Positions 1-64,000 of a DNA stretch of 64,000 bases are shown piece after piece. A model generated the notes under the pieces. It was not told the origin of the DNA. It ran no database searches and saw only the letters and a list, made by a program, of their open reading frames with translations. The stretch lies in the NCBI GenBank assembly GCA_963717145.1, contig OY970325.1, positions 4,512,001 to 4,576,000 of the forward strand, given 5' to 3'. Both the position numbers and the translations under genes were made by a program. Positions within the stretch are counted from its first letter, which is position 1. Each line of letters begins with the position of its first letter. Origin of the DNA: an uncultured Armatimonadetes bacterium (GTDB lineage Bacteria; Armatimonadota; UBA5829; DTJY01).

Positions 1-987
1 CTCGAACTTCCGCACCGACAGATGCGTGAGCAGCATGGTTCCCGCGATCGAGAAGCCCAAGGTAGTGGCTACCATCTCCCATGCATGCGGCTCTCCCGTC
101 AGCAGGCCGATAATGGCCGACAGCGGATTGACTGCGAGAGGCGCGTGCCACGGGAACAGGCTTTGATTCGGCCCCATGCGAATCACCAGGAACGCCATGA
201 GAATCAGGGCGACCGCTGTTCCGATGATATCCGACATCCGGATGCCCTGCAGAGTCCCTCGACCGGTCATCCTCCTCACGAGGTGCACGGACACGATAAT
301 CAGTGCAGCCGCCATGCCCATGAAGACGACGAACTCAATGGGCATCCAGCCATCGAACCAGTCGCTATGCGCAGGACCGGTGATATCCCATGCTCTGATC
401 CAAATCCCCGCCAGATACAGGCCCACGACGCTTGTATATGCCATGAGCGTCGCAGTGCGAGCATTCCGCAGAACGCACGACCAGAACATCCCGCCCGCGG
501 CGACGAACAACGCGGTCGCCATGAGTATGACGTAAGTCGCCACGATATCGAGCAGTGACTGCCCTCCACGGATACCGATGACCACCATAGTCGGAACGGC
601 CGCTGTCACAACAACCACCGCCTCGGTTACCGCCGCCATCAGCTTCTGCAGGATGATGCCGGAGGACGGCAGTAGCGTCAGTGCCAACAGGTCAAACGTG
701 TGCCTCTCACGCTCCACTGCAATCATGCCGGCGCTGCGAGCGGGTATCAGCACGCAGACAATGATGAGCAGAATGATGGACAACGCGGTAAACGCGGCAC
801 GATTCCCATCCGGATCTCTGATATCTGCGAAAGCCGAGATGAATATCCATGCAATGAGCACTCCAACTCCGATAGACGGCGTTGAGGTGAGCAGGCCTTT
901 GAGCTTGCGCCTCATTCGGAACTCGTGCTTCACCACCGGAAACTCTGTCTGCCGTATTCGATTGACAAGCTGCGGTATGGACGGCAT
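1..987 (-). CDS. ABC-2-type transporter permease (runs off left edge)
   Basis: Manual translation MPSIPQLVNRIRQTEFPVVKHEFRMRR...SAGMIAVERERHTFDLLALTLL; hydrophobic segments; GGAGGA RBS; downstream of an ABC ATPase. Missing from the ORF track because the stop lies outside the window. Confidence 0.8.
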   Translation of the reverse strand, partial: MPSIPQLVNRIRQTEFPVVKHEFRMRRKLKGLLTSTPSIGVGVLIAWIFISAFADIRDPDGNRAAFTALSIILLIIVCVLIPARSAGMIAVERERHTFDLLALTLLPSSGIILQKLMAAVTEAVVVVTAAVPTMVVIGIRGGQSLLDIVATYVILMATALFVAAGGMFWSCVLRNARTATLMAYTSVVGLYLAGIWIRAWDITGPAHSDWFDGWMPIEFVVFMGMAAALIIVSVHLVRRMTGRGTLQGIRMSDIIGTAVALILMAFLVIRMGPNQSLFPWHAPLAVNPLSAIIGLLTGEPHAWEMVATTLGFSIAGTMLLTHLSVRKFE

Positions 988-1054
988 ATGTCCTCCGGAG
1001 ATACACTACTCCATCACTCCACTACTCCCACACTCCCACACTCCCATACTCCGC

Positions 1055-1984
1055 CTACGAAACCGCTCCGCGCGTGACTTTGAGGAACACGTCCTCCAGG
1101 TCGAGGTCCGCCTCGTCGAATGAGTGCACCTTGAACCCCTGGACCGTCAGCGCCTCGAGGACCGCGTACTGCTCGCCCGGTTCGCCGACGTAAGTCGCGA
1201 GGATGTACCCATCGTCCTCCAGCTTGGCGTCGGATATGACGCTCAGGCCCGCGAGGCAGCCGAGCGCCTCCTGCCGGCGGTCGACCACCTGTATCTTCAG
1301 GCAGATGCCCGATCGGCACTGCGCCATGATCTGATTGACGTCGCCGCTGACCACGAGCTTGCCCTGCTCGATGATCGCGATCTTGTTGCAGAAATCGGCC
1401 AGTTCGGGGAGGATGTGCGACGAGATCAGGATCGTCTTGCCCATCTTCCGAAGCTCCTTCAGCAGCTCCTTGATCTCGATGCGCGCGCGCGGATCGAGCC
1501 CCGACGCCGGCTCGTCGAGCAGGAGGAGCTTCGGGTCGTGCAGGAGCGTCTTGGCGAGGCATAGTCTCTGCTGCATGCCTCTGGAAAGCTCGGCGACGAA
1601 GTTCTCCTTCTTGATCGAGAGGTCCGTCAGTTCCAGCACCTCGTCTATCACGGTGTTGCGCCTGTTCACGGGAATGCGATAGGCCGCTGCGAAGAAATCG
1701 AGGTACTCCCAGACCAGCACGTCGTCGTACATGCCGAAGAAGTCCGGCATATAGCCGATCAGCGGGCGGATCTCCTCCGGATACTGGAAGACATCGATCC
1801 CGTTCACATACGCCGTGCCGAAAGTCGGCTTGAGGAGGGTCGCCACCATGCGGATTGTGGTCGTTTTGCCGGCGCCGTTCGGGCCGATGAACCCCATGAT
1901 GTCACCCGCATCGAGCTGCAGGTTCAAGTCGTTCACCGCCGTCAGTTTGTCGTACTGCTTCGTGAGATTCTCTGTTCTGAGCAC
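1055..1984 (-). CDS. ABC transporter ATP-binding protein
   Basis: Walker A GPNGAGKTT, signature LSRGMQQR, Walker B LLLLDEP, H-loop SSH. Confidence 0.95.
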   Translation of the reverse strand: MLRTENLTKQYDKLTAVNDLNLQLDAGDIMGFIGPNGAGKTTTIRMVATLLKPTFGTAYVNGIDVFQYPEEIRPLIGYMPDFFGMYDDVLVWEYLDFFAAAYRIPVNRRNTVIDEVLELTDLSIKKENFVAELSRGMQQRLCLAKTLLHDPKLLLLDEPASGLDPRARIEIKELLKELRKMGKTILISSHILPELADFCNKIAIIEQGKLVVSGDVNQIMAQCRSGICLKIQVVDRRQEALGCLAGLSVISDAKLEDDGYILATYVGEPGEQYAVLEALTVQGFKVHSFDEADLDLEDVFLKVTRGAVS

Positions 1985-1996
1985 GCCGCTGCCTCC

Positions 1997-4404
1997 CTAT
2001 TTCTGCTTTCCCATCGCGCTGATACTGACGCTGGATATCAGTACTCGAGCGTCGAGTGATTCGATCTTGAGCTTGATCTGGTTGCCTGGTTGAAGATACT
2101 GCGCCGGGTTTGGCACATCGCCGACGCCCTTGACTGTCACCCAGTTTCCGGCCAAGTTTTGCAGAGAATAGTTCACTCGCATAGCCCCGGTATGCTCAAA
2201 CTTGAACTTGTTTGAAGAGGCAAGCGACAGGGAGACCAGATCAAGCCTCCCTGGTACCGGCAACTGGTAGAGGACCATGAAGGATCCTGAGGGTTGAAGA
2301 TCGACCACCATTGTGCCGGGATTGACGTTCATTTCGGGAATCGGCTGAGCGCTCTGGGACTTGACTATCGTCGAGCTGATCGAGTTCGGTGAGAAGACCA
2401 GAACACCGCCCGTCGAGACGTCGAGCCGGATCATGATGCATGTCTGCGATATCACGTTGCCGCGACGACCGGAAAGACCGTAAGGGGCGTTCCGTTTCGC
2501 GAAGCCCACGAGAGTCGGCGCGTTCGAAGCCGACGATACCGTTCCGGCGACTCCCTGCAGATTGCTCTTGATGTTCTTCGCGTAGTTCGAGTACGGGTTC
2601 GACCTGGTGGAAGACGAGTACGGTGAACTCTTTGCGTCTACTCGGACCGTTCGGCCTCTTGGCAGACTGCCCAGTTCCTGCTGCATACCGGCGAACCGGA
2701 TCGCGCAGTCAGTCAGATCGAGGTTGGTGTTGTTCGTGACAGTCCCTTGAACGGCATTGCCGACAAGCGTCAGATTGCAGGTGAAGTTGCCGCCCATGTC
2801 CACGCCGCTGACCGACTCGATCGTCTTGGCCGACCACATCGCCATGTCTATGCCCTCGATTGCGGTCTTCTCGCCCAGATAAGCCGTCGGCATCTGCTCT
2901 TTTTCCTCTTCAGGGATGCATTGCCCGATAGCGTAAGGATCATTGATATCTACGTCGTATGAACGACGAGCCGGTGAGAAGAGCGATGCCTCGCTGATCA
3001 ACCGCGCATACCTGGCGTTCGTGCTTCCCTCGATCACCGTCGCGACCCCCATCTCGATCTTCCCGCCCTTGATGGTGTATCCGATCACGTATGCGCCGAG
3101 AGTGAAGAGCAGCACGATCGCCGGAGTGCTCACCCACGCGAGTTCCATCCGTCGCCGCTTCTTGAGGTACCAGTAGTTCACCGGCACTAGGAAGACCACG
3201 TAGGCGAGCAGGTAGAGGGCGATGATATTGAACGAAGGCGTCTTGATCGCCGGGTTCTGGTCGACGACATCCTGGAGGCTCATGGCTGATATCGAGGAGG
3301 TATAACCGCCTCGACTTCGAGGGCCGAGATTGTTTATCCATTCGAGGTTCTCGTCTACGGTTGCGCCCGGGACTGAGGTCATCAGTATGTTCTTCCAGAA
3401 TCCGACCTGCCCGTTCCAGTCCCTGAAAGGTGATGCCTTGTAGTCGAATGCCAGGAACACAACGCGTCCTGCGCCGTATCTGCGCTCGGCGTAGATCGGT
3501 ACCGCGCCCTCCCGGAGAACCTGACTGGAGATGCCCGGCTTCGGGACGCTGGTGGTGACGGCGACCGGTCCTGCGGGGAACCCGTCCTGCCGATCGAAGC
3601 GATTGCGTTCATGGCCGGCACGCTCGCCGATCCGGTGACGGTCACGGGGAGGAGATCGTTGAAGAACTCAGTCTGAAAGCTGCGGAAGTTCGGGCCGGTC
3701 GAGACGACGAGTGTGCCGCCGCCTGCCACCCACATGCTGATCGCCTTCAGGGCCTTCGGGTCCGGCGAGATGCCCCCGAAGTCAGAGACGATCATCACAT
3801 CCACGCCCTGGTAGGCCGCCGGTCGGTCGAAAAGCGTCGACGGCGAGAGCGCCGCTGCCTGAATCGTCGAATCGGTCGGTCCTGAGGACGGGGAATAGCC
3901 GGGCCCCGCCAGCATCGCCATTCTCCTGTTCATCACGAACGGAATCTTCTCTCCGGTCATGAACGACAGCTTGGACGACCTGTCGCCGAGACTCACGATC
4001 ATTCGGTCGCGGGTGCTTATGGCAACGAGATTCATCTCCCGGCTGGCGATGATCCGACTGCCGCGTACCAGTGCGACCTTCATGTTGCCGCCATACTCGG
4101 GCCTTCTGGTATACACGTAATACAGCTTCGTCGAGTTGCCCGGGAGGCTCACCTTTGCGGAACACACCGGCATCGCGCGTCGGTTCGTTGTGTCCTGCCG
4201 AACCTCGAGCACCCCTTCGACCGTCTTACCGCCGGGGTTCACGAGCTTGACGGCGATCGGCGACCACACCGCGGCTTTGACCGCGCCGTCGAAGCCGGCC
4301 AACACCTCGATGTCCACGGCATGGGCCGCGGTCGAGACAGTCGCAAGCAGGGCGAGGGTCATGGCGGCAAGCAGTAGCAGTCCGGTGGGACGATGATTCG
4401 TCAT
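1997..4404 (-). CDS. Large exported/membrane-anchored ABC-associated protein (single gene with apparent frameshift near 3582)
   Basis: ORFs 3382-4404 and 1997-3460 join as ...IGRTGFPAGPVAVTTSVPK... if one G is added near 3581-3583; signal peptide; two TM helices (IIALYLLAYVVFLVPVNY, AWVSTPAIVLLFTLGAY). Confidence 0.7.
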
Positions 4405-4671
4405 TCTATGCTCCTGGCTGTTCGTGTTGGAAAGCTCTTTCTTGTTGATACTGCGAAAATGGACCCGTTGTTCCCGGCGACCTTGCGCCGCCCGGCATCC
4501 TACGCATTTTCGATCACCACGCGTTTATCTCCTCCGTGCGACGGACGGCGGAACCCGTCCCGGGCGGAAGGGCATGCCACACACACCAGTGGTTTAGACG
4601 CGCGAGAGGCCCATTTCGATGCAAAAACGCCCGGGAATCGAAAAAAACCAGGACGGACCGAGCGGTTTGTA

Positions 4672-4686
4672 TGGCATATAGATAGC
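4672..4686 (+). promoter_or_regulatory. Possible sigma-54 (-24/-12) promoter upstream of the pil operon
   Basis: TGGCATATAGATAGC fits GG-N10-GC; -12 element is TAGC rather than TTGC. Confidence 0.35.
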
Positions 4687-4942
4687 AGTGACAGCCCGAT
4701 TATCCGCTTGTCGTGCCGAATTCTCGGCTTTGCACGCACTTCTGCCTGATTTGGCCTCTTACCCTCCATTTTTCCCGCCGTCTGACGATAATATGAGAGT
4801 GGATGAGCAGATGGAGGGGCAGATCTGCTGGGTCCGTTGAGTTTCTCCTCTATGAGGTTTGAAGCTAGGCTTAGGCCTGACTACGTCACACCCCTCCCAT
4901 GCCGTTTCAGCAGCAAGCTCACCTGTCGAAGGAGGCATTCTG

Positions 4943-6061
4943 GTGTTTTTCTCTCACCTGCTATCGAAGGAGAGCGTGGTCGGCATAGATATTGGCAGCA
5001 ACTCTATCAAGGTAGTTTGCGTCGAGCCGACCAAGCAGGGGCCGCGCATATCTCATATCGCCGTCTGTCCCACTCCCGCCAACATGGTGAAGGAGGGAAT
5101 GGTGACAAGTGCGGCTGAGATTGCGGGCGCCATACAGTTCTGTATGCGATCCGCCGGCATCAAGGCATCAACTGTGGTGACAGCCATCGCCGGGCCGGGC
5201 GTGATCGTCAGGAATGTGAAAGTCCCGAAGATGAGTGAAGACGTCCTGCGCAAGTCGATACGTTTCGAAGCAGGCAAGTTCATATCATCGAACATCGAGG
5301 ACAGCATCGTCGAGTTCGACATACTCGGTGATGCGGACGAGGAAGGCCAGGTCAACATAGTTCTGGTCGCCGCGCCCCGAGTTATGGTCGAGACCAAGGT
5401 CGCCGCACTCGAGCAGGCCGGGCTGGAACCTCTCGCCGTTGATGTGGAGGCGTTCGCCCTCCTCCGGGCACTGCAGAGCCGTCCGGATTCCGGTATCCCC
5501 GCCGATGGAACCGTCGCACTGCTCGACTTGGGTGCAAGCCATACGGAGATCAACCTGATCAGCAAGGGCGATCTGGCTCTCACAAGGACCATCCCGATCG
5601 CCGGGAACAACCTCACGACCGCCATTCGGAACGCCACCGGCGTCACCGACGACGAGGCCGAAGAGATGAAGTTCGCGGTCAACCTCCAGGACCTCCTGGA
5701 GCAGACCGAGGCGGCCAGGGACAACGCGGCTCTCAGGGCGGTGCAGCCGCTCGTGGATGAACTGCTCAGGGAGATCCGCCGTTCCATCAATTACTACCAG
5801 ACTCAGCTACCCGAGGGCAGTGACGCCATGGTGGACAAGCTGATACTCACCGGCGGTACGGCCAGGATGAAAGGGCTCGTGGAGTATACCAAGAGCCGCC
5901 TGAATATCCAGGCCGTGGTCGGTTCGCCGGTGTCGCCGAGCATGTACGACTTTTCGTCCGCCCCTGAGGGCGTGAGTGAGGACGACATGCCTTTGCTCGC
6001 AGTGGGTCTCGGGCTGGCTCTCAAGGAGTTGCCGGTCGCCACGCTGGCGGCCGCCGCCTGA
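4943..6061 (+). CDS. pilM: Type IV pilus assembly protein PilM
   Basis: VGIDIGSNSIKV actin-like motif, LLDLGASHT, LILTGGTA; GTG start after GGAGG. Confidence 0.9.
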   Translation: MFFSHLLSKESVVGIDIGSNSIKVVCVEPTKQGPRISHIAVCPTPANMVKEGMVTSAAEIAGAIQFCMRSAGIKASTVVTAIAGPGVIVRNVKVPKMSEDVLRKSIRFEAGKFISSNIEDSIVEFDILGDADEEGQVNIVLVAAPRVMVETKVAALEQAGLEPLAVDVEAFALLRALQSRPDSGIPADGTVALLDLGASHTEINLISKGDLALTRTIPIAGNNLTTAIRNATGVTDDEAEEMKFAVNLQDLLEQTEAARDNAALRAVQPLVDELLREIRRSINYYQTQLPEGSDAMVDKLILTGGTARMKGLVEYTKSRLNIQAVVGSPVSPSMYDFSSAPEGVSEDDMPLLAVGLGLALKELPVATLAAAA

Positions 6062-6075
6062 TCCCACAACTATGT

Positions 6076-6142
6076 GTAGTGGCCGTGGCTCTGTCCCGGC
6101 CATGCACCCGCTGGTAGGCCGGGACAGAGCCACGGCCACTAC
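6076..6142. repeat. GTAG-type REPIN-like palindrome
   Basis: GTAGTGGCCGTGGCTCTGTCCCGGCC...GGCCGGGACAGAGCCACGGCCACTAC. Confidence 0.8.
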
Positions 6143-6176
6143 CAGAGATAAGGGACACGAAAGGGAAGGGACAGCT

Positions 6177-6830
6177 ATGCCTTCGATCAATATGATCGCG
6201 ACACGTCGGGCTGAGCGCCGGAATCTGGAGAGCCAGATACGCATGGCTGGGTTGATTGTGCTGTGTTTGGTGGTCATCGCCTTTGGAGTCTTGAGCTTCA
6301 TGACGGCGCGCATATTCGCGACAGACCGAGCCATAGATCAACTCGATAAGCAGCTTAGCAGTATTCAGCCGACCGTGAAGCAGATCGCCGACTATGAGGT
6401 GCAGACCAAGGAACTCCAACCTCGCCTGCAGCTTCTTGCCGATTCCAGGGAGAAGACACTCCTCTGGTACAGTGTCATGCAGGATCTGAGCCGCAGCATG
6501 CCTGCCGACACTTGGCTGACCGATGTCAGCACCATCAAGACGACTACCCAGGCGTTTCAGCCTTCTCAGCCGTCTCAGGGCACTCCGGCATCGGCCAGAC
6601 CGAAGCCGACACAGAAAGTCAGCCTGAAGCTGCGCGGCACCTCGGTCAGCCAAATGATGGTCGGCGAGACCATGCTCAGATTGAACACGTGGCCGGAGTT
6701 CGAGAGTGTAGATCTCAGTTACACTCAGCAGAGCGCCAGAGAAGACGCGAACACTGTTGAGTTCGAGATCAATGCTCCACTTCTGGACCGCAGCGCGAAA
6801 GGAGGGGTGACTACGAATGACAGCCACTAG
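6177..6830 (+). CDS. pilN: PilN-family protein
   Basis: MPSINMI N-terminus (INL-like motif), single TM, coiled coil, SRSMPADTWLTDV; follows pilM. Confidence 0.85.
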   Translation: MPSINMIATRRAERRNLESQIRMAGLIVLCLVVIAFGVLSFMTARIFATDRAIDQLDKQLSSIQPTVKQIADYEVQTKELQPRLQLLADSREKTLLWYSVMQDLSRSMPADTWLTDVSTIKTTTQAFQPSQPSQGTPASARPKPTQKVSLKLRGTSVSQMMVGETMLRLNTWPEFESVDLSYTQQSAREDANTVEFEINAPLLDRSAKGGVTTNDSH

Positions 6831-7512
6831 TATGCTCAAACGAATGCGTATCGGCCTCGCGTGCTGCGCAGTGCTGGTCCTCGTTGTTTGCGGGTTCATC
6901 TACGCCAACAGGGCCGGCAAGCTCAACGTTCTGCGGGCAGAACAGAGCCGGAAGCAGGAGCAGCTCGATAACAGCCAGAAGATCGCCGACCGACTGCCGG
7001 TCGCGCGTCAGGAGTTCGCGGACGCACAGGCGAAGCTGGGCTTCCTCGAGCAGGGTGTGTCGAGCAAGGTATACGTGCCGACATTCCTGCGCCAGATCGA
7101 AGATCTGGGCCGGAAGAACCACCTCAAGGTTATCGGTATTCGTCCCAAGCCGGCGGAAGCGAAGCCGCTGCCTGTATCCGCTGCCCAGGACGTTGACAAG
7201 GACGGCAAGAAGGTCAAGCCCAAGCCGGCGCCTCCCGAGCCGTATGACAAGCTCGATCTCGACATCGAGGTCAAGGGCAAGTACTGGGATGTCGTCCGTC
7301 TCATGTTCGACATTACCTCGTTCCCGAAGATAGTTGCGGTGAACGATATCCAGGTCAGCCCGATAGGCATACCTTGCCGCTCTGTATCGCCGTCGCTGTC
7401 CGTAAAGTTCAACGCCACGGCATTCATCCTGAAGCAGCAGCCTGGTGCTGCTGAGAAGGATGTCAAGAGCGCCAAGGTGCTGGCTGAAGCACAAAACGGA
7501 GATAAGGGATGA
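6817..7512 (+). CDS. pilO: PilO-family protein
   Basis: N-terminal TM, coiled coil, IEVKGKYWDVVRLMFDITSFPKIVAV PilO-like motif. Confidence 0.8.
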   Translation: MTATSMLKRMRIGLACCAVLVLVVCGFIYANRAGKLNVLRAEQSRKQEQLDNSQKIADRLPVARQEFADAQAKLGFLEQGVSSKVYVPTFLRQIEDLGRKNHLKVIGIRPKPAEAKPLPVSAAQDVDKDGKKVKPKPAPPEPYDKLDLDIEVKGKYWDVVRLMFDITSFPKIVAVNDIQVSPIGIPCRSVSPSLSVKFNATAFILKQQPGAAEKDVKSAKVLAEAQNGDKG

Positions 7513-8150
7513 AAATCGCCGAAGATCAAAAGAAGCAACTCATCGTTCTGTGCTGCTTGATCCTCTTCGTCCTCGCTTACGCGGGCCTCAAGATTGTCGG
7601 GTCAGGCTCACACGCCCAGACGAGGCAGAGCCCGACAGCGGCGAAGGCACAGGACAAGAGCACGGAACCGGTCGCCCAGGTGGATGATCAATCGCCTGTG
7701 AAGACCGCTGTTGTCGCCCAGAGTATCACGGGCGATGCAGCGGGGCGCGACCCGTTCACCCCGCAGGTGGGCGACGCCGCATCTTCTGCCGTCAAGCCGA
7801 TGAAGATGCTGCCGCCACCCATATTCCCGGCCGGGAAACTATCGGGTCTCGGTCCGATGCCGATGCCGTTCAGCCGGGACATCAGGGTCACCACGAACAA
7901 TCCGCCCGCACAGGAGCCGGAGCCGGATCCGTCACAAACGCTCAAGCTGACGGGTATTATCCAGGGCTCCGTCAACGTCGCCATTCTGCGCGGGGCCAAC
8001 AATGTCCGATACATCGTTCGCGAGGGCCAGCTCATCGACGGGAAGTACAGAGTCGATCTGGTCACTCGGTTTGGGGTACGTGTGAGTTTCAACAACAAGA
8101 GTTATCTGTTGTCATTAGGAGGTAGTGATGCAAGCAAAGGGGCACGTTAA
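7509..8150 (+). CDS. PilP-like protein
   Basis: RDPF motif, Pro-rich linker, LKLTGII...VREGQLI beta domain; sits between pilO and the secretin. Confidence 0.6.
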   Translation: MKIAEDQKKQLIVLCCLILFVLAYAGLKIVGSGSHAQTRQSPTAAKAQDKSTEPVAQVDDQSPVKTAVVAQSITGDAAGRDPFTPQVGDAASSAVKPMKMLPPPIFPAGKLSGLGPMPMPFSRDIRVTTNNPPAQEPEPDPSQTLKLTGIIQGSVNVAILRGANNVRYIVREGQLIDGKYRVDLVTRFGVRVSFNNKSYLLSLGGSDASKGAR

Positions 8151-10344
8151 TCACATGGCAGGTCCGCGCGTCCTGGTCGCCATGATCATGCTGCTCGTCC
8201 TGCTGTGCTCGGTTTCGGCCGATGCCCGCCAGACGATCAGCCGCGTCCAGATCACGAGTTCTGCGGCGAATGTGCAGATCGTCGTAAAGGGGAGCAGCCC
8301 GCTCACGATCAGCGACGGACGGCTATCCCAGCACCTGGTGTTCGACATCCAGGGCCACCTGAACAACGATCAGACCAGGCAGGTCAAGATCCAATCAGGG
8401 GAGATCGGCATCGTCAAGTGCGGATGGTACAAGTCGAGTCCGCCGGTTGCAAGAATCGCCGTTTCGGTCTCCAGCAAGCGCCCGTATACGATCAAGTATT
8501 CGAGCGACAAGCACGAGGCCACCATCACAGTAGCGAAGCGTGGGGCTGAACCCGCACTTACGGCCAAGATCCCGGCGCCGGCAAGCAAGGCGCCCAAGCC
8601 TGTGGTCGTTCCCAAGGCTGAGAAGCCTGCGCCTGCGCCTGCGCCTGCTGCCAAGGCCGCAGAGCCCTCGGAGACACTGCTTGCGGTGCAGGGAGAGCAG
8701 CAGACCTGCGCCACGAGTGAACCGGTCGCGGTCGAGCCGGTCAAGGTGGCGGACAAGCCCGTACTCATCGCGAGCACCCGCCCGATCGCCATACACTCCA
8801 CAGCGGTCGAGAGCGCACCCGCCGTCGTGGCGGGGAACAGGGTCAATCTCGACTTTGTCGGCACGGACATACAGGATGTATTGAAGGCGCTGGCTCTGCA
8901 GAGTAACAGCAACATCGTCGCGAGTCCGGAGGTCAAGGGCGAGGTGACTGTCGCGCTGAACAACGTGACGGTCAATGAAGCCCTGAAGCTCGTCACCAAT
9001 CTGAGCGGCTTCAAGTTCCAGCAAGTCGACGGCACCTATGTCGTGGGCACGCCGGGCAACCTCGAGTCGCTGGCAAACGGAGCGGCCCCCCCGGAAGCCG
9101 GGGTAAACCGCGTCGCGGCCGTTGCGATGATCCGACACGCGGATCCCGCCATGCTGTCCAAGATGCTCGCCGCCCAGTTCAAGGGCATGGACGTCTCCAA
9201 CGAATCGGTAGGAGATGCCAAGCAGGGCGTTCCCAATGGAACTAGCATGCTCGTGCTTAGTGGCACGGCGGAGCAGGTCGAGTCCGCCAAGACCCTGGTG
9301 GCCCAGGTCGAGAACTCGCTTGCCACCAATGCCGCTGCCACCGAGATGGATATTTACGAAGTCAAGTACGTAGATATTAACGAAATCGCGGCAGTTCTGG
9401 CATCCTATGTGCCGGGCCTCAGAGTCACCATCGGCCCGAATCAGGGCTTCAACCTGGAGAGCCCGAGAGCACTCTCAATGGGCAACGGCAGTTCAGGCTC
9501 GGGTTCAGGCTCGGGCTCGGGTTCGGGCGGGTCGTCCGCGGCGTCCGCGGCGAAGAACACCGCTCAGGCCAAGACACTCATGCTTCAGGGCAGCGCCGCC
9601 GAGATCGCGAGGGCGAGGGACCTTCTCGCCAAGCTCGACGTTCAGCAGCCGCAGATCGTCATCGAGGCGAAGGTCCTCGATATCAAGAACGACGACTCCA
9701 AGGAACTCGGCATCGAGTGGAGTTGGAACGACGTCGAACTCAGTGAACTGGAGAAGAACCCCAAGAAGGAGCCGATCGGGATAACGCTCGGCAAGTTCAA
9801 TCGTTGGCCGGAAACCATCATCGCCAAGGTGAATGCGCTCGTGACCACCGGTAAGGCGAAAGTCCTCGCGAATCCGAGCGTCTCGGCCCTGGACGGCAAG
9901 CCGGCCAGCATCTTCATCGGCGACGAGTTCAAGTACGTCATCAACATCCAGCAGACACCGACCGGCGTCAACGTGACGACCGAGACGGCCCTTGTCGGCG
10001 TGCAGCTTCACGCCATCAGCAGGGTCAGCTCGGACGGCTTCATCACCATGGACCTGCACCCGGAAGTCAGCGTGATCACCGATTTCATCGAGTTGCCGTC
10101 CGTCGGTCTGTCGCTGCCTGAGATATCGAGACGGTATGTCGACAGCACTATCCGCATCAAGGACGGCGAGACCATTGTCATCGGCGGCCTGATCAAGGAC
10201 ACGGAGATCGAAACCATGTCCGGCATCCCGATCCTCAAGGATCTGCCGTTGATCGGCGCTCTGTTCAGGAGCCGTGAGACGCAGAAAGATCACTCGGAGA
10301 TCATGATGTTCATCACTCCGCGGATCCTGACGTCCAGTCCGTAG
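8128..10344 (+). CDS. pilQ: Secretin (PilQ/GspD family) with N-terminal AMIN-like region
   Basis: VNLDFVGTDIQDVL, LDVQQPQIVIEAKV, KDGETIVIGGLI, GIPILKDLPLIGALFRS, MMFITPRIL. Confidence 0.9.
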   Translation: MQAKGHVNHMAGPRVLVAMIMLLVLLCSVSADARQTISRVQITSSAANVQIVVKGSSPLTISDGRLSQHLVFDIQGHLNNDQTRQVKIQSGEIGIVKCGWYKSSPPVARIAVSVSSKRPYTIKYSSDKHEATITVAKRGAEPALTAKIPAPASKAPKPVVVPKAEKPAPAPAPAAKAAEPSETLLAVQGEQQTCATSEPVAVEPVKVADKPVLIASTRPIAIHSTAVESAPAVVAGNRVNLDFVGTDIQDVLKALALQSNSNIVASPEVKGEVTVALNNVTVNEALKLVTNLSGFKFQQVDGTYVVGTPGNLESLANGAAPPEAGVNRVAAVAMIRHADPAMLSKMLAAQFKGMDVSNESVGDAKQGVPNGTSMLVLSGTAEQVESAKTLVAQVENSLATNAAATEMDIYEVKYVDINEIAAVLASYVPGLRVTIGPNQGFNLESPRALSMGNGSSGSGSGSGSGSGGSSAASAAKNTAQAKTLMLQGSAAEIARARDLLAKLDVQQPQIVIEAKVLDIKNDDSKELGIEWSWNDVELSELEKNPKKEPIGITLGKFNRWPETIIAKVNALVTTGKAKVLANPSVSALDGKPASIFIGDEFKYVINIQQTPTGVNVTTETALVGVQLHAISRVSSDGFITMDLHPEVSVITDFIELPSVGLSLPEISRRYVDSTIRIKDGETIVIGGLIKDTEIETMSGIPILKDLPLIGALFRSRETQKDHSEIMMFITPRILTSSP

Positions 10345-10451
10345 TCCGATTCTTCCCATGGGGCCTACGGGCCCCATGGGTTCCATTTCGGTTCAGACAG
10401 AGGGCGGGTCAGCCCGCCCTCACATTAGTCTTTACCAGATCGAGATCGCAG

Positions 10452-12173
10452 ATGCAGAAAAAGTCAATCGGTGACCTCTTCGTAAGCGCCGATCTGATAA
10501 CTGAAGAGCAGCTCAGCCAGGCACTCGAGAAGCAACGCCAGCTTGGAACCGGGGAGACAATCGGCGATGTTCTCGTGAGCATGGGGCTGATCACAGACCG
10601 CGACAGGGCCCGGTGTCTCGGCGTGCATTGGGGCGTCCAGTACGTGGATCTGACCGACTATCCTATCGATCAGGAGACGGTGCGGTGCATATCTCAGGAT
10701 ATCGCCCGCCGGTACAAGGCCATCCCGATCGCCAGGAACAACGGTCATATCACCATGGCGATGAAGAACCCGCTCGACATCTTCGCCATAGATGAGGTCC
10801 GACTCATCACGGGCCTGGATGTCGAACCGGTCATCGCCACGGAAGAGGATATCCAGGCAGCGATCGGCAGCCACTATGAGAGCACTCAGTCGGCCGAAGC
10901 TGTCAGTGAGCTTATCGACAATATCGAGACCGCGGAGATCGCACTCGGTGGGGGCGACGAGAACCAGGAAGACGACGTCAGCATCGAAGAGCTGAGGGAA
11001 CTCAGCGAAGAAGCTCCGATCGTCCGGCTCTCCAACCTGATACTGAATCGTGGCATATCGGACAAGTGCAGCGACATCCACCTCGAGCCCGGGAGGACAT
11101 CGCTCCGAGTTCGGTTCAGAATCGACGGAATACTGCAGGACGGCCTGCTCGTGCCGAAGAAGGCGCAGGCGTCGCTCATCTCGCGCATCAAGATCATGGC
11201 CGAGATGGACATCGCTGAGAAACGGGCGCCGCAGGACGGCCGAATCAGCGCCATGGTGGAGGGCAAGCAGTACGACTTCCGCGTCTCCACGTTGCCGTCG
11301 GTCTACGGCGAAAAGGTCGTTCTCCGAGTCCTCGACAAGAGCTCGATCATGATCGGGCTCAGCAAGCTGGGATTTCTGCCGCAGACTCAGGAGATGTTCG
11401 AGTCGATCATCAGTCGGAGCTACGGCATCATTCTGGTAACCGGTCCGACAGGCAGCGGCAAGTCGACGACGCTTTACTCGGTGCTCAGCAAGCTGAACTC
11501 CAGCGAGAAGAACATCCTGACTATCGAGGACCCGGTTGAGTACGAGCTTGCAGGCATCACTCAGACTCAGGTCAACGTGAAAGCCGGCCTCACTTTCGCC
11601 AGCGGGCTCCGGACCATGCTGCGACAGGACCCGAACATCATCATGGTCGGTGAGATTCGAGACAAGGAGACCGCGACCATTGCTATCGAGGCGGCGCTCA
11701 CCGGACACCTGGTGCTTTCGACTTTGCACACCAATGATGCACCGGGCGCCGTCACGAGACTTCAGGAGATGGGAGTCGAGTCGTTTCTCATCGCATCCTC
11801 CGTCGTCGGCGTACTGGCGCAGAGGCTGCTGAGGATGATCTGCGTGAAGTGCAAGGAGACTTACACCCCGCCGAGAGACGCGATCCGGCGGCTCGGCATG
11901 AACGTCGACGAGGGATCCGAGGTGACGTTCTGTCGTGGAAAGGGCTGTGACCACTGCAAGGGTACCGGCTATAAGGGCAGGATCGGCATCTATGAGCTGA
12001 TGCCGATAACCGACAAGATTCGCGATCTGATACTGGCTCGGTCTTCCTCCTTCACCGTGAAGGAAGCCGCCATCGAGGCCGGTATGAAGACGCTTCGAGA
12101 TGATGCCATGGAGAAGATCCTCCTCGGACTGACAACGCTGGAGGAATCCCTGAGGGTTATCTACTCCGGCTAG
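10452..12173 (+). CDS. pilB: Pilus assembly ATPase PilB/GspE family
   Basis: GPTGSGKSTT, LRQDPNIIMVGEIRD, tetracysteine motif, N-terminal MshEN-like region. Confidence 0.95.
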   Translation: MQKKSIGDLFVSADLITEEQLSQALEKQRQLGTGETIGDVLVSMGLITDRDRARCLGVHWGVQYVDLTDYPIDQETVRCISQDIARRYKAIPIARNNGHITMAMKNPLDIFAIDEVRLITGLDVEPVIATEEDIQAAIGSHYESTQSAEAVSELIDNIETAEIALGGGDENQEDDVSIEELRELSEEAPIVRLSNLILNRGISDKCSDIHLEPGRTSLRVRFRIDGILQDGLLVPKKAQASLISRIKIMAEMDIAEKRAPQDGRISAMVEGKQYDFRVSTLPSVYGEKVVLRVLDKSSIMIGLSKLGFLPQTQEMFESIISRSYGIILVTGPTGSGKSTTLYSVLSKLNSSEKNILTIEDPVEYELAGITQTQVNVKAGLTFASGLRTMLRQDPNIIMVGEIRDKETATIAIEAALTGHLVLSTLHTNDAPGAVTRLQEMGVESFLIASSVVGVLAQRLLRMICVKCKETYTPPRDAIRRLGMNVDEGSEVTFCRGKGCDHCKGTGYKGRIGIYELMPITDKIRDLILARSSSFTVKEAAIEAGMKTLRDDAMEKILLGLTTLEESLRVIYSG

Positions 12174-12179
12174 TCGCCT

Positions 12180-12233
12180 TGGAATGCGGCGGCTCGATCC
12201 TGAACTTGATTCAGGATCAAGCCGCCGCATTCC
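12180..12233. repeat. Intergenic palindrome
   Basis: GGAATGCGGCGGCTCGATCCTGAA...TTCAGGATCAAGCCGCCGCATTCC. Confidence 0.7.
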
Positions 12234-12252
12234 AGAGCAAGGAGATATCATA

Positions 12253-13386
12253 ATGCAGGAAATCGATCTTCTGAGCGTGTTGGACGAAGAGCCGGAGTTG
12301 GTGAACCCGGACGGCAAGCCCGTCGCCGATGTCCACATAGATGACCTTCTCCGTCTCGGATGCGAGATGGGCGGCTCGGATATCCACCTCACAGTCGGTC
12401 TCCCGCCGATGGTCAGGTGCGACGGACATCTTGTGGCGACGCCTTACGCCGAACTGGGCCAGAGGGATACCCAGAGGCTCATCTACGACATCCTGACGAA
12501 CGATCAGATCCAGTGGTTCGAGAAGACACGCGAATTGGACTTCTCGTACGGCCTCAAGAACGCCGGCCGGTTCAGGATCAATGTCTACAGGCAGCGGAGT
12601 TCGATCGGCGTGGCCATGCGCGCAATCCCGAGCAAGATCCCGACCATGGAACAGCTCGGTTTGCCGGATATCCTTCGGGCATTGACTCGCAAGCACAGCG
12701 GACTCATCCTGGTCACGGGGCCGACCGGAAGCGGCAAATCGACGACCATCGCGACGATGGTCGACACGATCAACTGCGAGCGAAGCGGCCATATCATGAC
12801 AATCGAGGACCCGATCGAGTATCTGCATTATCACAAGAAGTGCATGGTCAACCAGCGCGAGTTGAACACCGACACTGATTCGTTCGAGAATGCGCTCCGT
12901 GCCATCCTGCGCGAGGACCCGGATGTCATCCTGGTGGGTGAAATGCGAGACTTGGAGACCATCGCCGCGGCCCTGACCCTGGCGGAAACCGGTCACCTCG
13001 TGTTCGGCACGCTGCATACGAGGAATGCGCCCCAGACGATCGACCGCGTCGTCGACGTATTCCCGGCGCATCAGCAGGACCAGATCAAGGTCCAGCTCTC
13101 GAACACCCTCGAGGCGGTCGTCGCCCAGCAGCTCATCCCGAGAGTCGGGGGCGGACGTTATGCCGCCATCGAGATCATGGTCGCCAATCCGGCGATCCGG
13201 AACCTCATCCGGGAAGGCAAGACGTACCAGATCTACTCCTCGATCGAGACGGGCGGCCAGTTGGGGATGCAGGCGATGGACCGCGTCCTGGCGGATGCGC
13301 ACAGGAACGGCGCCATCAGTTTCGAGGAAGCCATAAGCAGGGCGATAGATCGCGACAACTTCAGCCGGCTACTGAACGGCGGTTGA
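12253..13386 (+). CDS. pilT: Retraction ATPase PilT
   Basis: GPTGSGKSTT, LREDPDVILVGEMRD, AIRNLIREGK; ATG after AAGGAG. Confidence 0.95.
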   Translation: MQEIDLLSVLDEEPELVNPDGKPVADVHIDDLLRLGCEMGGSDIHLTVGLPPMVRCDGHLVATPYAELGQRDTQRLIYDILTNDQIQWFEKTRELDFSYGLKNAGRFRINVYRQRSSIGVAMRAIPSKIPTMEQLGLPDILRALTRKHSGLILVTGPTGSGKSTTIATMVDTINCERSGHIMTIEDPIEYLHYHKKCMVNQRELNTDTDSFENALRAILREDPDVILVGEMRDLETIAAALTLAETGHLVFGTLHTRNAPQTIDRVVDVFPAHQQDQIKVQLSNTLEAVVAQQLIPRVGGGRYAAIEIMVANPAIRNLIREGKTYQIYSSIETGGQLGMQAMDRVLADAHRNGAISFEEAISRAIDRDNFSRLLNGG

Positions 13387-13392
13387 TCACCC

Positions 13393-13614
13393 GTAGGGGC
13401 GGTGCTTCTACGCCCGCCCGAGACGGGAGGCCGTTGAAGGCCTCCCCTACGGCACGAGCCGAGACGGGAGGCCGTTGAAGGCCTCCTCTACGGCACGAGC
13501 CGAGACGGGAGGCCGTTGAAGGCCTCCTCTACGGCACGAGCCGAGACGGGAGGCCGTTGAAGGCCTCCCCTACGGCACGAGCCGAGACGGGAGGCCGTTG
13601 AAGGCCTCCCCTAC
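13393..13614. repeat. Tandem array of five 41-bp REP-like units plus one inverted GTAG REP
   Basis: Unit CCGAGACGGGAGGCCGTTGAAGGCCTCC(C/T)CTACGGCACGAG, period 41 bp. Confidence 0.9.
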
Positions 13615-13646
13615 GGGGCAAGAGATGACTGGAAGGGAAAAGCAAC

Positions 13647-14858
13647 ATGTCCACATTTGCATATACGGCGGTTGATCCGTCAGGCAGGTCCGTCAGGGGC
13701 AAGATAGACGCCGACAATCAGCAGTTGGTGCTCTCCAAGCTCCACGACCAGAAGTACCACGTGCTGGAGATCCGCGAGTCCGGCAGAGGCCTCTCGGTTC
13801 TCTCCGGATTCAACAAGTACAAGAAGCTGAAGCTCCAGACGCTCGTCGTCTTCAGCCGTCAGTTTGCCACCATGATCGACGCGGGCATCAGCATCATCAA
13901 GTGTCTCGACATCCTGGAGAACCAGACGAAGGATGAGGTCCTCAAGCCGGTCATCGGGCAGTCGATGCGCGATGTCAAGAGCGGAATGAGCCTCACCGAT
14001 GCGTTCGCCAAGCACACGAACGTGTTCTCGAAGCTCTATGTGAACATGATCCGTGCGGCGGAACTCGGTGGCGTGCTGGACGCCGTCCTGGACAGGCTCG
14101 CGGGTTTCCTCGAGACCGAGATGGAGATTCGGACGAAGATCAAGTCCGCGATGATGTATCCGATCATCGTCCTGATCTTCTCGTTCCTGATGATCTGCGC
14201 GCTCTTCCTGTTCGTTCTGCCGAAGTTCAAGGAGATCTTCACCAGCATGAACGTCGAGATGCCGCCGGCCACGCGCCTGCTTTTCGACGGCGCCTCCTTG
14301 TTCAAGGCCTACTGGTACATACCGTTCGGCCTGATTGTGGGCGGCACGATCTTCATCCGGTGGTATGGCAAGAAGCCGCAGGGACGATTCCACATAGATT
14401 TCCTTAAGTTGAAGGCGCCGATCGTCGGCGACATTGTGCAGAAGATGGCGATCTCCAGATTTGCCCGCACGTTCGGCACTCTCGTGAGCAGCGGCGTTCC
14501 GATGATGCGAGCGCTCGAGATCGTCGGCGAGACGTCCGGCAACTCGGTCATCTGCAAGGCGATCGAAACGGCGCGCGAGAGTGTCCGCGAGGGGCAGAAG
14601 ATCAGCGCTCCGCTCGAATCGAGCGGCATGTTCCCGACTATGGTGACGCACATGATCGACGTCGGCGAGGAAACAGGTCGCCTGAGCGAGATGCTCATCA
14701 AAGTCTCCGATTTCTACGACAAGGAGATCGACGCTGCTGTGAAGGGCTTGACCTCGATGATCGAGCCTCTGTTGATCGTCTTCATGGGTGTCGTCGTCGG
14801 CTTCATTGCCGTATCGGTCATGGGCCCGATATTCAAGCTCGTCAGCAGCATAGGATAA
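13647..14858 (+). CDS. pilC: Inner-membrane platform protein PilC/GspF
   Basis: FSRQFATMIDAGI, KIKSAMMYP, GEETGRLSEML, SMIEPLLIV. Confidence 0.95.
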   Translation: MSTFAYTAVDPSGRSVRGKIDADNQQLVLSKLHDQKYHVLEIRESGRGLSVLSGFNKYKKLKLQTLVVFSRQFATMIDAGISIIKCLDILENQTKDEVLKPVIGQSMRDVKSGMSLTDAFAKHTNVFSKLYVNMIRAAELGGVLDAVLDRLAGFLETEMEIRTKIKSAMMYPIIVLIFSFLMICALFLFVLPKFKEIFTSMNVEMPPATRLLFDGASLFKAYWYIPFGLIVGGTIFIRWYGKKPQGRFHIDFLKLKAPIVGDIVQKMAISRFARTFGTLVSSGVPMMRALEIVGETSGNSVICKAIETARESVREGQKISAPLESSGMFPTMVTHMIDVGEETGRLSEMLIKVSDFYDKEIDAAVKGLTSMIEPLLIVFMGVVVGFIAVSVMGPIFKLVSSIG

Positions 14859-14861
14859 GTG

Positions 14862-14954
14862 GTAGGAGGGGTTTTCCGGGATGACTGTGCCCGGTAACCC
14901 CGAAGCCATCGATCGGGGTTACCGGGCACAGTCATCCCGGAAAACCCCTCCTAC
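14862..14954. repeat. REPIN-like perfect palindrome (42-bp arms)
   Basis: GTAG...CTAC ends; homologous copy at 31129-31228. Confidence 0.9.
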
Positions 14955-14985
14955 GTGAAGCATCCGGGGAAGGAATACCGCAGAA

Positions 14986-16302
14986 GTGGCAAAGGAAAGG
15001 CTGTCAGAGCAAGAAATACATAAACTCCTGGCCGAGTATCTGAAGGACGGCGATATACGCCTCCGCGATCAGGTGGTCCATCAGTACCGCAACCTCGTGG
15101 AGAGCATCGCCCGTCGGTTCGCCAATTCGGCGGAGCCGCTGGAAGACCTTGTCCAGGAGGGGTATATCGGCCTGATCATCGCGGCCGACAGGTACAACGG
15201 CGATAAGGGGGTGAAGTTTTCAACTTACGCCACCCACTTCATCATCGGCCAGATCAAGCACGCGCTCAGAGACCGCGGCAAGATCATCAAGGAGCCTGCC
15301 TGGCTGCAGGAACTGAACTACAGGATGGATGGAGTGATCAACGCTCTCTACCAGGAACTCGGCCGTCAGCCGACGGACACCGAGATCGGGCGAGTCATGC
15401 ATCTCCCCGAGGAGCAGGTGGCGGGTCTCCTGACGACGCGCGAGGTCTTCAAAGTCACATCGCTCGATCTGGATCCGGACGAGAACTCGAACAGCGGAGT
15501 GGATCTGGACAAGGTGAAGGACGACAAGTGCACCACCTTCCAGCTCCCCATCGAGGACAAGATCGTTCTCGAGACGGCGATGGACAAGCTCAAGATCATC
15601 GAGCAGAAGGTCATTCAGGAGTCCTACTACACGGGTTTGAGCCAGACGGAGATCGCAAAGGCGCTCGGCATCTCCTGCAACTATGTTTCCCATATCCTCC
15701 GGAACGGTACCAAGAAGCTCAGGCGGATACTGATCACCGAGGAAGTGAAGGAGACTCAGGTCCAGCGACAACTCGCCAGCCGCAGGTCCGACAAGACCGC
15801 AGAGGACATGGAGTCGGCGGTCGTGGACGCCGTGACCGGGCTATATACCGCCGCGTACATATCCGAACGTCTGCAGGAAGAGGTGAGCCGCGCCTCGCGT
15901 GCCCACGCAGAGCTGTCGTTTGCGATCCTGGCAGTCGATGACTTCGAGGAGTTCAGGAGCAGGTGTGGTCTGATGCGCACGGAGGATATCCTGTACGCGA
16001 TGACGGGCATTCTCAAAGAGGCGGTCCGCAAGTGTGACATCATCGGCAGGCTCGGAGATGCCGAGTTTGCGCTGATCATGCCGTATACCGGTCAGCAGAG
16101 CCGCAAGGTCTGCGCTCGTGTCTGCAAGGCGCTCACTCAGGCCACATTCGAAACGACGAGGAATGCCCCGGCGGCGCAGTTCGAAGTCCACTCCGGCTGC
16201 TCGGTGTATCCGTCCGACGCGCGATCGGCCCGCAAGTTGATCTCGTTGGCGCGAACGGAACTGGAAAGGGTCATCCCGATCGAGCTTCCCAAGGCGGCTT
16301 AG
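14986..16302 (+). CDS. Group-3 (SigB/F/G-like) sigma-70 factor fused to a C-terminal degenerate GGDEF domain
   Basis: Region 2 DLVQEGYIGL...KFSTYA, region 4 LSQTEIAKALGIS; C-terminal DAVTGLYT...RKCDIIGRLGDAEF. Confidence 0.85.
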   Translation: MAKERLSEQEIHKLLAEYLKDGDIRLRDQVVHQYRNLVESIARRFANSAEPLEDLVQEGYIGLIIAADRYNGDKGVKFSTYATHFIIGQIKHALRDRGKIIKEPAWLQELNYRMDGVINALYQELGRQPTDTEIGRVMHLPEEQVAGLLTTREVFKVTSLDLDPDENSNSGVDLDKVKDDKCTTFQLPIEDKIVLETAMDKLKIIEQKVIQESYYTGLSQTEIAKALGISCNYVSHILRNGTKKLRRILITEEVKETQVQRQLASRRSDKTAEDMESAVVDAVTGLYTAAYISERLQEEVSRASRAHAELSFAILAVDDFEEFRSRCGLMRTEDILYAMTGILKEAVRKCDIIGRLGDAEFALIMPYTGQQSRKVCARVCKALTQATFETTRNAPAAQFEVHSGCSVYPSDARSARKLISLARTELERVIPIELPKAA

Positions 16303-16306
16303 GGAA

Positions 16307-16380
16307 TGGTTGATGGCTGATGGGGAATGGTTAATGGCGGAGCATCCCCCATTAACCATTCCCCATCAGCCATCAACCAT
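16307..16380. repeat. Inverted heptamer-repeat hairpin between convergent genes (possible terminator)
   Basis: ATGGTTGATGGCTGATGGGGAATGGTTAATGG / CCATTAACCATTCCCCATCAGCCATCAACCAT. Confidence 0.7.
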
Positions 16381-17158
16381 CAGATGTCATGTCCCACCAC
16401 TCGCGGAGCTTGTCACGGCTGTGGTAGAGATACTCGCGATCGCCCGCGAAGACCTCCAGAGTGATCGTGCGGTCATATCCCACACGCTTCAGGATGTGAA
16501 TCACCCACTTCCAGTCGATCTTCCCGACCCCCAGTGGCAGATGCAGGTCGAGGTTGCCGCCGTTGTTGTCCGAGAAATGCACGTGTCGGAGTCTGTCGGC
16601 GAAAAGCGATGCCAACTCAACGGTCATGTTGTGCTCGTTCTCGAGGTTCGCGTGACCGACGTCGAGGTGGAATCTGAGGTCCGGCACGGCTGCGAAGACC
16701 TCTGACAGGTCTCTGGGCGAGTTGAAATTCGGCGGCATGTTCTCCAGCATCAGTTCGAGGCCCGACTCTCGTGCCTTCGCGCTGAGGTGGCGAAAAGCGT
16801 CGATGTTGGACTCCCGGATCCAGCGGTTATCGTGGAGCGGCGCCCGGATGAATGGATGGATGTTGACGAACTCGGTCCCCAGTTCGCCGAAGATCAGGAT
16901 GTCACGCTCGATCTCCTGTATGGCCGCCTCACGAACCTCGGGCATCGGAGTCGCGATCGGCAGGTAGTACGCGGTGTGGCCGACGATCCCGAGCCCGGCA
17001 TCCTCCAGCGCTCTCTTGACATCCGGCACCGAAAGCGTGCCCGAGTACGCCTTCTGCGGCTCGAGCGTCAGGTCGATGAAATCGAACCCGGCGTCGGCGA
17101 AGGATCGGATCTCACCGACTACGTCGTGCATCGGATGGTTCATCGCACCGATTCGCAT
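16373..17158 (-). CDS. Sugar phosphate isomerase/epimerase (xylose isomerase-like TIM barrel)
   Basis: LENM, HLDVGHA, HVHFSDN, DLHLPLGVGKIDW, TLEV metal-binding motifs. Confidence 0.85.
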   Translation of the reverse strand: MRIGAMNHPMHDVVGEIRSFADAGFDFIDLTLEPQKAYSGTLSVPDVKRALEDAGLGIVGHTAYYLPIATPMPEVREAAIQEIERDILIFGELGTEFVNIHPFIRAPLHDNRWIRESNIDAFRHLSAKARESGLELMLENMPPNFNSPRDLSEVFAAVPDLRFHLDVGHANLENEHNMTVELASLFADRLRHVHFSDNNGGNLDLHLPLGVGKIDWKWVIHILKRVGYDRTITLEVFAGDREYLYHSRDKLREWWDMTSDG

Positions 17159-17179
17159 CTCTACTCCTCAGTCTCCGCG

Positions 17180-17550
17180 CCCCTCCTTACGAAGGAGGGG
17201 CCGGCCAGCAGGCCGGGGGAGGTTCGCTTGGCGATCTTGGCTTCTTCCTTGAAAACGCTGGTTCGGGCGGATTTGTAATCCAGCCCGCATTGGCAATCTG
17301 GGGATCTGTGATCCTGCGACGGCCGGGATGGCATCACAGATGCCGGTTTGCCATCGGGTGCTGGATTACAAATCCGCACCAACCAATGTTCTCATCCGCT
17401 GCTATGAATGGTCCGCCTGGCGATCTTGGCGTCTTGGCGGTTCCAACTCTTGGGCCGCGGACGCAGAAACCCCCTCGGCCCAGAGGCCGGTCCCCCTTCG
17501 TAAGGGGGACATCTCCGTCGCCACGATGTCCCCTCTTGATGGGGACATCT
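17180..17550. repeat. Mosaic of several palindromic/short repeat families
   Basis: CCCCTCCTTACGAAGGAGGGG; GCGGATTTGTAATCCAGC...GCTGGATTACAAATCCGC; TTGGCGTC-type repeats; GTCCCCCTTCGTAAGGGGGAC. Confidence 0.75.
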
Positions 17551-18284
17551 CAGAGCGGTCTCGAATACATCCACGGGTCGAGGACCGCCTCGCGGACCGG
17601 CTCGTCCTCCGACGGCTTGTGCGCCAGCTTCCTCCGCAGAAGCTCCTCGCGCATGGAGTCCGGCGCCTTCCACGACTCCGACGGGTACGTCCAATCATAC
17701 AGCACGATCAACGACAGCAATACCGGCCAGTTGTCGCCCAGTTTCTCCACCACGTAGCTCCAGTCGAGCCGGTCGCCGACACCTCGTATGATCTGAAACA
17801 CGTCCGGCCAGTCCGAGCGCTGGTGGTTCAGCGTGAACACCTTGGAGAGCACCAAGTCCTCAGCCGCCATGAAGCGCACCGGAATGCCGAGAAACGTCCC
17901 ATCCGATCCGCGCTCGAAGAACGAGCCGTTCAGGCTCACGACGTGGTTCGGCGGCTGCCAGATCACGTCCATCAGCGTGCCGTCCTTCATCGCATGGTAG
18001 ATCCACTCCCGGTCGCCTGCGGCCTGCTCGCCGAAGTCACGAAATCCGGCGTTCGAGAGCACCTCGACCGCGTTCGGCACGTATCCGCGCTCGATGTAGA
18101 CGTCGAGGTCATTGGTGAACCGCCAGACGCCGCTGTAGTGGTGCATCGCGAATGCGCCGCCTATCGCATATGGAAGGCCGGCTTCGTTCAGAGCGGTGAG
18201 CGCTTCGCGGAACACGCGCTTGCTCTCCTCAGGGATCGTCACCTGCGCGGGCAAAAGGCTCTGCTGGGTCCGCACCCTCGTCAT
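17550..18284 (-). CDS. Uncharacterised nucleotidyltransferase-fold protein
   Basis: IGGAFAMHHYSGVWRFTNDLDV (G-G/A...DxD). Confidence 0.75.
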   Translation of the reverse strand: MTRVRTQQSLLPAQVTIPEESKRVFREALTALNEAGLPYAIGGAFAMHHYSGVWRFTNDLDVYIERGYVPNAVEVLSNAGFRDFGEQAAGDREWIYHAMKDGTLMDVIWQPPNHVVSLNGSFFERGSDGTFLGIPVRFMAAEDLVLSKVFTLNHQRSDWPDVFQIIRGVGDRLDWSYVVEKLGDNWPVLLSLIVLYDWTYPSESWKAPDSMREELLRRKLAHKPSEDEPVREAVLDPWMYSRPL

Positions 18285-18384
18285 GCACTCAGGTTACCCG
18301 GCCCGCGAGTTGCGCGAAACCAGCACCCCGATCGCTTGCCCGCAGGAGTTTCCCCTTGAAAGCATGAACGATACAACAGATGGC

Positions 18385-18454
18385 GTAGGGGCGAAGCATT
18401 GGCTGCCGCGTACCTTTGAGTTTCGGATCCCGGCAGCCAATGCTTCGCCCCTAC
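18385..18454. repeat. GTAG-type REPIN-like palindrome
   Basis: GTAGGGGCGAAGCATTGGCTGCCG...CGGCAGCCAATGCTTCGCCCCTAC. Confidence 0.85.
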
Positions 18455-18470
18455 AGGAGCGTAAACCACC

Positions 18471-21017
18471 ATGAAACTCATCCCTTTGATCTTTGCACTG
18501 ACCATATCCGCCGTCGCGGCCCAGGATCTATCGAACGGCCACTTCCAACTTCATGCGCAGAATGGCTGGTTCGACGTGATGCGGTTCGATCCGTCCGGTA
18601 AGGGCAAGTATGGCGACAATCTGATCAAGGCACTGTACATCGGCGAGAAGCCGGATGGGAATCGCCGACTGGAGTCGCCTCCCACATCAGAGGGGAACAG
18701 CCTGTCCTTCCGCGGCCTTCCGGTCCGAAGCCCATACACGGTCGAGCACACCGACAGCTCGCATCCCTTCCAACTCACCCCCGGCACGACTCTCGGCGCC
18801 AAGTTCACGGTCAAGTCCGGGAAGATCACCCGCGCGGGCGGCAAGTTCCCGACCTGGGGCGAGCCCGATTCCGCCTGCACGCTCTCGATCTACCGCCTCC
18901 CGGACGGCGACATGGCGAAGAAGGAACTGGTCGTCGCCCGCAAGCTCACCGGCATCGCGGACAACAGCATGCGGTCGATCGACTTCGATCCGCAGCCCGC
19001 CGGGGTGTTCTACCTCGAGATGTCCGGGCACACGGGCAAGACGATCGGATGGTGGGGCGCGCAGAAGGACATGGACCCCTCGATGACCGCCATCATCGAC
19101 GGCAAGGAGGAGCCGGGATCGGACCTCGCGCTCACGTACTCCGGCTTCGATGAGGTCACCGGCGACTGGACCGTCACGCTGAACGCCGGCAACCTCAAGA
19201 GCACATTCAGCGGCGGAAATGTGCCACTCGTGATCGTAACGCCCTGGGAGAAGGCCGGCTACGATCTCTCCAAGTTCCCGTTCAGCCGGTTCTACACCGA
19301 TACCGGCCGACACGTGATCCCGCAGCAGTGGAAGCGCAGGCCGTCGAACGGCATCCAGCACGGCAACTGGGTCTATGCCATGGGGAAGAAGAACTACGAT
19401 CTGCGGTTCAACCTCAACGGACAGCATCTCTCCTGGGAGTTCACCGACGACGAAGCGCGGTGGAAGTTCGACCTCTCGGCTCTCGACATCGACCTCCTCC
19501 CGCACACGGATGCGCTCCCCAACTACTATCCCGTCTTCTACTCGTCCGACAAGAAGACCACCGATGTGGTGAACGAGTTCTACTACAGCCATGGTCTCAA
19601 CTTCGGGGTCGGTACTCCGCCGGACTGGAAGGAATGGCAGGCGCTCATCCTCGACTGGACCGACAGCCCGCAGACCGTGGAGCAGCGCGGTCACTTCACC
19701 GGTGTCCAGATGCGCGACGACGGGTACGTCCGATCCTGGGGCGCGGACGACGGCTGGCCGTTCCCCTACAAGGACGAGGACAAGGACGGCAAGAACGACT
19801 ACGATACGCGCCACTTCACGACCAACTCATGCATCATCCTCGGCGCATACCGATACTTCGTCTGGAAGCGGGATGTCGATTTCCTCAAGGAGATGATGCC
19901 GAAACTCCGTCTGATGAACGAGTTCAACCTGAACGACCTTCACGGCAGGGACGGCATCATCGTGATCGACGCCAAGGGTCACGAGGGCAGGCACGACGGC
20001 ATCGGGAGCAACTACTGGGACATCCTGCCGTTCGGGTACAAGGACGCCTTCTGCAACTCCTACTACTATGCGTCGCTCAAGGCGATGGGCGACCTCGAGC
20101 AGTTCTGTATCGACCAGGGGCTCGATCTCCCCGGCGAGAAGCGGACTCCCGCGTTCTACACTAAGCTCCGCGACCGGGTCCGGCTCTCATACAATCGGAC
20201 GTTCTGGGATGACGCCAAGGGCCGATACGTCGGCTGCGTCGATATCGACGGCGTGAAGCACGACTACGGCTTCACCTTCGTGAACGTCGAGGCGATGGCC
20301 TACGACCTTGCGGACAAGGCGCAGGTCGAGCGGGTCTACAAGTGGATGGAGACCGAGCCGACCTCTACCGGCAAGCCCGACACCTACTCCGCCTGGATCT
20401 TCGCCCCCCGCGCGAACACGATCCACAACCCTCCCAGGGAGGGAAATCCGAAATCCGAAATCCGAAATCCGAAATCAGCGCCCCCCTGGTGGTTCTTCGG
20501 CTGGAGCGGCACTCCCTATGGCGATCAGTGCCAGGACGGAGGCGCGATCCTCTACACGTCCGGCTACGACATCATCGCCCGTGCGAAGTATCTCGGCGCG
20601 GACAATGCGTACAAGCGGCTGACCGAGATGCTTGGCCGATACAATATGCCCGACCGCCTGATGGGCGGCAACCCGCTCGTCACCGGCGAGAACTCGCAGG
20701 GTGGGGGAAACGGCGCGGGCTCGGTCGGAGTCGAGGGCGAGTTCCCCGAGAGCGGCCTCGCACCGGCGTCGTACCTCTACGCGTTCCTCGGCATCGACGC
20801 GGATATCACTGGGATGAGGATCAAGCCGAACCTCCCGTCGAACGTCAAGTATGCCGGCGTCCGAAACCTCTCCTACGCCGGCACGAGGTACGACATCAAG
20901 GTCACCAAGGACTCGGTCGAGATCACTCCGCTCACCGTCGTGAACCCGACCACCATCAAGCGCAAGCTCAAGCCCGGCGAGACATTCCTCCTCGCCCCGG
21001 GGATGGTGAACAGATGA
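18471..21017 (+). CDS. Secreted glycoside hydrolase, probable (alpha/alpha)6-barrel
   Basis: Signal peptide; SNYWDILPFGYKDAFCNSYYY, YNRTFWDDAKGRY; adjacent to sugar ABC genes; family not determined. Confidence 0.7.
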   Translation: MKLIPLIFALTISAVAAQDLSNGHFQLHAQNGWFDVMRFDPSGKGKYGDNLIKALYIGEKPDGNRRLESPPTSEGNSLSFRGLPVRSPYTVEHTDSSHPFQLTPGTTLGAKFTVKSGKITRAGGKFPTWGEPDSACTLSIYRLPDGDMAKKELVVARKLTGIADNSMRSIDFDPQPAGVFYLEMSGHTGKTIGWWGAQKDMDPSMTAIIDGKEEPGSDLALTYSGFDEVTGDWTVTLNAGNLKSTFSGGNVPLVIVTPWEKAGYDLSKFPFSRFYTDTGRHVIPQQWKRRPSNGIQHGNWVYAMGKKNYDLRFNLNGQHLSWEFTDDEARWKFDLSALDIDLLPHTDALPNYYPVFYSSDKKTTDVVNEFYYSHGLNFGVGTPPDWKEWQALILDWTDSPQTVEQRGHFTGVQMRDDGYVRSWGADDGWPFPYKDEDKDGKNDYDTRHFTTNSCIILGAYRYFVWKRDVDFLKEMMPKLRLMNEFNLNDLHGRDGIIVIDAKGHEGRHDGIGSNYWDILPFGYKDAFCNSYYYASLKAMGDLEQFCIDQGLDLPGEKRTPAFYTKLRDRVRLSYNRTFWDDAKGRYVGCVDIDGVKHDYGFTFVNVEAMAYDLADKAQVERVYKWMETEPTSTGKPDTYSAWIFAPRANTIHNPPREGNPKSEIRNPKSAPPWWFFGWSGTPYGDQCQDGGAILYTSGYDIIARAKYLGADNAYKRLTEMLGRYNMPDRLMGGNPLVTGENSQGGGNGAGSVGVEGEFPESGLAPASYLYAFLGIDADITGMRIKPNLPSNVKYAGVRNLSYAGTRYDIKVTKDSVEITPLTVVNPTTIKRKLKPGETFLLAPGMVNR

Positions 21018-22672
21018 GAACGAAGGCCGTCATTCTGAGCGCAGTGAAGAATCTGGCCCTGCCGAGACGCCAGATTCTTCACTGCGTTCAGAATGACAGC
21101 CTCCCACGCCGGTTCTCCTCCGGATCCTTGGCGGTCTTGGCGTCTTGGCGGTTCCATAGGCCCCAGGCGACTGAAGTCACGGCAACAAGTGCACGAAGTG
21201 TCCCTGCGGACACTGGAGATCCCAGTCCACGCAGGTGGACTTCGTGCATTTGTTGCCGTGACTTCAGTCGCCTGGTGCTCTGGCTCATCCTGACCACTCT
21301 CCTGCTCCCCGGCTGCTCCCACCCGCCTAAGGACACCCGCGTCCACCTGCGATTCAGCATCCTCGGCGTGAAGCAGGAGACCGAACTCGCCAACGCCCTC
21401 GTGAGGGGCTTCGAGGCAAGCCACCCGGGCATCAAGATCGATGTCGAACCGGTCGCCGGGATGGGCTACGACATCAAGCTCATCATGCAGTCCGCGTCCG
21501 GCACGCTCCCCGACGTGCTCTTCCTCGCCGACTCGCTCGTCCCGACGTTCACCAAGTACAACGTCGTCCGCGACCTGAACGAGTTCATCAAGGACGACCC
21601 CGAGTTCCCGATCGACGACATATATCCCCAGATGCTCGCCACCGGGATGGACAAGCAGGGGCGCATCTTCCAACTCCCCCGCGAGCTTGGCGTCGTCGTG
21701 ATGTTCTACAACCGCACGCTCTTCCGCAAGGCCGGGCTGCCCGACCCGCCGCCGGACTGGACCCACGAGGACTTCCTCCGCATGGCCCGGAAGCTCACGA
21801 TCTACGAGGGCGACCGGATGACCCCACCCCAGCCCTCCCCGCAACGGAGAGGGAGTCCACCGAGCAACCCCCTCTCCGTTGCGGGGAGGGCTGGGGTGGG
21901 GTCATCCGGTCGCATCATCCAATACGGGTTCACCGCCGGATACACGTGGTGCGGGGTCTATGCGCCGTGGGTCGCATCGGAGGGCGGACGAGTGGTGACC
22001 AAGGACGGGAAGTGGGCCGCGTTCAGCTCGCCGGAATCGATCAAGGGGCTGAAGAACCTCATCGAACTCGTCACCGTGGAGAAGGTCGCGCTTCCGCCGA
22101 ACCGGAGCATCACGATCCCCGGCGTCGATCCGTTCGCGGCGGGGAAGATCGCCATGCAGCCGCAGGTCTTCCCGCAGGTGCCGCTCTACCGGGCGACGAT
22201 GAAGGACTTCGACTGGGACGTTCAGGTGATGCCCCGTGGTTCGGTGAGGCACGTCACGAACATGGGCGCGGCGGGATACGGCATGTCGACGAACACGAAA
22301 CACCCGAAGGAGGCCTGGGAGTTCCTGAAGTACATCGTCAGCCGCGAGGGCCAGACGATCCTCGCCACGTCCGGCAGCGGCATCCCGTGCCTGAAGTCGA
22401 TGGCGAACGACCCGGTCTGGCGCAGGCCCAATTCCGCTCCCCCATCAACCATGAACCATCAACCATCAACCATTCTGAACTATGATGCCTTCATCGACTC
22501 GGTGCAGATCGGCATGGGCTGGGACGACTTCCTCATCCTCACCCGCCCCGAGGTCCAGGACGCGGTCAACCAGGCCTTCGAGAAGTCGTTCCTCGGCAAG
22601 GCCACCATCGAGTCCGCCTTCAAAGAAGCCGACGCGAAGATCAACAAGGTGCTGCGGGAGACGAGCGACTAG
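21014..22672 (+). CDS. Sugar ABC transporter substrate-binding lipoprotein carrying in-frame repeat insertions
   Basis: ATG overlaps the upstream stop (ATGA); lipobox LLLPGC; LPDVLF, MFYNRTLFRKAGL, KHPKEAWEFLKY. Confidence 0.85.
   Translation: MRTKAVILSAVKNLALPRRQILHCVQNDSLPRRFSSGSLAVLASWRFHRPQATEVTATSARSVPADTGDPSPRRWTSCICCRDFSRLVLWLILTTLLLPGCSHPPKDTRVHLRFSILGVKQETELANALVRGFEASHPGIKIDVEPVAGMGYDIKLIMQSASGTLPDVLFLADSLVPTFTKYNVVRDLNEFIKDDPEFPIDDIYPQMLATGMDKQGRIFQLPRELGVVVMFYNRTLFRKAGLPDPPPDWTHEDFLRMARKLTIYEGDRMTPPQPSPQRRGSPPSNPLSVAGRAGVGSSGRIIQYGFTAGYTWCGVYAPWVASEGGRVVTKDGKWAAFSSPESIKGLKNLIELVTVEKVALPPNRSITIPGVDPFAAGKIAMQPQVFPQVPLYRATMKDFDWDVQVMPRGSVRHVTNMGAAGYGMSTNTKHPKEAWEFLKYIVSREGQTILATSGSGIPCLKSMANDPVWRRPNSAPPSTMNHQPSTILNYDAFIDSVQIGMGWDDFLILTRPEVQDAVNQAFEKSFLGKATIESAFKEADAKINKVLRETSD
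21029..21097. repeat. GTCATTCTGA-family palindrome (copy 1, in-frame in CDS)
   Basis: GTCATTCTGAGCGCAGTGAAGAATCT...AGATTCTTCACTGCGTTCAGAATGAC; other copies near 52509 and 56505. Confidence 0.85.
21164..21274. repeat. Palindromic element (in-frame in CDS)
   Basis: CAGGCGACTGAAGTCACGGCAACAAGTGCACGAAGT...ACTTCGTGCATTTGTTGCCGTGACTTCAGTCGCCTG. Confidence 0.85.
21811..21912. repeat. Palindromic element (in-frame, mid-CDS)
   Basis: GATGACCCCACCCCAGCCCTCCCCGCAACGGAGAGGG...CCCTCTCCGTTGCGGGGAGGGCTGGGGTGGGGTCATC. Confidence 0.85.
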
Positions 22673-22675
22673 CTC

Positions 22676-23515
22676 TCACAGAATGATCAGATCAGAGGGT
22701 CTTCTGGGGCGCACGATCGGCTTCAGTCCGTCCGATACAAGCTCGACTGAGCTGATGCCGGTTACGACTGCCCAGCCTGGCTCCGGAATCGTATCGAGTT
22801 TCGAGGTATCGATTCTCAGCTCGTCGCCGACTGCACATGAGCCGTCGTTCAGAAGCACAAACGTCTTACCGCCCTCAATGCGAGTGCCCACAATCCGACC
22901 GAAGATTCGCACGAGAAGTCCGACGTTGTTCGTTCCCCAGGCGCTGACCCCGGCTTGACCTGGAGTGTCGGTCCCACCGACCGACTTACACTGCATGCCG
23001 AGCGGCTGAAGCATTACTGATGAAGGAGTGGCGAAGACTGCCGATCCCACGAGTCGTCGCTCGCCGTTCTCAGTCGCAAGCGTGCCGAGAACAGCGACCA
23101 AGTCCCCTTCGCCGACCGCCGGGATCTGGCCAGAACCGTGGTAGAACTGGATGCCTGAGGCGCGGTCTCCCTGCTCGATATAGATGCGGTCGTCGAAATC
23201 GCTGGGAGAGAGAGAGGTTGCATACATTGCAGGCATGTACACGTACGTCCCATCGCTAAGCCCTCTGAGCGCCGAAATCGAAGTAACCGAACCCGGCGTG
23301 CCGTACCAAAAGCCGATATAGTGCAGCCGGGCACTAGGGGGAGGGGCTGCAACCAGTCCGGCAACGGGCTGACCAACCGTTCCAACGATGGTGTGAGCGG
23401 CTGAGCTACTTGCCCCGCCCCCGGAGTTGACCGAGTACCAGTCTATCCTTGATGCATGACATCGCCCAGACATATTGATGACAAGAATCAGACATGCTAC
23501 CACTCGCCAGGCCAT
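22676..23515 (-). CDS. Secreted hypothetical protein with OB-fold-like C-terminal region
   Basis: Signal peptide, IDWYSVNSGGG motif, YIEQGDRASGI, NNVGLLVRIFGRI, VRPRRPSDL; GGAGG RBS. Confidence 0.7.
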   Translation of the reverse strand: MAWRVVACLILVINMSGRCHASRIDWYSVNSGGGASSSAAHTIVGTVGQPVAGLVAAPPPSARLHYIGFWYGTPGSVTSISALRGLSDGTYVYMPAMYATSLSPSDFDDRIYIEQGDRASGIQFYHGSGQIPAVGEGDLVAVLGTLATENGERRLVGSAVFATPSSVMLQPLGMQCKSVGGTDTPGQAGVSAWGTNNVGLLVRIFGRIVGTRIEGGKTFVLLNDGSCAVGDELRIDTSKLDTIPEPGWAVVTGISSVELVSDGLKPIVRPRRPSDLIIL

Positions 23516-23562
23516 AGCAACCTCCGCAGTTGTGTCGCAGTTCAGGGTTATGCAACACGCCA

Positions 23563-23590
23563 AGTATACCACAGTTCACAGGCCTGTCAA
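23563..23590 (-). promoter_or_regulatory. Sigma-70 promoter
   Basis: TTGACA-16-TATACT with extended TG. Confidence 0.55.
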
Positions 23591-23620
23591 CCTATCACAT
23601 GTCTGCCAGCCACAAAAAGA

Positions 23621-23649
23621 TTGACAATTTGGTCAGGATAGCCTACAAT
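23621..23649 (+). promoter_or_regulatory. Sigma-70 promoter of the fibre operon
   Basis: TTGACA-17-TACAAT. Confidence 0.65.
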
Positions 23650-23727
23650 AGGGGCTAGTCACCCGCCGCTTTCTCCCAGGGCAGGGCTGATCTCTTCGGT
23701 ACACCGCCGAGATTCAAGGAGGTCGTT

Positions 23728-25419
23728 GTGAAAGCAAAGTGGATGTCTCTTGCCTGTCTGGTCTGCCTGATCCTCGCCGTCGCTTGTTCTGCATTCGGTC
23801 AGGTTCCCCGCACCGTTTCCTACCAGGGCCGACTGACGAACGACACCGGCACTCCCCTCGATGGCACGTATTCCATCACCTTCAGCCTCTATGATGTTGC
23901 CACCGGAGGCACGGCCCTGTGGTCGGAGACAAAGGACATTGCTGTCTCCCAGGGGCTGTTCTCAACGGCTCTTGGAGACACTGCGCCTTTTGGGAACTCG
24001 GTGAAGTTTGACAATCAGTACTTCCTTGGAGTAAAGGTCGGCGATAGTTCGGAGATGACTCCCCGCCAGGCACTCCAGAGCGCACCGTATGCGCTTGCCC
24101 TTCCATACATTACAGCCATAGATGGCAACGTAGGAATACTGACCACGAACCCGCGACAGACGCTTGATGTAAGCGGCAGGTGCATCGCCAACGGGTTCTC
24201 CTTGAGATATGACGACCCTGGGATTCAGACAAGCTTCCTACTCTCCGCAATGCCCCCGAACTTGTCCGGCTCCACAGACGGCTGGAGGATACTTGGGAGG
24301 CCTTCGTATGACGGCGGTTCAGGAGGACGGCCGGATGTCACCCTCCTCCAGTGGTCAAATATCTATCCTACTGACACCGGCAGCCTTCTGCTCATGCCAC
24401 AAGGCGGTGGTGTCGGTATCGCTACAAGCCAGCCACGTGCCACTTTGGATGTCGGCGGCTCGTGCATCGCCGCCAACTATCAGCTGAGGTACGGTGATCC
24501 AGGGATTAGCACCGGCTTTGTCCTCGATGGATTGCCAGGGAACATATCCGGAGCAACCAATGGTTGGCGCATCAGTGGTCGTCCATCCTATCCCAGTGGC
24601 TCTGGCGACGGACCGGATGTGACATTGCTTCAGTGGGATAACGCATACCCCACGAACCATGGCAGTCTGCTCATTATGCCAGGAGGAGGAAACGTAGGAG
24701 TAGGCACGATCACGCCGTCAGCGAAGTTGTCCGTTGCCGGTGGGGACATTCGCCTGGATAGCGGCTTTAAGCTTTCCTTTGGCGGGTGGACAAATGGTAC
24801 GCAGGTGTGGGATGACACCAATGTCAACAGGACCGCCATCTGTGCACGGGCCAACCGCTTAGATATTGTGTCTCAGGACAACAGCGGTCAGATGGTTTCA
24901 TTCACGCCGGGAGAGATTCGCGCTCAGGTAGGTGACAAGCTTTCCTTCGGCGGCTGGACGCATGGCACGCAGGTCTGGGACGACACGACTGAGGGTAGGA
25001 CTGCGATATGTGCACGGGCCAACCGACTCGATGTAGTGAATCAAGATAACGGCGCTCAGATCGCCTCCTTCACCCCTGGGAACCTATCCGTAGGGTCCCT
25101 CACCCTCACTTCCTCCAAGCGATTCAAGGAGGATGTGCAGCCCATTGAGAGCCCGCTTGATCTAGTCAGCAAGCTTCAGGGCGTCAGTTACAACTGGGAC
25201 GAGGAGCACGGCGGGAAGCGTGACATGGGATTCATCGCCGAGGACGTGGCAAAGGTCCTGCCGGAGCTGGTCACCATGGAAGCAGACGGCAAGAACGCAG
25301 TTGGCATGGACTACACCCACCTCATTGCCCTCGCCATCGAAGGCATCAAGGCGCAGCAAGAGGAGATCGAGGCGCTGAAGGCACGCATTAAGACCTTGGA
25401 GCAGGCAGCGGCCAAGTAG
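23728..25419 (+). CDS. Secreted tail-fibre-like protein 1 with C-terminal S74 intramolecular chaperone domain
   Basis: Signal peptide, QVPRTVSYQGRL domain, GNVGIG-type repeats, TSSKRFKEDV...GFIAEDV...PELV, terminal coiled coil. Confidence 0.85.
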   Translation: MKAKWMSLACLVCLILAVACSAFGQVPRTVSYQGRLTNDTGTPLDGTYSITFSLYDVATGGTALWSETKDIAVSQGLFSTALGDTAPFGNSVKFDNQYFLGVKVGDSSEMTPRQALQSAPYALALPYITAIDGNVGILTTNPRQTLDVSGRCIANGFSLRYDDPGIQTSFLLSAMPPNLSGSTDGWRILGRPSYDGGSGGRPDVTLLQWSNIYPTDTGSLLLMPQGGGVGIATSQPRATLDVGGSCIAANYQLRYGDPGISTGFVLDGLPGNISGATNGWRISGRPSYPSGSGDGPDVTLLQWDNAYPTNHGSLLIMPGGGNVGVGTITPSAKLSVAGGDIRLDSGFKLSFGGWTNGTQVWDDTNVNRTAICARANRLDIVSQDNSGQMVSFTPGEIRAQVGDKLSFGGWTHGTQVWDDTTEGRTAICARANRLDVVNQDNGAQIASFTPGNLSVGSLTLTSSKRFKEDVQPIESPLDLVSKLQGVSYNWDEEHGGKRDMGFIAEDVAKVLPELVTMEADGKNAVGMDYTHLIALAIEGIKAQQEEIEALKARIKTLEQAAAK

Positions 25420-25428
25420 GTGGACGAT

Positions 25429-26522
25429 ATGATGAAAAGGAGGAACACAAGCATGTTACGAAAAGCGATACATCTCATAGGGATCGTTCTCCTGCTGACC
25501 CTGCTGGCGTCCAGTTTGTCGGCACAAGTGCCGAGGACGATCTCCTACCAGGGCCGTCTGACGAACGACACCGGCACTCCACTGAACGCCACGTATTCCA
25601 TCACCTTCAGCCTCTACGATGTTGCCACCGGAGGCACGGCGCTGTGGTCTGAGACAAAGGATGTTGCTGTCTCCCAAGGGCTACTATCAACCGCTCTTGG
25701 AGACACCGCGCCTTTCGGAGACACGATCGCTTTCGACCGGCCATACTTCCTTGGGCTCAAGTTGGGATCCGGGGACGAGATGACTCCACGCCAGCCGTTT
25801 CAGAGTGCACCGTATGCATTGGCATTGCCGGGGGTAACCGTGGACGCCGATGGCAATGTCATATTCACTGGCAGCACTCCAAAGCATATCATCTGCGATG
25901 GCGGGAGTGTAGGGATCGGTACAACAGCCCCTCAGTCGCGATTGCACGTAGCAGGTGGCGATGTCAAAGTGCAGAATGGTGGCAATAATGCTGGAGAAGG
26001 GGGAGCCGTATTTCTCTGCGCCAATCCCGGCTATGCGCCAGGCGCAGGCATGCAGTTCGGCTTGGAGTTTGCGGGCGACGGCGTCGATTCTGGATTCTTG
26101 CGATTTCTTACAAGGTCATCACATACTTCGCCGCTGGTCGAGCGCGTGCGCATAACAAGCGGAGGCGATGTTGTAATCGGCAATGCCGTCTCCTGTGGGA
26201 CACTCACCCTCACTTCCTCCCGGCGCTTCAAGGATGATGTTAAGCCCATCGGGAACCCCTCGATACCATCAGCAAGCTCCAGGGTGTGAGCTACAACTGG
26301 GACGAGAAGCATGGCGGTAAGCCAGACATGGGATTCATTGCTGAGGACGTGGCGAAGGTGCTCCCGGAACTGGTGACCATGGAAGCAGACGGCAAGAACG
26401 CCGTCGGCATGGACTACACCCACCTCATGGCCCTCGCCATCGAAGGCATCAAGGCCCAGCAAGAGGAGATCACGGCGCTCAAGGCTCGCATCAACGTCCT
26501 TGAGCAGGCAGCGGCTAAGTAG
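25429..26522 (+). CDS. Secreted tail-fibre-like protein 2 (S74); apparent frameshift near 26257
   Basis: Same N and C domains as paralogues; AACCCCTCGATACC here versus AACCCCCTCGATACC in paralogue 3 (one C missing). Confidence 0.8.
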
Positions 26523-28085
26523 GTGGGTGTTATGATCAAAAGGAGAAACATAAGCGTGTTACGAAAAGCGATACATCTCATAGAGATCGTTCTCCTGCTG
26601 ACGCTGCTGGCGTCCTATGGTTGGGCACAAGTGCCGAGAACGATTTCCTACCAGGGCCGTCTCACGAACGACACCGGCGCTCCACTGGACGGCACATATT
26701 CGATCACCTTCAGCCTCTATGACGTTGCCACCGGCGGCACGGCACTGTGGTCTGAGATGAAGAGCATTTCCGTTTCCCAAGGGCTGTTCACAACGGCGCT
26801 GGGCAGCGGTACGGCTTTCGGAGAGGCTGTAGGTTTTGACACGCAGTATTTCCTGGGGGTGAAGGTCGGCACTGGTTCTGAAATGACCCCTCGCCAGGCG
26901 CTCCAAAGTGTACCCTATGCGCTCGGACTCCCAGGCATAACGGTGAGCCCTGCCGGTCCGATCACTGTGGACGTCGCCGGTACGGAGTACAGGTTTCGAC
27001 CTGCTTCCCTGGACTTAGCCATGGTGCCCGGTTCGACTCACTATCCGTATATCTCCTGGTATGATGGCGACGGCAGTCGTGGCGCCTACCTTGGTTGGGG
27101 CACTAAGAACAGCTCACTTGGGCTGACAATGAAGGACGGGGTGACCTTCGATATAGCTGGATCGATGGACATCAACGCCTCTGGAACGAGATACCTGTTT
27201 CATCCGGGCTGGATGACCCTTGCGAGTGCACCTGGCTCCACCCATTACCCGTTCATCGATTGGCTTGACACCGACGGCAATCGTGACGCATACCTGGGCT
27301 ATGGGACCATGAACAGCGTGCTGGAGCTCGAGATGAAGAGCGGCCTTCGGTTCCAGATCAATGGTCCTGTAAGCGTACTAGGTGGTGGCAACCTTGGCAT
27401 TGGAACCACTCAACTGACAGACAAGCTAGTCGTGGATCTAGGTGCCGGCCTCCCAGACGGGGGAATCACCATCAAGGGCACGAGCACTACAGCCGGCGAC
27501 ATCGGACTGAAGATAGCGAACACAGGCACTGGGGGGCGCAACTGGTATATAGATTCCACCAACAACTCAAGCGGCTACGGCGGCGGCAAACTTGCGTTCG
27601 TACAAGGCATTGGGAACGCCCCGTTGATGACTTTGGCCGATAACGGCTGTGTCGGAATCGGTACGGCATATCCAGGCAGGACACTGGATGTGAATGGAGA
27701 TGTCTACTTCCATAGCAACGTACTCGCGGGTAGCGTATCGTGTGGTGTCCTAACCCTCACTTCCTCCCGGCGCTTCAAGGATGATGTTGAGCCTATCGCG
27801 AACCCCCTCGATACCATCAGCAAGCTCCAGGGCGTGAGCTACAACTGGGACGAGGAGCACGGCGGCAAGCGAGATATGGGATTCATTGCCGAGGATGTGG
27901 CGAAGGTGCTCCCGGAACTGGTTACCATGGAAGCAGACGGTGAGAACGCGGTGGGCATGGATTACGCCCACCTGATCGCCCTCACCATCGAGGGCATCAA
28001 GGCCCAGCAGAAGGAGATCGAGGCGCTCAAGGCGGAAAATGCGGCCTTGGCAGGCGAGATTGAGAAACTGAGGACCAGCAGGTGA
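26523..28085 (+). CDS. Secreted tail-fibre-like protein 3 (S74)
   Basis: Same N/C domains, distinct middle; TSSRRFKDDV. Confidence 0.85.
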   Translation: MGVMIKRRNISVLRKAIHLIEIVLLLTLLASYGWAQVPRTISYQGRLTNDTGAPLDGTYSITFSLYDVATGGTALWSEMKSISVSQGLFTTALGSGTAFGEAVGFDTQYFLGVKVGTGSEMTPRQALQSVPYALGLPGITVSPAGPITVDVAGTEYRFRPASLDLAMVPGSTHYPYISWYDGDGSRGAYLGWGTKNSSLGLTMKDGVTFDIAGSMDINASGTRYLFHPGWMTLASAPGSTHYPFIDWLDTDGNRDAYLGYGTMNSVLELEMKSGLRFQINGPVSVLGGGNLGIGTTQLTDKLVVDLGAGLPDGGITIKGTSTTAGDIGLKIANTGTGGRNWYIDSTNNSSGYGGGKLAFVQGIGNAPLMTLADNGCVGIGTAYPGRTLDVNGDVYFHSNVLAGSVSCGVLTLTSSRRFKDDVEPIANPLDTISKLQGVSYNWDEEHGGKRDMGFIAEDVAKVLPELVTMEADGENAVGMDYAHLIALTIEGIKAQQKEIEALKAENAALAGEIEKLRTSR

Positions 28086-28138
28086 GCTACAACTAGCGTA
28101 CCTACCTCAAGTCAGACCAGGTAACCTGGAGGCTCATC

Positions 28139-28984
28139 ATGGACAGATCATCCACTACGAACAGATATCGCTTTGTTGTGAAATATGGCTACATCCTGCT
28201 TGCTATCATGTTGGGAAGTAGGGCCGTTGCTGCCACTATGCCCTCGGGTTTCAACTACCCGACTAGTGCAACATGGACGGATAACTGGAATTGGCTGGCG
28301 GCGGGAGGTGGCGATACGCCAAGCTGTGACGACGTGCTAAATGAGTATCTCTGTGGCAAATACCACCTGGGAAAAGACATCGGTGCAGCAGCAGGCGCTG
28401 ATGTCTATGCGGTTGGCCCGGGACGTATCGTGCATGATGGTACTGGGACAAGTGACGTGGAACAGAAGTTCATGTGGGTGGAATTCGATCTTTCCAGCGG
28501 TGGTCACTTCTATGTTGTTTACGGCCACGTGAACAGAACCAAACCAGGGAATGACGTTGCGAAAGGTGATGTGATTGCCACCATTGCAAGTTGGCCCGGC
28601 AACAACCATCTGCATTTCGGCATCCGACCGGACGGCTATATCACAAGTGGATGGGGCCGTGGAAGTATACCAGCCGGATGGAATGGTAACAAGAATGATC
28701 TGAACAAGAACGGTTTTGTAGGCCCATGGGATTACCTATCAACGCACCAGCCCGCAGGTACTGGCTGTATACCCAACGCTAGCGACATCTGGCTCGACTT
28801 CGGATGGGGCGGGCCCTATACCGGCTGCCAGCAGTCACCCTTCAGCAGCCTGACCACGGCGATCGACGCTCTCAACTCCGGTGGCATCCTGCACATCAGG
28901 CCCGGGTCTACATCATGGACCGGGACGATCTCCAAGCCGATGACCCTGCAGGCAGAGAGTGGGACGGTTACCATCGGCAACTGA
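28139..28984 (+). CDS. Secreted M23-family metallopeptidase
   Basis: HLGKD (HxxxD), YGHV, HLHF motifs; signal peptide. Confidence 0.8.
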   Translation: MDRSSTTNRYRFVVKYGYILLAIMLGSRAVAATMPSGFNYPTSATWTDNWNWLAAGGGDTPSCDDVLNEYLCGKYHLGKDIGAAAGADVYAVGPGRIVHDGTGTSDVEQKFMWVEFDLSSGGHFYVVYGHVNRTKPGNDVAKGDVIATIASWPGNNHLHFGIRPDGYITSGWGRGSIPAGWNGNKNDLNKNGFVGPWDYLSTHQPAGTGCIPNASDIWLDFGWGGPYTGCQQSPFSSLTTAIDALNSGGILHIRPGSTSWTGTISKPMTLQAESGTVTIGN

Positions 28985-29089
28985 CCCCGAAACGGTAGGA
29001 CGGCGGCTGTCACGCGGTGTATTTCGTGGCATACCTCCCCCCGTCGGCTGCCGGTGGGAGGATTGCGGTGCGATGGGCCTGGGGAAGTA

Positions 29090-29278
29090 TGCTACGGGCA
29101 GACGGGATTGTACTACAGACGGTCCGTAGTACAATCCAGATCTTCCGTAGTATCGCACGGGTGGTCAGTAGTATGCCCCAGGGCCGCAGTAGTATCACCC
29201 GGTAGCCCTGTAGTATCATCCGGCCGCTCCGTAGTACACCTCACCCGTCGCGTAGTATGCAATACCCCTCCAGCAGTA
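29090..29278. repeat. 21-bp-period array of GTAGTA hexamers with variable 15-nt spacers
   Basis: GTAGTA at 29126, 29147, 29168, 29189, 29210, 29231, 29252; GCAGTA at 29273; inverted TACTAC at 29111 and TGCTAC at 29090. Confidence 0.9.
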
Positions 29279-29352
29279 CCCGTTTCCTGCCATAATGAGA
29301 ATGATTGCCGATTTCTGTCGCCGGGGAGACCGGCGGTGAGGAGATGGATGCC

Positions 29353-30021
29353 ATGTCCCGTGACTATATGCCGCATGCCGAGCACGAGTTGGCCGGGTGG
29401 GCGGACAAGTTCGTCGCCTTCGCCCAGGCGCATGCAGAAGATATCAGCCTGACCGAGGATGAGCTGACCGCACTTGTCAACGATCACGAGGCTTTCGATA
29501 GTGCCCGGAGCGAGTATGATGTCCTCGCTGCCCAGGCGCGTGGTGCGTGCAAGATGAAGAACCAAGCCCGCCGGAGTCTCGTCGACCGCATGAGGGAGAT
29601 CGCCATGCGCATCCAGACGAGCCCGGCGATCAACAATGGGGACCGGGCCTCCCTCGGGCTGTCGCTCGGTTTACCGAGGGAGCATGTTCCCCTCGAGTTC
29701 TCCGATGAGTTGCCGTATGCGGCGATCGACAGCTTCGGGCGGCTGAAGCACGTGCTCAGGATCACAAACAAGACCGAGAAGGGGTCGTCGAAGGCACGCC
29801 CGGGGAACGCGACCGGCTGCGAGGTCTGGGTGAAGGTCGGCGACTCGCCGTCGGGTCACGAAGAACTCAGGTATGTCGGAACGGCAACGGACGGATTGCG
29901 CGTCGTGGAGTTCTCGGCCGAGGACGGGGGGAAGAAGGCCTGGTACATGCTGCGGTGGGTCGGCCGCCGCTCGGCGGTGGGTTCCTGGAGTGGGACGTTC
30001 TCCGCGACGATCGCGGCGTAG
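29353..30021 (+). CDS. Uncharacterised protein, helical N-domain plus FnIII/Ig-like C-domain
   Basis: GAGGAG RBS; MSRDYMP...; C-terminal AWYMLRWVGRRSAVGSWS FnIII-like ending; no signal peptide. Confidence 0.75.
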   Translation: MSRDYMPHAEHELAGWADKFVAFAQAHAEDISLTEDELTALVNDHEAFDSARSEYDVLAAQARGACKMKNQARRSLVDRMREIAMRIQTSPAINNGDRASLGLSLGLPREHVPLEFSDELPYAAIDSFGRLKHVLRITNKTEKGSSKARPGNATGCEVWVKVGDSPSGHEELRYVGTATDGLRVVEFSAEDGGKKAWYMLRWVGRRSAVGSWSGTFSATIAA

Positions 30022-30098
30022 GAGGAAGGTTTCGGGTTATGGGTTGCAGGTTATGGGGAACCAATAACCTGCAACCTCGTGTCCGATTCCACGTCGGA

Positions 30099-30551
30099 TC
30101 ACTCGGCGGCGAAGAAGGCTTCCAGTTCCGTCTGAAGCCTGTCCAGCGTTTCCTCGCAGTGGAGCACGAGGTCGGACATCTTGCGCCATTTCACCTCGGT
30201 CGTGTACGCATGGCGGAACATGTGGCGGAAGTCCAGATAGTAGCGGAGTCGCAGGCGGAGGTCGTCGGAGATAACAGGCGGTCGGAGATCGGTAGGTTGC
30301 GCCATCAGCCCAAGCAGGGCGGCATGCGAAGACAACCCTGATGGAAGCGAATCGTCTATCTCCTCTGCGACACGCTTGAAGATATTCTCGATGCCTGTGT
30401 AGAACGAATGGAGCATGGCCGCCAGGGCGCTCATCTCCACGTAATCGGGTTCGGACGCTCGTACCTTTTCCAGGAGCGGGCGAAAGGAATCCAGCAACTC
30501 CCGAAGCATTGCGAGTTCGAGGTTGGCTCTCTTCTGCGTCTTAGGCCACAC
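30099..30551 (-). CDS. HEPN-domain RNase (HepT-like toxin)
   Basis: LHSFYTGIENIFKR; RHMFRH (RX4H) motif; GTG start overlapping the MNT stop. Confidence 0.8.
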   Translation of the reverse strand: MWPKTQKRANLELAMLRELLDSFRPLLEKVRASEPDYVEMSALAAMLHSFYTGIENIFKRVAEEIDDSLPSGLSSHAALLGLMAQPTDLRPPVISDDLRLRLRYYLDFRHMFRHAYTTEVKWRKMSDLVLHCEETLDRLQTELEAFFAAE

Positions 30552-30822
30552 GGACCAACTCCCCTTCCTCTTCGATAAAGCGCGTGAAGAGGTTGTTATC
30601 ATCCAGGTCCACGAGATCAAAGAGGCGCTGGATGGCATCGCCCACCTTGCTCATTGTGGGGAAGAACTTCTCAGGCGGAAGGCCACGAATCGCGATGTCT
30701 ATATCCGAGTCAGGCCTCATCTTGCCGTGGGCGGCCGATCCGAAGACGTAGACTTCGGTCGCTCCCTCCTCGCGGAGTATCCGTGCGGCTGTTTCGATGT
30801 CATTCTTGACGGCGTCATTCAT
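30541..30822 (-). CDS. Minimal nucleotidyltransferase (MNT) antitoxin
   Basis: VFGSAAHGKMRPDSDIDI (GS-X10-DxD). Confidence 0.85.
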   Translation of the reverse strand: MNDAVKNDIETAARILREEGATEVYVFGSAAHGKMRPDSDIDIAIRGLPPEKFFPTMSKVGDAIQRLFDLVDLDDNNLFTRFIEEEGELVRVA

Positions 30823-31069
30823 GGCAGATCGCTGCCTCCACTCGCTCGTTCAGATCAATCCCATCAACCTCAGGAATCTCGTGCCCTTTCCGCAGGCCGA
30901 CGAGCAGCCAACTCTCCAAGACCTCGCGGAGAGATTCCCTGCACTGCTCGAGGGTATCACTCTCAGCCCACACGCCCTGCAGACCTGGGATCTCCCCCCA
31001 GAAGGGCCCGTTCTCCATTATCTCGTAATGCGCGTGGCTCATTGCGCGCTCGATATATCGTGTCAGCAT
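30815..31069 (-). CDS. HicB-like antitoxin-family protein
   Basis: GEIPGLQGVWAESDTLEQCRESLREVL HicB-like signature. Confidence 0.75.
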   Translation of the reverse strand: MLTRYIERAMSHAHYEIMENGPFWGEIPGLQGVWAESDTLEQCRESLREVLESWLLVGLRKGHEIPEVDGIDLNERVEAAICHE

Positions 31070-31128
31070 TCTCTCACTCCCGGTAGAGGGCCTGATGAGT
31101 CCATTATATCACAACTGGCATGGAACCC

Positions 31129-31228
31129 GTAGGAGGGATTTGCCGGGATGATCGTGCACGGTAATCCCGACGGTCGAGGCCACCGTTCGGGATTACCGTG
31201 CACAATCATCCCGGCAAATCCCTCCTAC
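31129..31228. repeat. REPIN-like palindrome, homologue of 14862-14954
   Basis: GTAGGAGGGATTTGCCGGGATGA...TCATCCCGGCAAATCCCTCCTAC. Confidence 0.9.
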
Positions 31229-31280
31229 GGGGTACGACAGAGGCGAAGGGAGCGGAGGCGGAGGCGCAGAACAGTACCTC

Positions 31281-32171
31281 GTGAGCAACCTACGTCGCCG
31301 AGAATCCATCGAGGGGTATCTGTTCGTCGCGCCTTTGTTGGTGGGATTGATCGTCTTCACCGCCGGGCCGATGCTCGCGTCGCTGGTTATCAGCTTCTGC
31401 AAGTACAATCTGTTCAGCCCGCCGAAGTTCGTCGGCCTCGCGAACTACACCGAACTCGCGCGCGATCCGCTCTTCTGGCAGAGCCTGAAGGTCACGATGA
31501 TCTACTCGTTCGTCAGCGTCCCGGTCGGCCTCAGCCTCGGACTCGCCGTCGCGCTGCTGATGAACCAGAAGATCAAGGGGATCGCCATCTTTCGCACGAT
31601 CTACTACCTCCCGGCGGTCGTCTCGGGCGTGGCGGTCGCGCTCCTGTGGATATGGATCTTCGACCCCTCGTACGGGCTCGGCAACGTCGTGCTCCGGGCG
31701 TTTGGCATCCCTCCGGTGGGATGGCTCTCCGACCCGCGGACCTCGCTCCTGTCGCTGATCCTGATGAGCTTCTGGGGAGTCGGCGGCGGGATGGTGATCT
31801 ACCTCGCCGGCCTGCAGTCCGTGCCTCAGCATCTCTACGAGGCCGCGTCGCTCGATGGGGCGAGCGTATGGGCGAAGTTCCGGCACGTGACGGTCCCGAT
31901 GCTCACGCCGGTGATCTTCTACAACCTGATCATGGGGATCATCGGCAGCTTCCAGGTCTTCACGCAGGCGTTCGTGATGACGAACGGCGGCCCGGTGAAC
32001 AGCACCCTCTTCTATGTGCTCTATCTGTTCCGCCAGGCGTTCAACTACTACCACATGGGCTACGCGTCTGCGATGGCCTGGGTGCTCTTCGTGATCATCC
32101 TCGTGCTCACGATGCTCGTCTTCAAGTCATCCGCCGCGTGGGTCTACTACGAGGGTGACCGGCGGAGGTAG
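31281..32171 (+). CDS. Sugar ABC transporter permease (first subunit)
   Basis: EAA motif LYEAASLDGASVWAKFRHVTVPML. Confidence 0.95.
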   Translation: MSNLRRRESIEGYLFVAPLLVGLIVFTAGPMLASLVISFCKYNLFSPPKFVGLANYTELARDPLFWQSLKVTMIYSFVSVPVGLSLGLAVALLMNQKIKGIAIFRTIYYLPAVVSGVAVALLWIWIFDPSYGLGNVVLRAFGIPPVGWLSDPRTSLLSLILMSFWGVGGGMVIYLAGLQSVPQHLYEAASLDGASVWAKFRHVTVPMLTPVIFYNLIMGIIGSFQVFTQAFVMTNGGPVNSTLFYVLYLFRQAFNYYHMGYASAMAWVLFVIILVLTMLVFKSSAAWVYYEGDRRR

Positions 32172-32193
32172 GTATTGGGTGTCGGGTCTTGGG

Positions 32194-33429
32194 TTATGGG
32201 CTCCCCAACACCTGACACCCAACACCCGCAACCTCCCCCGGACGCCACTGCGGAAACATCGCGGCGTGCCCGGTCTTGAGATCGGTGATGCGCTTCTCCA
32301 CGCGATCGGCCAGGGACATCACATACAGTTGACGCACGCCGTCGCGTTTCGAGCCATAGAGCAGCCACCTGCCGTCCGGTGAGGGCTGCGGGTGGTAGTG
32401 CAGCGTCCCATCCGGCGTCTTCGTGAGCTGAGTGATCGTTCCGTCGAGCGTGGCCTGGAACATCTCGACGTTCGATCCCGTCTTGGCCGTGTAGAAGACC
32501 GACTTCCCGTCTGCCGACCAGACCGGAACGTCACTGCTTCCCTCGTGGAAGTCGGGCACATCGAGGAACAGTATCCAGCCCTGATAGCCATTGAGGTCCG
32601 CGAGCTTCCTCAGGCGCGTCCCATCGCGGCGGACGACGTATGGATTGCTGCGTCCTCGCACGCCGCTGACGAACAGCAGCCACTCGCCGTCAGCCGACCA
32701 GCGCGGGCCGAAGTTGAACTGGTTGCCGGTGTTGATGTGCCGCCTCTCTGATCCGTCGGCATTGGCGATGTAGACCTGATAGTCCTCGTGATAGCTGATG
32801 AGCTTTCCATCCGGGGACGCAGTGTAGCCGTAGGTGAAGCCGCTCCCATCCCCTGAGACATCCCGCTTGTTCCGGCCGTCCGGGTCCATGACGAACGGCT
32901 TCGACACGCCGTTGATCAGCGCGGTGAAGCCCAACCCTCCTCCGGGCTTGAAGAACAGGCCGCCGTTATAGTGGCTGACCCTGTCCACGGCTGTTACGTT
33001 GACTGTCTTCCCCGACTGCATGTCGAGCAGATACGAATCGAGCATCCACTTCCCCGGGTCCATGCGGAACGCCTTGTTCTGCTCTTCCCAGGCTGCATTC
33101 TCCGGATCTTCCCACCCTCGAAGGATGATCGCCTGCTTTCCGTCCGGCGACCAACCGGCGAACTGAGTCCACACATTGCGCTCGTCGGCGAGTTCCTCGG
33201 CTACCAGCCGCCGGTTCGACCCGTCGGCGTTGATCGTGACGGCTCGCATCGTCCGGGTGTTGGCATGCCGTCCACCCGGCAGGTTGGTGCGCAGTTCGCA
33301 GTAACCGATCATCAAGTCGCCTAACCTTCCTCCGTCGCCGGCCCGCTCAGGGTCGAGCCCCGATACCGCGCTCTCTCCGGCGATCCCCGCCAGGAGCACG
33401 ACGATAAGGACAACCAGTGTGTGTTTCAT
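32194..33429 (-). CDS. Secreted TolB-like beta-propeller (PD40 repeats)
   Basis: Repeated WSPDGK/WSADG/PSPDGR motifs; signal peptide. Confidence 0.8.
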   Translation of the reverse strand: MKHTLVVLIVVLLAGIAGESAVSGLDPERAGDGGRLGDLMIGYCELRTNLPGGRHANTRTMRAVTINADGSNRRLVAEELADERNVWTQFAGWSPDGKQAIILRGWEDPENAAWEEQNKAFRMDPGKWMLDSYLLDMQSGKTVNVTAVDRVSHYNGGLFFKPGGGLGFTALINGVSKPFVMDPDGRNKRDVSGDGSGFTYGYTASPDGKLISYHEDYQVYIANADGSERRHINTGNQFNFGPRWSADGEWLLFVSGVRGRSNPYVVRRDGTRLRKLADLNGYQGWILFLDVPDFHEGSSDVPVWSADGKSVFYTAKTGSNVEMFQATLDGTITQLTKTPDGTLHYHPQPSPDGRWLLYGSKRDGVRQLYVMSLADRVEKRITDLKTGHAAMFPQWRPGEVAGVGCQVLGSP

Positions 33430-33600
33430 AGCGCTTGCTCTCCTGGTGCGACCATGCCGGCGATACCACTTCATCCGGGATAAGTGCCGGAGGTCTACTC
33501 CATGATTCTCCAGGTAGTTATCTGTTCCTTCATTCTACACGAGGCCTGCTGTGGTCGTTCAATCCGCGGCGAGCGCTGCATGCCGGAAGAAGGAAGGACT

Positions 33601-34062
33601 TCACCTGGAGAATGAGAGGCTCCGGGCTCCGAAGAGAAGCCGGCGGCGCTTGAACAGGTGATACGCGGCGAACCCGACGAGCAGAATCCCGGCGACCGCG
33701 TGGACATCCCCGGCAATACTCTCAGTAGCCCTCTCGAGCACCCCGCATTCATCTCCGCCCTCGTCGTCACAGGGTGACATCGCGGCTGTGGCGACCGAGG
33801 CGATCGTCAGGCCGAGCAGGAGGGTGTACTCGCCCATCACGCGTCTCGTTCTCGCGGAGCACTGTCTGACAATCGCGAGGATCTGTCTCCGGTGGAGTGC
33901 GAGGTGGATGCCCACGAGCCCGACGAACGCGATGGCCGTGGCTTCGTGGAGTTCGAGCAATTCGCTCTCTTCGCAGATGCCGATCAGCGTCCCGAGCCCG
34001 GAACATGCGAGGGTTGCGAGCGCTGCGAGCGCGGCCACAGCGATCGCGCGGTTCAGGCTCAT
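33601..34062 (-). CDS. Membrane protein with His-containing helices (DUF4405-like)
   Basis: Duplicated H-x13-H helix pattern (LHEAT...GIHL; VHAVAG...AYHL). Confidence 0.55.
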   Translation of the reverse strand: MSLNRAIAVAALAALATLACSGLGTLIGICEESELLELHEATAIAFVGLVGIHLALHRRQILAIVRQCSARTRRVMGEYTLLLGLTIASVATAAMSPCDDEGGDECGVLERATESIAGDVHAVAGILLVGFAAYHLFKRRRLLFGARSLSFSR

Positions 34063-35003
34063 CTTACTCCTCCATCGGCGGGCTTGTAGGTCGGCATCTT
34101 CGCGCGCAGTTTCTCGATGCGTTTCGCGGTCGGCGGGTGGGTGCTGAATACGCCGCTGAGGAGTCCTTTCTTCCCGCCGGAGAGCTTGCCGAGCTTCTCG
34201 AATACCTTCAGCCCGGCGGTCGGATCGTAACCGGCTGCGGACATGAACTTGAAGCCCAGGTCGTCCGCCTGATACTCCGCGGCCTGGGAGAGTTGCATCG
34301 TCGTCAACTGCTCGCCGGTCTGGGCCGCGAGCACGGTGATCATGTCCTGCTGCCCGCCTTCGCTGCCAGCGTTACGGAGTAGAGCGTCGGTCGCGGCCTT
34401 GATGAGCCCTGCGTTTCGGAGTTGCTCGGCGGAGTGCTCCTCGACCACGTGCGCCATTTCATGGCCGATTACCGCGGCAAGTTGGTTGGCGTCGCCGCCG
34501 GTCATATCCACAAGTCCGTCAGAGACGTAGACTCTTCCGCCGGGCAGTGCTATGGCGTTCACTGCGCCGTTCTTGGAGGTCGCAATACGGAATGTCCACG
34601 CCCAGTCCCTGGGAGCATTATGCCCGCGGTATTTGACGGGCAGTGCCTTGACGAGTCGTGCGGATATCTTCTGGACCGTTGGATCATTGGTGGCCTGCTG
34701 ATCCAGATTTTGCGACGACGCCACCTTGTTTCCCAGCGCGATCTGCTGCTGCTGGGAGAGCTTGAACGGGTTGACGGGTAACTGCGGCACCTTGATGCTC
34801 AGAGGGATGCCGAGTTCCGGTGGGAGCGCGATCTCCCTGGGAATGTTGATCCCGACGTTCCTCATCGTGTCGACCAGCCGGCCGAGGACGCCGGTCTCCG
34901 AGCCGAAGAAGACGAACACGGCGATGGCTGTGACAGCTATCAGGCAGCCGCAGCCCATCACGAGCTTTTTCAACTTCTTCTTGAGTTTCTTTCCGTGCCC
35001 CAT
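34059..35003 (-). CDS. M48-family metallopeptidase
   Basis: NAIALPGG, HEMAH, EYQADDLG, STHP. Confidence 0.9.
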   Translation of the reverse strand: MGHGKKLKKKLKKLVMGCGCLIAVTAIAVFVFFGSETGVLGRLVDTMRNVGINIPREIALPPELGIPLSIKVPQLPVNPFKLSQQQQIALGNKVASSQNLDQQATNDPTVQKISARLVKALPVKYRGHNAPRDWAWTFRIATSKNGAVNAIALPGGRVYVSDGLVDMTGGDANQLAAVIGHEMAHVVEEHSAEQLRNAGLIKAATDALLRNAGSEGGQQDMITVLAAQTGEQLTTMQLSQAAEYQADDLGFKFMSAAGYDPTAGLKVFEKLGKLSGGKKGLLSGVFSTHPPTAKRIEKLRAKMPTYKPADGGVR

Positions 35004-35025
35004 TGACATCTCCAAAAACGAACAC

Positions 35026-37617
35026 TCAGCTTGAGATGCTGACCGCCCCTGTCTGCGTGGATAGATTGCCGGCGCCGCGTGCTATGGTTGGCTTCAACAA
35101 CTCGAACCACAAGACCCCGAGCAGTCCGCCTGCCACGCTCAGCATCGCGGGCGTGACACCGAGAGCCTCGAACTTGAAGAGCCGGCTGAGGAACGGCATA
35201 TTGAGCACCAGAACGAGGAAGACGGCAGCGCCCCCGACCACGTACCACATCGCTCTGTTCGGCGAGCGCAGGATCGCGATGATGCTCCTCGTCCAGGAGA
35301 CGTTCGTGAGGATGAGCGCCAGGTTCGCGACGATCAGGGTCGTGAACGCCATGGTGCGCGCGCCCTCCTCGCCGTGCCCGATGGCCCGTCCGACGACGAA
35401 GACTCCGAGGCTGACGATCAGAATGCTCATCCCCTGGAGAAGGCTTATCACGACGGCCCGCCTGCTGAAGATCGACTCCTTTGGATCGCGCGGCGGCCGC
35501 TTCATGACGTTCGCTTCGCCCGGTTCGGCTTCGAAGACCGTCGAGCAGGCCGGGTCGATGATCAGTTCCATGAAGACGATGTGGATCGGCAGCAATATCA
35601 GCGGCCAGCCGAGCGCGACCGGGATGAGAGACAGGCCGGCGATCGGCACGTGGATGGCGAAGATGTACGCCATCGCCTTGCGGAGGTTATCAAATATTCG
35701 CCGCCCCATCCGAACGGCGGCGACGATGGAGGAGAAATCGTCGTCGAGAAGGACGAGGCCCGCCGCCTCGCGGGCCACATCGGTCCCGCGTCCTCCCATC
35801 GCGATGCCGATGTCGGATGCTTTCAGGGCGGGCGCGTCATTCACGCCGTCGCCGGTCATCGCCACGACCTCGCCATTCGCCTGAAGCGCCTGGACGAGCC
35901 GCAGCTTCTGCTCGGGAACGACTCGGGCGAAGACGTTGGCCGAGCCGATGTGCGCGCGCAGGTCTGAATCGCTCATGGCGTTCAGTTCGTCGCCGGTGAT
36001 GACGTGATCGGGGTCCTTCAGTCCGATCTGCGACGCAATGTTTCGCGCGGTGACCGGGTAGTCGCCGGTTATCATGACAACCCTGATGCCCGCCTCATAG
36101 CACTCCGCGATAGCGGAGGGCACTGACGGCCGAATGGGATCAGCGAGCCCGACGAGTCCGACCAACTCGAAGTCGAAATCATGCTGCTTGTCCGGCAGGT
36201 CATCCGTCTGCATGAAGAACGCTCTGGCAACGCCGAGGACGCGCAATCCGGCGTTTGCCATGACGCCGATCTGTTCGGAGAGCGCTTCTTTCCGGGTGTC
36301 GTCGAAGTGGCAGAGGTCCGCGATCGCCTCGGGAGCGCCCTTTGCCGCGATCACGTACCTCTCCTTGCCGGGCGACTGCCATACGTGGGACATGGCGAGC
36401 AGTTCCCTGGAGAGCGGATACTGCTGCACGAGCGACCAGTCCCCGTGCACGTGCTCGGTCTGCGCCAGACACTCATCGCCGAGCTGGTGGAACGCCTTCT
36501 CCATCGGGTCGAAGGGATCTCGCTGGCTCGCGAGGATGCTGAACTCCACCAGGGAATGGAAGTGCTCCGGCAAGTCCCCGCGCTCGATGCGACCGACCTC
36601 GACTTGGTGCTCATCGGCATAGAGTTGGCTGACCGACATGCGGTTCATCGTCAGCGTCCCTGTCTTATCGACGCACAGGACGGTGGCGGACCCGAGGATC
36701 TCGACGGCCGGCATGCGTCGCGCAAGGACCTGGTGTCGGGAGATCCGCCATGCGCCGAGCGCGAGGAATATCGTCAGGACGACGGGGAACTCCTCGGGGA
36801 GGAGCGACATCGCGAGGGCGACCCCCGCGAGGATGCCCTTCAGCCAGTCGCCCCTCGTCAGCCCGTATGCGATAACCACCAGTGCGCTGAGAGAACCGCC
36901 GCCGATAGCGAGAGTGCGCACCAGTTTTGCAGTCTGCTTCTGCAGCGCGGTCTTCTCGACTTCGAGAGCTTGCAGCGACTTGCCGATCCTGCCTATCTCG
37001 GTCTCGATGCCGGTCTCCCGAATCTCGATCAGCGCCTGGCCCTGAACGACCAGCGTACCGGAGTAGACGAACGGCTCATCGTCACCCCCGGGAAGGGGAT
37101 CCGAGTCGCGGCCATCCCAGTCTGACTTCCGCACGGCCACGGATTCGCCGGTGAGCAGCGATTCATCGACTGTGAGGTTGATCGACGCGAGCACGATGCC
37201 ATCGGCGGGGACTCTGTCGCCCTCCGCGATGATCACCGCGTCGCCTCGCACGACTTCGCAGCCGGGGATGCGCTTCTCCTCGCCACCGCGTATCACTCGC
37301 GCTCGCGGGCTCGAGAGGTTGCGCAGCGCCTGGAGTGCGTTCTCGGTCTTGCGCTCTTGGTTCAGGGTGATTCCGATGATCACGAAGACGAAGCCGAGCA
37401 GCAGCAGCGCCTCCTGCAAGTCGCCCAGCAGAAGATAGATGATCCCGCCGGCGACCAAGAGCAGGAACATCGGCTCGCGGATCACCTCGGCTGCGATGGC
37501 GAAGATGCTCCGCGGCTTAGCTGACGGCAGCTCGTTAGGGCCGTCGGTTGCAAACCGCTTCTCCGCTTCTTCCTGGGTGAGACCCTGGTGTTCCTTGCTG
37601 CTCAAGCTGTATGTCAT
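35026..37617 (-). CDS. Cation-transporting P-type ATPase (type II)
   Basis: TGES, PEEFP, DKTGTLT, TGD, GDGVNDAPALK. Confidence 0.95.
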   Translation of the reverse strand: MTYSLSSKEHQGLTQEEAEKRFATDGPNELPSAKPRSIFAIAAEVIREPMFLLLVAGGIIYLLLGDLQEALLLLGFVFVIIGITLNQERKTENALQALRNLSSPRARVIRGGEEKRIPGCEVVRGDAVIIAEGDRVPADGIVLASINLTVDESLLTGESVAVRKSDWDGRDSDPLPGGDDEPFVYSGTLVVQGQALIEIRETGIETEIGRIGKSLQALEVEKTALQKQTAKLVRTLAIGGGSLSALVVIAYGLTRGDWLKGILAGVALAMSLLPEEFPVVLTIFLALGAWRISRHQVLARRMPAVEILGSATVLCVDKTGTLTMNRMSVSQLYADEHQVEVGRIERGDLPEHFHSLVEFSILASQRDPFDPMEKAFHQLGDECLAQTEHVHGDWSLVQQYPLSRELLAMSHVWQSPGKERYVIAAKGAPEAIADLCHFDDTRKEALSEQIGVMANAGLRVLGVARAFFMQTDDLPDKQHDFDFELVGLVGLADPIRPSVPSAIAECYEAGIRVVMITGDYPVTARNIASQIGLKDPDHVITGDELNAMSDSDLRAHIGSANVFARVVPEQKLRLVQALQANGEVVAMTGDGVNDAPALKASDIGIAMGGRGTDVAREAAGLVLLDDDFSSIVAAVRMGRRIFDNLRKAMAYIFAIHVPIAGLSLIPVALGWPLILLPIHIVFMELIIDPACSTVFEAEPGEANVMKRPPRDPKESIFSRRAVVISLLQGMSILIVSLGVFVVGRAIGHGEEGARTMAFTTLIVANLALILTNVSWTRSIIAILRSPNRAMWYVVGGAAVFLVLVLNMPFLSRLFKFEALGVTPAMLSVAGGLLGVLWFELLKPTIARGAGNLSTQTGAVSISS

Positions 37618-37669
37618 ATCGAGCCCCAAGTCGAGAGTTGGAGGCTGGGAGTTGGAAGTCGAAGTGCGA

Positions 37670-37993
37670 TCAATCTTCTCCGCCTATGCCGCCGATGATA
37701 TCCCCCAACCAGGACCCCTTCTTCTTCTTTCGTTCCCCGCCGTGGCTCTCTCGATCATCGTGCTCGTCATGGTGACCGAGGTCACGGTCGTGGGAGTCGT
37801 GACTGCCCCGACCTCTGTCATCGTATCCGGCGGGTCGGACATCAACCTCGCGATCACGCGATCCAGCGCTCCCCATAAGGGTCTCCAATGTCGCGCGCTC
37901 GAGCCATGCTCCCTTGCATCCGGTGCATATCTCCATGCGGACTCCGCCCTTCTCGATCTCTCTCAGTGTTTCATCACATACGGGGCATCTCAT
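37670..37993 (-). CDS. zf-TFIIB-like zinc-ribbon protein with His/Asp-rich tail
   Basis: MRCPVC...CTGCKGAWLE; ends KKKKGSWLGDI. Confidence 0.75.
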   Translation of the reverse strand: MRCPVCDETLREIEKGGVRMEICTGCKGAWLERATLETLMGSAGSRDREVDVRPAGYDDRGRGSHDSHDRDLGHHDEHDDRESHGGERKKKKGSWLGDIIGGIGGED

Positions 37994-38028
37994 GTTCCAT
38001 TCTCCCTTGTAGAATTCCGGTGGGCCGA

Positions 38029-38697
38029 TCAGAGTCGGCGCCGGTCATTGCGAGAACGCGGCCTCATTCGGCCGACCCGCGTTCTACTCCCGGTTTCGGT
38101 CACGACGAACGTCCCCCGGCCGCGGACAACGTTCGCACCCATGAAGACCCGGGACCTGCGATCCTCCGGCGACGCCAACGGATCATAGGCGCAGAGAGCA
38201 TCCTTCTCGATCGGCGCGGAGTCACTCGCGCTTCCCAGCTCTTCCACCACAAGGCCCACGGCTTCGGTGAGCCGTCCGTCAGCCGGCACGATGTCTCCGG
38301 CTCGTACTCTGACGATATCGCCCGGCACCAATTGTGCGGCCGGCAGATCCAGCAACTGACCGTTTCTGAGTACAGATGCGCGGGTCGCCCCGGTCTCCTC
38401 GCGATCCCTCTCCGCCCGCCGTTTCAGGGTGGCCTCGATAAGCAGACAGATCAGGCCAAGGGCGACCGCGCAAACTAGCAGTCGGTATGCCGCATTAAAG
38501 GCGAATACTACGCACATGGCGGTGCAGAAGAGAGCTGCGCTCTTGGCCTGCAGGTAGCGCAGACTCGAGCGTGTCAACTCGTTCCGCCCATGCTTTCGGA
38601 GGCGCTTCCGAGCTTCGCCTTCGGTCAAACCCAGGCTCGGATGGGTCTCCAGCTGATCCAGCAGATTGCCTATGTCGGACTCTTCCTGGATGCTCAA
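38029..38697 (-). CDS. Stand-alone N-terminal/actuator fragment of a P-type ATPase (degenerate; possible pseudogene)
   Basis: GLTEGEARKRLRKHGRNEL, LVPGDIV...VPADGRL, VTETGSRTRVGR; lacks TGES and the catalytic domain. Confidence 0.65.
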   Translation of the reverse strand: MSIQEESDIGNLLDQLETHPSLGLTEGEARKRLRKHGRNELTRSSLRYLQAKSAALFCTAMCVVFAFNAAYRLLVCAVALGLICLLIEATLKRRAERDREETGATRASVLRNGQLLDLPAAQLVPGDIVRVRAGDIVPADGRLTEAVGLVVEELGSASDSAPIEKDALCAYDPLASPEDRRSRVFMGANVVRGRGTFVVTETGSRTRVGRMRPRSRNDRRRL

Positions 38698-38849
38698 AGG
38701 ATGCTACTCCTTATACCCGTCATGACCGTGGTTATGCCCGTTTGCAGTAGCCGCGCTCGGATGATACAATCACATTATTGCAGTGCAAGGTTGCCACAGG
38801 GTAGCGCCGAGGTTAACTTTGAGGGACGATTTGCAGTTGGGAGACCGTC

Positions 38850-39548
38850 TTGCCCGCGAAGAAGATTCTGTTGGTCGATGATGACAAAGCTCTCGTGGCA
38901 TCGCTGAGCGCCGGACTCAGAGATGAAGGGTATTCCGTCGCGTCCGTTGGGGACGGCAGGGAGGCGCTGGACGCATTGAAGCGGGAGGAGCCGGACCTGG
39001 TGATCCTCGATCTGATGCTGCCGGGAGTAGATGGGATGACCGTCTGCCGCATGATCAGGCGGAGTTCCCCGGTGCCGGTCATCATGCTGACCGCGAAGAA
39101 GGATGACGTGGACAAGATCGTCGGCCTCGAGGTCGGCGCGGATGACTATATCACCAAGCCGTTCAACTTTCGGGAGCTTCTCGCGCGCATCAAGTCCGCC
39201 CTCAGGCGTCCGGAGATGGACGGCTACGAAGACTCGGAGAGTCCCGACATCGCCGCCTTCGATGATCTGACGATCGACTTCTCCCGACGCGAAGTGCGGC
39301 TCGATGGCAGGCTCGTCCCACTCCCTCTCAAGGAGTACGAACTCCTTGCGGTCATGGCGCGCTCCCCCGGCCGCGTGCTCGCGCGCGACGAACTCCTCAC
39401 GCGCATCTGGGGAGACGATTTCTATGGCGATGAGAAGACCCTCGACGTGCACATCCGGCGACTCCGGGCGAAGGTCGAGCACAACGCCGCGTCGCCCCGG
39501 CGCATTCTCACAGTCCGAGGAATCGGCTACAAGCTGTTTGGAGGCTGA
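38850..39548 (+). CDS. OmpR-family response regulator
   Basis: LLVDDD, DLMLPG, KPF, winged-helix LDVHIRRLR, TVRGIGYK. Confidence 0.95.
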   Translation: MPAKKILLVDDDKALVASLSAGLRDEGYSVASVGDGREALDALKREEPDLVILDLMLPGVDGMTVCRMIRRSSPVPVIMLTAKKDDVDKIVGLEVGADDYITKPFNFRELLARIKSALRRPEMDGYEDSESPDIAAFDDLTIDFSRREVRLDGRLVPLPLKEYELLAVMARSPGRVLARDELLTRIWGDDFYGDEKTLDVHIRRLRAKVEHNAASPRRILTVRGIGYKLFGG

Positions 39549-39553
39549 GACCG

Positions 39554-40951
39554 GTGTTTGTCAGCATCAAGTATCGCCTGCTTCTCAGCCATGTTGCGGT
39601 CGCGCTCATCGCCGCCGTCGCAGCCTCCGTATACCTGTTCATCTCGTTCACCAGGCTGCAGGTCCACTACAATGAGCACGCCCTGCTCTCCAGCGCCTAC
39701 GCGTTGGCCGATGCTATCGAGACCGATTTCGGCACATCACACGGCCAGGTCCTGGTGGAGCATGCGATGCGCGAACTCGCAACCGAGGAGAAGGCGCAGT
39801 TCGCGGTGATCGATGCGCGCGGCATCGTCTCAGCATCCACCGATCCATCGATACGGGCGGGCAGCAAGCTCCCACTGATGAGAGGGCTGTTGAGCGGAGG
39901 CCCGCAGGTCTACCATCCCGAAGTGTACTCGCCCGATCAGCAGCGGATCATCGTCGATGTGCCGATCGAACGCGATCACGTCCCGATCGGCATAGTCCGT
40001 TCTTGGATACTCGAGCGAGACTACCAGGCGTCGCTCGACCCGATCAAGCGGATCACCGGGCTCGCGTTGGTCGGCATTGTAGTTCTCTGTATCACTCTGT
40101 CGATGTTGCTCGCCTATGCGCTCACCACCCGGATCAAGAACATGAAGCAACTCTCAAGGCGGATCGCAAGGGGGGACTTCGGGATCCGGATCGACAGGAC
40201 GAGCCGCGACGAACTCGGCGAACTTGCGGCCGACCTGAACACGATGGCCTCGCGCCTCCAGGAACTCGAGAACGCCCGCCGGGAGTTCCTCGGCAACGTC
40301 TCCCACGACCTGAGATCGCCGGTCAGCAACATCCGCATCACCAGTGAAGTCCTGTCCAGGCGAGCGGAGCGACTCGGTGATGATTCAGCCAAGTTGTTCG
40401 GAACGGTCATCTCGGAGACTGAACGGCTCGAACTCATGATCGATGAACTCACGGAGCTTGCCACGATCGCGTCCGGAGCGCTCGTGCTCGACAGGGAGAC
40501 GTTCGACCTCGAAACGCTTATCGACGAGGTGATGACCACGGTTTCCCCTCGCGCCGATCAGAAGGCCCAGGAGGTACGAGTAGAGGTGGAGACGAACCTG
40601 ACAATTGTCGGGGACCGGTCCAGACTGGTCAGGGCGATAGTGAACCTCGCAGACAATGCGATCAAGTTCACGCCTGACTCCGGACGCATCGAGATCAAGG
40701 CGCGGCGCGATTCCGGGTGCGCCGTCATCGAGGTTTCGGACTCCGGGGAAGGCATTCCCCGCGGCGATCTCGCGCATATCTTCGAGCGGTTCTACCGTGT
40801 GGACAAGTCCGGGCGGCGGAACGACGGCTCCGGCATCGGGCTCGCGATAGTCAAGAACGTGATCGAGGCGCATGACGGAACGGTCGAGGTTACCAGCCAT
40901 GAGGGACACGGGAGCACATTCCGCGTCCGTCTGCCGCTGCCACGCCTATGA
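39554..40951 (+). CDS. HAMP-domain sensor histidine kinase
   Basis: H-box SHDLRSP, N-box NLADNAIKF, G boxes DSGEGI/GSGIGL. Confidence 0.95.
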   Translation: MFVSIKYRLLLSHVAVALIAAVAASVYLFISFTRLQVHYNEHALLSSAYALADAIETDFGTSHGQVLVEHAMRELATEEKAQFAVIDARGIVSASTDPSIRAGSKLPLMRGLLSGGPQVYHPEVYSPDQQRIIVDVPIERDHVPIGIVRSWILERDYQASLDPIKRITGLALVGIVVLCITLSMLLAYALTTRIKNMKQLSRRIARGDFGIRIDRTSRDELGELAADLNTMASRLQELENARREFLGNVSHDLRSPVSNIRITSEVLSRRAERLGDDSAKLFGTVISETERLELMIDELTELATIASGALVLDRETFDLETLIDEVMTTVSPRADQKAQEVRVEVETNLTIVGDRSRLVRAIVNLADNAIKFTPDSGRIEIKARRDSGCAVIEVSDSGEGIPRGDLAHIFERFYRVDKSGRRNDGSGIGLAIVKNVIEAHDGTVEVTSHEGHGSTFRVRLPLPRL

Positions 40952-41793
40952 AACCAAACCGCAGAATCACTGATCCGGCGACGAAGACGCTGACATATGC
41001 CGTCCTGCTCGCGGGATCGGTGGGGATGGCCCTGCCGTTCCTGTGGATGTGCTCGACCGCCCTCAAGGCCGCCGACAAGGTGATGGCGTATCCGCCGCAG
41101 TGGATTCCCTCGCCGATGGTGTGGCGCAACTTCGTCGACGGATGGACGAGCCTGCCGTTCACCCTCTACCTCAAGAACACGTGCGTCATCACGGGCACGG
41201 TTATCATCGGCGTGCTGCTGACGGCTTCGATGGCGGGGTACGCTTTCTCGCGCTTGCGATTCCCAGGCCGGGATGCGCTCTTCATCGTCACGCTTGCGAC
41301 CATGATGCTCCCGGCGCAGGTCACGATGATCCCGGTCTACCTGATGTTCCGCGACATCGGCTGGCTGAACACGTTCAAGCCGCTCACGATCGGCGCGTGG
41401 CTCGGCGGCGGGGCGTTCAACATCTTCCTCCTGCGGCAGTTCATGCTCACCATCCCGCTCGAACTGGAGGACGCCGCGCGGATCGACGGATGCGGCTCGT
41501 TCGGGATCTACCGGCGGATCATGCTCCCACTCATCAAGCCGTGCCTGGCGGTGATCGCGATCTTCACGTTCATCGGCACGTGGAACGACTTCATGGGCCC
41601 TCTGATCTACCTTACGACGCCCGACAAGCTGACCCTCGCGCTCGGCCTGCAGTTCTTCCAGGGGCACTACGGGGTGACGCTCCACTACCTGATGGCGGTG
41701 TCGCTCATTGTGATGGCCCCGTGCCTGGTCCTCTTCTTCCTCGCGCAGAAGTACTTCATCTCGGGAATCGCGCTGACGGGGATCAAGGGGTGA
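40948..41793 (+). CDS. Sugar ABC transporter permease (second subunit)
   Basis: EAA motif LEDAARIDGC, WNDFMGPL, ends GIKG. Confidence 0.95.
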   Translation: MKPNRRITDPATKTLTYAVLLAGSVGMALPFLWMCSTALKAADKVMAYPPQWIPSPMVWRNFVDGWTSLPFTLYLKNTCVITGTVIIGVLLTASMAGYAFSRLRFPGRDALFIVTLATMMLPAQVTMIPVYLMFRDIGWLNTFKPLTIGAWLGGGAFNIFLLRQFMLTIPLELEDAARIDGCGSFGIYRRIMLPLIKPCLAVIAIFTFIGTWNDFMGPLIYLTTPDKLTLALGLQFFQGHYGVTLHYLMAVSLIVMAPCLVLFFLAQKYFISGIALTGIKG

Positions 41794-41837
41794 TGGGGAT
41801 GGTTGATGGCTGATGGGGGAATGCGGAATGTAGGAAC

Positions 41838-41870
41838 GGGGCCGCTCTGACTCCAGAGCGGCCCCTCTTG
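41838..41870. terminator. Hairpin between convergent genes
   Basis: GGGGCCGCTCTG-ACTC-CAGAGCGGCCCC followed by TCTT. Confidence 0.6.
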
Positions 41871-41892
41871 GTGGTTCTGCTTATTTGAGTGC

Positions 41893-44696
41893 CTAGAACT
41901 CCACGGTGAACCGTGCGAAGTCCGAGGAACTCGTGAAGCTCGTCGATCGGGTGACGTACTGCCTGAGCCTGATCTGCCTCGCGGACGAGATGAAGTTCGC
42001 AGGCGAGGTGGTGTTCCAGGAGACAGTCACGTCGGACGTGCCGACGGTTCGGGCGTCGATCTGCGTCCAGGTTGAAGTCGAGAAGTTGTACAGATACAAC
42101 GTCTGGTTCAAGCTGGCCGAGAGCTTGCCATCGAACGTGATGGTCAGCTTCGTAATGCTGGCCGGCGCTTCCGCAATGGTCACGGAGCTGTACCAGTCAA
42201 CATAGCGCGTGCTGCCGACCTTCTGGGCAGTGATCACCAGGTAGGACGCGTCATTGGCGGCGAGGTTGGCGTAGAGCCCGAAGTCACCGTCCCTCTCGTC
42301 ATGGTGATCGCCGTCGGAGCGTAGTTCTTCGATGTGACTCCGGGAGTCGTGGCCTGAGCCGGGGCGCTCTGGGCGCTCTCGTTCAAGGCCGCGTCGTATG
42401 CGCTCACCGTGTAGCTGTAGGTGGTGTTCGGCGAGCAGGTCGCGTCGGAGTACGAGTTGGTCGGACTCGTGCCGATCTGCACGCTGTTCCGGAAGACCTT
42501 GTAACCGGTCACGCCGACATTGTCCGTAGATGCGGTCCACGCGAGGTTGACCGTCGTCTGGGATATCGGCGTGGCACTCAGGTTGGTCGGCACGGTCGGC
42601 GCCTGGGTGTCACCGGCCTGGTACACCAGCTTCACCGCGTCGGCCATGATGTTCAGAGCTGACTCGCCGGTGCCATTGTGCACCTTGATGGAGCCGGCGG
42701 TACCGACGAGGAACGGCCTGTTGCTGGAGATGAGGTTCCACACCCCGCCGCTGACCTTCTGATTGACGTATGTTGTCGCGGAGCCGCCGTTATAGTAGAC
42801 AATATAGGGTGCAGCTGCCGAGCGGTTCGATCCCGCCGGATACCAGACGTAGGCGTTGTAGTTGCCGGCGGTGATGATGGTCGGTGTCCACCTGGCCGAC
42901 TTGGTCTCGCTGGCGGCGGTGGTGCAGTAGTAGTAGTTGCTGCCGTACTTGTCAGTAGCGGATGTACCCGTCGTCCAACTGCCGACCAGTGTGCATGCCG
43001 GGTTGTCGATGATGATATCCGCGACCGTGTCATTGGCGGCGGTGAGGAATGTGTTGTCACCGGACGTCTGCAGGTTACCCGCACCGTCTCTGCTCAGCAC
43101 TCGGTAGTGATAGGTCGTGCTCGCGCTCAGGTTGGTGAGCTGAACGGTGTGAGCGGTGACGAGCGCCATGTCCTCTGTGGTGAAAGTACCGTAGGAGGTG
43201 TCCAGTCCGTATTCCACCTGGCTGGTAGCGCCCTCGTTCGTGTCCCAGAGAATCTGGGCGTTGGTCGCCTGGACATTGGCTGTCCGCACGTTCGATATCA
43301 CGGGCGGAGTCGTGTCCGTAAGCAGTGTGATATCGAGGTTTGTGACTTGTCCGGCCGCGATCGTAACAGGCACGTTAGCCGTGATGTAGCCCGGAGCAGT
43401 CACGTTGACCGTGTAGGAGCCGGTATTCAGGTCCACGAAACCGTAGAAGCCGGTCCCTGTGTTCTTTGTGCTCCTGCTCTGGACGGTGGCGGTCGCGGGA
43501 TAGACCGGCACTCCGCCCGCGTTCTTGATGTCACCCTTCAGCATGCCGAGAGTCGGCGCACTGAGCCACGGCAAGTCGGCCGGCGTAGCCTTGGTCGGGA
43601 ACGGGCCGCCTACCAGCGCGGCCTGAAGCCCCGGCTTGTCAGGTATGGACTGATAGCTGTACAGCCCCAGGCCGTGGAACCCATACGCGCGCGCCGATGC
43701 AATCTGCGGCAAGACGTTTCCGCTGGGGCTGAGGGAGGCATCCACCAATGGGTAGACATAGCGCCCATGCTGGTTGCCTACATAAGTGGCGCACCAGCTG
43801 TCGAATGTAGAATTGTTGCTCGTATAGGACATCGTGTGCGCGAAGTCCAGGTAGTGGTTCAACATCCAGTTATCCCAGTTCTGGAGATAACTGCTGTTCC
43901 CTGTGGCCGCCGAGTTCCAGACATCGGCGTTGAGGTTGCACATCGGCTTGACGGCCTTCATCTCCAGGTAGAGCCGCTTGACCAGGTTCGTGATCTGATC
44001 TCTACGCCAGTTCAGCCAGGTGGTGTCGCTGGAGGAGGGGTTCCCGCTTCGCCCGTACTCTGCATTGAACCTGGCGACGGACACGGGGTTGTAGCCCCAG
44101 TTGGTCTGTGGATATCTGATGTAGTCGAGGTTCAGTCCGTCCACATCGTAGTTGTTGACGATCTCCATGAAGACACTGATGAGGTAGTCTTCGACCGCCG
44201 GGACTCCCGGATCGAGGTTGACGATGCCGCCGTAGTCCCAGGCGCCCGTGTCGCTGTACATGAGCCAGTCCTGAGCCGGGTCGGTGTTCCCCGGGCCGTG
44301 TGTCCACCAGATATGCTCCGGTGTCATGTGCCCTGGACCGGTGACCGTCGTCCAGATTCGCCAGGTAACCAGCCATGGTTGGACCTGGATGCCGAGCGGG
44401 TGCGCCTTTGAAATCAGGTCGGCGAGGGAGTCGAACCCGGCGGGCGATGGCGCCACGCCTGTGCCGGGCGGTTCGATCGTAGAATTGTAGTATGCGTCGC
44501 ACCTGAGTCTGAGTTCGGGAATGACGCAGTTGAGATTGCAGGAGTCTGCATAGTTGACATACGCCGTGACGGCCGCGGCACTCTCGAATGCCGATCCCCA
44601 TGCTGTTGCCTCAATGGATCGGAATTCCTGGGCCTGGCAAGCTGCGGACAGAACGAGCAGCATGGCCAGGCATAGCATTACCTTGAACCTTAGCAT
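41893..44696 (-). CDS. Secreted GHL10/DUF187-like glycoside hydrolase with carboxypeptidase-regulatory-like and FnIII modules (apparent frameshift near 42274)
   Basis: LDPGVPAV, YDVDGLNLDYIRYP; DTQAPTVPTNL...STDNVGVTGY FnIII; C-terminus continues in ORF 41893-42540. Confidence 0.8.
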
Positions 44697-44926
44697 TCTG
44701 TGCTCCTTTCGGACTTCTTAGGGTGGAAGCCTCGATCAATGTCCCGTCAAGCACACGACGAACGCCGACGCTCAGCAGGAGCGCTGGCTAGCGTGTATCA
44801 TGATGCTTTCCGGGCCGCAATCATCGCCCAAACTTCAGGGAAACACCCCCTTACCGGTACGGTGGTGGCCGTCCGGTAGAATCCGGCCGCACTTCGATGC
44901 GATTTGGAGCGCAGACTCCTAATCGC

Positions 44927-44955
44927 AATATACCGCCATATCGAGGGGTTGTCAA
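44927..44955 (-). promoter_or_regulatory. Sigma-70 promoter giving a ~225-nt leader
   Basis: TTGACA-17-TATATT on the minus strand. Confidence 0.6.
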
Positions 44956-45000
44956 TGGGAAATGTGGAGTGGGGTGCATTTCCGCAGAGTGGGCTAGCCT

Positions 45001-45109
45001 CTCGTTATGCCACCAGAGTGGCTACTCGAGGAGAACGGTTGGGTGGTATGCCAGTGTTTCCAAACCCCAACCGTCTAGTCTCGAGTAGCCACTCTGGTGG
45101 CATAACGAG
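45001..45109. repeat. Palindromic element with 30-bp perfect arms
   Basis: CTCGTTATGCCACCAGAGTGGCTACTCGAG...CTCGAGTAGCCACTCTGGTGGCATAACGAG. Confidence 0.85.
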
Positions 45110-45212
45110 AGACGGTCGCCACCCACTCAGCTCGAATACACCCTGTGGAGTGGGGAACGGGGAACTGGCGCTGCAGGGGCGGCACAAGGCACGCCCCTGC
45201 AGCGCTCATGGC

Positions 45213-47757
45213 CTAGTACTTCGTGTCGAACACCGTCAGCGAGTAAGCCGGGACCTTGTAGGTGAGTACCATCGATGACGACACCTGAATGGTCGTCTTG
45301 CGCTTCAATGTTACCTTGTCCGCTGTCTCATTGTCCGCGTTCAGGGATGCTGCCGTCATCTCGTAGACAGCCACCAGCCTTTTCCACGTCCTGGGCAGGC
45401 TGATCTTCACGCTCTCGGCCTTCTCCGTCCGGTTGACCAGAATGAGCGACCCTTCCTGAGGACTAGCCCCGCCGAATCCGTAGGCGCATATCCCCCCATA
45501 TGTGCTCGTCGTCTCGAGCACATACTGCTTGCTGTGATCGTGGACCGCCTGGAACGCCCATCCGCTGGGCCTGAGACGCGGCTTGTCCGGTGGGCCAACG
45601 ATCAAGCAGAACGGATCGTAGTACGGGTAGTACGGCTGGTGGTATATCGCCGAATCCCACCCGGACCGGAGAATCTGACAGAGCCCTATCGCGGTCCGCA
45701 GCCCGCCTGCCAGGGTTCGGATCGGATCCGTAGGCGTACCTGTTGCGTTCCACTCCGTCAGGGCGATCCTCTTGTTCGGGAATCGCTGGCGCAGATCATT
45801 GAAGCGGTCGGTAAGGATATCGACTGTCCAGAGCATGGAAGTGGCTGGCGCGTATGTCTGTCCTGGGACCATGGTAGTGGAGATAGTCAGGCCGGGGTAG
45901 CTGTGCCACGCTATGCCATCGAACAGCGCAGGGTTCTGTTCTGTGACTTCCAGGAAATCCTTCGCGAATCCATCATTTCCGGATTCAACATACAACTCAG
46001 CGCCCGCGTCGGCAATGACAGGATAGAACGCCTGCATCGCCTCCAGATAGCCGCTCGGACTTACAGCGATGGACACGTAGGATTCGACAGGCGACTCCCC
46101 GGTGTAGCCACCGGATTGATGCGCGATCCGGATCCAATATAGCGCCTGATTGGAGAGGCTGTTGTCTCCGGAGATGTCAGCGATCGACGCTCGTGTCCAG
46201 TTCTCCAGGGCCGTGTCGTCCCACTCCATGAAGTTCCAGTCACCGGAACTGATCATATTGTGTGCGGACGCAGGGTACTCATTCGTGAACGGGCAATAAG
46301 GGACATCGCCGAATCGGACCCATTGCGCACCGTTCCAGTACTCCCAGCCCAACGCTTTGTCCCCGGAAACCTTTGCGCCGTTTGCCAGGACGTAAGCCAA
46401 TGCGTGGAAACGCCACCTTTCCCCGATATAGAGGTAATCGCCAGGCGCGAAATCGAGGCGGTAGTTGTAAACCGGATAGTAGTTGCCCAGATACTGCCAG
46501 TCGGCTGGGTTCAACTGCTTCAGGTACGTGTTGTTGCCGTTCCCGATCTGCACATACCCATTGGTGGCAGGACGATAGTACCAGCCCTCGGTCGCCGCCT
46601 TGTAGAGGCACACTTCGTTGCCGAGTTCATAGATAGTCCTCAGCCCGGTCTGCCCGCTGGGCCGGGGGTAGAGTTCGTTGAACTGGACGAGGCCTGCTGA
46701 TTCCTCGGGTCGCCAATCCGAACCCTTCTCGCCGAACATGTTGAGGACGCATACCATCAGGGGATCCGTTTGGCCCGCCATCGCAAAGAGCTGCTCGGGC
46801 ATGCTGGCGCCGGGCGGGTCCGCGGGCTCACGCTTGTACATGAGGTTGGGCCAATGGTGGTCCCAGTTGATATATGGCTGAAGGAACGCGCGCCCCGTGG
46901 CAAAGCCTACCTGCTTCACCAATGCGTTGACCTTGGGATAGTCGGTTGTCCACCCCCAGTTGTAGTTGCCCAGTTGACCGCCGAAGCAATCCGGATTCAC
47001 GAGCCGTTGAATGTTCGACTTCACGGTCACCGTGCGCGCCGGCTCCGTTCCGACCTCTGCGAAGGTCGTGCCGATTGCCACATCATCGAGAAGTATACTG
47101 CCAGTGAAGCGCGTTCCATCCCAACCGTATGGCATTCCGATAAGCAGTTCGTCTATCAGCCTGCTGTCGGTGTCGAAGTTGTTGGTGTATATGCAGACTC
47201 CATCAACCCATATCTTGAGGTAGCCCTGAGGGCCTTTGTTGATGCCGAGCACCAATCGCGACCACTTCTCCGGCCACCAGTAAGCCCCGGGATAGTGCTC
47301 GATCGCGGATGCCGTCATGTTCGTGATAAAGGTCATCTGCCGGGTGTCGATCAGTCTGACCTTCGCGTCAATCTGTCCGCCCGACATCAGCCGGACAAGG
47401 TCCATCTGCGACTGCATCCCGGAGACCGAAGTGAACTTCCGAGTGAAGCCGATGTAAAGGGTCCCGCTGCCCTGAAGTGAATGACCGCTTGATATAGGTG
47501 AGTCCGTAGCCTCCCGCAGACTTGGCGCAGAGACAGTTCCCATTGACTCCCGGTGTAAGTGATACCGTGCCGCCGCCGGCTTGCACATAGGACCAACCGG
47601 GATGCTTCGCCATGATGCCGTCGAGTGTAGACGCATCATCGAAGGTCAGGAGTTCGCCTCCTGCAGAGGCTCCGGCGATTGTCAGTAGCACGTATGTGAG
47701 CAGCGACAACTGTTGCCATATGCTGCGAGTTTTCAGTATGCTTCGATTATATTCCAT
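45213..47757 (-). CDS. Secreted clan-A glycoside hydrolase-like protein (GH51/GH44-like) with lectin-like N-domain; apparent frameshift near 47471
   Basis: YELGNE, DGIAWHSY, IALTEWN, C-terminal YKVPAYSLTV; signal peptide in ORF 47368-47775. Confidence 0.7.
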
Positions 47758-47889
47758 TGGTGACCACCTCCACATAGCCGTATACCCAGTATGGCCGAAT
47801 CCCGATCACCCGCGGCGGGATGTTTTTTCACCAACACAAAGCCGGGCATTCACGAAGGTCACTCATTCGCCGGCTCCGCTCACATTGCC

Positions 47890-47918
47890 TTGACAGCAAG
47901 CGCATAAGAGGCTATAAT
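47890..47918 (+). promoter_or_regulatory. Consensus sigma-70 promoter
   Basis: TTGACA-17-TATAAT. Confidence 0.8.
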
Positions 47919-47977
47919 TCCGTGTACATGTCGGTAGCTTAGCAGGCCGACAACGTCATTTTGAGGAGATCCGGCGC

Positions 47978-48325
47978 ATGTTTGCGATCAACTTCTATTC
48001 CGAAGCGTACGCCGATATGCTGAGGTCCGGCCGAAAGACCGCCACGATCCGTCTCGGCGATAAGAGCGATAAGTACCGATCCGGGCAGTTGGTCTGGGTG
48101 ACGGTCGGCAGGCGATATGGCGCCCGGCAGAAGATCTTCACTGCCATCATAGACAGCGTCATCGTGAAATCCGCCTCTGACCTCACTCCGCGTGAGATCG
48201 AGAAGGAGAGCCCCGAACTGCGCCGTGTCGAAGAAGTCATCAACCTTCTCGGCCGCATCTACGACCGTCCTGTGGCGGCCGACGACCCCGTCACGATCGT
48301 ACAGTTCTCCCGCGTCATGGAGTGA
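47978..48325 (+). CDS. ASCH-domain protein
   Basis: SGRKTATIR (GxKxxTxR) motif; GAGGAG RBS. Confidence 0.8.
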   Translation: MFAINFYSEAYADMLRSGRKTATIRLGDKSDKYRSGQLVWVTVGRRYGARQKIFTAIIDSVIVKSASDLTPREIEKESPELRRVEEVINLLGRIYDRPVAADDPVTIVQFSRVME

Positions 48326-48411
48326 TCAGTCACTCGGTTTTCAGTCATCAGTCATCAGCTGTCAGTGGGAAGCTGCACTGATAACTGATGACTGACCACT
48401 GAAGACTGCCC

Positions 48412-48451
48412 AAAAAGAAACCCCGTCGGCGGAGCGTTCCGTCCGACGGGG
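48412..48451 (-). terminator. Rho-independent terminator (minus strand)
   Basis: CCCCGTCGG...CCGACGGGG followed by TTTCTTTTT on the minus strand. Confidence 0.7.
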
Positions 48452-48600
48452 CATCGGGAGGTTCAGGGGATCATCCGTATCCGGTGGCCTGGATCGGCAA
48501 CCCCCTGGATGGGACCATGTCCCTCTCGAAAAGGAGAAGAAGATGTTTGCGATCAGTTCTACTTCTCATACGGCGAACAGTCCTCGGAAGTTCCCGGCGG

Positions 48601-48629
48601 TTGACAAAAGGTCCTTGAGGTGGTATACT
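48601..48629 (+). promoter_or_regulatory. Sigma-70 promoter P1
   Basis: TTGACA-17-TATACT. Confidence 0.75.
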
Positions 48630-48654
48630 GCGAGCGTGCGATAGGCCGAATCTG

Positions 48655-48678
48655 ACAGGTGGAGACACCTGTTTTTTT
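48655..48678 (+). terminator. Rho-independent terminator between P1 and P2
   Basis: ACAGGTG-GAGA-CACCTGT followed by a T run. Confidence 0.7.
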
Positions 48679-48680
48679 GG

Positions 48681-48709
48681 TTGACACCAAGCTCGCAGCC
48701 TGATATACT
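48681..48709 (+). promoter_or_regulatory. Sigma-70 promoter P2 of the tRNA operon
   Basis: TTGACA-17-TATACT. Confidence 0.8.
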
Positions 48710-48741
48710 TTGGCTTGTGCTCAGCTTGGTGGCGCGAGAGC

Positions 48742-48817
48742 GGGCGAATAGCTCAGTTGGGAGAGCGCTTCCCTTACAAGGAAGATGTCGGGGGTTCAAG
48801 TCCCTCTTCGCCCACCA
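48742..48817 (+). tRNA. tRNA-Val(TAC)
   Basis: Cloverleaf, anticodon loop CTTACAA, GTTCAAG T-loop, CCA end. Confidence 0.95.
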
Positions 48818-48916
48818 GGGAAGCACAGGGAAGTACAAAGTACCTGAGTACAAAGAACAAAGACTCTGTCGGCGAGGGCCGGCTCGTCTTTGTACTTTGT
48901 ACTTAGTACTGCACGT

Positions 48917-48994
48917 GGGGGTGTAGCTCAGTTGGTTTAGAGCGCCTGCCTGTCACGTAGGAGGTCGCGGGTTCGAGTCCCGTCATCCCCGCCA
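48917..48994 (+). tRNA. tRNA-Asp(GTC)
   Basis: Cloverleaf, loop CTGTCAC, GTTCGAG, CCA end. Confidence 0.95.
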
Positions 48995-49094
48995 TGTTTC
49001 AAGTACAAAGATGGGAAGTACAGAGTACAAAGACAAACCGGCCCTCGGTCCGGGTCTTTGTACTTTGTACTTCCGTACTTTGTACTCCAAGTGG

Positions 49095-49170
49095 GCCGGG
49101 ATAGCTCAGCTGGTAGAGCAGTGGACTGAAAATCCACGTGTCCCCAGTTCAATTCTGGGTCCCGGCACCA
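49095..49170 (+). tRNA. tRNA-Phe(GAA)
   Basis: Cloverleaf, loop CTGAAAA, GTTCAAT, CCA end. Confidence 0.95.
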
Positions 49171-49199
49171 GTCAAACGCCGTGACCGGCATTCCTACGA

Positions 49200-49275
49200 G
49201 CCGACGTAGCTCAGCTGGTAGAGCAGCGCATTCGTAATGCGCAGGTCGTCAGTTCGAACCTGACCGTCGGCTCCA
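49200..49275 (+). tRNA. tRNA-Thr(CGT)
   Basis: Cloverleaf, loop TTCGTAA, GTTCGAA, CCA end. Confidence 0.95.
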
Positions 49276-49324
49276 TTTCATCTTCATCCTCTCTTGTGGT
49301 AAACTCTCACAGAGGTATCAGCCC

Positions 49325-50161
49325 TTGAGCAATAGTAAGTCCCGGATTCGAAAGGCCGTCATACCGGCCGCCGGTTATGGCACGCGTCTGCGCCCGCTGA
49401 CGAATATCGCTCCGAAGGAACTCCTGCCGCTCGGTTCGAAACCGGCCGCGCAGTTCATAGTCGAGGAGTTGCACGCCATCGGGATTGAGGATATTATATT
49501 CGTGGTGTCGCCGCACAAGGCGGGGATCCAGGAGTACTTCGGCCATGCCGCCTGCGGGGGCGACGTGCGCATCAGCTATGTCTTTCAGGAGACTCAGAAG
49601 GGCCTCGGGGATGCCATACTCCGGGCGGAAGACGCGGTCGAAGGCCAGGATTTTCTGGTCGCACTCGGCGATTCCGTCATCACTCACGGCGAGGGGGAGC
49701 TTCCGGTCAAGCGGCTGATCAGCGCGTACGAGTCGAATCCCGCATCCGCGGCGATCATCGTAGAGCGGGTGCCGATCGAGGATGCGCACAAGTATGGAAT
49801 GGTGACTCCGGTCGACAAGGCCGAGGGCGCTTTCGAGATATGCGACCTCGTCGAGAAGCCGAAGCCCGAGAACACGCCGAGCAACTGCGCGATCGCCGGG
49901 CGGTACATCTTCAAGCCTGAGATATTCGAATGGATCCGGCGAACTCCTCCCGGTTTCGGCGGGGAACTCCAGATCACGGATGCGATAAAACTCAGCATGC
50001 AGAACGGTGATCGAGTGTGGTGTGTCGTTCTTGGGGACGGCGAGAACCGGTATGACATTGGGAGCATCTCCACGTACTGCCAGGCATTCACGGCCATGTG
50101 CATGCTCGACTCGCAGTTGTCGCCGGTCGTTCGTCGGGTGGTGGAAGGCAAGGCAGGCTGA
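49325..50161 (+). CDS. galU: UTP-glucose-1-phosphate uridylyltransferase-like protein
   Basis: KAVIPAAGYGTRLRP, PKELLP, VEKP, GELQITDAI. Confidence 0.75.
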   Translation: MSNSKSRIRKAVIPAAGYGTRLRPLTNIAPKELLPLGSKPAAQFIVEELHAIGIEDIIFVVSPHKAGIQEYFGHAACGGDVRISYVFQETQKGLGDAILRAEDAVEGQDFLVALGDSVITHGEGELPVKRLISAYESNPASAAIIVERVPIEDAHKYGMVTPVDKAEGAFEICDLVEKPKPENTPSNCAIAGRYIFKPEIFEWIRRTPPGFGGELQITDAIKLSMQNGDRVWCVVLGDGENRYDIGSISTYCQAFTAMCMLDSQLSPVVRRVVEGKAG

Positions 50162-51285
50162 TGCTCACGGAGGTCCGCGGGTTGAAAGTGCCGATGGCCG
50201 ATCTGAAGGGCCAATACGAATCGCTCAGGGATGGGATGGATGCCGCTGTCCTGGACGTGCTTCGGAACGGGCGGTTCATCCTCGGCGAGAACGTCAAGTC
50301 CCTGGAGCAGGAGATCGCGCGGTCCTGCGGCGCAGAGCACGGAATCGGCGTGGCCTCAGGGACCGACGCGCTGATCCTGGCGCTTTCCGCCGTCGGTGTG
50401 GGACCGGGTGATGAGGTCATCACCTCGCCGTTCACGTTCGTGGCCACAGTCGAGGCGATATGTCTCCTGGGCGCGCGACCGGTATTTGCCGACATAGACC
50501 CTCAGACGTTCAACCTGGATCCCGCCGCCGCGGAGCGAAAGATTACGGACAGGACGCGGGCCATCCTCCCGGTGCACCTCTATGGTCAGCCCGCCGACAT
50601 CAGGTCCCTTTCCCGGTTGGCCGAGAGCCACAACCTGCGCCTCGTCTGGGATGGCGCGCAGGCCATCGGCAGCGAGTATGACGGCAGGGGAGTCGGCGAC
50701 TATCCGGATGCCTTGACGCTCAGCTTCTACCCGACCAAGAACCTCGGTGGCGCCGGCGATGGAGGGATGATCGTCACAAATGACGGCGAGCTTGCGGAGA
50801 AGGTGCGGTATCTCAGATTCCACGGGAGCGCCGGCTCGTATTCCTACAAATACGTCGGCTACTGCAGCAGGCTCGATGAGATCCAGGCGGCGATCCTCCG
50901 GGTGAAGATGCCTCATCTCGATGCCTGGAACGAAGCCCGGCGTCGGAACGCGAGCGCGTATCGTGAGTTGCTGGAAGACCTGGGGATCGAGCTGCCGATC
51001 GCGGCCGCGAATTGCAAGCATACGTATCACCAGTTTACGATCAGATCAACGAGGCGCGACGAGCTGAAGAATTACCTGAAAAGCCTCGATATTGATACTG
51101 GGGTGTTCTACCCGACCCCGCTGCACCTGGAGGAAGCATATCGCTCTCTGGGGTGCACCGAGGGCGATTACCCGGAGGCCGAGAGAGCGTGCCGAGAAGT
51201 GCTCTCGCTCCCCGTTTTCCCGGAGTTGACCGCTGATCAACTTCAATGCGTCGCGTCGTCGATAAGGTCATTCCTGGAGCGGTAA
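50161..51285 (+). CDS. DegT/DnrJ/EryC1/StrS aminotransferase
   Basis: SGTDAL, PVHLYGQ, SFYPTKNLGGAGDGG. Confidence 0.95.
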   Translation: MLTEVRGLKVPMADLKGQYESLRDGMDAAVLDVLRNGRFILGENVKSLEQEIARSCGAEHGIGVASGTDALILALSAVGVGPGDEVITSPFTFVATVEAICLLGARPVFADIDPQTFNLDPAAAERKITDRTRAILPVHLYGQPADIRSLSRLAESHNLRLVWDGAQAIGSEYDGRGVGDYPDALTLSFYPTKNLGGAGDGGMIVTNDGELAEKVRYLRFHGSAGSYSYKYVGYCSRLDEIQAAILRVKMPHLDAWNEARRRNASAYRELLEDLGIELPIAAANCKHTYHQFTIRSTRRDELKNYLKSLDIDTGVFYPTPLHLEEAYRSLGCTEGDYPEAERACREVLSLPVFPELTADQLQCVASSIRSFLER

Positions 51286-51289
51286 GGCC

Positions 51290-51438
51290 GTAGGGGCGAT
51301 CCTTCCACGGTCGCCCGAATCATGTTGCAGCGCCGTAGGGGCGTGCCTCGTGCCGCCCGAACCATGACGTGACACCGTAGGGGCGTGCCTTGTGCCGCCC
51401 GATAAGACGGTTGCGGGCGGCACAAGGCACGCCCCTAC
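51290..51438. repeat. Cluster of GTAG-type REP elements
   Basis: Three direct GTAGGGGCG...CGCCC units and one inverted unit; related unit at 45172-45203. Confidence 0.85.
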
Positions 51439-51457
51439 GTATAGATAGGAGTTCAAT

Positions 51458-52501
51458 ATGAAAGCGATGATCCTGGCCGCGGGCGCAGGTTCCCGTCTCG
51501 ATCCGCTTACGCGCAATATGCCGAAGCCCATGGTTCCGGTGGTCAATAAGCCCGTCATGGAGCACATCGTCGAGCTGCTGGCGAGGAACGGCTTCTCGAA
51601 GATAATGGTGAACCTCCATTACCTCGGGGACCAGATCGAGGGCTATTTCGGCGATGGATCGCGCTGGGGAGTGAAGATTCAGTACTCCCACGAAGACCAG
51701 CTCTGGGGCGACGCGGGAAGCGTCAAGCGCTGCGAGCAGTTCTTCGACAGCACCTTCATAGTCATCGGCGGCGATGACATCACGGATATCGACCTCAAGC
51801 GCCTGGTGAAGCAGCACCGGGAGCACAAGGCACTCAGCACGATCGCGCTCAGCCTGGTGGACGATCCGACTGAGTACGGCATCGTCCTCATCAACGAGCG
51901 CGGCAAGATCACCCGGTTCCTCGAGAAGCCGAAGGGTGAGGTCATCTTCAGCAACATGGCGAACACCGGCGTCTACATCTTCGAGCCGGAGATCTTCGAA
52001 CTGATCCCCAAGAACACGTTCTACGGGTTCGGCAACAACGTCTTTCCCATGCTCCTCGAGCAGAAGCGACGCTTCTTCGGGTACCTCACATCGAGCTACT
52101 GGAAGGATGTGGGAAGCCTCAGGCAGTATCAGGACGCGCACCGGGATGCCCTTCAGGGGCGCATCAACATCAAGTTTCCTCTCCGAGAGCTGCGGAAATA
52201 CGTCTGGATGGGAGACAATGTGGATATCGACCCGAGCGCGGAGATCGGCTACCCCGTTATGATCGGGAACAACTGCCGGATAGAGAAGAATGCCAAGGTA
52301 CTGGCGAACAGCGTGCTGGCGGACGACTGCATAATCGAGGAGGATGCCGTTGTCGAGGAGAGCATCCTCTGGAGCGGCGCTCGCGTCATGAGGCAGACGA
52401 TCCTCGAGCGGTGCGTCGTAGGTTCCGGGTGCCAGGTGAAATCGAACGCGGCGGTATTCGATGGCGTCATCGTCAATCCGGCGCGTAATAACGGAAAGTG
52501 A
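51458..52501 (+). CDS. NDP-sugar synthase (mannose-1-phosphate guanylyltransferase-like)
   Basis: MKAMILAAGAGSRL, PKPM, FLEKP, C-terminal hexapeptide repeats. Confidence 0.9.
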   Translation: MKAMILAAGAGSRLDPLTRNMPKPMVPVVNKPVMEHIVELLARNGFSKIMVNLHYLGDQIEGYFGDGSRWGVKIQYSHEDQLWGDAGSVKRCEQFFDSTFIVIGGDDITDIDLKRLVKQHREHKALSTIALSLVDDPTEYGIVLINERGKITRFLEKPKGEVIFSNMANTGVYIFEPEIFELIPKNTFYGFGNNVFPMLLEQKRRFFGYLTSSYWKDVGSLRQYQDAHRDALQGRINIKFPLRELRKYVWMGDNVDIDPSAEIGYPVMIGNNCRIEKNAKVLANSVLADDCIIEEDAVVEESILWSGARVMRQTILERCVVGSGCQVKSNAAVFDGVIVNPARNNGK

Positions 52502-52508
52502 CGTGGGT

Positions 52509-52574
52509 GTCATTCTGAGCAGAGTGAAGAATCTTGCTTCGGCGGGTCAGATTCTTCGCTCAGCTCAGAATGAC
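52509..52574. repeat. GTCATTCTGA-family palindrome (copy 2)
   Basis: GTCATTCTGAGC...GAAGAATCT...AGATTCTTC...GCTCAGAATGAC. Confidence 0.8.
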
Positions 52575-52621
52575 ACCTCCGTCATGCTAATGCACGGACA
52601 CCAGGAGAAGTACCTGTCATC

Positions 52622-53380
52622 GTGGGAGACGGGAACGTAGAGGCCCGCAATTGCATAGAACTGCTCGGCGTCAGGATCGATGACGTGGATATGGCGGCCG
52701 CGCTCGAGGCCATCGAAGGCTTCATTCGCAGCCGCACCCCTCACATCGTGGTGACCGCCGACGCGTCGTGCCTCGTGCTCGCCCGGAAGGACCCCGAGTT
52801 GCGCACGATCGTCAACTCCGCGGACCTCGTCACCCCGGACAGCATCGGGATACTCCTCGCGGCCCGGCTGAACGGCAAGCCGCTGGCCGAGCGTGTCTCC
52901 GGCTGTGACATGGTTGTGCATCTCTGCGAGCGGGCTAGCAGTCTGGGACATCGAGTCTTCCTGCTCGGAGCGGCGCCCGGGGTTGCCGATGCGGCAGCGG
53001 AGAAGCTGAGGGAACGATTCCCCGGACTCCAGATCGTCGGCGTGCAGCACGGCTACTTCAAGCCGGAGGAGACCGAGTCTGTCGTAAGCGCGATACGAGC
53101 CGCCGAGCCGGACCTCCTGTTCGTGGCGTTCGGCATCCCGCGGCAGGAGAAATGGATCCGTACGCACATGGACCGGCTCAACGTGCCCGTGTGCATGGGA
53201 GTCGGTGGGAGTTTCGACGTCATTTCAGGCAATGTCAAACGTGCGCCCAAGTGGATGCAGCGTTACGGCCTCGAGTGGGTCTACCGGCTCGCGAGCAATC
53301 CGAAGAAGATCGGCAAGGTGATGACCCTGCCGGTCTTCGTGGCGCTGGTGCTCGGTTCGAAGAACATGCGCCGCTCATAG
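52622..53380 (+). CDS. WecB/TagA/CpsF-family glycosyltransferase
   Basis: ERVSGCD, HGYF, GIPRQEKWI, GVGGSFDV, KRAPKWMQRYGLEW. Confidence 0.95.
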   Translation: MGDGNVEARNCIELLGVRIDDVDMAAALEAIEGFIRSRTPHIVVTADASCLVLARKDPELRTIVNSADLVTPDSIGILLAARLNGKPLAERVSGCDMVVHLCERASSLGHRVFLLGAAPGVADAAAEKLRERFPGLQIVGVQHGYFKPEETESVVSAIRAAEPDLLFVAFGIPRQEKWIRTHMDRLNVPVCMGVGGSFDVISGNVKRAPKWMQRYGLEWVYRLASNPKKIGKVMTLPVFVALVLGSKNMRRS

Positions 53381-53397
53381 GGTCCCACACGCCGTTG

Positions 53398-53461
53398 GGG
53401 ATGGAGTTGGACTCCATCCCCGTCACTTAGTTATCTGGGGATGGAGTCCAACTCCATCCCC
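53398..53461. repeat. Pair of short hairpin repeats
   Basis: GGGATGGAGTTGGACTCCATCCC and its reverse-complement copy. Confidence 0.75.
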
Positions 53462-53504
53462 AACGGCCGAGGTGTCCCATACGTCCTAATTCCGGAGGAA
53501 AACA

Positions 53505-54422
53505 ATGCCCAATGAATCCGTTCTGATCGTCGGAAGCGTCGCCTTCGACAACGTCAAGACCCCGCTCGGCGAGGTCAACGATGCGCTCGGCGGCGCGGCC
53601 GTATACTCGTCGGTCGCCGCGAGCTTCTTCTCGCCGGTCAAGCTCGTCGGCGTCGTCGGCGAGGATTTCCCCGAGGAGCACGTCGAATTCCTTGCCTCCA
53701 AAGGGATCGACCTTGCGGGCCTGCAGCGAGTCCCCGGCAAGACGTTCCGCTGGGCCGGCTACTATGAGTACGATCTCAACCAGGCGCATACGACGGACAC
53801 CCAGCTCAACGTCTTCGAGCAGTTTCGCCCGCATATCCCGGCCGACTACCGAAGTGCGAAGTACGTCTTCCTCGCCAATATCGACCCGGAACTACAGCTT
53901 CAGGTGCTCGATCAGATCGACCGCCCCAAGCTCGCCGTTTGCGACACCATGAACTTCTGGATCGAGAGCAAGAAGAGCGCACTCCTGGAGGTCCTCAAGC
54001 GCGTGGACATCGCGTTCATGAACGATGCCGAGGCCCGCGAGTTGTGCGGCACGTCGAGTGTCATCAAGGCCGCGCGCCAGATCCGCGAACTCGGGCCGCG
54101 ATGCGTCGTCATCAAGAAGGGCGAGCACGGCGCGATGCTCTTCACCGACGAGTCTTTCTTCTCAGCTCCGTCGTATCCGCTCGACGAGGTGGTCGATCCC
54201 ACGGGCGCGGGGGACTCATTCGCCGGTGGGTTCATCGGCTACGTCGCTTCGACTGACGACATCAGCGAGGCCAACCTGCGAAAGGCGGTCGTCTGCGGCA
54301 GCACGGTGGCGTCGTTCAACGTCGAGGATTTCAGTCTCGGCCGGATGTCGACCCTGACGCGGGATGACATCTCCGAGCGGTACGGCGAGTTCCGGAACAT
54401 CTGCTACTTCGAAGGGCTGTAG
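53505..54422 (+). CDS. PfkB-family carbohydrate/nucleoside kinase
   Basis: LGGAAVY, KKGEHGA, VDPTGAGDSFAGG. Confidence 0.9.
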   Translation: MPNESVLIVGSVAFDNVKTPLGEVNDALGGAAVYSSVAASFFSPVKLVGVVGEDFPEEHVEFLASKGIDLAGLQRVPGKTFRWAGYYEYDLNQAHTTDTQLNVFEQFRPHIPADYRSAKYVFLANIDPELQLQVLDQIDRPKLAVCDTMNFWIESKKSALLEVLKRVDIAFMNDAEARELCGTSSVIKAARQIRELGPRCVVIKKGEHGAMLFTDESFFSAPSYPLDEVVDPTGAGDSFAGGFIGYVASTDDISEANLRKAVVCGSTVASFNVEDFSLGRMSTLTRDDISERYGEFRNICYFEGL

Positions 54423-54915
54423 CCGCAGGCTCTATGCCTGCGTGTGATTGTGAGGACGGCTGCAATGAACAGCGGTATAACCAGACGGGATGCGCCCTAT
54501 GTTGCGCACCCTCTGTATACGTGCGCAGGTCTTCTTAGTATTCCAGCGATGCTTGCTTTTGCGATTGCGCACGGGGTACCGAGGCCGGGGCTCTTGGAAC
54601 TGGCTGCCGGGTTGGGGTTTGGCCTGATCTCCGGTTATCTATGCTCTCGGATCTGGCTGATCGGCCTGGCTCGCATGGCTCTGAGGGCGCAGAAGGAACC
54701 ATCGATCAAATGGAGCAGCCTCATAACTGGACCGTTTACCGGGCGTGGCGCTCTCCCGATTTCTGCAGTTGTCGCCGCGATACTGATCGCTGGGCTGTTT
54801 GGAATGGGCGCGTTGATGCATCATGTGTTGGGTGCCTATCCTGATCTCCGATGGCCTGTTGTGGCATGCATGGCAGCCCACACGCATGGAGAGCAGTATG
54901 GGGTGCATTCGCGTT

Positions 54916-56318
54916 GAGTGGGTAGCAAGTAAGGAAGGAGTCTCCTGTAATAGTCGGTAATGGTTTGTTGAAGGACAAACATTCCGAAAGGAGACTCCCA
55001 GAGAATGCTTACACTTTTGCACACAGACTCCCTCCTTCAGGCCGCTCGCGACTTTGCGCGCAGCTACATCGATTGCACGGACTTAGGGTCAGCCGAGGAG
55101 CGTATTCAGATCCTGGCGCGTCAGATTGCCGGCGCAATGATGAGTGAGGTTGCCGCCAAGATGAGCGGAAAGCCCACCTACAAGGGTGTTGGGATAGAAT
55201 GCGAATGCGGCAGACTGGCCAGGTTCAAGGGATACCGGAAACGCTTCATTCGGACTTTGCACGGAGACATAGAGGTCGAGAGGTCATACTACCGTTGCGA
55301 CCATTGCAGGCGGGGCTACATTCCATGGGACCGCGAGCAGGGGCTGTCCGAGAGAGTATGGACCGCCAGAGTGAAGGAACTCACCGCCTCGATCTGCGCC
55401 GCGCTTCCATATGAAGCAGCCGCAAGGCTGATCGAGCGAACCACGGGTATTGCGATCGAAGAGAGCAGCGAAGAAGAGATAGTCCGGGATGTTGGGGAAT
55501 GCCTCCGCCGAGAGGAGCAGGAAGCGATCATCTCTGTGGTAGACACAGGTGAAGAGGTCTCCTGCGAGGCGACGCCACAGAGGCTCTACATTGGCATAGA
55601 CGCGGCCAAAGCGCACACCGATGGCCAGTGGCATGACATCAAGACCATGGTGGTATACGAAGGCGTTCCGGCTGCAGGCAAAGACACGGATACCGTCACC
55701 AACTCGCGCTACATAGCGGCGCAAGAGACGAGCGACGAGTTCGGGAGACGGGTATACACCAGAGCACTGCAAGCCGGCTATGACGGGGCAAAAGAGCGTA
55801 TAGTGATCGCCGACGGCGCAGACTGGATATGGAGAGAGGTCAGGAATCATCTGCCGGAGAGCATCAAGATCATCGACTACTGGCATGCCTGTGAGCACAT
55901 ATACGGCTTGGCGCGGACACTCTACGGAGAGGGGAATCCCAAAGGGAAGCGCTGGGCAAACGAACACTGCCGGAAGCTTAAAGAGAAGGGGCCGGGGAGT
56001 CTGCTTAGAGCCATGAAGCGGCGCAGAGCACGAAACGATTCTGAGAGGGAAGCGCTTCGGATCGAGACAGGCTACTTCAGAAAGTACCGCAAGTACATGA
56101 ACTACCCGGCATACAGGGCCAAGGGGATGATGATAGGCAGCGGTCCGGTGGAAGCGGCGTGCAAGGTGATAGTAGGCCAGAGGTTAAAGCAAGCCGGGAT
56201 GCGATGGACGAAGGACGGCGCAGATGCAGTGCTCGCGGTGAGAACTGCCCTCCTAAGCGGCGAACTGGCTCGGATCGAGCACGCAGCACGTGCCGCCTGA
56301 GCCGTGCTCTACCCACTC
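54916..56318 (+). mobile_element. ISKra4-family insertion sequence
   Basis: Terminal inverted repeats GAGTGGGTAG / CTACCCACTC flanking the transposase; no target duplication seen. Confidence 0.85.
55005..56300 (+). CDS. ISKra4-family DDE transposase
   Basis: CxC...CDHC zinc motif, ADGADWIW, IDYWHACEHI, IGSGPVEAACK, RLKQAGMRW. Confidence 0.9.
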   Translation: MLTLLHTDSLLQAARDFARSYIDCTDLGSAEERIQILARQIAGAMMSEVAAKMSGKPTYKGVGIECECGRLARFKGYRKRFIRTLHGDIEVERSYYRCDHCRRGYIPWDREQGLSERVWTARVKELTASICAALPYEAAARLIERTTGIAIEESSEEEIVRDVGECLRREEQEAIISVVDTGEEVSCEATPQRLYIGIDAAKAHTDGQWHDIKTMVVYEGVPAAGKDTDTVTNSRYIAAQETSDEFGRRVYTRALQAGYDGAKERIVIADGADWIWREVRNHLPESIKIIDYWHACEHIYGLARTLYGEGNPKGKRWANEHCRKLKEKGPGSLLRAMKRRRARNDSEREALRIETGYFRKYRKYMNYPAYRAKGMMIGSGPVEAACKVIVGQRLKQAGMRWTKDGADAVLAVRTALLSGELARIEHAARAA

Positions 56319-56504
56319 TGAGGAATTCCACCCAGCAGTATGAGGCCGCTTCATCTTCGTCGGCCCTAATGATATACTTGCTGACGTTTTGGGCGGTGCA
56401 GTGGTGCAGCATGCTGATCTGGTATCGCCAACTTCCGAGCTAGGTGTTCAGCGCAGCGTGCAACCCGCGCAGGCATCAAGCCTGCGGATACGGCGCTGGC
56501 TGCT

Positions 56505-56573
56505 GTCATTCTGAACGCAGTGAAGAATCTGGCTCTGCGCCAACGCCAGATTCTTCACTGCGTTCAGAATGAC
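56505..56573. repeat. GTCATTCTGA-family palindrome (copy 3)
   Basis: Near-identical to 21029-21097. Confidence 0.85.
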
Positions 56574-56647
56574 AGGTGCGGGGATGGCGCGGACCCCGTA
56601 GCCGCAGGCTCTGCGCGAAGCCTGACGGACCGCCGGAAGGACCGCAA

Positions 56648-57193
56648 ATGCTCTATGAGCTTCTGAGCAACGAACTGCTCGCAGTTGCGACCCTGTTTGT
56701 TGTCCAAGGGATTGGTGTGGCACTCGCGGGACCGCACACGACGTCGAAAGCAGGCTTCGTGGCAGCGGGAGTTGCCGAAGCGTTATTAGGTATTGCGTTG
56801 CCACACATGCCGTCTGCGGGGCTGTGGCTCGTTTCCGCTGTTATCGTGGTGAGTTGCGTTGGTATGTACCCTCTCGCTTCTGTATATTTTGGTTCCTGGG
56901 AACTCCGGCCCTATGCGCTGAAAGCCATACGTTCAGGAGTTGGCAGAAGAAACGTCCCTGAGCTGGTAACATATCTGGCGCTATATGGTCTCTCATGGTT
57001 TGCGCGGGAGGCGAATCTGATCTCACTCATTGCCGCCAATATGTGGGGTGTTCTAGCCGCGATCAGTGCCCTGTGGCTGCTTGATCCGCGAGTCTCCTAT
57101 GGACTGCAAACGAAGAGGGCGATCTACACAAGCGCTCTCTGGCTGACACGAGCAGTATGCGGTATGGCGCTGTACCAATCGATCTTTCGGTGA
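56648..57193 (+). CDS. Hypothetical membrane protein
   Basis: Multiple hydrophobic segments; GAAGGA RBS. Confidence 0.55.
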   Translation: MLYELLSNELLAVATLFVVQGIGVALAGPHTTSKAGFVAAGVAEALLGIALPHMPSAGLWLVSAVIVVSCVGMYPLASVYFGSWELRPYALKAIRSGVGRRNVPELVTYLALYGLSWFAREANLISLIAANMWGVLAAISALWLLDPRVSYGLQTKRAIYTSALWLTRAVCGMALYQSIFR

Positions 57194-57198
57194 CGCTG

Positions 57199-57912
57199 AT
57201 GAGCCATCCTGTCGTCGAGGTTATCAACGGCCTGTTCGATCTCGTCTACCCGCCGAGATGCCTCGCGTGCGACACCCTCGGCGAGGACTACCTCTGCGAC
57301 GCCTGCCTCAAGCAGATCGAGCGCGTCCCACAGCCCGCATGCCGTCTCTGCGGACACACCCTCATGACCTCCGACTGCCACAACTGCGCGGACAGGGTGC
57401 GCTCGTTCACGTCGGCCAGAGGCGCGGGTGTCTATGAAGGAGTCCTCCGCGAACTGGTCCAGGAGTTCAAATACAACGGCAAGCGAATGCTCGCGCGCCC
57501 ACTCGGCGACCTGATGTTCGCGTACCTGGAGAAGCACGCCGACTTCCCCTGGCGCAAGGCCGACTGCATCATCCCCGTGCCGATCCATCCGCGGAGGAGT
57601 CGCTTCCGGGGCTACAACCAGAGCGAACTCCTCGCCCGACATCTCTCGGAGCGAACCGGCATCCCGCTGGTGACCGGCCTGCTCATCCGTCGGCGCTACA
57701 CGAAGCCGCAGGTGGAGTGCTCCCGTGATGAGCGGCGCAGGAATCTGATCAAGGCGTTCCGCGTCCTGAACCCCGTCCCGATCTGCGGCAAGACCGTCAT
57801 CCTCATCGACGACGTCTCCGCGACCTCCAGCACGATCCACGAGGCGAGCATCGCCCTCCGCCGCGCCGGCGTCGAGCGCATCTTCGCCCTCTGCCTCGCC
57901 TACGGCGGCTGA
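57199..57912 (+). CDS. comF: ComF-family protein (zinc ribbon + PRTase)
   Basis: YPPRCLAC..., RGYNQSELLA, ILIDDV. Confidence 0.9.
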   Translation: MSHPVVEVINGLFDLVYPPRCLACDTLGEDYLCDACLKQIERVPQPACRLCGHTLMTSDCHNCADRVRSFTSARGAGVYEGVLRELVQEFKYNGKRMLARPLGDLMFAYLEKHADFPWRKADCIIPVPIHPRRSRFRGYNQSELLARHLSERTGIPLVTGLLIRRRYTKPQVECSRDERRRNLIKAFRVLNPVPICGKTVILIDDVSATSSTIHEASIALRRAGVERIFALCLAYGG

Positions 57913-58226
57913 TCCCATAGTTAGCCGGCAACCCACTGCCCACCAAGACGGCCAGTGGTTTGACACAGACCGCCGAAGGTGAAAGACTGTGACCGATTAA
58001 CCCATCACCAATCACACGATGAGCTTACATTGATGCCTAGTTTCGTATGGCCTTTGAACTGGGTACACATTCTGCGCTGAGTTGGGCAGATGCTCTGGGC
58101 ACACATCCTCCGTGACGCGTGTGTCCGACGTTCTGCTTCAGCATTCCAGTGTGAACGGCCCGCGCTCGTGTAAGAAACCGCGCAATCTGTTCGCCAGCAA
58201 TCCAGACGACTTGGAGGAAGAGACGC

Positions 58227-61200
58227 ATGTCAATGTCATTACGCCAACTGCTGGCAGTAATATTCGCGCTTGTTCTTGTTACGCTCGGGCAGACGAACCC
58301 AGCCGCGGCCGCCAATCCGACGCCCGTGCAGTACTTCTATGTGCCGTTCCCCGAAGATCAGCTATTGGCGGGGCTTCAGGCAATAGAACTCGGTGGCTCG
58401 GAATCCGCGCCCGTCGACCCCGTCCAGACCTATATCTCAATCGCGGCTATCGCCAATGACACGATCGTCTACTACGATCAATGGGAGAACGGATACGATG
58501 CCGACATATCGAATCCGGTGAACCTGTACAACGTAGGCAACCTCGGTGGCACGCAGATCTGGGGCGATGCCGACGCTGCCAACGGGGCCCCTCCGGGCAT
58601 TCCCAGCGATGTAATCAACGCCGGGACGGTGATCATCCTGCAGAACGCCGTTACTACCACGAATCTCCTGGCCATTGACTTTGACGGTGGGGACAAGTTC
58701 GCGGCGACGAAGACGATTGCCGTGACCCGCGTTGGATACGCCGCAGGTCCGAACAGCCTGCTGGCGGGCGCCGTCGAAGTCTTCGATACCACCAACTGGG
58801 GGCTTGACCATCGTGCCCCGGTAGGTCAGGACATCCCTTCTGCCGACGATCACCAGATGTTTCAGTACACCGGTTTGGCGATTCTGGCGGGCGAACAGGG
58901 GGCCACCATACAGATCGATGCGGATGCGAACGGCGTCTTTGAGACGACGCAGACACTGACCGAGGGGCAGTCCTACTTTGTGAATGGCGGGGTCAATGTT
59001 GGGGGCAGGGTCCTGTCCGATGAGCTGGTTCAGGTGGACATGCTCACCGGCGACATCGCGTCCAACTACGAGAGCCGGGATTCCGAACTCCTGCCGATCA
59101 GCTTGTGGTTCAGTGACTATTACACGCCGGTCTCGACCTCAGCGACAGCCCAGAGCATCGCCGGGACCGCCACGACGGTCTGGCTCTACAACCCCGACGT
59201 CAGCGCCATCACCGTCCAGTATCAGACCCGGAACGGACTCGGCAACCTGACGACTACTCCCCTCACGGTTCCCGGCGGGCCTCAGGGCGGATACCTGTCG
59301 CAGGTCATACCTGACGGGTATGGGGCGCACTTCTCCACATCCGGAGCGAAGTTCTACCCGTTCTCGACCACCAACTCCACAGATACCGATACGGACGGCA
59401 ACCAGGCCTGGGACTGGGGGTTCACCCTCATTCCCAAGGATTCGTTGACGTCGCAGGCCTTGATCGGCCTCGGTATCGGCCGCGATCCCACCTCCGGCAG
59501 CAGTCCCAGTCAAGACGGCAATCCAATCTGGGTCACGCCCGTCGGCAACGGTGATACCCCGGTTACGGTCTATGTCGATTTTGATGCCAATCCCGCCACG
59601 GGCGCGCTCACCGATCCTAACGGCAACAAGTACGACCTCGCGCTGAGTCTCAAGGAACTGGAGCGGGCCAAGGTCTACGACACGACCGATGGTGACCAGA
59701 CCGGTACCCTGGTGTACGCCCTCGCGACCGGGGTCAAACTGGCGGTGGCCTGGGGACAGGACCCGCAGACGGCGAGCGCCGGCGCTCCGGGCCTGGACGT
59801 AGGCACGGGAGTACCTCCCGCGCCTGAGTTCTCCGCCGGCAAGAACGGCGTATTGTATACCGACACCGATGGCGATGGGTTTGTGAGCCCTGGTGACGTA
59901 CTGCTGTACACGATCGCCATCGACAACGTCAGCCGTGCCCCCGTGCCGGACGTCTTGCTCCAGGACACGGTGCCGGTAGACACGACTTACGTTCCCAACA
60001 CCACTTTCTTCACGAACGCCTCCAATGTTACGACCCAGATTCCCGACAACGGCGTGGGGACTGCATTCCCGCTGGACGGGAGCGGCATCATCCTGGATTC
60101 GATCACCGCACTTCCCGTTGGCGGCTCGTACGTGGTGACTTTCCGGGTCACGATCGATAGCTTCCCGAACCTGACTCCGGGCACGACGGAGATCATCAAC
60201 CTGGGCTCAGTCAGTGCCGTCGGCGAAACCACCGACCTCGAGGACCATACGCCACTGCACGGCCGCATCGGTGACTTCGTCTGGACCGACTCGAACGGCA
60301 ACGGTCTGCAGGATGTGAATGAGCCCGGCGTCAACGGTGTCACCGTCCGCCTCCTGGATGGCCTGGGCAATGTATTGGCCACGACCACGACGGCGAACAA
60401 CGGCATCGGCGATCCCGGCTACTACACATTCACCGGTCTCCTGGCGGGCTCGTACATCGTCGAGTTCGTTGCGCCCGGCGGCTACACTTTCACGGTGCAG
60501 AATGCCGATGCGCAGGGTCTCAACGGCGCCGTCAACTCCGACGCCAACATCACCACGGGCCGTACCGTCGTTTTCGCGTTGGCGGCGGGACAGACCAACA
60601 TGAACGCGGACGCCGGCTTCTTCATCCCGAATCCGTTGATTGACATTGTGAAGTCATTCGTCTGGACGACCGGGGATGGTGACCAAGTCGGCGACATTGT
60701 GACCTTCACCTTCACCGTGACGAACACCGGCAGTGTGACCCTGAACCCTGTCACGGTGACTGACGACCAGTTCGGTCCGATCACGCTGCTTGCGACGAGT
60801 CTCGCGCCCGGAGCGTTCACAACTGGTACCGCGACACTGACTCTGACCCAGGCCCTGCTGGACGCCGGCTCGCACACCAACATTGCCACTGCCCACGGAA
60901 CGCCGCCGATCGGGCCCGATGTGACCGACACGGACACCCGGACTGTCACCTTCACTGAGACTCCGTCCATTCACATTGCCAAGACATTCGAATGGACCAC
61001 CGGGAATGGCTCGCAGGTGGGCGATGTGGTGACCTTCACGTTCACAGTGACGAACACCGGCAATGTGACACTGAATCCTGTCACGGTGAACGATGACCAA
61101 CTGGGACCGATCACTCTACTCGCGACGAGTCTCGCGCCCGGGGCTTCCACGACGGGTACCGCAACATTGACTCTGACGCAGGCGCTGCTGGATGCGGGTT

Positions 61201-64000
61201 CGCACACCAACATCGCAACGGCGACCGGCACTCCGCCGAGCGGACCCGATGTGACCGATCCGGATACCCTGACTGTCACCTTCACTGAGACTCCGTCCAT
61301 CAGTATCCAGAAGACGTTTGCCTGGACGACCGGTGATGGCTCGCAAGTGGGTCATGAAGTGACTTACACCTACACGGTGACCAACACCGGCAATGTGACG
61401 CTGAATCCTGTCACGGTGAGTGATGACCAACTCGGTCCGATCACTCTGCTTGCGACGAGTCTCGCGCCCGGAGCGTTCACCACGGGCACCGCGACTTTGA
61501 CCGTGACCCAGGCGCTCATAGATTCCGTCTCGCAGACCAACATCGCGACCGCGACCGGCACGCCGCCAACCGGTCCCGATGTGACCGATACGGACTCCGA
61601 GACGGTTGACTTCATTCTGGGCCCGCACATAGATATCGAGAAGACCTTCGCCTGGACTACCGGCGATGGTTCACAGGTGGGCGATATAGTGACGTTCACG
61701 TTCACGGTGACCAACACCGGCAATGTAACGCTGAATCCCGTCACCGTGAGCGACGACCAGTTCGGACCGATCACGCTGCTCGCGACGAGTCTCGCGCCCG
61801 GAGCGTTCACCACGGGCACCGCGACATTGACTCTGACCCAGGTGCTGCTGGATGCCGGCACTCACACCAACATCGCGACCGCGACCGGCACGCCGCCGAC
61901 GGGACCCGATGTGACGGATGACGATACACAGATCGTCACTTTCACCACGACTCCGTCCATTCACATTGCCAAGTCATTCGAATGGACCACCGGGTTTGGT
62001 GATCAAGTCGGCGACATAGTGACCTTCACGTTCACGGTGACCAACACCGGCAATGTGACCCTGGACCCCGTCACGGTAAACGATGACCAACTTGGGCCGA
62101 TAACGCTGCTCGATACGAACCTCGCTCCCGGCGAGATGACGACCGGCACCGCGACTCTGACTCTGACCCAGGAACTGCTGGATGCCGGCACTCACACCAA
62201 CATCGCAACGGCCACCGGCACTCCGCCGAGCGGACCCGATGTGACCGACGAGGATACCCAGATCGTCACCTTCAATACGATGCCGTCCATTCACATTGCC
62301 AAGTCATTCGAGTGGACCACAGGCGATGGCTCGCAGGTGGGTGACATAGTGACCTTTACCTACACGGTGACGAACACCGGCAATGTGACGCTTGACCCTG
62401 TTACCGTGAGTGACGACCAACTCGGACCGATCACGCTGCTTGCGACGAGTCTCGCCCCCGGAGCGTCCACCACAGGAACCGCCACGTTGACCGTGACCCA
62501 GGCTCTGCTCGACGCCGGCTCGCACACCAACATCGCAACGGCGACCGGCACACCGCCGACCGGACCAGATGTGACAGATCCGGATGAGAAGACTGTGACC
62601 TTCGCGCAGACGCCGGGGATCAGTCTGGTCAAGTACGTCTCAGTCGATGGCGGCGCAACCTGGCATGACGCCAACGCCGCCCCGGGGATATATGCGATCA
62701 CGGGCCAGCCGGTGCAGTGGAAGTACGTAATCACTAACGTCGGCAACGTGACCCTGTCAAGTCTCACCTTGATCGACAGTGTGATCGGCCCGATAATACT
62801 CAGTCCCACAACCCTGGCTCCGCAGGCCGCGATCACTGTGTATCAGAGCGGCACGGTTATCAACGGCCAATATACCAACGTGGCCACGGTCACGGGCACG
62901 CCGTCCGTTGGAGACAACGTGCAGGCCAGCGACCCTGCCAACTACTTCGGCGAAGATGCGTCGATCTCGGTCGTGAAGTCGGTCAGCACGACCGCGAGCG
63001 GACCGTGGGATGACGCCAATTCGCCCCCGGGGCCGCAAGTGACGGTGGGCAGCGACGTCTACTTCCAGTTCGTCATCACCAATACTGGCTCGGTACCGTT
63101 GAGCGGGGTGACCCTGACCGACAGCGTCTATAATGCCGGTTCGACTCCGCCGTTCGTCCCGACTCCACCGATACCTGATCCGCTGGCGACATCGGCCACC
63201 TACACCTACGTCTACGGGCCGGTGACCGCCACCGCCGGCTTCCACACCGATATCGCCACGGCCACAGGCACGACCACGGGGGGGACTGACGTAACGGACA
63301 GCGATCCGGCGCATTTCTTCGACGAATTGCCTCCTCTCCTCCAAGCCTATCCGGGCGATTCGGGCGGAACGAACACCGCGTTTGCGGGCTATCTGGCTTC
63401 GCCCGGGGAAGTGATCAGTTCCGTTCCGGGCGTCTTCGTGATCGTCCCGCAGAATCCCGGAGATCCTGCATGGGCGAACTACGTACAGGCGTTTCAGGAC
63501 GAGGTAGATTACACTCTCAAGGACGTGACTCTCTGCAAGACCCATCCGGACATCATCCAGTGTGCGGACGTCTTCCCTTCAGGCGTGATCTGCCAGCAGG
63601 GAACGCCGAACATCCGGCTCCACTGGCCGCTGATGTATGAAGTGCCGGGCACGACTTGGACGCTGACGATCCTCTACGGCACGGGAACCCCGTATGACCC
63701 CGATGGCCCGGGTCCCGAGCCCCTGGGTTATGTGCATACCCAGGTGTGGACCTGGCAGGTGGATGCGACAGTTCAGAGCATGAAGGACCTGCTGGAGCTG
63801 TTCCACGAGACGCCGTTCGGCCTGGATGAAGTTCCTCTCATCTCAGATGAGGCGCTCTATCCAATCCTTCAGGCCAAACTCGATGCGATCCAGGACGCCC
63901 TCGATATGGATCCTCAAGACCTTGTCGGCGCGGGACAGATCCTCGGCGACTTCGAGATGGAGGTGATGGATGCCTGCATCGCTACCTCGCCGGCACGACC
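58227..64000 (+). CDS. Giant secreted repetitive surface protein (DUF11-like, SdrD-B-like and tandem Ig-like repeats); runs off right edge
   Basis: GGAGG RBS; MSMSLRQLLAVIFALVLV signal peptide; same frame at 60261 (GRIGDFVWTDSNGNGLQD) and 63900; absent from the ORF track, consistent with no stop in the window. Confidence 0.85.
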   Translation, partial: MSMSLRQLLAVIFALVLVTLGQTNPAAAANPTPVQYFYVPFPEDQLLAGLQAIELGGSESAPVDPVQTYISIAAIANDTIVYYDQWENGYDADISNPVNLYNVGNLGGTQIWGDADAANGAPPGIPSDVINAGTVIILQNAVTTTNLLAIDFDGGDKFAATKTIAVTRVGYAAGPNSLLAGAVEVFDTTNWGLDHRAPVGQDIPSADDHQMFQYTGLAILAGEQGATIQIDADANGVFETTQTLTEGQSYFVNGGVNVGGRVLSDELVQVDMLTGDIASNYESRDSELLPISLWFSDYYTPVSTSATAQSIAGTATTVWLYNPDVSAITVQYQTRNGLGNLTTTPLTVPGGPQGGYLSQVIPDGYGAHFSTSGAKFYPFSTTNSTDTDTDGNQAWDWGFTLIPKDSLTSQALIGLGIGRDPTSGSSPSQDGNPIWVTPVGNGDTPVTVYVDFDANPATGALTDPNGNKYDLALSLKELERAKVYDTTDGDQTGTLVYALATGVKLAVAWGQDPQTASAGAPGLDVGTGVPPAPEFSAGKNGVLYTDTDGDGFVSPGDVLLYTIAIDNVSRAPVPDVLLQDTVPVDTTYVPNTTFFTNASNVTTQIPDNGVGTAFPLDGSGIILDSITALPVGGSYVVTFRVTIDSFPNLTPGTTEIINLGSVSAVGETTDLEDHTPLHGRIGDFVWTDSNGNGLQDVNEPGVNGVTVRLLDGLGNVLATTTTANNGIGDPGYYTFTGLLAGSYIVEFVAPGGYTFTVQNADAQGLNGAVNSDANITTGRTVVFALAAGQTNMNADAGFFIPNPLIDIVKSFVWTTGDGDQVGDIVTFTFTVTNTGSVTLNPVTVTDDQFGPITLLATSLAPGAFTTGTATLTLTQALLDAGSHTNIATAHGTPPIGPDVTDTDTRTVTFTETPSIHIAKTFEWTTGNGSQVGDVVTFTFTVTNTGNVTLNPVTVNDDQLGPITLLATSLAPGASTTGTATLTLTQALLDAGSHTNIATATGTPPSGPDVTDPDTLTVTFTETPSISIQKTFAWTTGDGSQVGHEVTYTYTVTNTGNVTLNPVTVSDDQLGPITLLATSLAPGAFTTGTATLTVTQALIDSVSQTNIATATGTPPTGPDVTDTDSETVDFILGPHIDIEKTFAWTTGDGSQVGDIVTFTFTVTNTGNVTLNPVTVSDDQFGPITLLATSLAPGAFTTGTATLTLTQVLLDAGTHTNIATATGTPPTGPDVTDDDTQIVTFTTTPSIHIAKSFEWTTGFGDQVGDIVTFTFTVTNTGNVTLDPVTVNDDQLGPITLLDTNLAPGEMTTGTATLTLTQELLDAGTHTNIATATGTPPSGPDVTDEDTQIVTFNTMPSIHIAKSFEWTTGDGSQVGDIVTFTYTVTNTGNVTLDPVTVSDDQLGPITLLATSLAPGASTTGTATLTVTQALLDAGSHTNIATATGTPPTGPDVTDPDEKTVTFAQTPGISLVKYVSVDGGATWHDANAAPGIYAITGQPVQWKYVITNVGNVTLSSLTLIDSVIGPIILSPTTLAPQAAITVYQSGTVINGQYTNVATVTGTPSVGDNVQASDPANYFGEDASISVVKSVSTTASGPWDDANSPPGPQVTVGSDVYFQFVITNTGSVPLSGVTLTDSVYNAGSTPPFVPTPPIPDPLATSATYTYVYGPVTATAGFHTDIATATGTTTGGTDVTDSDPAHFFDELPPLLQAYPGDSGGTNTAFAGYLASPGEVISSVPGVFVIVPQNPGDPAWANYVQAFQDEVDYTLKDVTLCKTHPDIIQCADVFPSGVICQQGTPNIRLHWPLMYEVPGTTWTLTILYGTGTPYDPDGPGPEPLGYVHTQVWTWQVDATVQSMKDLLELFHETPFGLDEVPLISDEALYPILQAKLDAIQDALDMDPQDLVGAGQILGDFEMEVMDACIATSPAR
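60631..62610 (+). repeat. Six tandem 330-bp (110-aa) intragenic repeats
   Basis: Recurring VGDIVTFTFTVTNTGNVTL...HTNIATATGTPP...DVTD at 330-bp period. Confidence 0.9.

Follow-up and report, generated by a model that had tools for sequence, protein, structure and literature searches.

A widespread, undescribed module of 21-bp-phased arrays and adjoining helical, FnIII-like proteins in at least eight phyla

Phased arrays, in which a short DNA motif recurs at about 21 bp, together with the gene that follows each of them and encodes some 220 amino acids, form a module that is widespread and undescribed, and in which the array is most likely the landing pad of the protein encoded beside it. The locus described first lies in a stretch of 64,000 nucleotides from the genome of an uncultured Armatimonadetes bacterium (hereafter the window). 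Homologues with the same array-gene layout occur in at least eight phyla, and yet this large family, with up to 25 copies per genome, is absent from Pfam, NCBIfam, PHROGs and PADLOC. Its conspicuous non-coding signature, the 21-bp-phased array, has apparently gone unnoticed so far. An earlier note, made from the DNA sequence alone, recognised no described system with such a layout, and this still stands: the four family libraries gave nothing, and a literature search, with supplements outside its range, returned no description of either the layout or the family. The explanation developed below, to which we give about an even chance, is that the array provides the cis component of a two-part module complete in itself, the other component being the gene of the ~220-aa protein, and that this protein acts as an autoregulator by binding, as DNA, the array in front of its gene.

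The array and its surroundings in the window

The array consists of seven exact GTAGTA hexamers at a strict 21-bp period, starting at 29126, 29147, 29168, 29189, 29210, 29231 and 29252, and of an eighth, degenerate unit, GCAGTA, starting at 29273; together these direct repeats span 29126–29278 on the + strand. The earlier note had described the same series, and both a pattern search and shuffled controls agree with it. The array is real and non-random: a two-hexamer pattern allowing at most one mismatch has nine matches in the window, eight of them at the array, vs none in 100 dinucleotide-preserving shuffles; GTAGTA itself is found 26 times in the window vs 5.84 ± 2.64 times in shuffles; and a three-hexamer pattern occurs at a single place in the 5.37-Mb genome, namely this array. 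Each core of 6–7 bp is separated from the next by a spacer of 14–15 bp, and all the spacers differ from each other, as had been claimed; the units have only 7–8 of 21 positions in common. Outside the hexamer, the pyrimidine at unit position 7 is present in all eight units (8/8), whereas the C at position 12, which the earlier note had also counted as shared, is read in just six of the eight. The cores are AT-richer than the spacers. A search of the spacers against their own genome, which the note had proposed, found nothing that matches over 14 nt or longer, and spacer 11–13-mers occur at about the level expected by chance. Tandem Repeats Finder sees just 2.5 copies at this array, which means that standard repeat finders under-call it.

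Open frames run through the array on both strands (29054–29452 on the + strand, 132 aa; 29113–29565 on the – strand, 150 aa), and the public gene calls of some homologues (P0042 and P0086) include repeat extensions derived from arrays, as if these were translated heptad repeats, in either frame or strand. However, with a period that is a multiple of three and a stop-free unit frame, a reading frame stays open trivially. The codon log-odds are −32.0 for the + frame and +3.0 for the – frame vs +48.3 for the real gene, and all 14 Val codons (14/14) would be GTA, a codon that accounts for 10.6% of the Val codons of the genome (chance about 2e-14). Moreover, arrays of paralogues have periods of 22 bp (four), 24 bp (one) and 43 bp (two), and a 22-bp period, not being a multiple of three, counts against translation. 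The earlier argument against a protein heptad repeat is strengthened by these figures, and a translated array is so improbable that it can practically be disregarded. Gene callers at times translate arrays as N-terminal extensions of the downstream protein.

On the upstream side of the direct repeats, two inverted copies are present: TACTAC at 29111–29116, and, 21 bp further upstream, a degenerate half-site TGCTAC at 29090–29095, which differs from inverted GTAGTA at a single position. The earlier note had listed them as a pair of inverted copies; they do exist, but the arrangement is better read as one conserved dyad of the form T[AT]CTAC-N9-GTAG[AT]A, represented in the window by a candidate operator, TACTAC-N9-GTAGTA (29111–29131), whose half-site starts are 15 bp apart. 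This dyad is enclosed by a palindrome with 12-bp arms, GGATTGTACTAC/GTAGTACAATCC, at 29105–29137. The palindrome arms pair as RNA, and the whole region folds slightly better than shuffled sequence (z −2.36). On the downstream side, the array runs into a promoter-like element identified by pattern match, CTCCAG-N17-CCATAAT (29268–29296, + strand), the upstream hexamer of which abuts and overlaps the eighth unit and the downstream part of which, CCATAAT, lies at 29290–29296. The element does not match the sigma-70 consensus; the composite occurs 69 times in the genome, with 13 occurrences at paralogue loci, 32 within genes, 13 in front of a co-directional gene and 11 elsewhere between genes. An RBS, GAGGAG (29338–29343, + strand), precedes by 9 nt the ATG at 29353 with which the gene of the 222-aa protein begins (29353–30021, + strand); box, RBS and gene follow the array as first reported. 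Two further inverted repeats flank this gene, i.e. a small hairpin, CGCCGG-GGAGA-CCGGCG (29319–29335, + strand), which lies just 5' of the RBS and appears in the fold, and a perfect 13-bp inverted repeat, GGTTGCAGGTTAT / ATAACCTGCAACC (30042–30076), between convergent gene ends; neither has a T-run or is called by the terminator scan. An Rfam gathering scan of the window detected no family at the array, the only hits being four distant tRNAs.

Paralogues, homologues and genomic neighbourhood

The window gene belongs to a multi-copy and diverse family with exactly 25 paralogues in the genome, and in 23 of the 25 the upstream region carries a periodic array of its own, with a period of ~21–22 bp or a multiple of it. 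The dominant lag within 700 bp upstream is 21, 42 or 63 in 16 loci, 41 in one, 22, 44 or 66 in four, 43 in two and 24 in one, and a single locus is without a clear lag. Across the genome, Tandem Repeats Finder (at least three copies) identifies 43 arrays with a period of 21, one with a period of 20 and nine with a period of 22. Some 8–10 intergenic 21-bp arrays adjoin no paralogue. Most of these orphan arrays match no paralogue-linked array, and three have the same core as a distant paralogue-linked one. One matching orphan array lies near genome position 895,100, its paralogue being at 1,407,600.

The association of array and gene holds across phyla. A lack of any periodic array beside homologues had been named as the result that would speak against the earlier note; in the flanks of homologues, 21-bp arrays are present. 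They occur upstream of homologues in four relatives (G001, G005, G006 and G010), and Tandem Repeats Finder detects an upstream array in 52 of 80 loci, a set with arrays from Acidobacteriota, Planctomycetota, Cyanobacteria, Armatimonadota, Ignavibacteria, Dehalococcoidia and Alphaproteobacteria and with one Tannerella locus that yielded none. By 5-mer autocorrelation, the best lag is 21, 42 or 63 (count at least 10) in 78 of 110 loci vs 20 of 1000 random 700-bp windows (Fisher p 5e-74). The size of the family is indicated by a profile search in which, among 1.84 billion, 6297 cluster representatives were found at E ≤ 0.001 and 3444 at E ≤ 1e-10. The orthologues P0002–P0004 are 68–77% identical to the window protein; two metagenome scans for close orthologues found no relative, and these scans also missed the expected contigs of P0002–P0004. 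With three family members as queries, two of them for each collection, tblastn detected no homologue in 72,556 plasmid records or in phage records, each search starting from one sequence and thus having a limited reach.

Neither the 25 loci of the genome nor 86 external loci have a conserved neighbouring gene. The largest neighbour cluster comprises nine of the 86 external loci, and it is made of ORFs that read through similar arrays. Since there is no conserved neighbour, the array and its gene constitute the whole module. The modules are located in defence islands: PADLOC matches (E ≤ 1e-10) are found at 16 of 25 paralogue loci vs five of 25 random loci.

Array cores, protein clades and predicted structure

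The earlier note had asked whether motif and protein co-vary, and they do in the sense that the motif follows the clade of the protein. The dyad T[AT]CTAC-N9-GTAG[AT]A is found upstream of the window protein and of two of its three closest relatives, L008 (43% identity) and the gene at 5252497 in G000 (41%); the remaining one, L014 (35% identity), has separate half-sites and a variant dyad, and the 107 other loci have a mean of 0.48 such half-sites. Likewise, a large clade has GGAGCGGATGAC-like units in common at ~57% protein identity, and many array cores are palindromic. These sequence comparisons show that the cores are conserved within protein clades. There is, though, a counter-example, in that L104 and L108 are 92% identical as proteins and their units agree at 12 of 21 positions only; the two may share just a short CGGAYG-like core. 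Co-inheritance of adjoining DNA alone could also yield much of the match between clade and core. The placement of the array varies as well: one array unit is forward in 11 loci and reverse-complemented in eight, in sister clades, and according to pattern matches the window clade has the array on the upstream side of its promoter-like box, and the other clade has it between box and RBS. These variations, together with periods of 21–22 bp, which fit two helical turns, and the palindromic cores, speak for a function at the level of DNA.

An alternative is that some other factor occupies the arrays, or that these are architectural DNA, in which phased, bendable, AT-richer cores in GC-rich DNA curve the region upstream of promoters, the protein having no relation to DNA and serving e.g. 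as a structural or adaptor protein through its FnIII domain. Phased bending needs just such a period of two helical turns, the base composition of cores and spacers fits, orphan arrays exist without a paralogue, and the protein, which is acidic, lacks a known DNA-binding fold. On the other hand, pure curvature leaves unexplained an invariant hexamer amid fully diverged spacers, as well as the conservation of half-sites at ~40% protein identity and in other genera. Another factor would in fact have to be ~25 specific factors, one for each of the ~25 cores in one genome, and the paralogues alone among the genes match the arrays in number, one for one, no other neighbour being conserved. We therefore regard this explanation as unlikely. 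Very much less probable is a contingency locus, in which slippage would alter the number of repeats and so switch or tune the expression of a variable protein family. Many arrays do have units that are at least 90% alike, and thus prone to slip, and the family is both multi-copy and diverse. However, the few positions shared by the units of the window array make slippage unlikely there; steps of 21 bp keep the helical face and hence provide no switch of promoter geometry; copy numbers are alike in near-identical pairs (L093/L101, 9.4 vs 9.3; L010/L011, 7.7 vs 7.4); and a period of 21–22 bp in unrelated sequences across phyla would be left without explanation.

The 222-aa protein matches no Pfam family at E ≤ 0.01 and no NCBIfam, PHROG or PADLOC family. 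Its AF2 model (pLDDT 88.8) predicts an N-terminal helical rod, formed by helices at residues 10–26 and 35–89, the second of them 55 residues long, followed by a low-confidence linker and a C-terminal FnIII-like sandwich. The C-terminal domain can be assigned to the FnIII fold, a seven-stranded beta-sandwich, as its best Foldseek matches in the PDB are FnIII domains (top E 9.3e-5; 14 with E ≤ 0.001); these matches are to generic FnIII only, and the fn3 family of Pfam falls below the reporting limit of E ≤ 0.01. A fold search of the PDB with the N-terminal domain alone gave nothing below E 2.7. As modelled, neither domain is like a known DNA-binding fold. The oligomer prediction that the earlier note had suggested points to a homodimer, with a score of 0.70 vs 0.00 for the best of three controls, a contact agreement between runs of at least 91% and a partner pLDDT of at least 80. 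This mark was reached by 20 of 30 proteins whose solved structure is a pair of one chain vs one of 23 proteins solved as single chains, counts that hold roughly only, as the alignment here was custom-built. The predicted interface involves residues 5–103 in an antiparallel arrangement, with residue 62 against residue 62. Both the fold and the symmetric antiparallel homodimer are thus predictions. Overall the proteins are acidic, with a median pI of 5.7 over their full length and of 5.0 in the N-terminal domain; the C-terminal domain is basic in the window clade (pI 8–9) and acidic in a second clade. The idea that a conserved '...ATIAA' at the C-terminus is a degradation tag was dropped, the wider homologues ending in TN, TG, GG or TV.

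Possible mode of action and known systems

The earlier note had suggested a scaffold for a cooperatively binding protein, possibly the downstream protein itself. The presence of arrays beside homologues and the match of motif to clade both favour this idea, and we infer that it is this protein, and no other factor, which binds the array as DNA, with the FnIII domains as reading heads and autoregulation as the outcome. The N-terminal helical rod, with its 55-residue helix, would form the symmetric antiparallel dimer, and the two C-terminal FnIII-like domains of that dimer, on flexible linkers, would read a short clade-specific motif. At the window locus this motif would be GTAG(T/A)A, arranged as one dyad and then as seven or eight direct repeats. 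Because 21 bp corresponds to two helical turns, every site faces the same side of the helix, where dimers might be loaded next to each other or be linked in a daisy chain; and because the array reaches its end within the −35-like part of the promoter-like element of the gene, its occupancy would set the expression of the protein itself. A motif of its own for each paralogue would keep the 25 modules mutually insulated, and the few matching orphan arrays elsewhere could be additional targets. Several observations weigh against binding: the proteins are acidic, which is unusual for a protein that coats DNA; a symmetric dimer has no obvious fit to direct repeats, the core GTA-N-TAC being quasi-palindromic only; the orphan arrays are mostly unmatched; and there is no known DNA-binding fold.

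Candidate roles for the module are those of an island-specific regulator or silencer and of a DNA-tethered defence or addiction module. If the protein does read its array, this would represent a new DNA-binding architecture together with a natural library of matched protein-site pairs, useful for studies on the evolution of specificity and as orthogonal parts. A bolder proposal, which we consider doubtful though somewhat less so than binding by another factor, is that of a class of modules, so far unrecognised, for the sequence-specific recognition of DNA: the dimer would be a 'molecular ruler', in which the length of the rod would set the 21-bp register and the FnIII heads would read an evolvable core, giving a one-protein-one-array code with dozens of insulated pairs per genome in many phyla. 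Given the location of the modules in defence islands, the array might then act as a DNA tether, or 'DNA antitoxin', restraining a sensor or effector until phage attack disturbs the chromosome. With a DNA tether of this type, the module would be an immune or addiction system of a new kind that needs a single gene, and a defence or addiction function in general would add a new type of mechanism to defence islands.

Type III toxin-antitoxin (TA) loci (ToxIN, CptIN and TenpIN) resemble the module in several respects, since in these loci a tandem array stands directly upstream of a single gene, the cognate repeats vary between paralogues, and the systems are spread over many phyla in defence contexts (PMC3401426). 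The layout and the defence-island setting would also suit an RNA-level module, either Type III-like or an RNA sponge, whose transcribed 21-nt units would bind the protein and neutralise or titrate it in addiction or abortive infection. An array placed between promoter-like box and RBS, as in one clade, would fit, and a helix of at least 4 bp is possible in 32 of 46 array consensus units; on the sense strand, G:T outnumbers A:C (51 vs 36). That excess, however, is not significant (p 0.13), 14 of the 46 arrays have no helix, the window array has no unit hairpin, and the arrays give no RNA structure signal. The same unit can be present in both orientations relative to the gene, a flip that sets the module apart from Type III TA, and the window clade has its array upstream of the promoter-like box. 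A terminator between array and gene is usually missing here, terminator-like hairpins being found in five of 46 loci in sense and two of 46 in antisense, and none in the window (0 sites in 28800–30200). The unit of 21 nt falls outside the 31–62 nt given for the repeat units of the known families (Table 2 in PMC3401426). The protein, predicted to be a helical rod plus FnIII and not a ToxN-like endoribonuclease, matches no ToxN-like or other nuclease family, and no Rfam family covers the array. Membership of Type III TA was rejected on the grounds of no ToxN/CptN/TenpN homology, unit length and the missing terminator. The mini repeat-spacer ncRNA that the earlier note had offered as an alternative receives no support from the Rfam, unit-helix, spacer and terminator scans, and an RNA-level module altogether seems improbable, slightly more so than binding by another factor.

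Other phased or repeated DNA elements were compared with the protein-DNA module favoured here. The iteron arrays of plasmid origins consist of five to eight direct repeats of ~17–22 bp, phased at ~21–22 bp and adjoining a Rep gene, with an inverted-repeat operator near the promoter of that gene. The module is similar in having repeats of this size phased at two helical turns beside the gene of the putative binder, with an inverted-repeat candidate operator near the promoter-like element, and different in its 25 chromosomal copies, its lack of a match to any Rep-type family and its unrelated predicted fold; an iteron/Rep origin was rejected, given no known Rep family, no plasmid matches (two queries) and the chromosomal copies. 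In ParR-parC and omega-heptad systems, the operon is preceded by short repeats, both direct and inverted, which act as a one-face cooperative platform and as an autoregulatory operator, and partition centromere repeats have a period of 7–11 bp. A mixed array of direct and inverted short repeats upstream of a gene is common to both, whereas the module has a period of 21 bp, a predicted fold other than ribbon-helix-helix, and many chromosomal copies in defence islands without a partner NTPase or other conserved neighbour; with no partition NTPase in 25 own or 86 external loci, a ParR/parC-type partition locus was discarded. CRISPR arrays have repeats of ~23 nt or more, spacers of similar length and cas genes, and this identity was rejected too, as the cores here are 6–7 bp, the spacers 14–15 bp, and no cas-like neighbour was found in Pfam and PADLOC scans. 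GTAG-tagged REP elements are palindromic units of 20–40 bp in high copy number (PMC3733652). They do not account for the array, because its GTAGTA+N15 units are non-palindromic save for the single dyad and its pattern is unique in the genome.

A protein and its cognate DNA element at one locus are also known from defence in the case of BstA, which is reportedly paired with an anti-BstA DNA element at its own locus. BstA belongs to an unrelated protein family, and it is not known to have a phased 21-bp array. As a defence protein (PMC8585504), BstA nonetheless provides a precedent for the combination of such a protein with a cognate cis DNA element.

The array in the window and its relatives

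The earlier note reported seven exact GTAGTA hexamers at a strict 21-bp period, and these are confirmed by the sequence and by pattern search. They lie at 29126, 29147, 29168, 29189, 29210, 29231 and 29252, are followed by a degenerate eighth unit (GCAGTA, 29273), and stand upstream of the gene of the 222-aa protein (29353-30021, +). The two inverted copies claimed upstream (TACTAC at 29111, TGCTAC at 29090) and the dyad with 12-bp arms (29105-29137) are likewise present, and the spacers are, as stated, each different, with no match of 14 nt or longer elsewhere in the genome. As for the other positions said to be shared, the pyrimidine directly after the hexamer occurs in 8/8 units and the C at unit position 12 in 6/8. 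A two-hexamer pattern with at most one mismatch gave nine matches in the window, eight of them inside the array, and none in 100 shuffles; the three-hexamer pattern was absent elsewhere in the 5.37-Mb genome. Tandem Repeats Finder recovers only 2.5 copies of this array.

The 222-aa protein belongs to no Pfam, NCBIfam, PHROG or PADLOC family. Its genome encodes, by an iterated profile search stable at 25, exactly 25 paralogues, each of 215-227 aa and all with good ribosome-binding sites; most have within 400 bp upstream a periodic array of their own, with its own unit. The dominant lag, determined by 5-mer autocorrelation over 700 bp upstream of each gene, was 21/42/63 in 16 of the 25 loci, 22/44/66 in four, 43 in two, 41 (with 21 second) in one and 24 in one, and one locus had no clear lag. 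Genome-wide, arrays with at least three copies number 43 at period 21, one at period 20 and nine at period 22, and most intergenic arrays with periods of 21, 22, 42 or 43 are followed by a paralogue at a distance of 45-620 bp. The GTAGTA array is one member of this family of arrays. The 25 loci have no neighbour in common, and the paralogue gene is usually the final one in a co-directional run.

Other arrays, with periods of 21, 22 or 42 bp, lie upstream of unrelated genes with no paralogue nearby. Three of these orphans (895087-895273, 4716134-4716387 and 546374-546491 of the same genome), candidate targets in trans, have the same core as a far-off paralogue-linked array; CTTACAC-N4-GTGTAG units, for example, occur upstream of the paralogue at 1,407,605 and at 895,087-895,187. 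The orphans at 1161107-1161280, 1189080-1189244, 1285229-1358 and 4826975-4827139 match no paralogue-linked array. In all, about five to seven further intergenic 21-bp arrays have neither a paralogue nearby nor a match.

The periodicity extends to the flanks of homologues, a check that the earlier note had put forward. Homologues in four related genomes (G001, G005, G006 and G010) have upstream arrays with a period of 21 or 42 bp. Scanning each species through a single genome gave 195 relatives; the best 80 of these 195 were kept as loci and represent Acidobacteriota, Planctomycetota, Cyanobacteria, Armatimonadota, Ignavibacteria, Bacteroidota, Dehalococcoidia and Alphaproteobacteria. Tandem Repeats Finder detected an array at most 800 bp upstream in 52 of the 80, with a period nearly always of 21, 42 or 63. 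Among 110 loci with at least 300 bp upstream (two of them, L009 and L055, identical in sequence), the more sensitive autocorrelation gave 96 in which the count at the best lag was 10 or more; this lag was 21/42/63 in 78 of them, 22/44 in five and 43 in four. Such a count was reached by 133 of 1000 random 700-bp windows of the genome, and by 20 at 21/42/63 (78/110 versus 20/1000, Fisher p 5e-74).

Among 1.84 billion cluster representatives, 6297 were recognised as family members by profile search at E<=0.001 and 3444 at E<=1e-10. The distribution in the phylum is patchy (28/301 sampled genomes), and three members used as queries found no homologue in plasmid or phage collections. The 86 external loci have no conserved neighbouring ORF family, the largest neighbour cluster (9/86) being ORFs that read through similar arrays, and in some public gene calls an N-terminal extension is translated array. 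The module is array plus gene. The observation made in the window is confirmed and extends to a conserved, widespread and undescribed module.

Array core and protein clade

In a tree of 111 family members, array units are common to sister groups. The 222-aa protein is grouped with L008 (a locus of another genus, 43% identity), the paralogue at genome position 5,252,497 (41%) and a further locus, L014. Motif and protein, whose co-variation the earlier note proposed to test, go together here. The dyad T[AT]CTAC-N9-GTAG[AT]A occurs once in the window (29111-29131, then the seven direct GTAGTA), five times, 42 bp apart, at L008, and once at the paralogue. At L014 there are two half-sites in each orientation, no exact dyad of this form, and a variant dyad in the flank. 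The 107 other loci have a mean of 0.48 such half-sites, with one exception, L092, which has eight.

In a large clade whose proteins share ~57% identity, GGAGCGGATGAC..ACTCC-like units are retained. The units of same-genome paralogues of 50-90% identity (nine pairs) resemble one another only at background level (~10/21 positions), whereas between-genome pairs of 75-90% identity (17 pairs) agree at a mean of 13.9/21 positions; this contrast, drawn from few pairs, fits selection for insulation. The array core goes with the protein clade, with one counter-example, L104 and L108, whose proteins are 92% identical and whose units agree at only 12/21 positions.

Coding, RNA and DNA readings

Open reading frames cross the array on both strands. 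Codon log-odds are -32.0 for the + ORF 29054-29452 and +3.0 for the - ORF 29113-29565, with +48.3 for the 222-aa gene, and the open + frame would use GTA for 14/14 Val codons, as against 10.6% of Val codons across the genome's long ORFs. The array as coding sequence is ruled out on these values, and the earlier argument against a protein heptad repeat holds.

Folded as RNA, the array region is only slightly more stable than its shuffles (z -2.36 on the + strand, -1.86 on the - strand), the excess coming mostly from the dyad; Rfam has no family at the array region. A unit hairpin is impossible in 14/46 arrays, which was counted for DNA over RNA, and at stem positions in the units of the 46 the excess of G:T over A:C, 51 versus 36, is not significant (p 0.13). 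The scarcity of terminator-like hairpins between array and gene (5/46 loci on the sense strand, 2/46 on the antisense strand, none in the window by terminator scan) was also counted for DNA. A function at DNA level is further favoured by orientation and placement, since the unit shared by sister clades is forward in 11 loci and reverse-complemented in eight, and a promoter-like box (C[CG]A[TC]AAT with CT..AG 14-22 bp before) follows the arrays in the window protein's clade and precedes them in the other, and by the 21-22 bp periods, which equal two helical turns.

In the window, CTCCAG (29268-29273), the upstream hexamer of this promoter-like element, adjoins the eighth unit and overlaps it. 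The element, as a pattern match only, has 69 occurrences genome-wide, of which 13 are near paralogues, 32 within genes, 13 ahead of other co-directional genes and 11 at other intergenic positions. In one sub-clade (460070, 2876900 and 5282016 of the same genome; less clearly 1436734) the box is directly followed by a conserved hairpin with stem CGGC...GCCG and loop TAATCTG.A.C.CAA, with a T-run behind it in one locus, which may be a leader RNA element.

The AlphaFold2 model of the 222-aa protein, built with a 28-row alignment (pLDDT 88.8), predicts helices at 10-26 and 35-89 and a beta sandwich, joined by a linker at ~101-118 that is modelled with low confidence; in the PDB the sandwich matches FnIII domains (best E 9.3e-5). 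The N-domain modelled by itself (pLDDT 95.5) had no PDB match under E 2.7 in a fold search. Homodimer prediction scored 0.70 (best of three controls 0.00), a mark reached by 20/30 proteins solved as one-chain pairs and 1/23 solved as single chains, counts only roughly valid for a prediction with the analysis's own alignment; at least 91% of contacts agree between runs, and partner pLDDT is at least 80. The predicted interface is antiparallel and spans residues 5-103 (62 against 62, 76 against 44). With a rise of 1.5 A per residue, a 55-residue helix measures ~80 A, near the ~71 A of 21 bp of B-DNA, which suggests a ruler model whereby the two FnIII heads of one dimer would reach neighbouring cores. 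The most likely mechanism, to which comparison of loci and predictions together lend about an even chance, is that the protein would bind its own phased array as DNA and autoregulate. The acidity of the family (median pI 5.7, N-domain 5.0) counts against DNA binding; the C-domain of the window protein's clade is basic (pI 8-9).

The N-terminal helical domain alone (profile positions 1 to ~120) is matched in other genomes of the phylum (G184, G154, G085, G202 and others), in open frames of 208-364 aa; many matches being so restricted, the rod seems to be combined there with other C-terminal domains.

Neighbouring genes, known systems and other repeats

The window gene comes after tail-fibre-like genes (Peptidase_S74) and an M23 peptidase, and GC content falls to 0.55-0.58 across 23-29 kb. 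The window gene is convergent with genes at 30099-31069 (-) for a HepT-like_2 toxin (179 aa), an MNT-type nucleotidyltransferase (93 aa) and a UPF0150/HicB-like protein (84 aa). The gene at 26523-28085 encodes a tail-fibre-like protein of 520 aa that carries a Peptidase_S74 chaperone domain; the two adjacent ORFs just before it (289 and 78 aa, 25420-26522) together resemble its N- and C-terminal portions and appear to be a split or shortened tandem paralogue.

PADLOC matches at E<=1e-10 were obtained for 26/98 neighbouring proteins at 16/25 paralogue loci, against 7/96 proteins at 5/25 random loci (Fisher p 0.0037); none was found at the window locus. Among the matches at the paralogue loci are Type I and Type III restriction-modification, Septu PtuA/PtuB, PDC-M36, PDC-S06, KAP NTPase and TIR proteins. 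At one paralogue locus (L046:3333-5542, genome ~4,627,600-4,629,800), the paralogue and its array are immediately preceded, in the same direction, by very strong matches to the candidate defence genes PDC-M36A (E 7e-229) and PDC-M36B, the latter in two copies.

Iteron/Rep and ParR/parC arrays have a mode of action similar to that proposed for the module, but membership fails on protein family, partner gene or replicon, and copy number. Type III toxin-antitoxin systems, by the criteria in PMC3401426, have the layout of array and single gene and the defence context in common with the module but differ in unit length, terminator, toxin family and array orientation, and membership was rejected on these points. 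Full-text literature searches, which covered the main articles, found no description of the family or of its layout, in agreement with the earlier statement.

Period-7 and period-8 tandem repeats are very frequent genome-wide (268 and 163 arrays with at least three copies), for example at 20443-20476 (GAAATCC x4.9), 22442-22473 (CCATCAA x4.6) and 48321-49086 of the window, and heptamer repeats are interleaved with a cluster of four tRNA genes at 48742-49272. A 41-bp unit with a GC-rich hairpin inside (13418-13616, x4.9, 98% identity) has similar units of 41-44 bp at many genome sites, which look like a dispersed REP-like element family. The 330-bp unit at 60632-62585 (x5.9, 79% identity) is presumably a repeated domain of a large surface protein gene.
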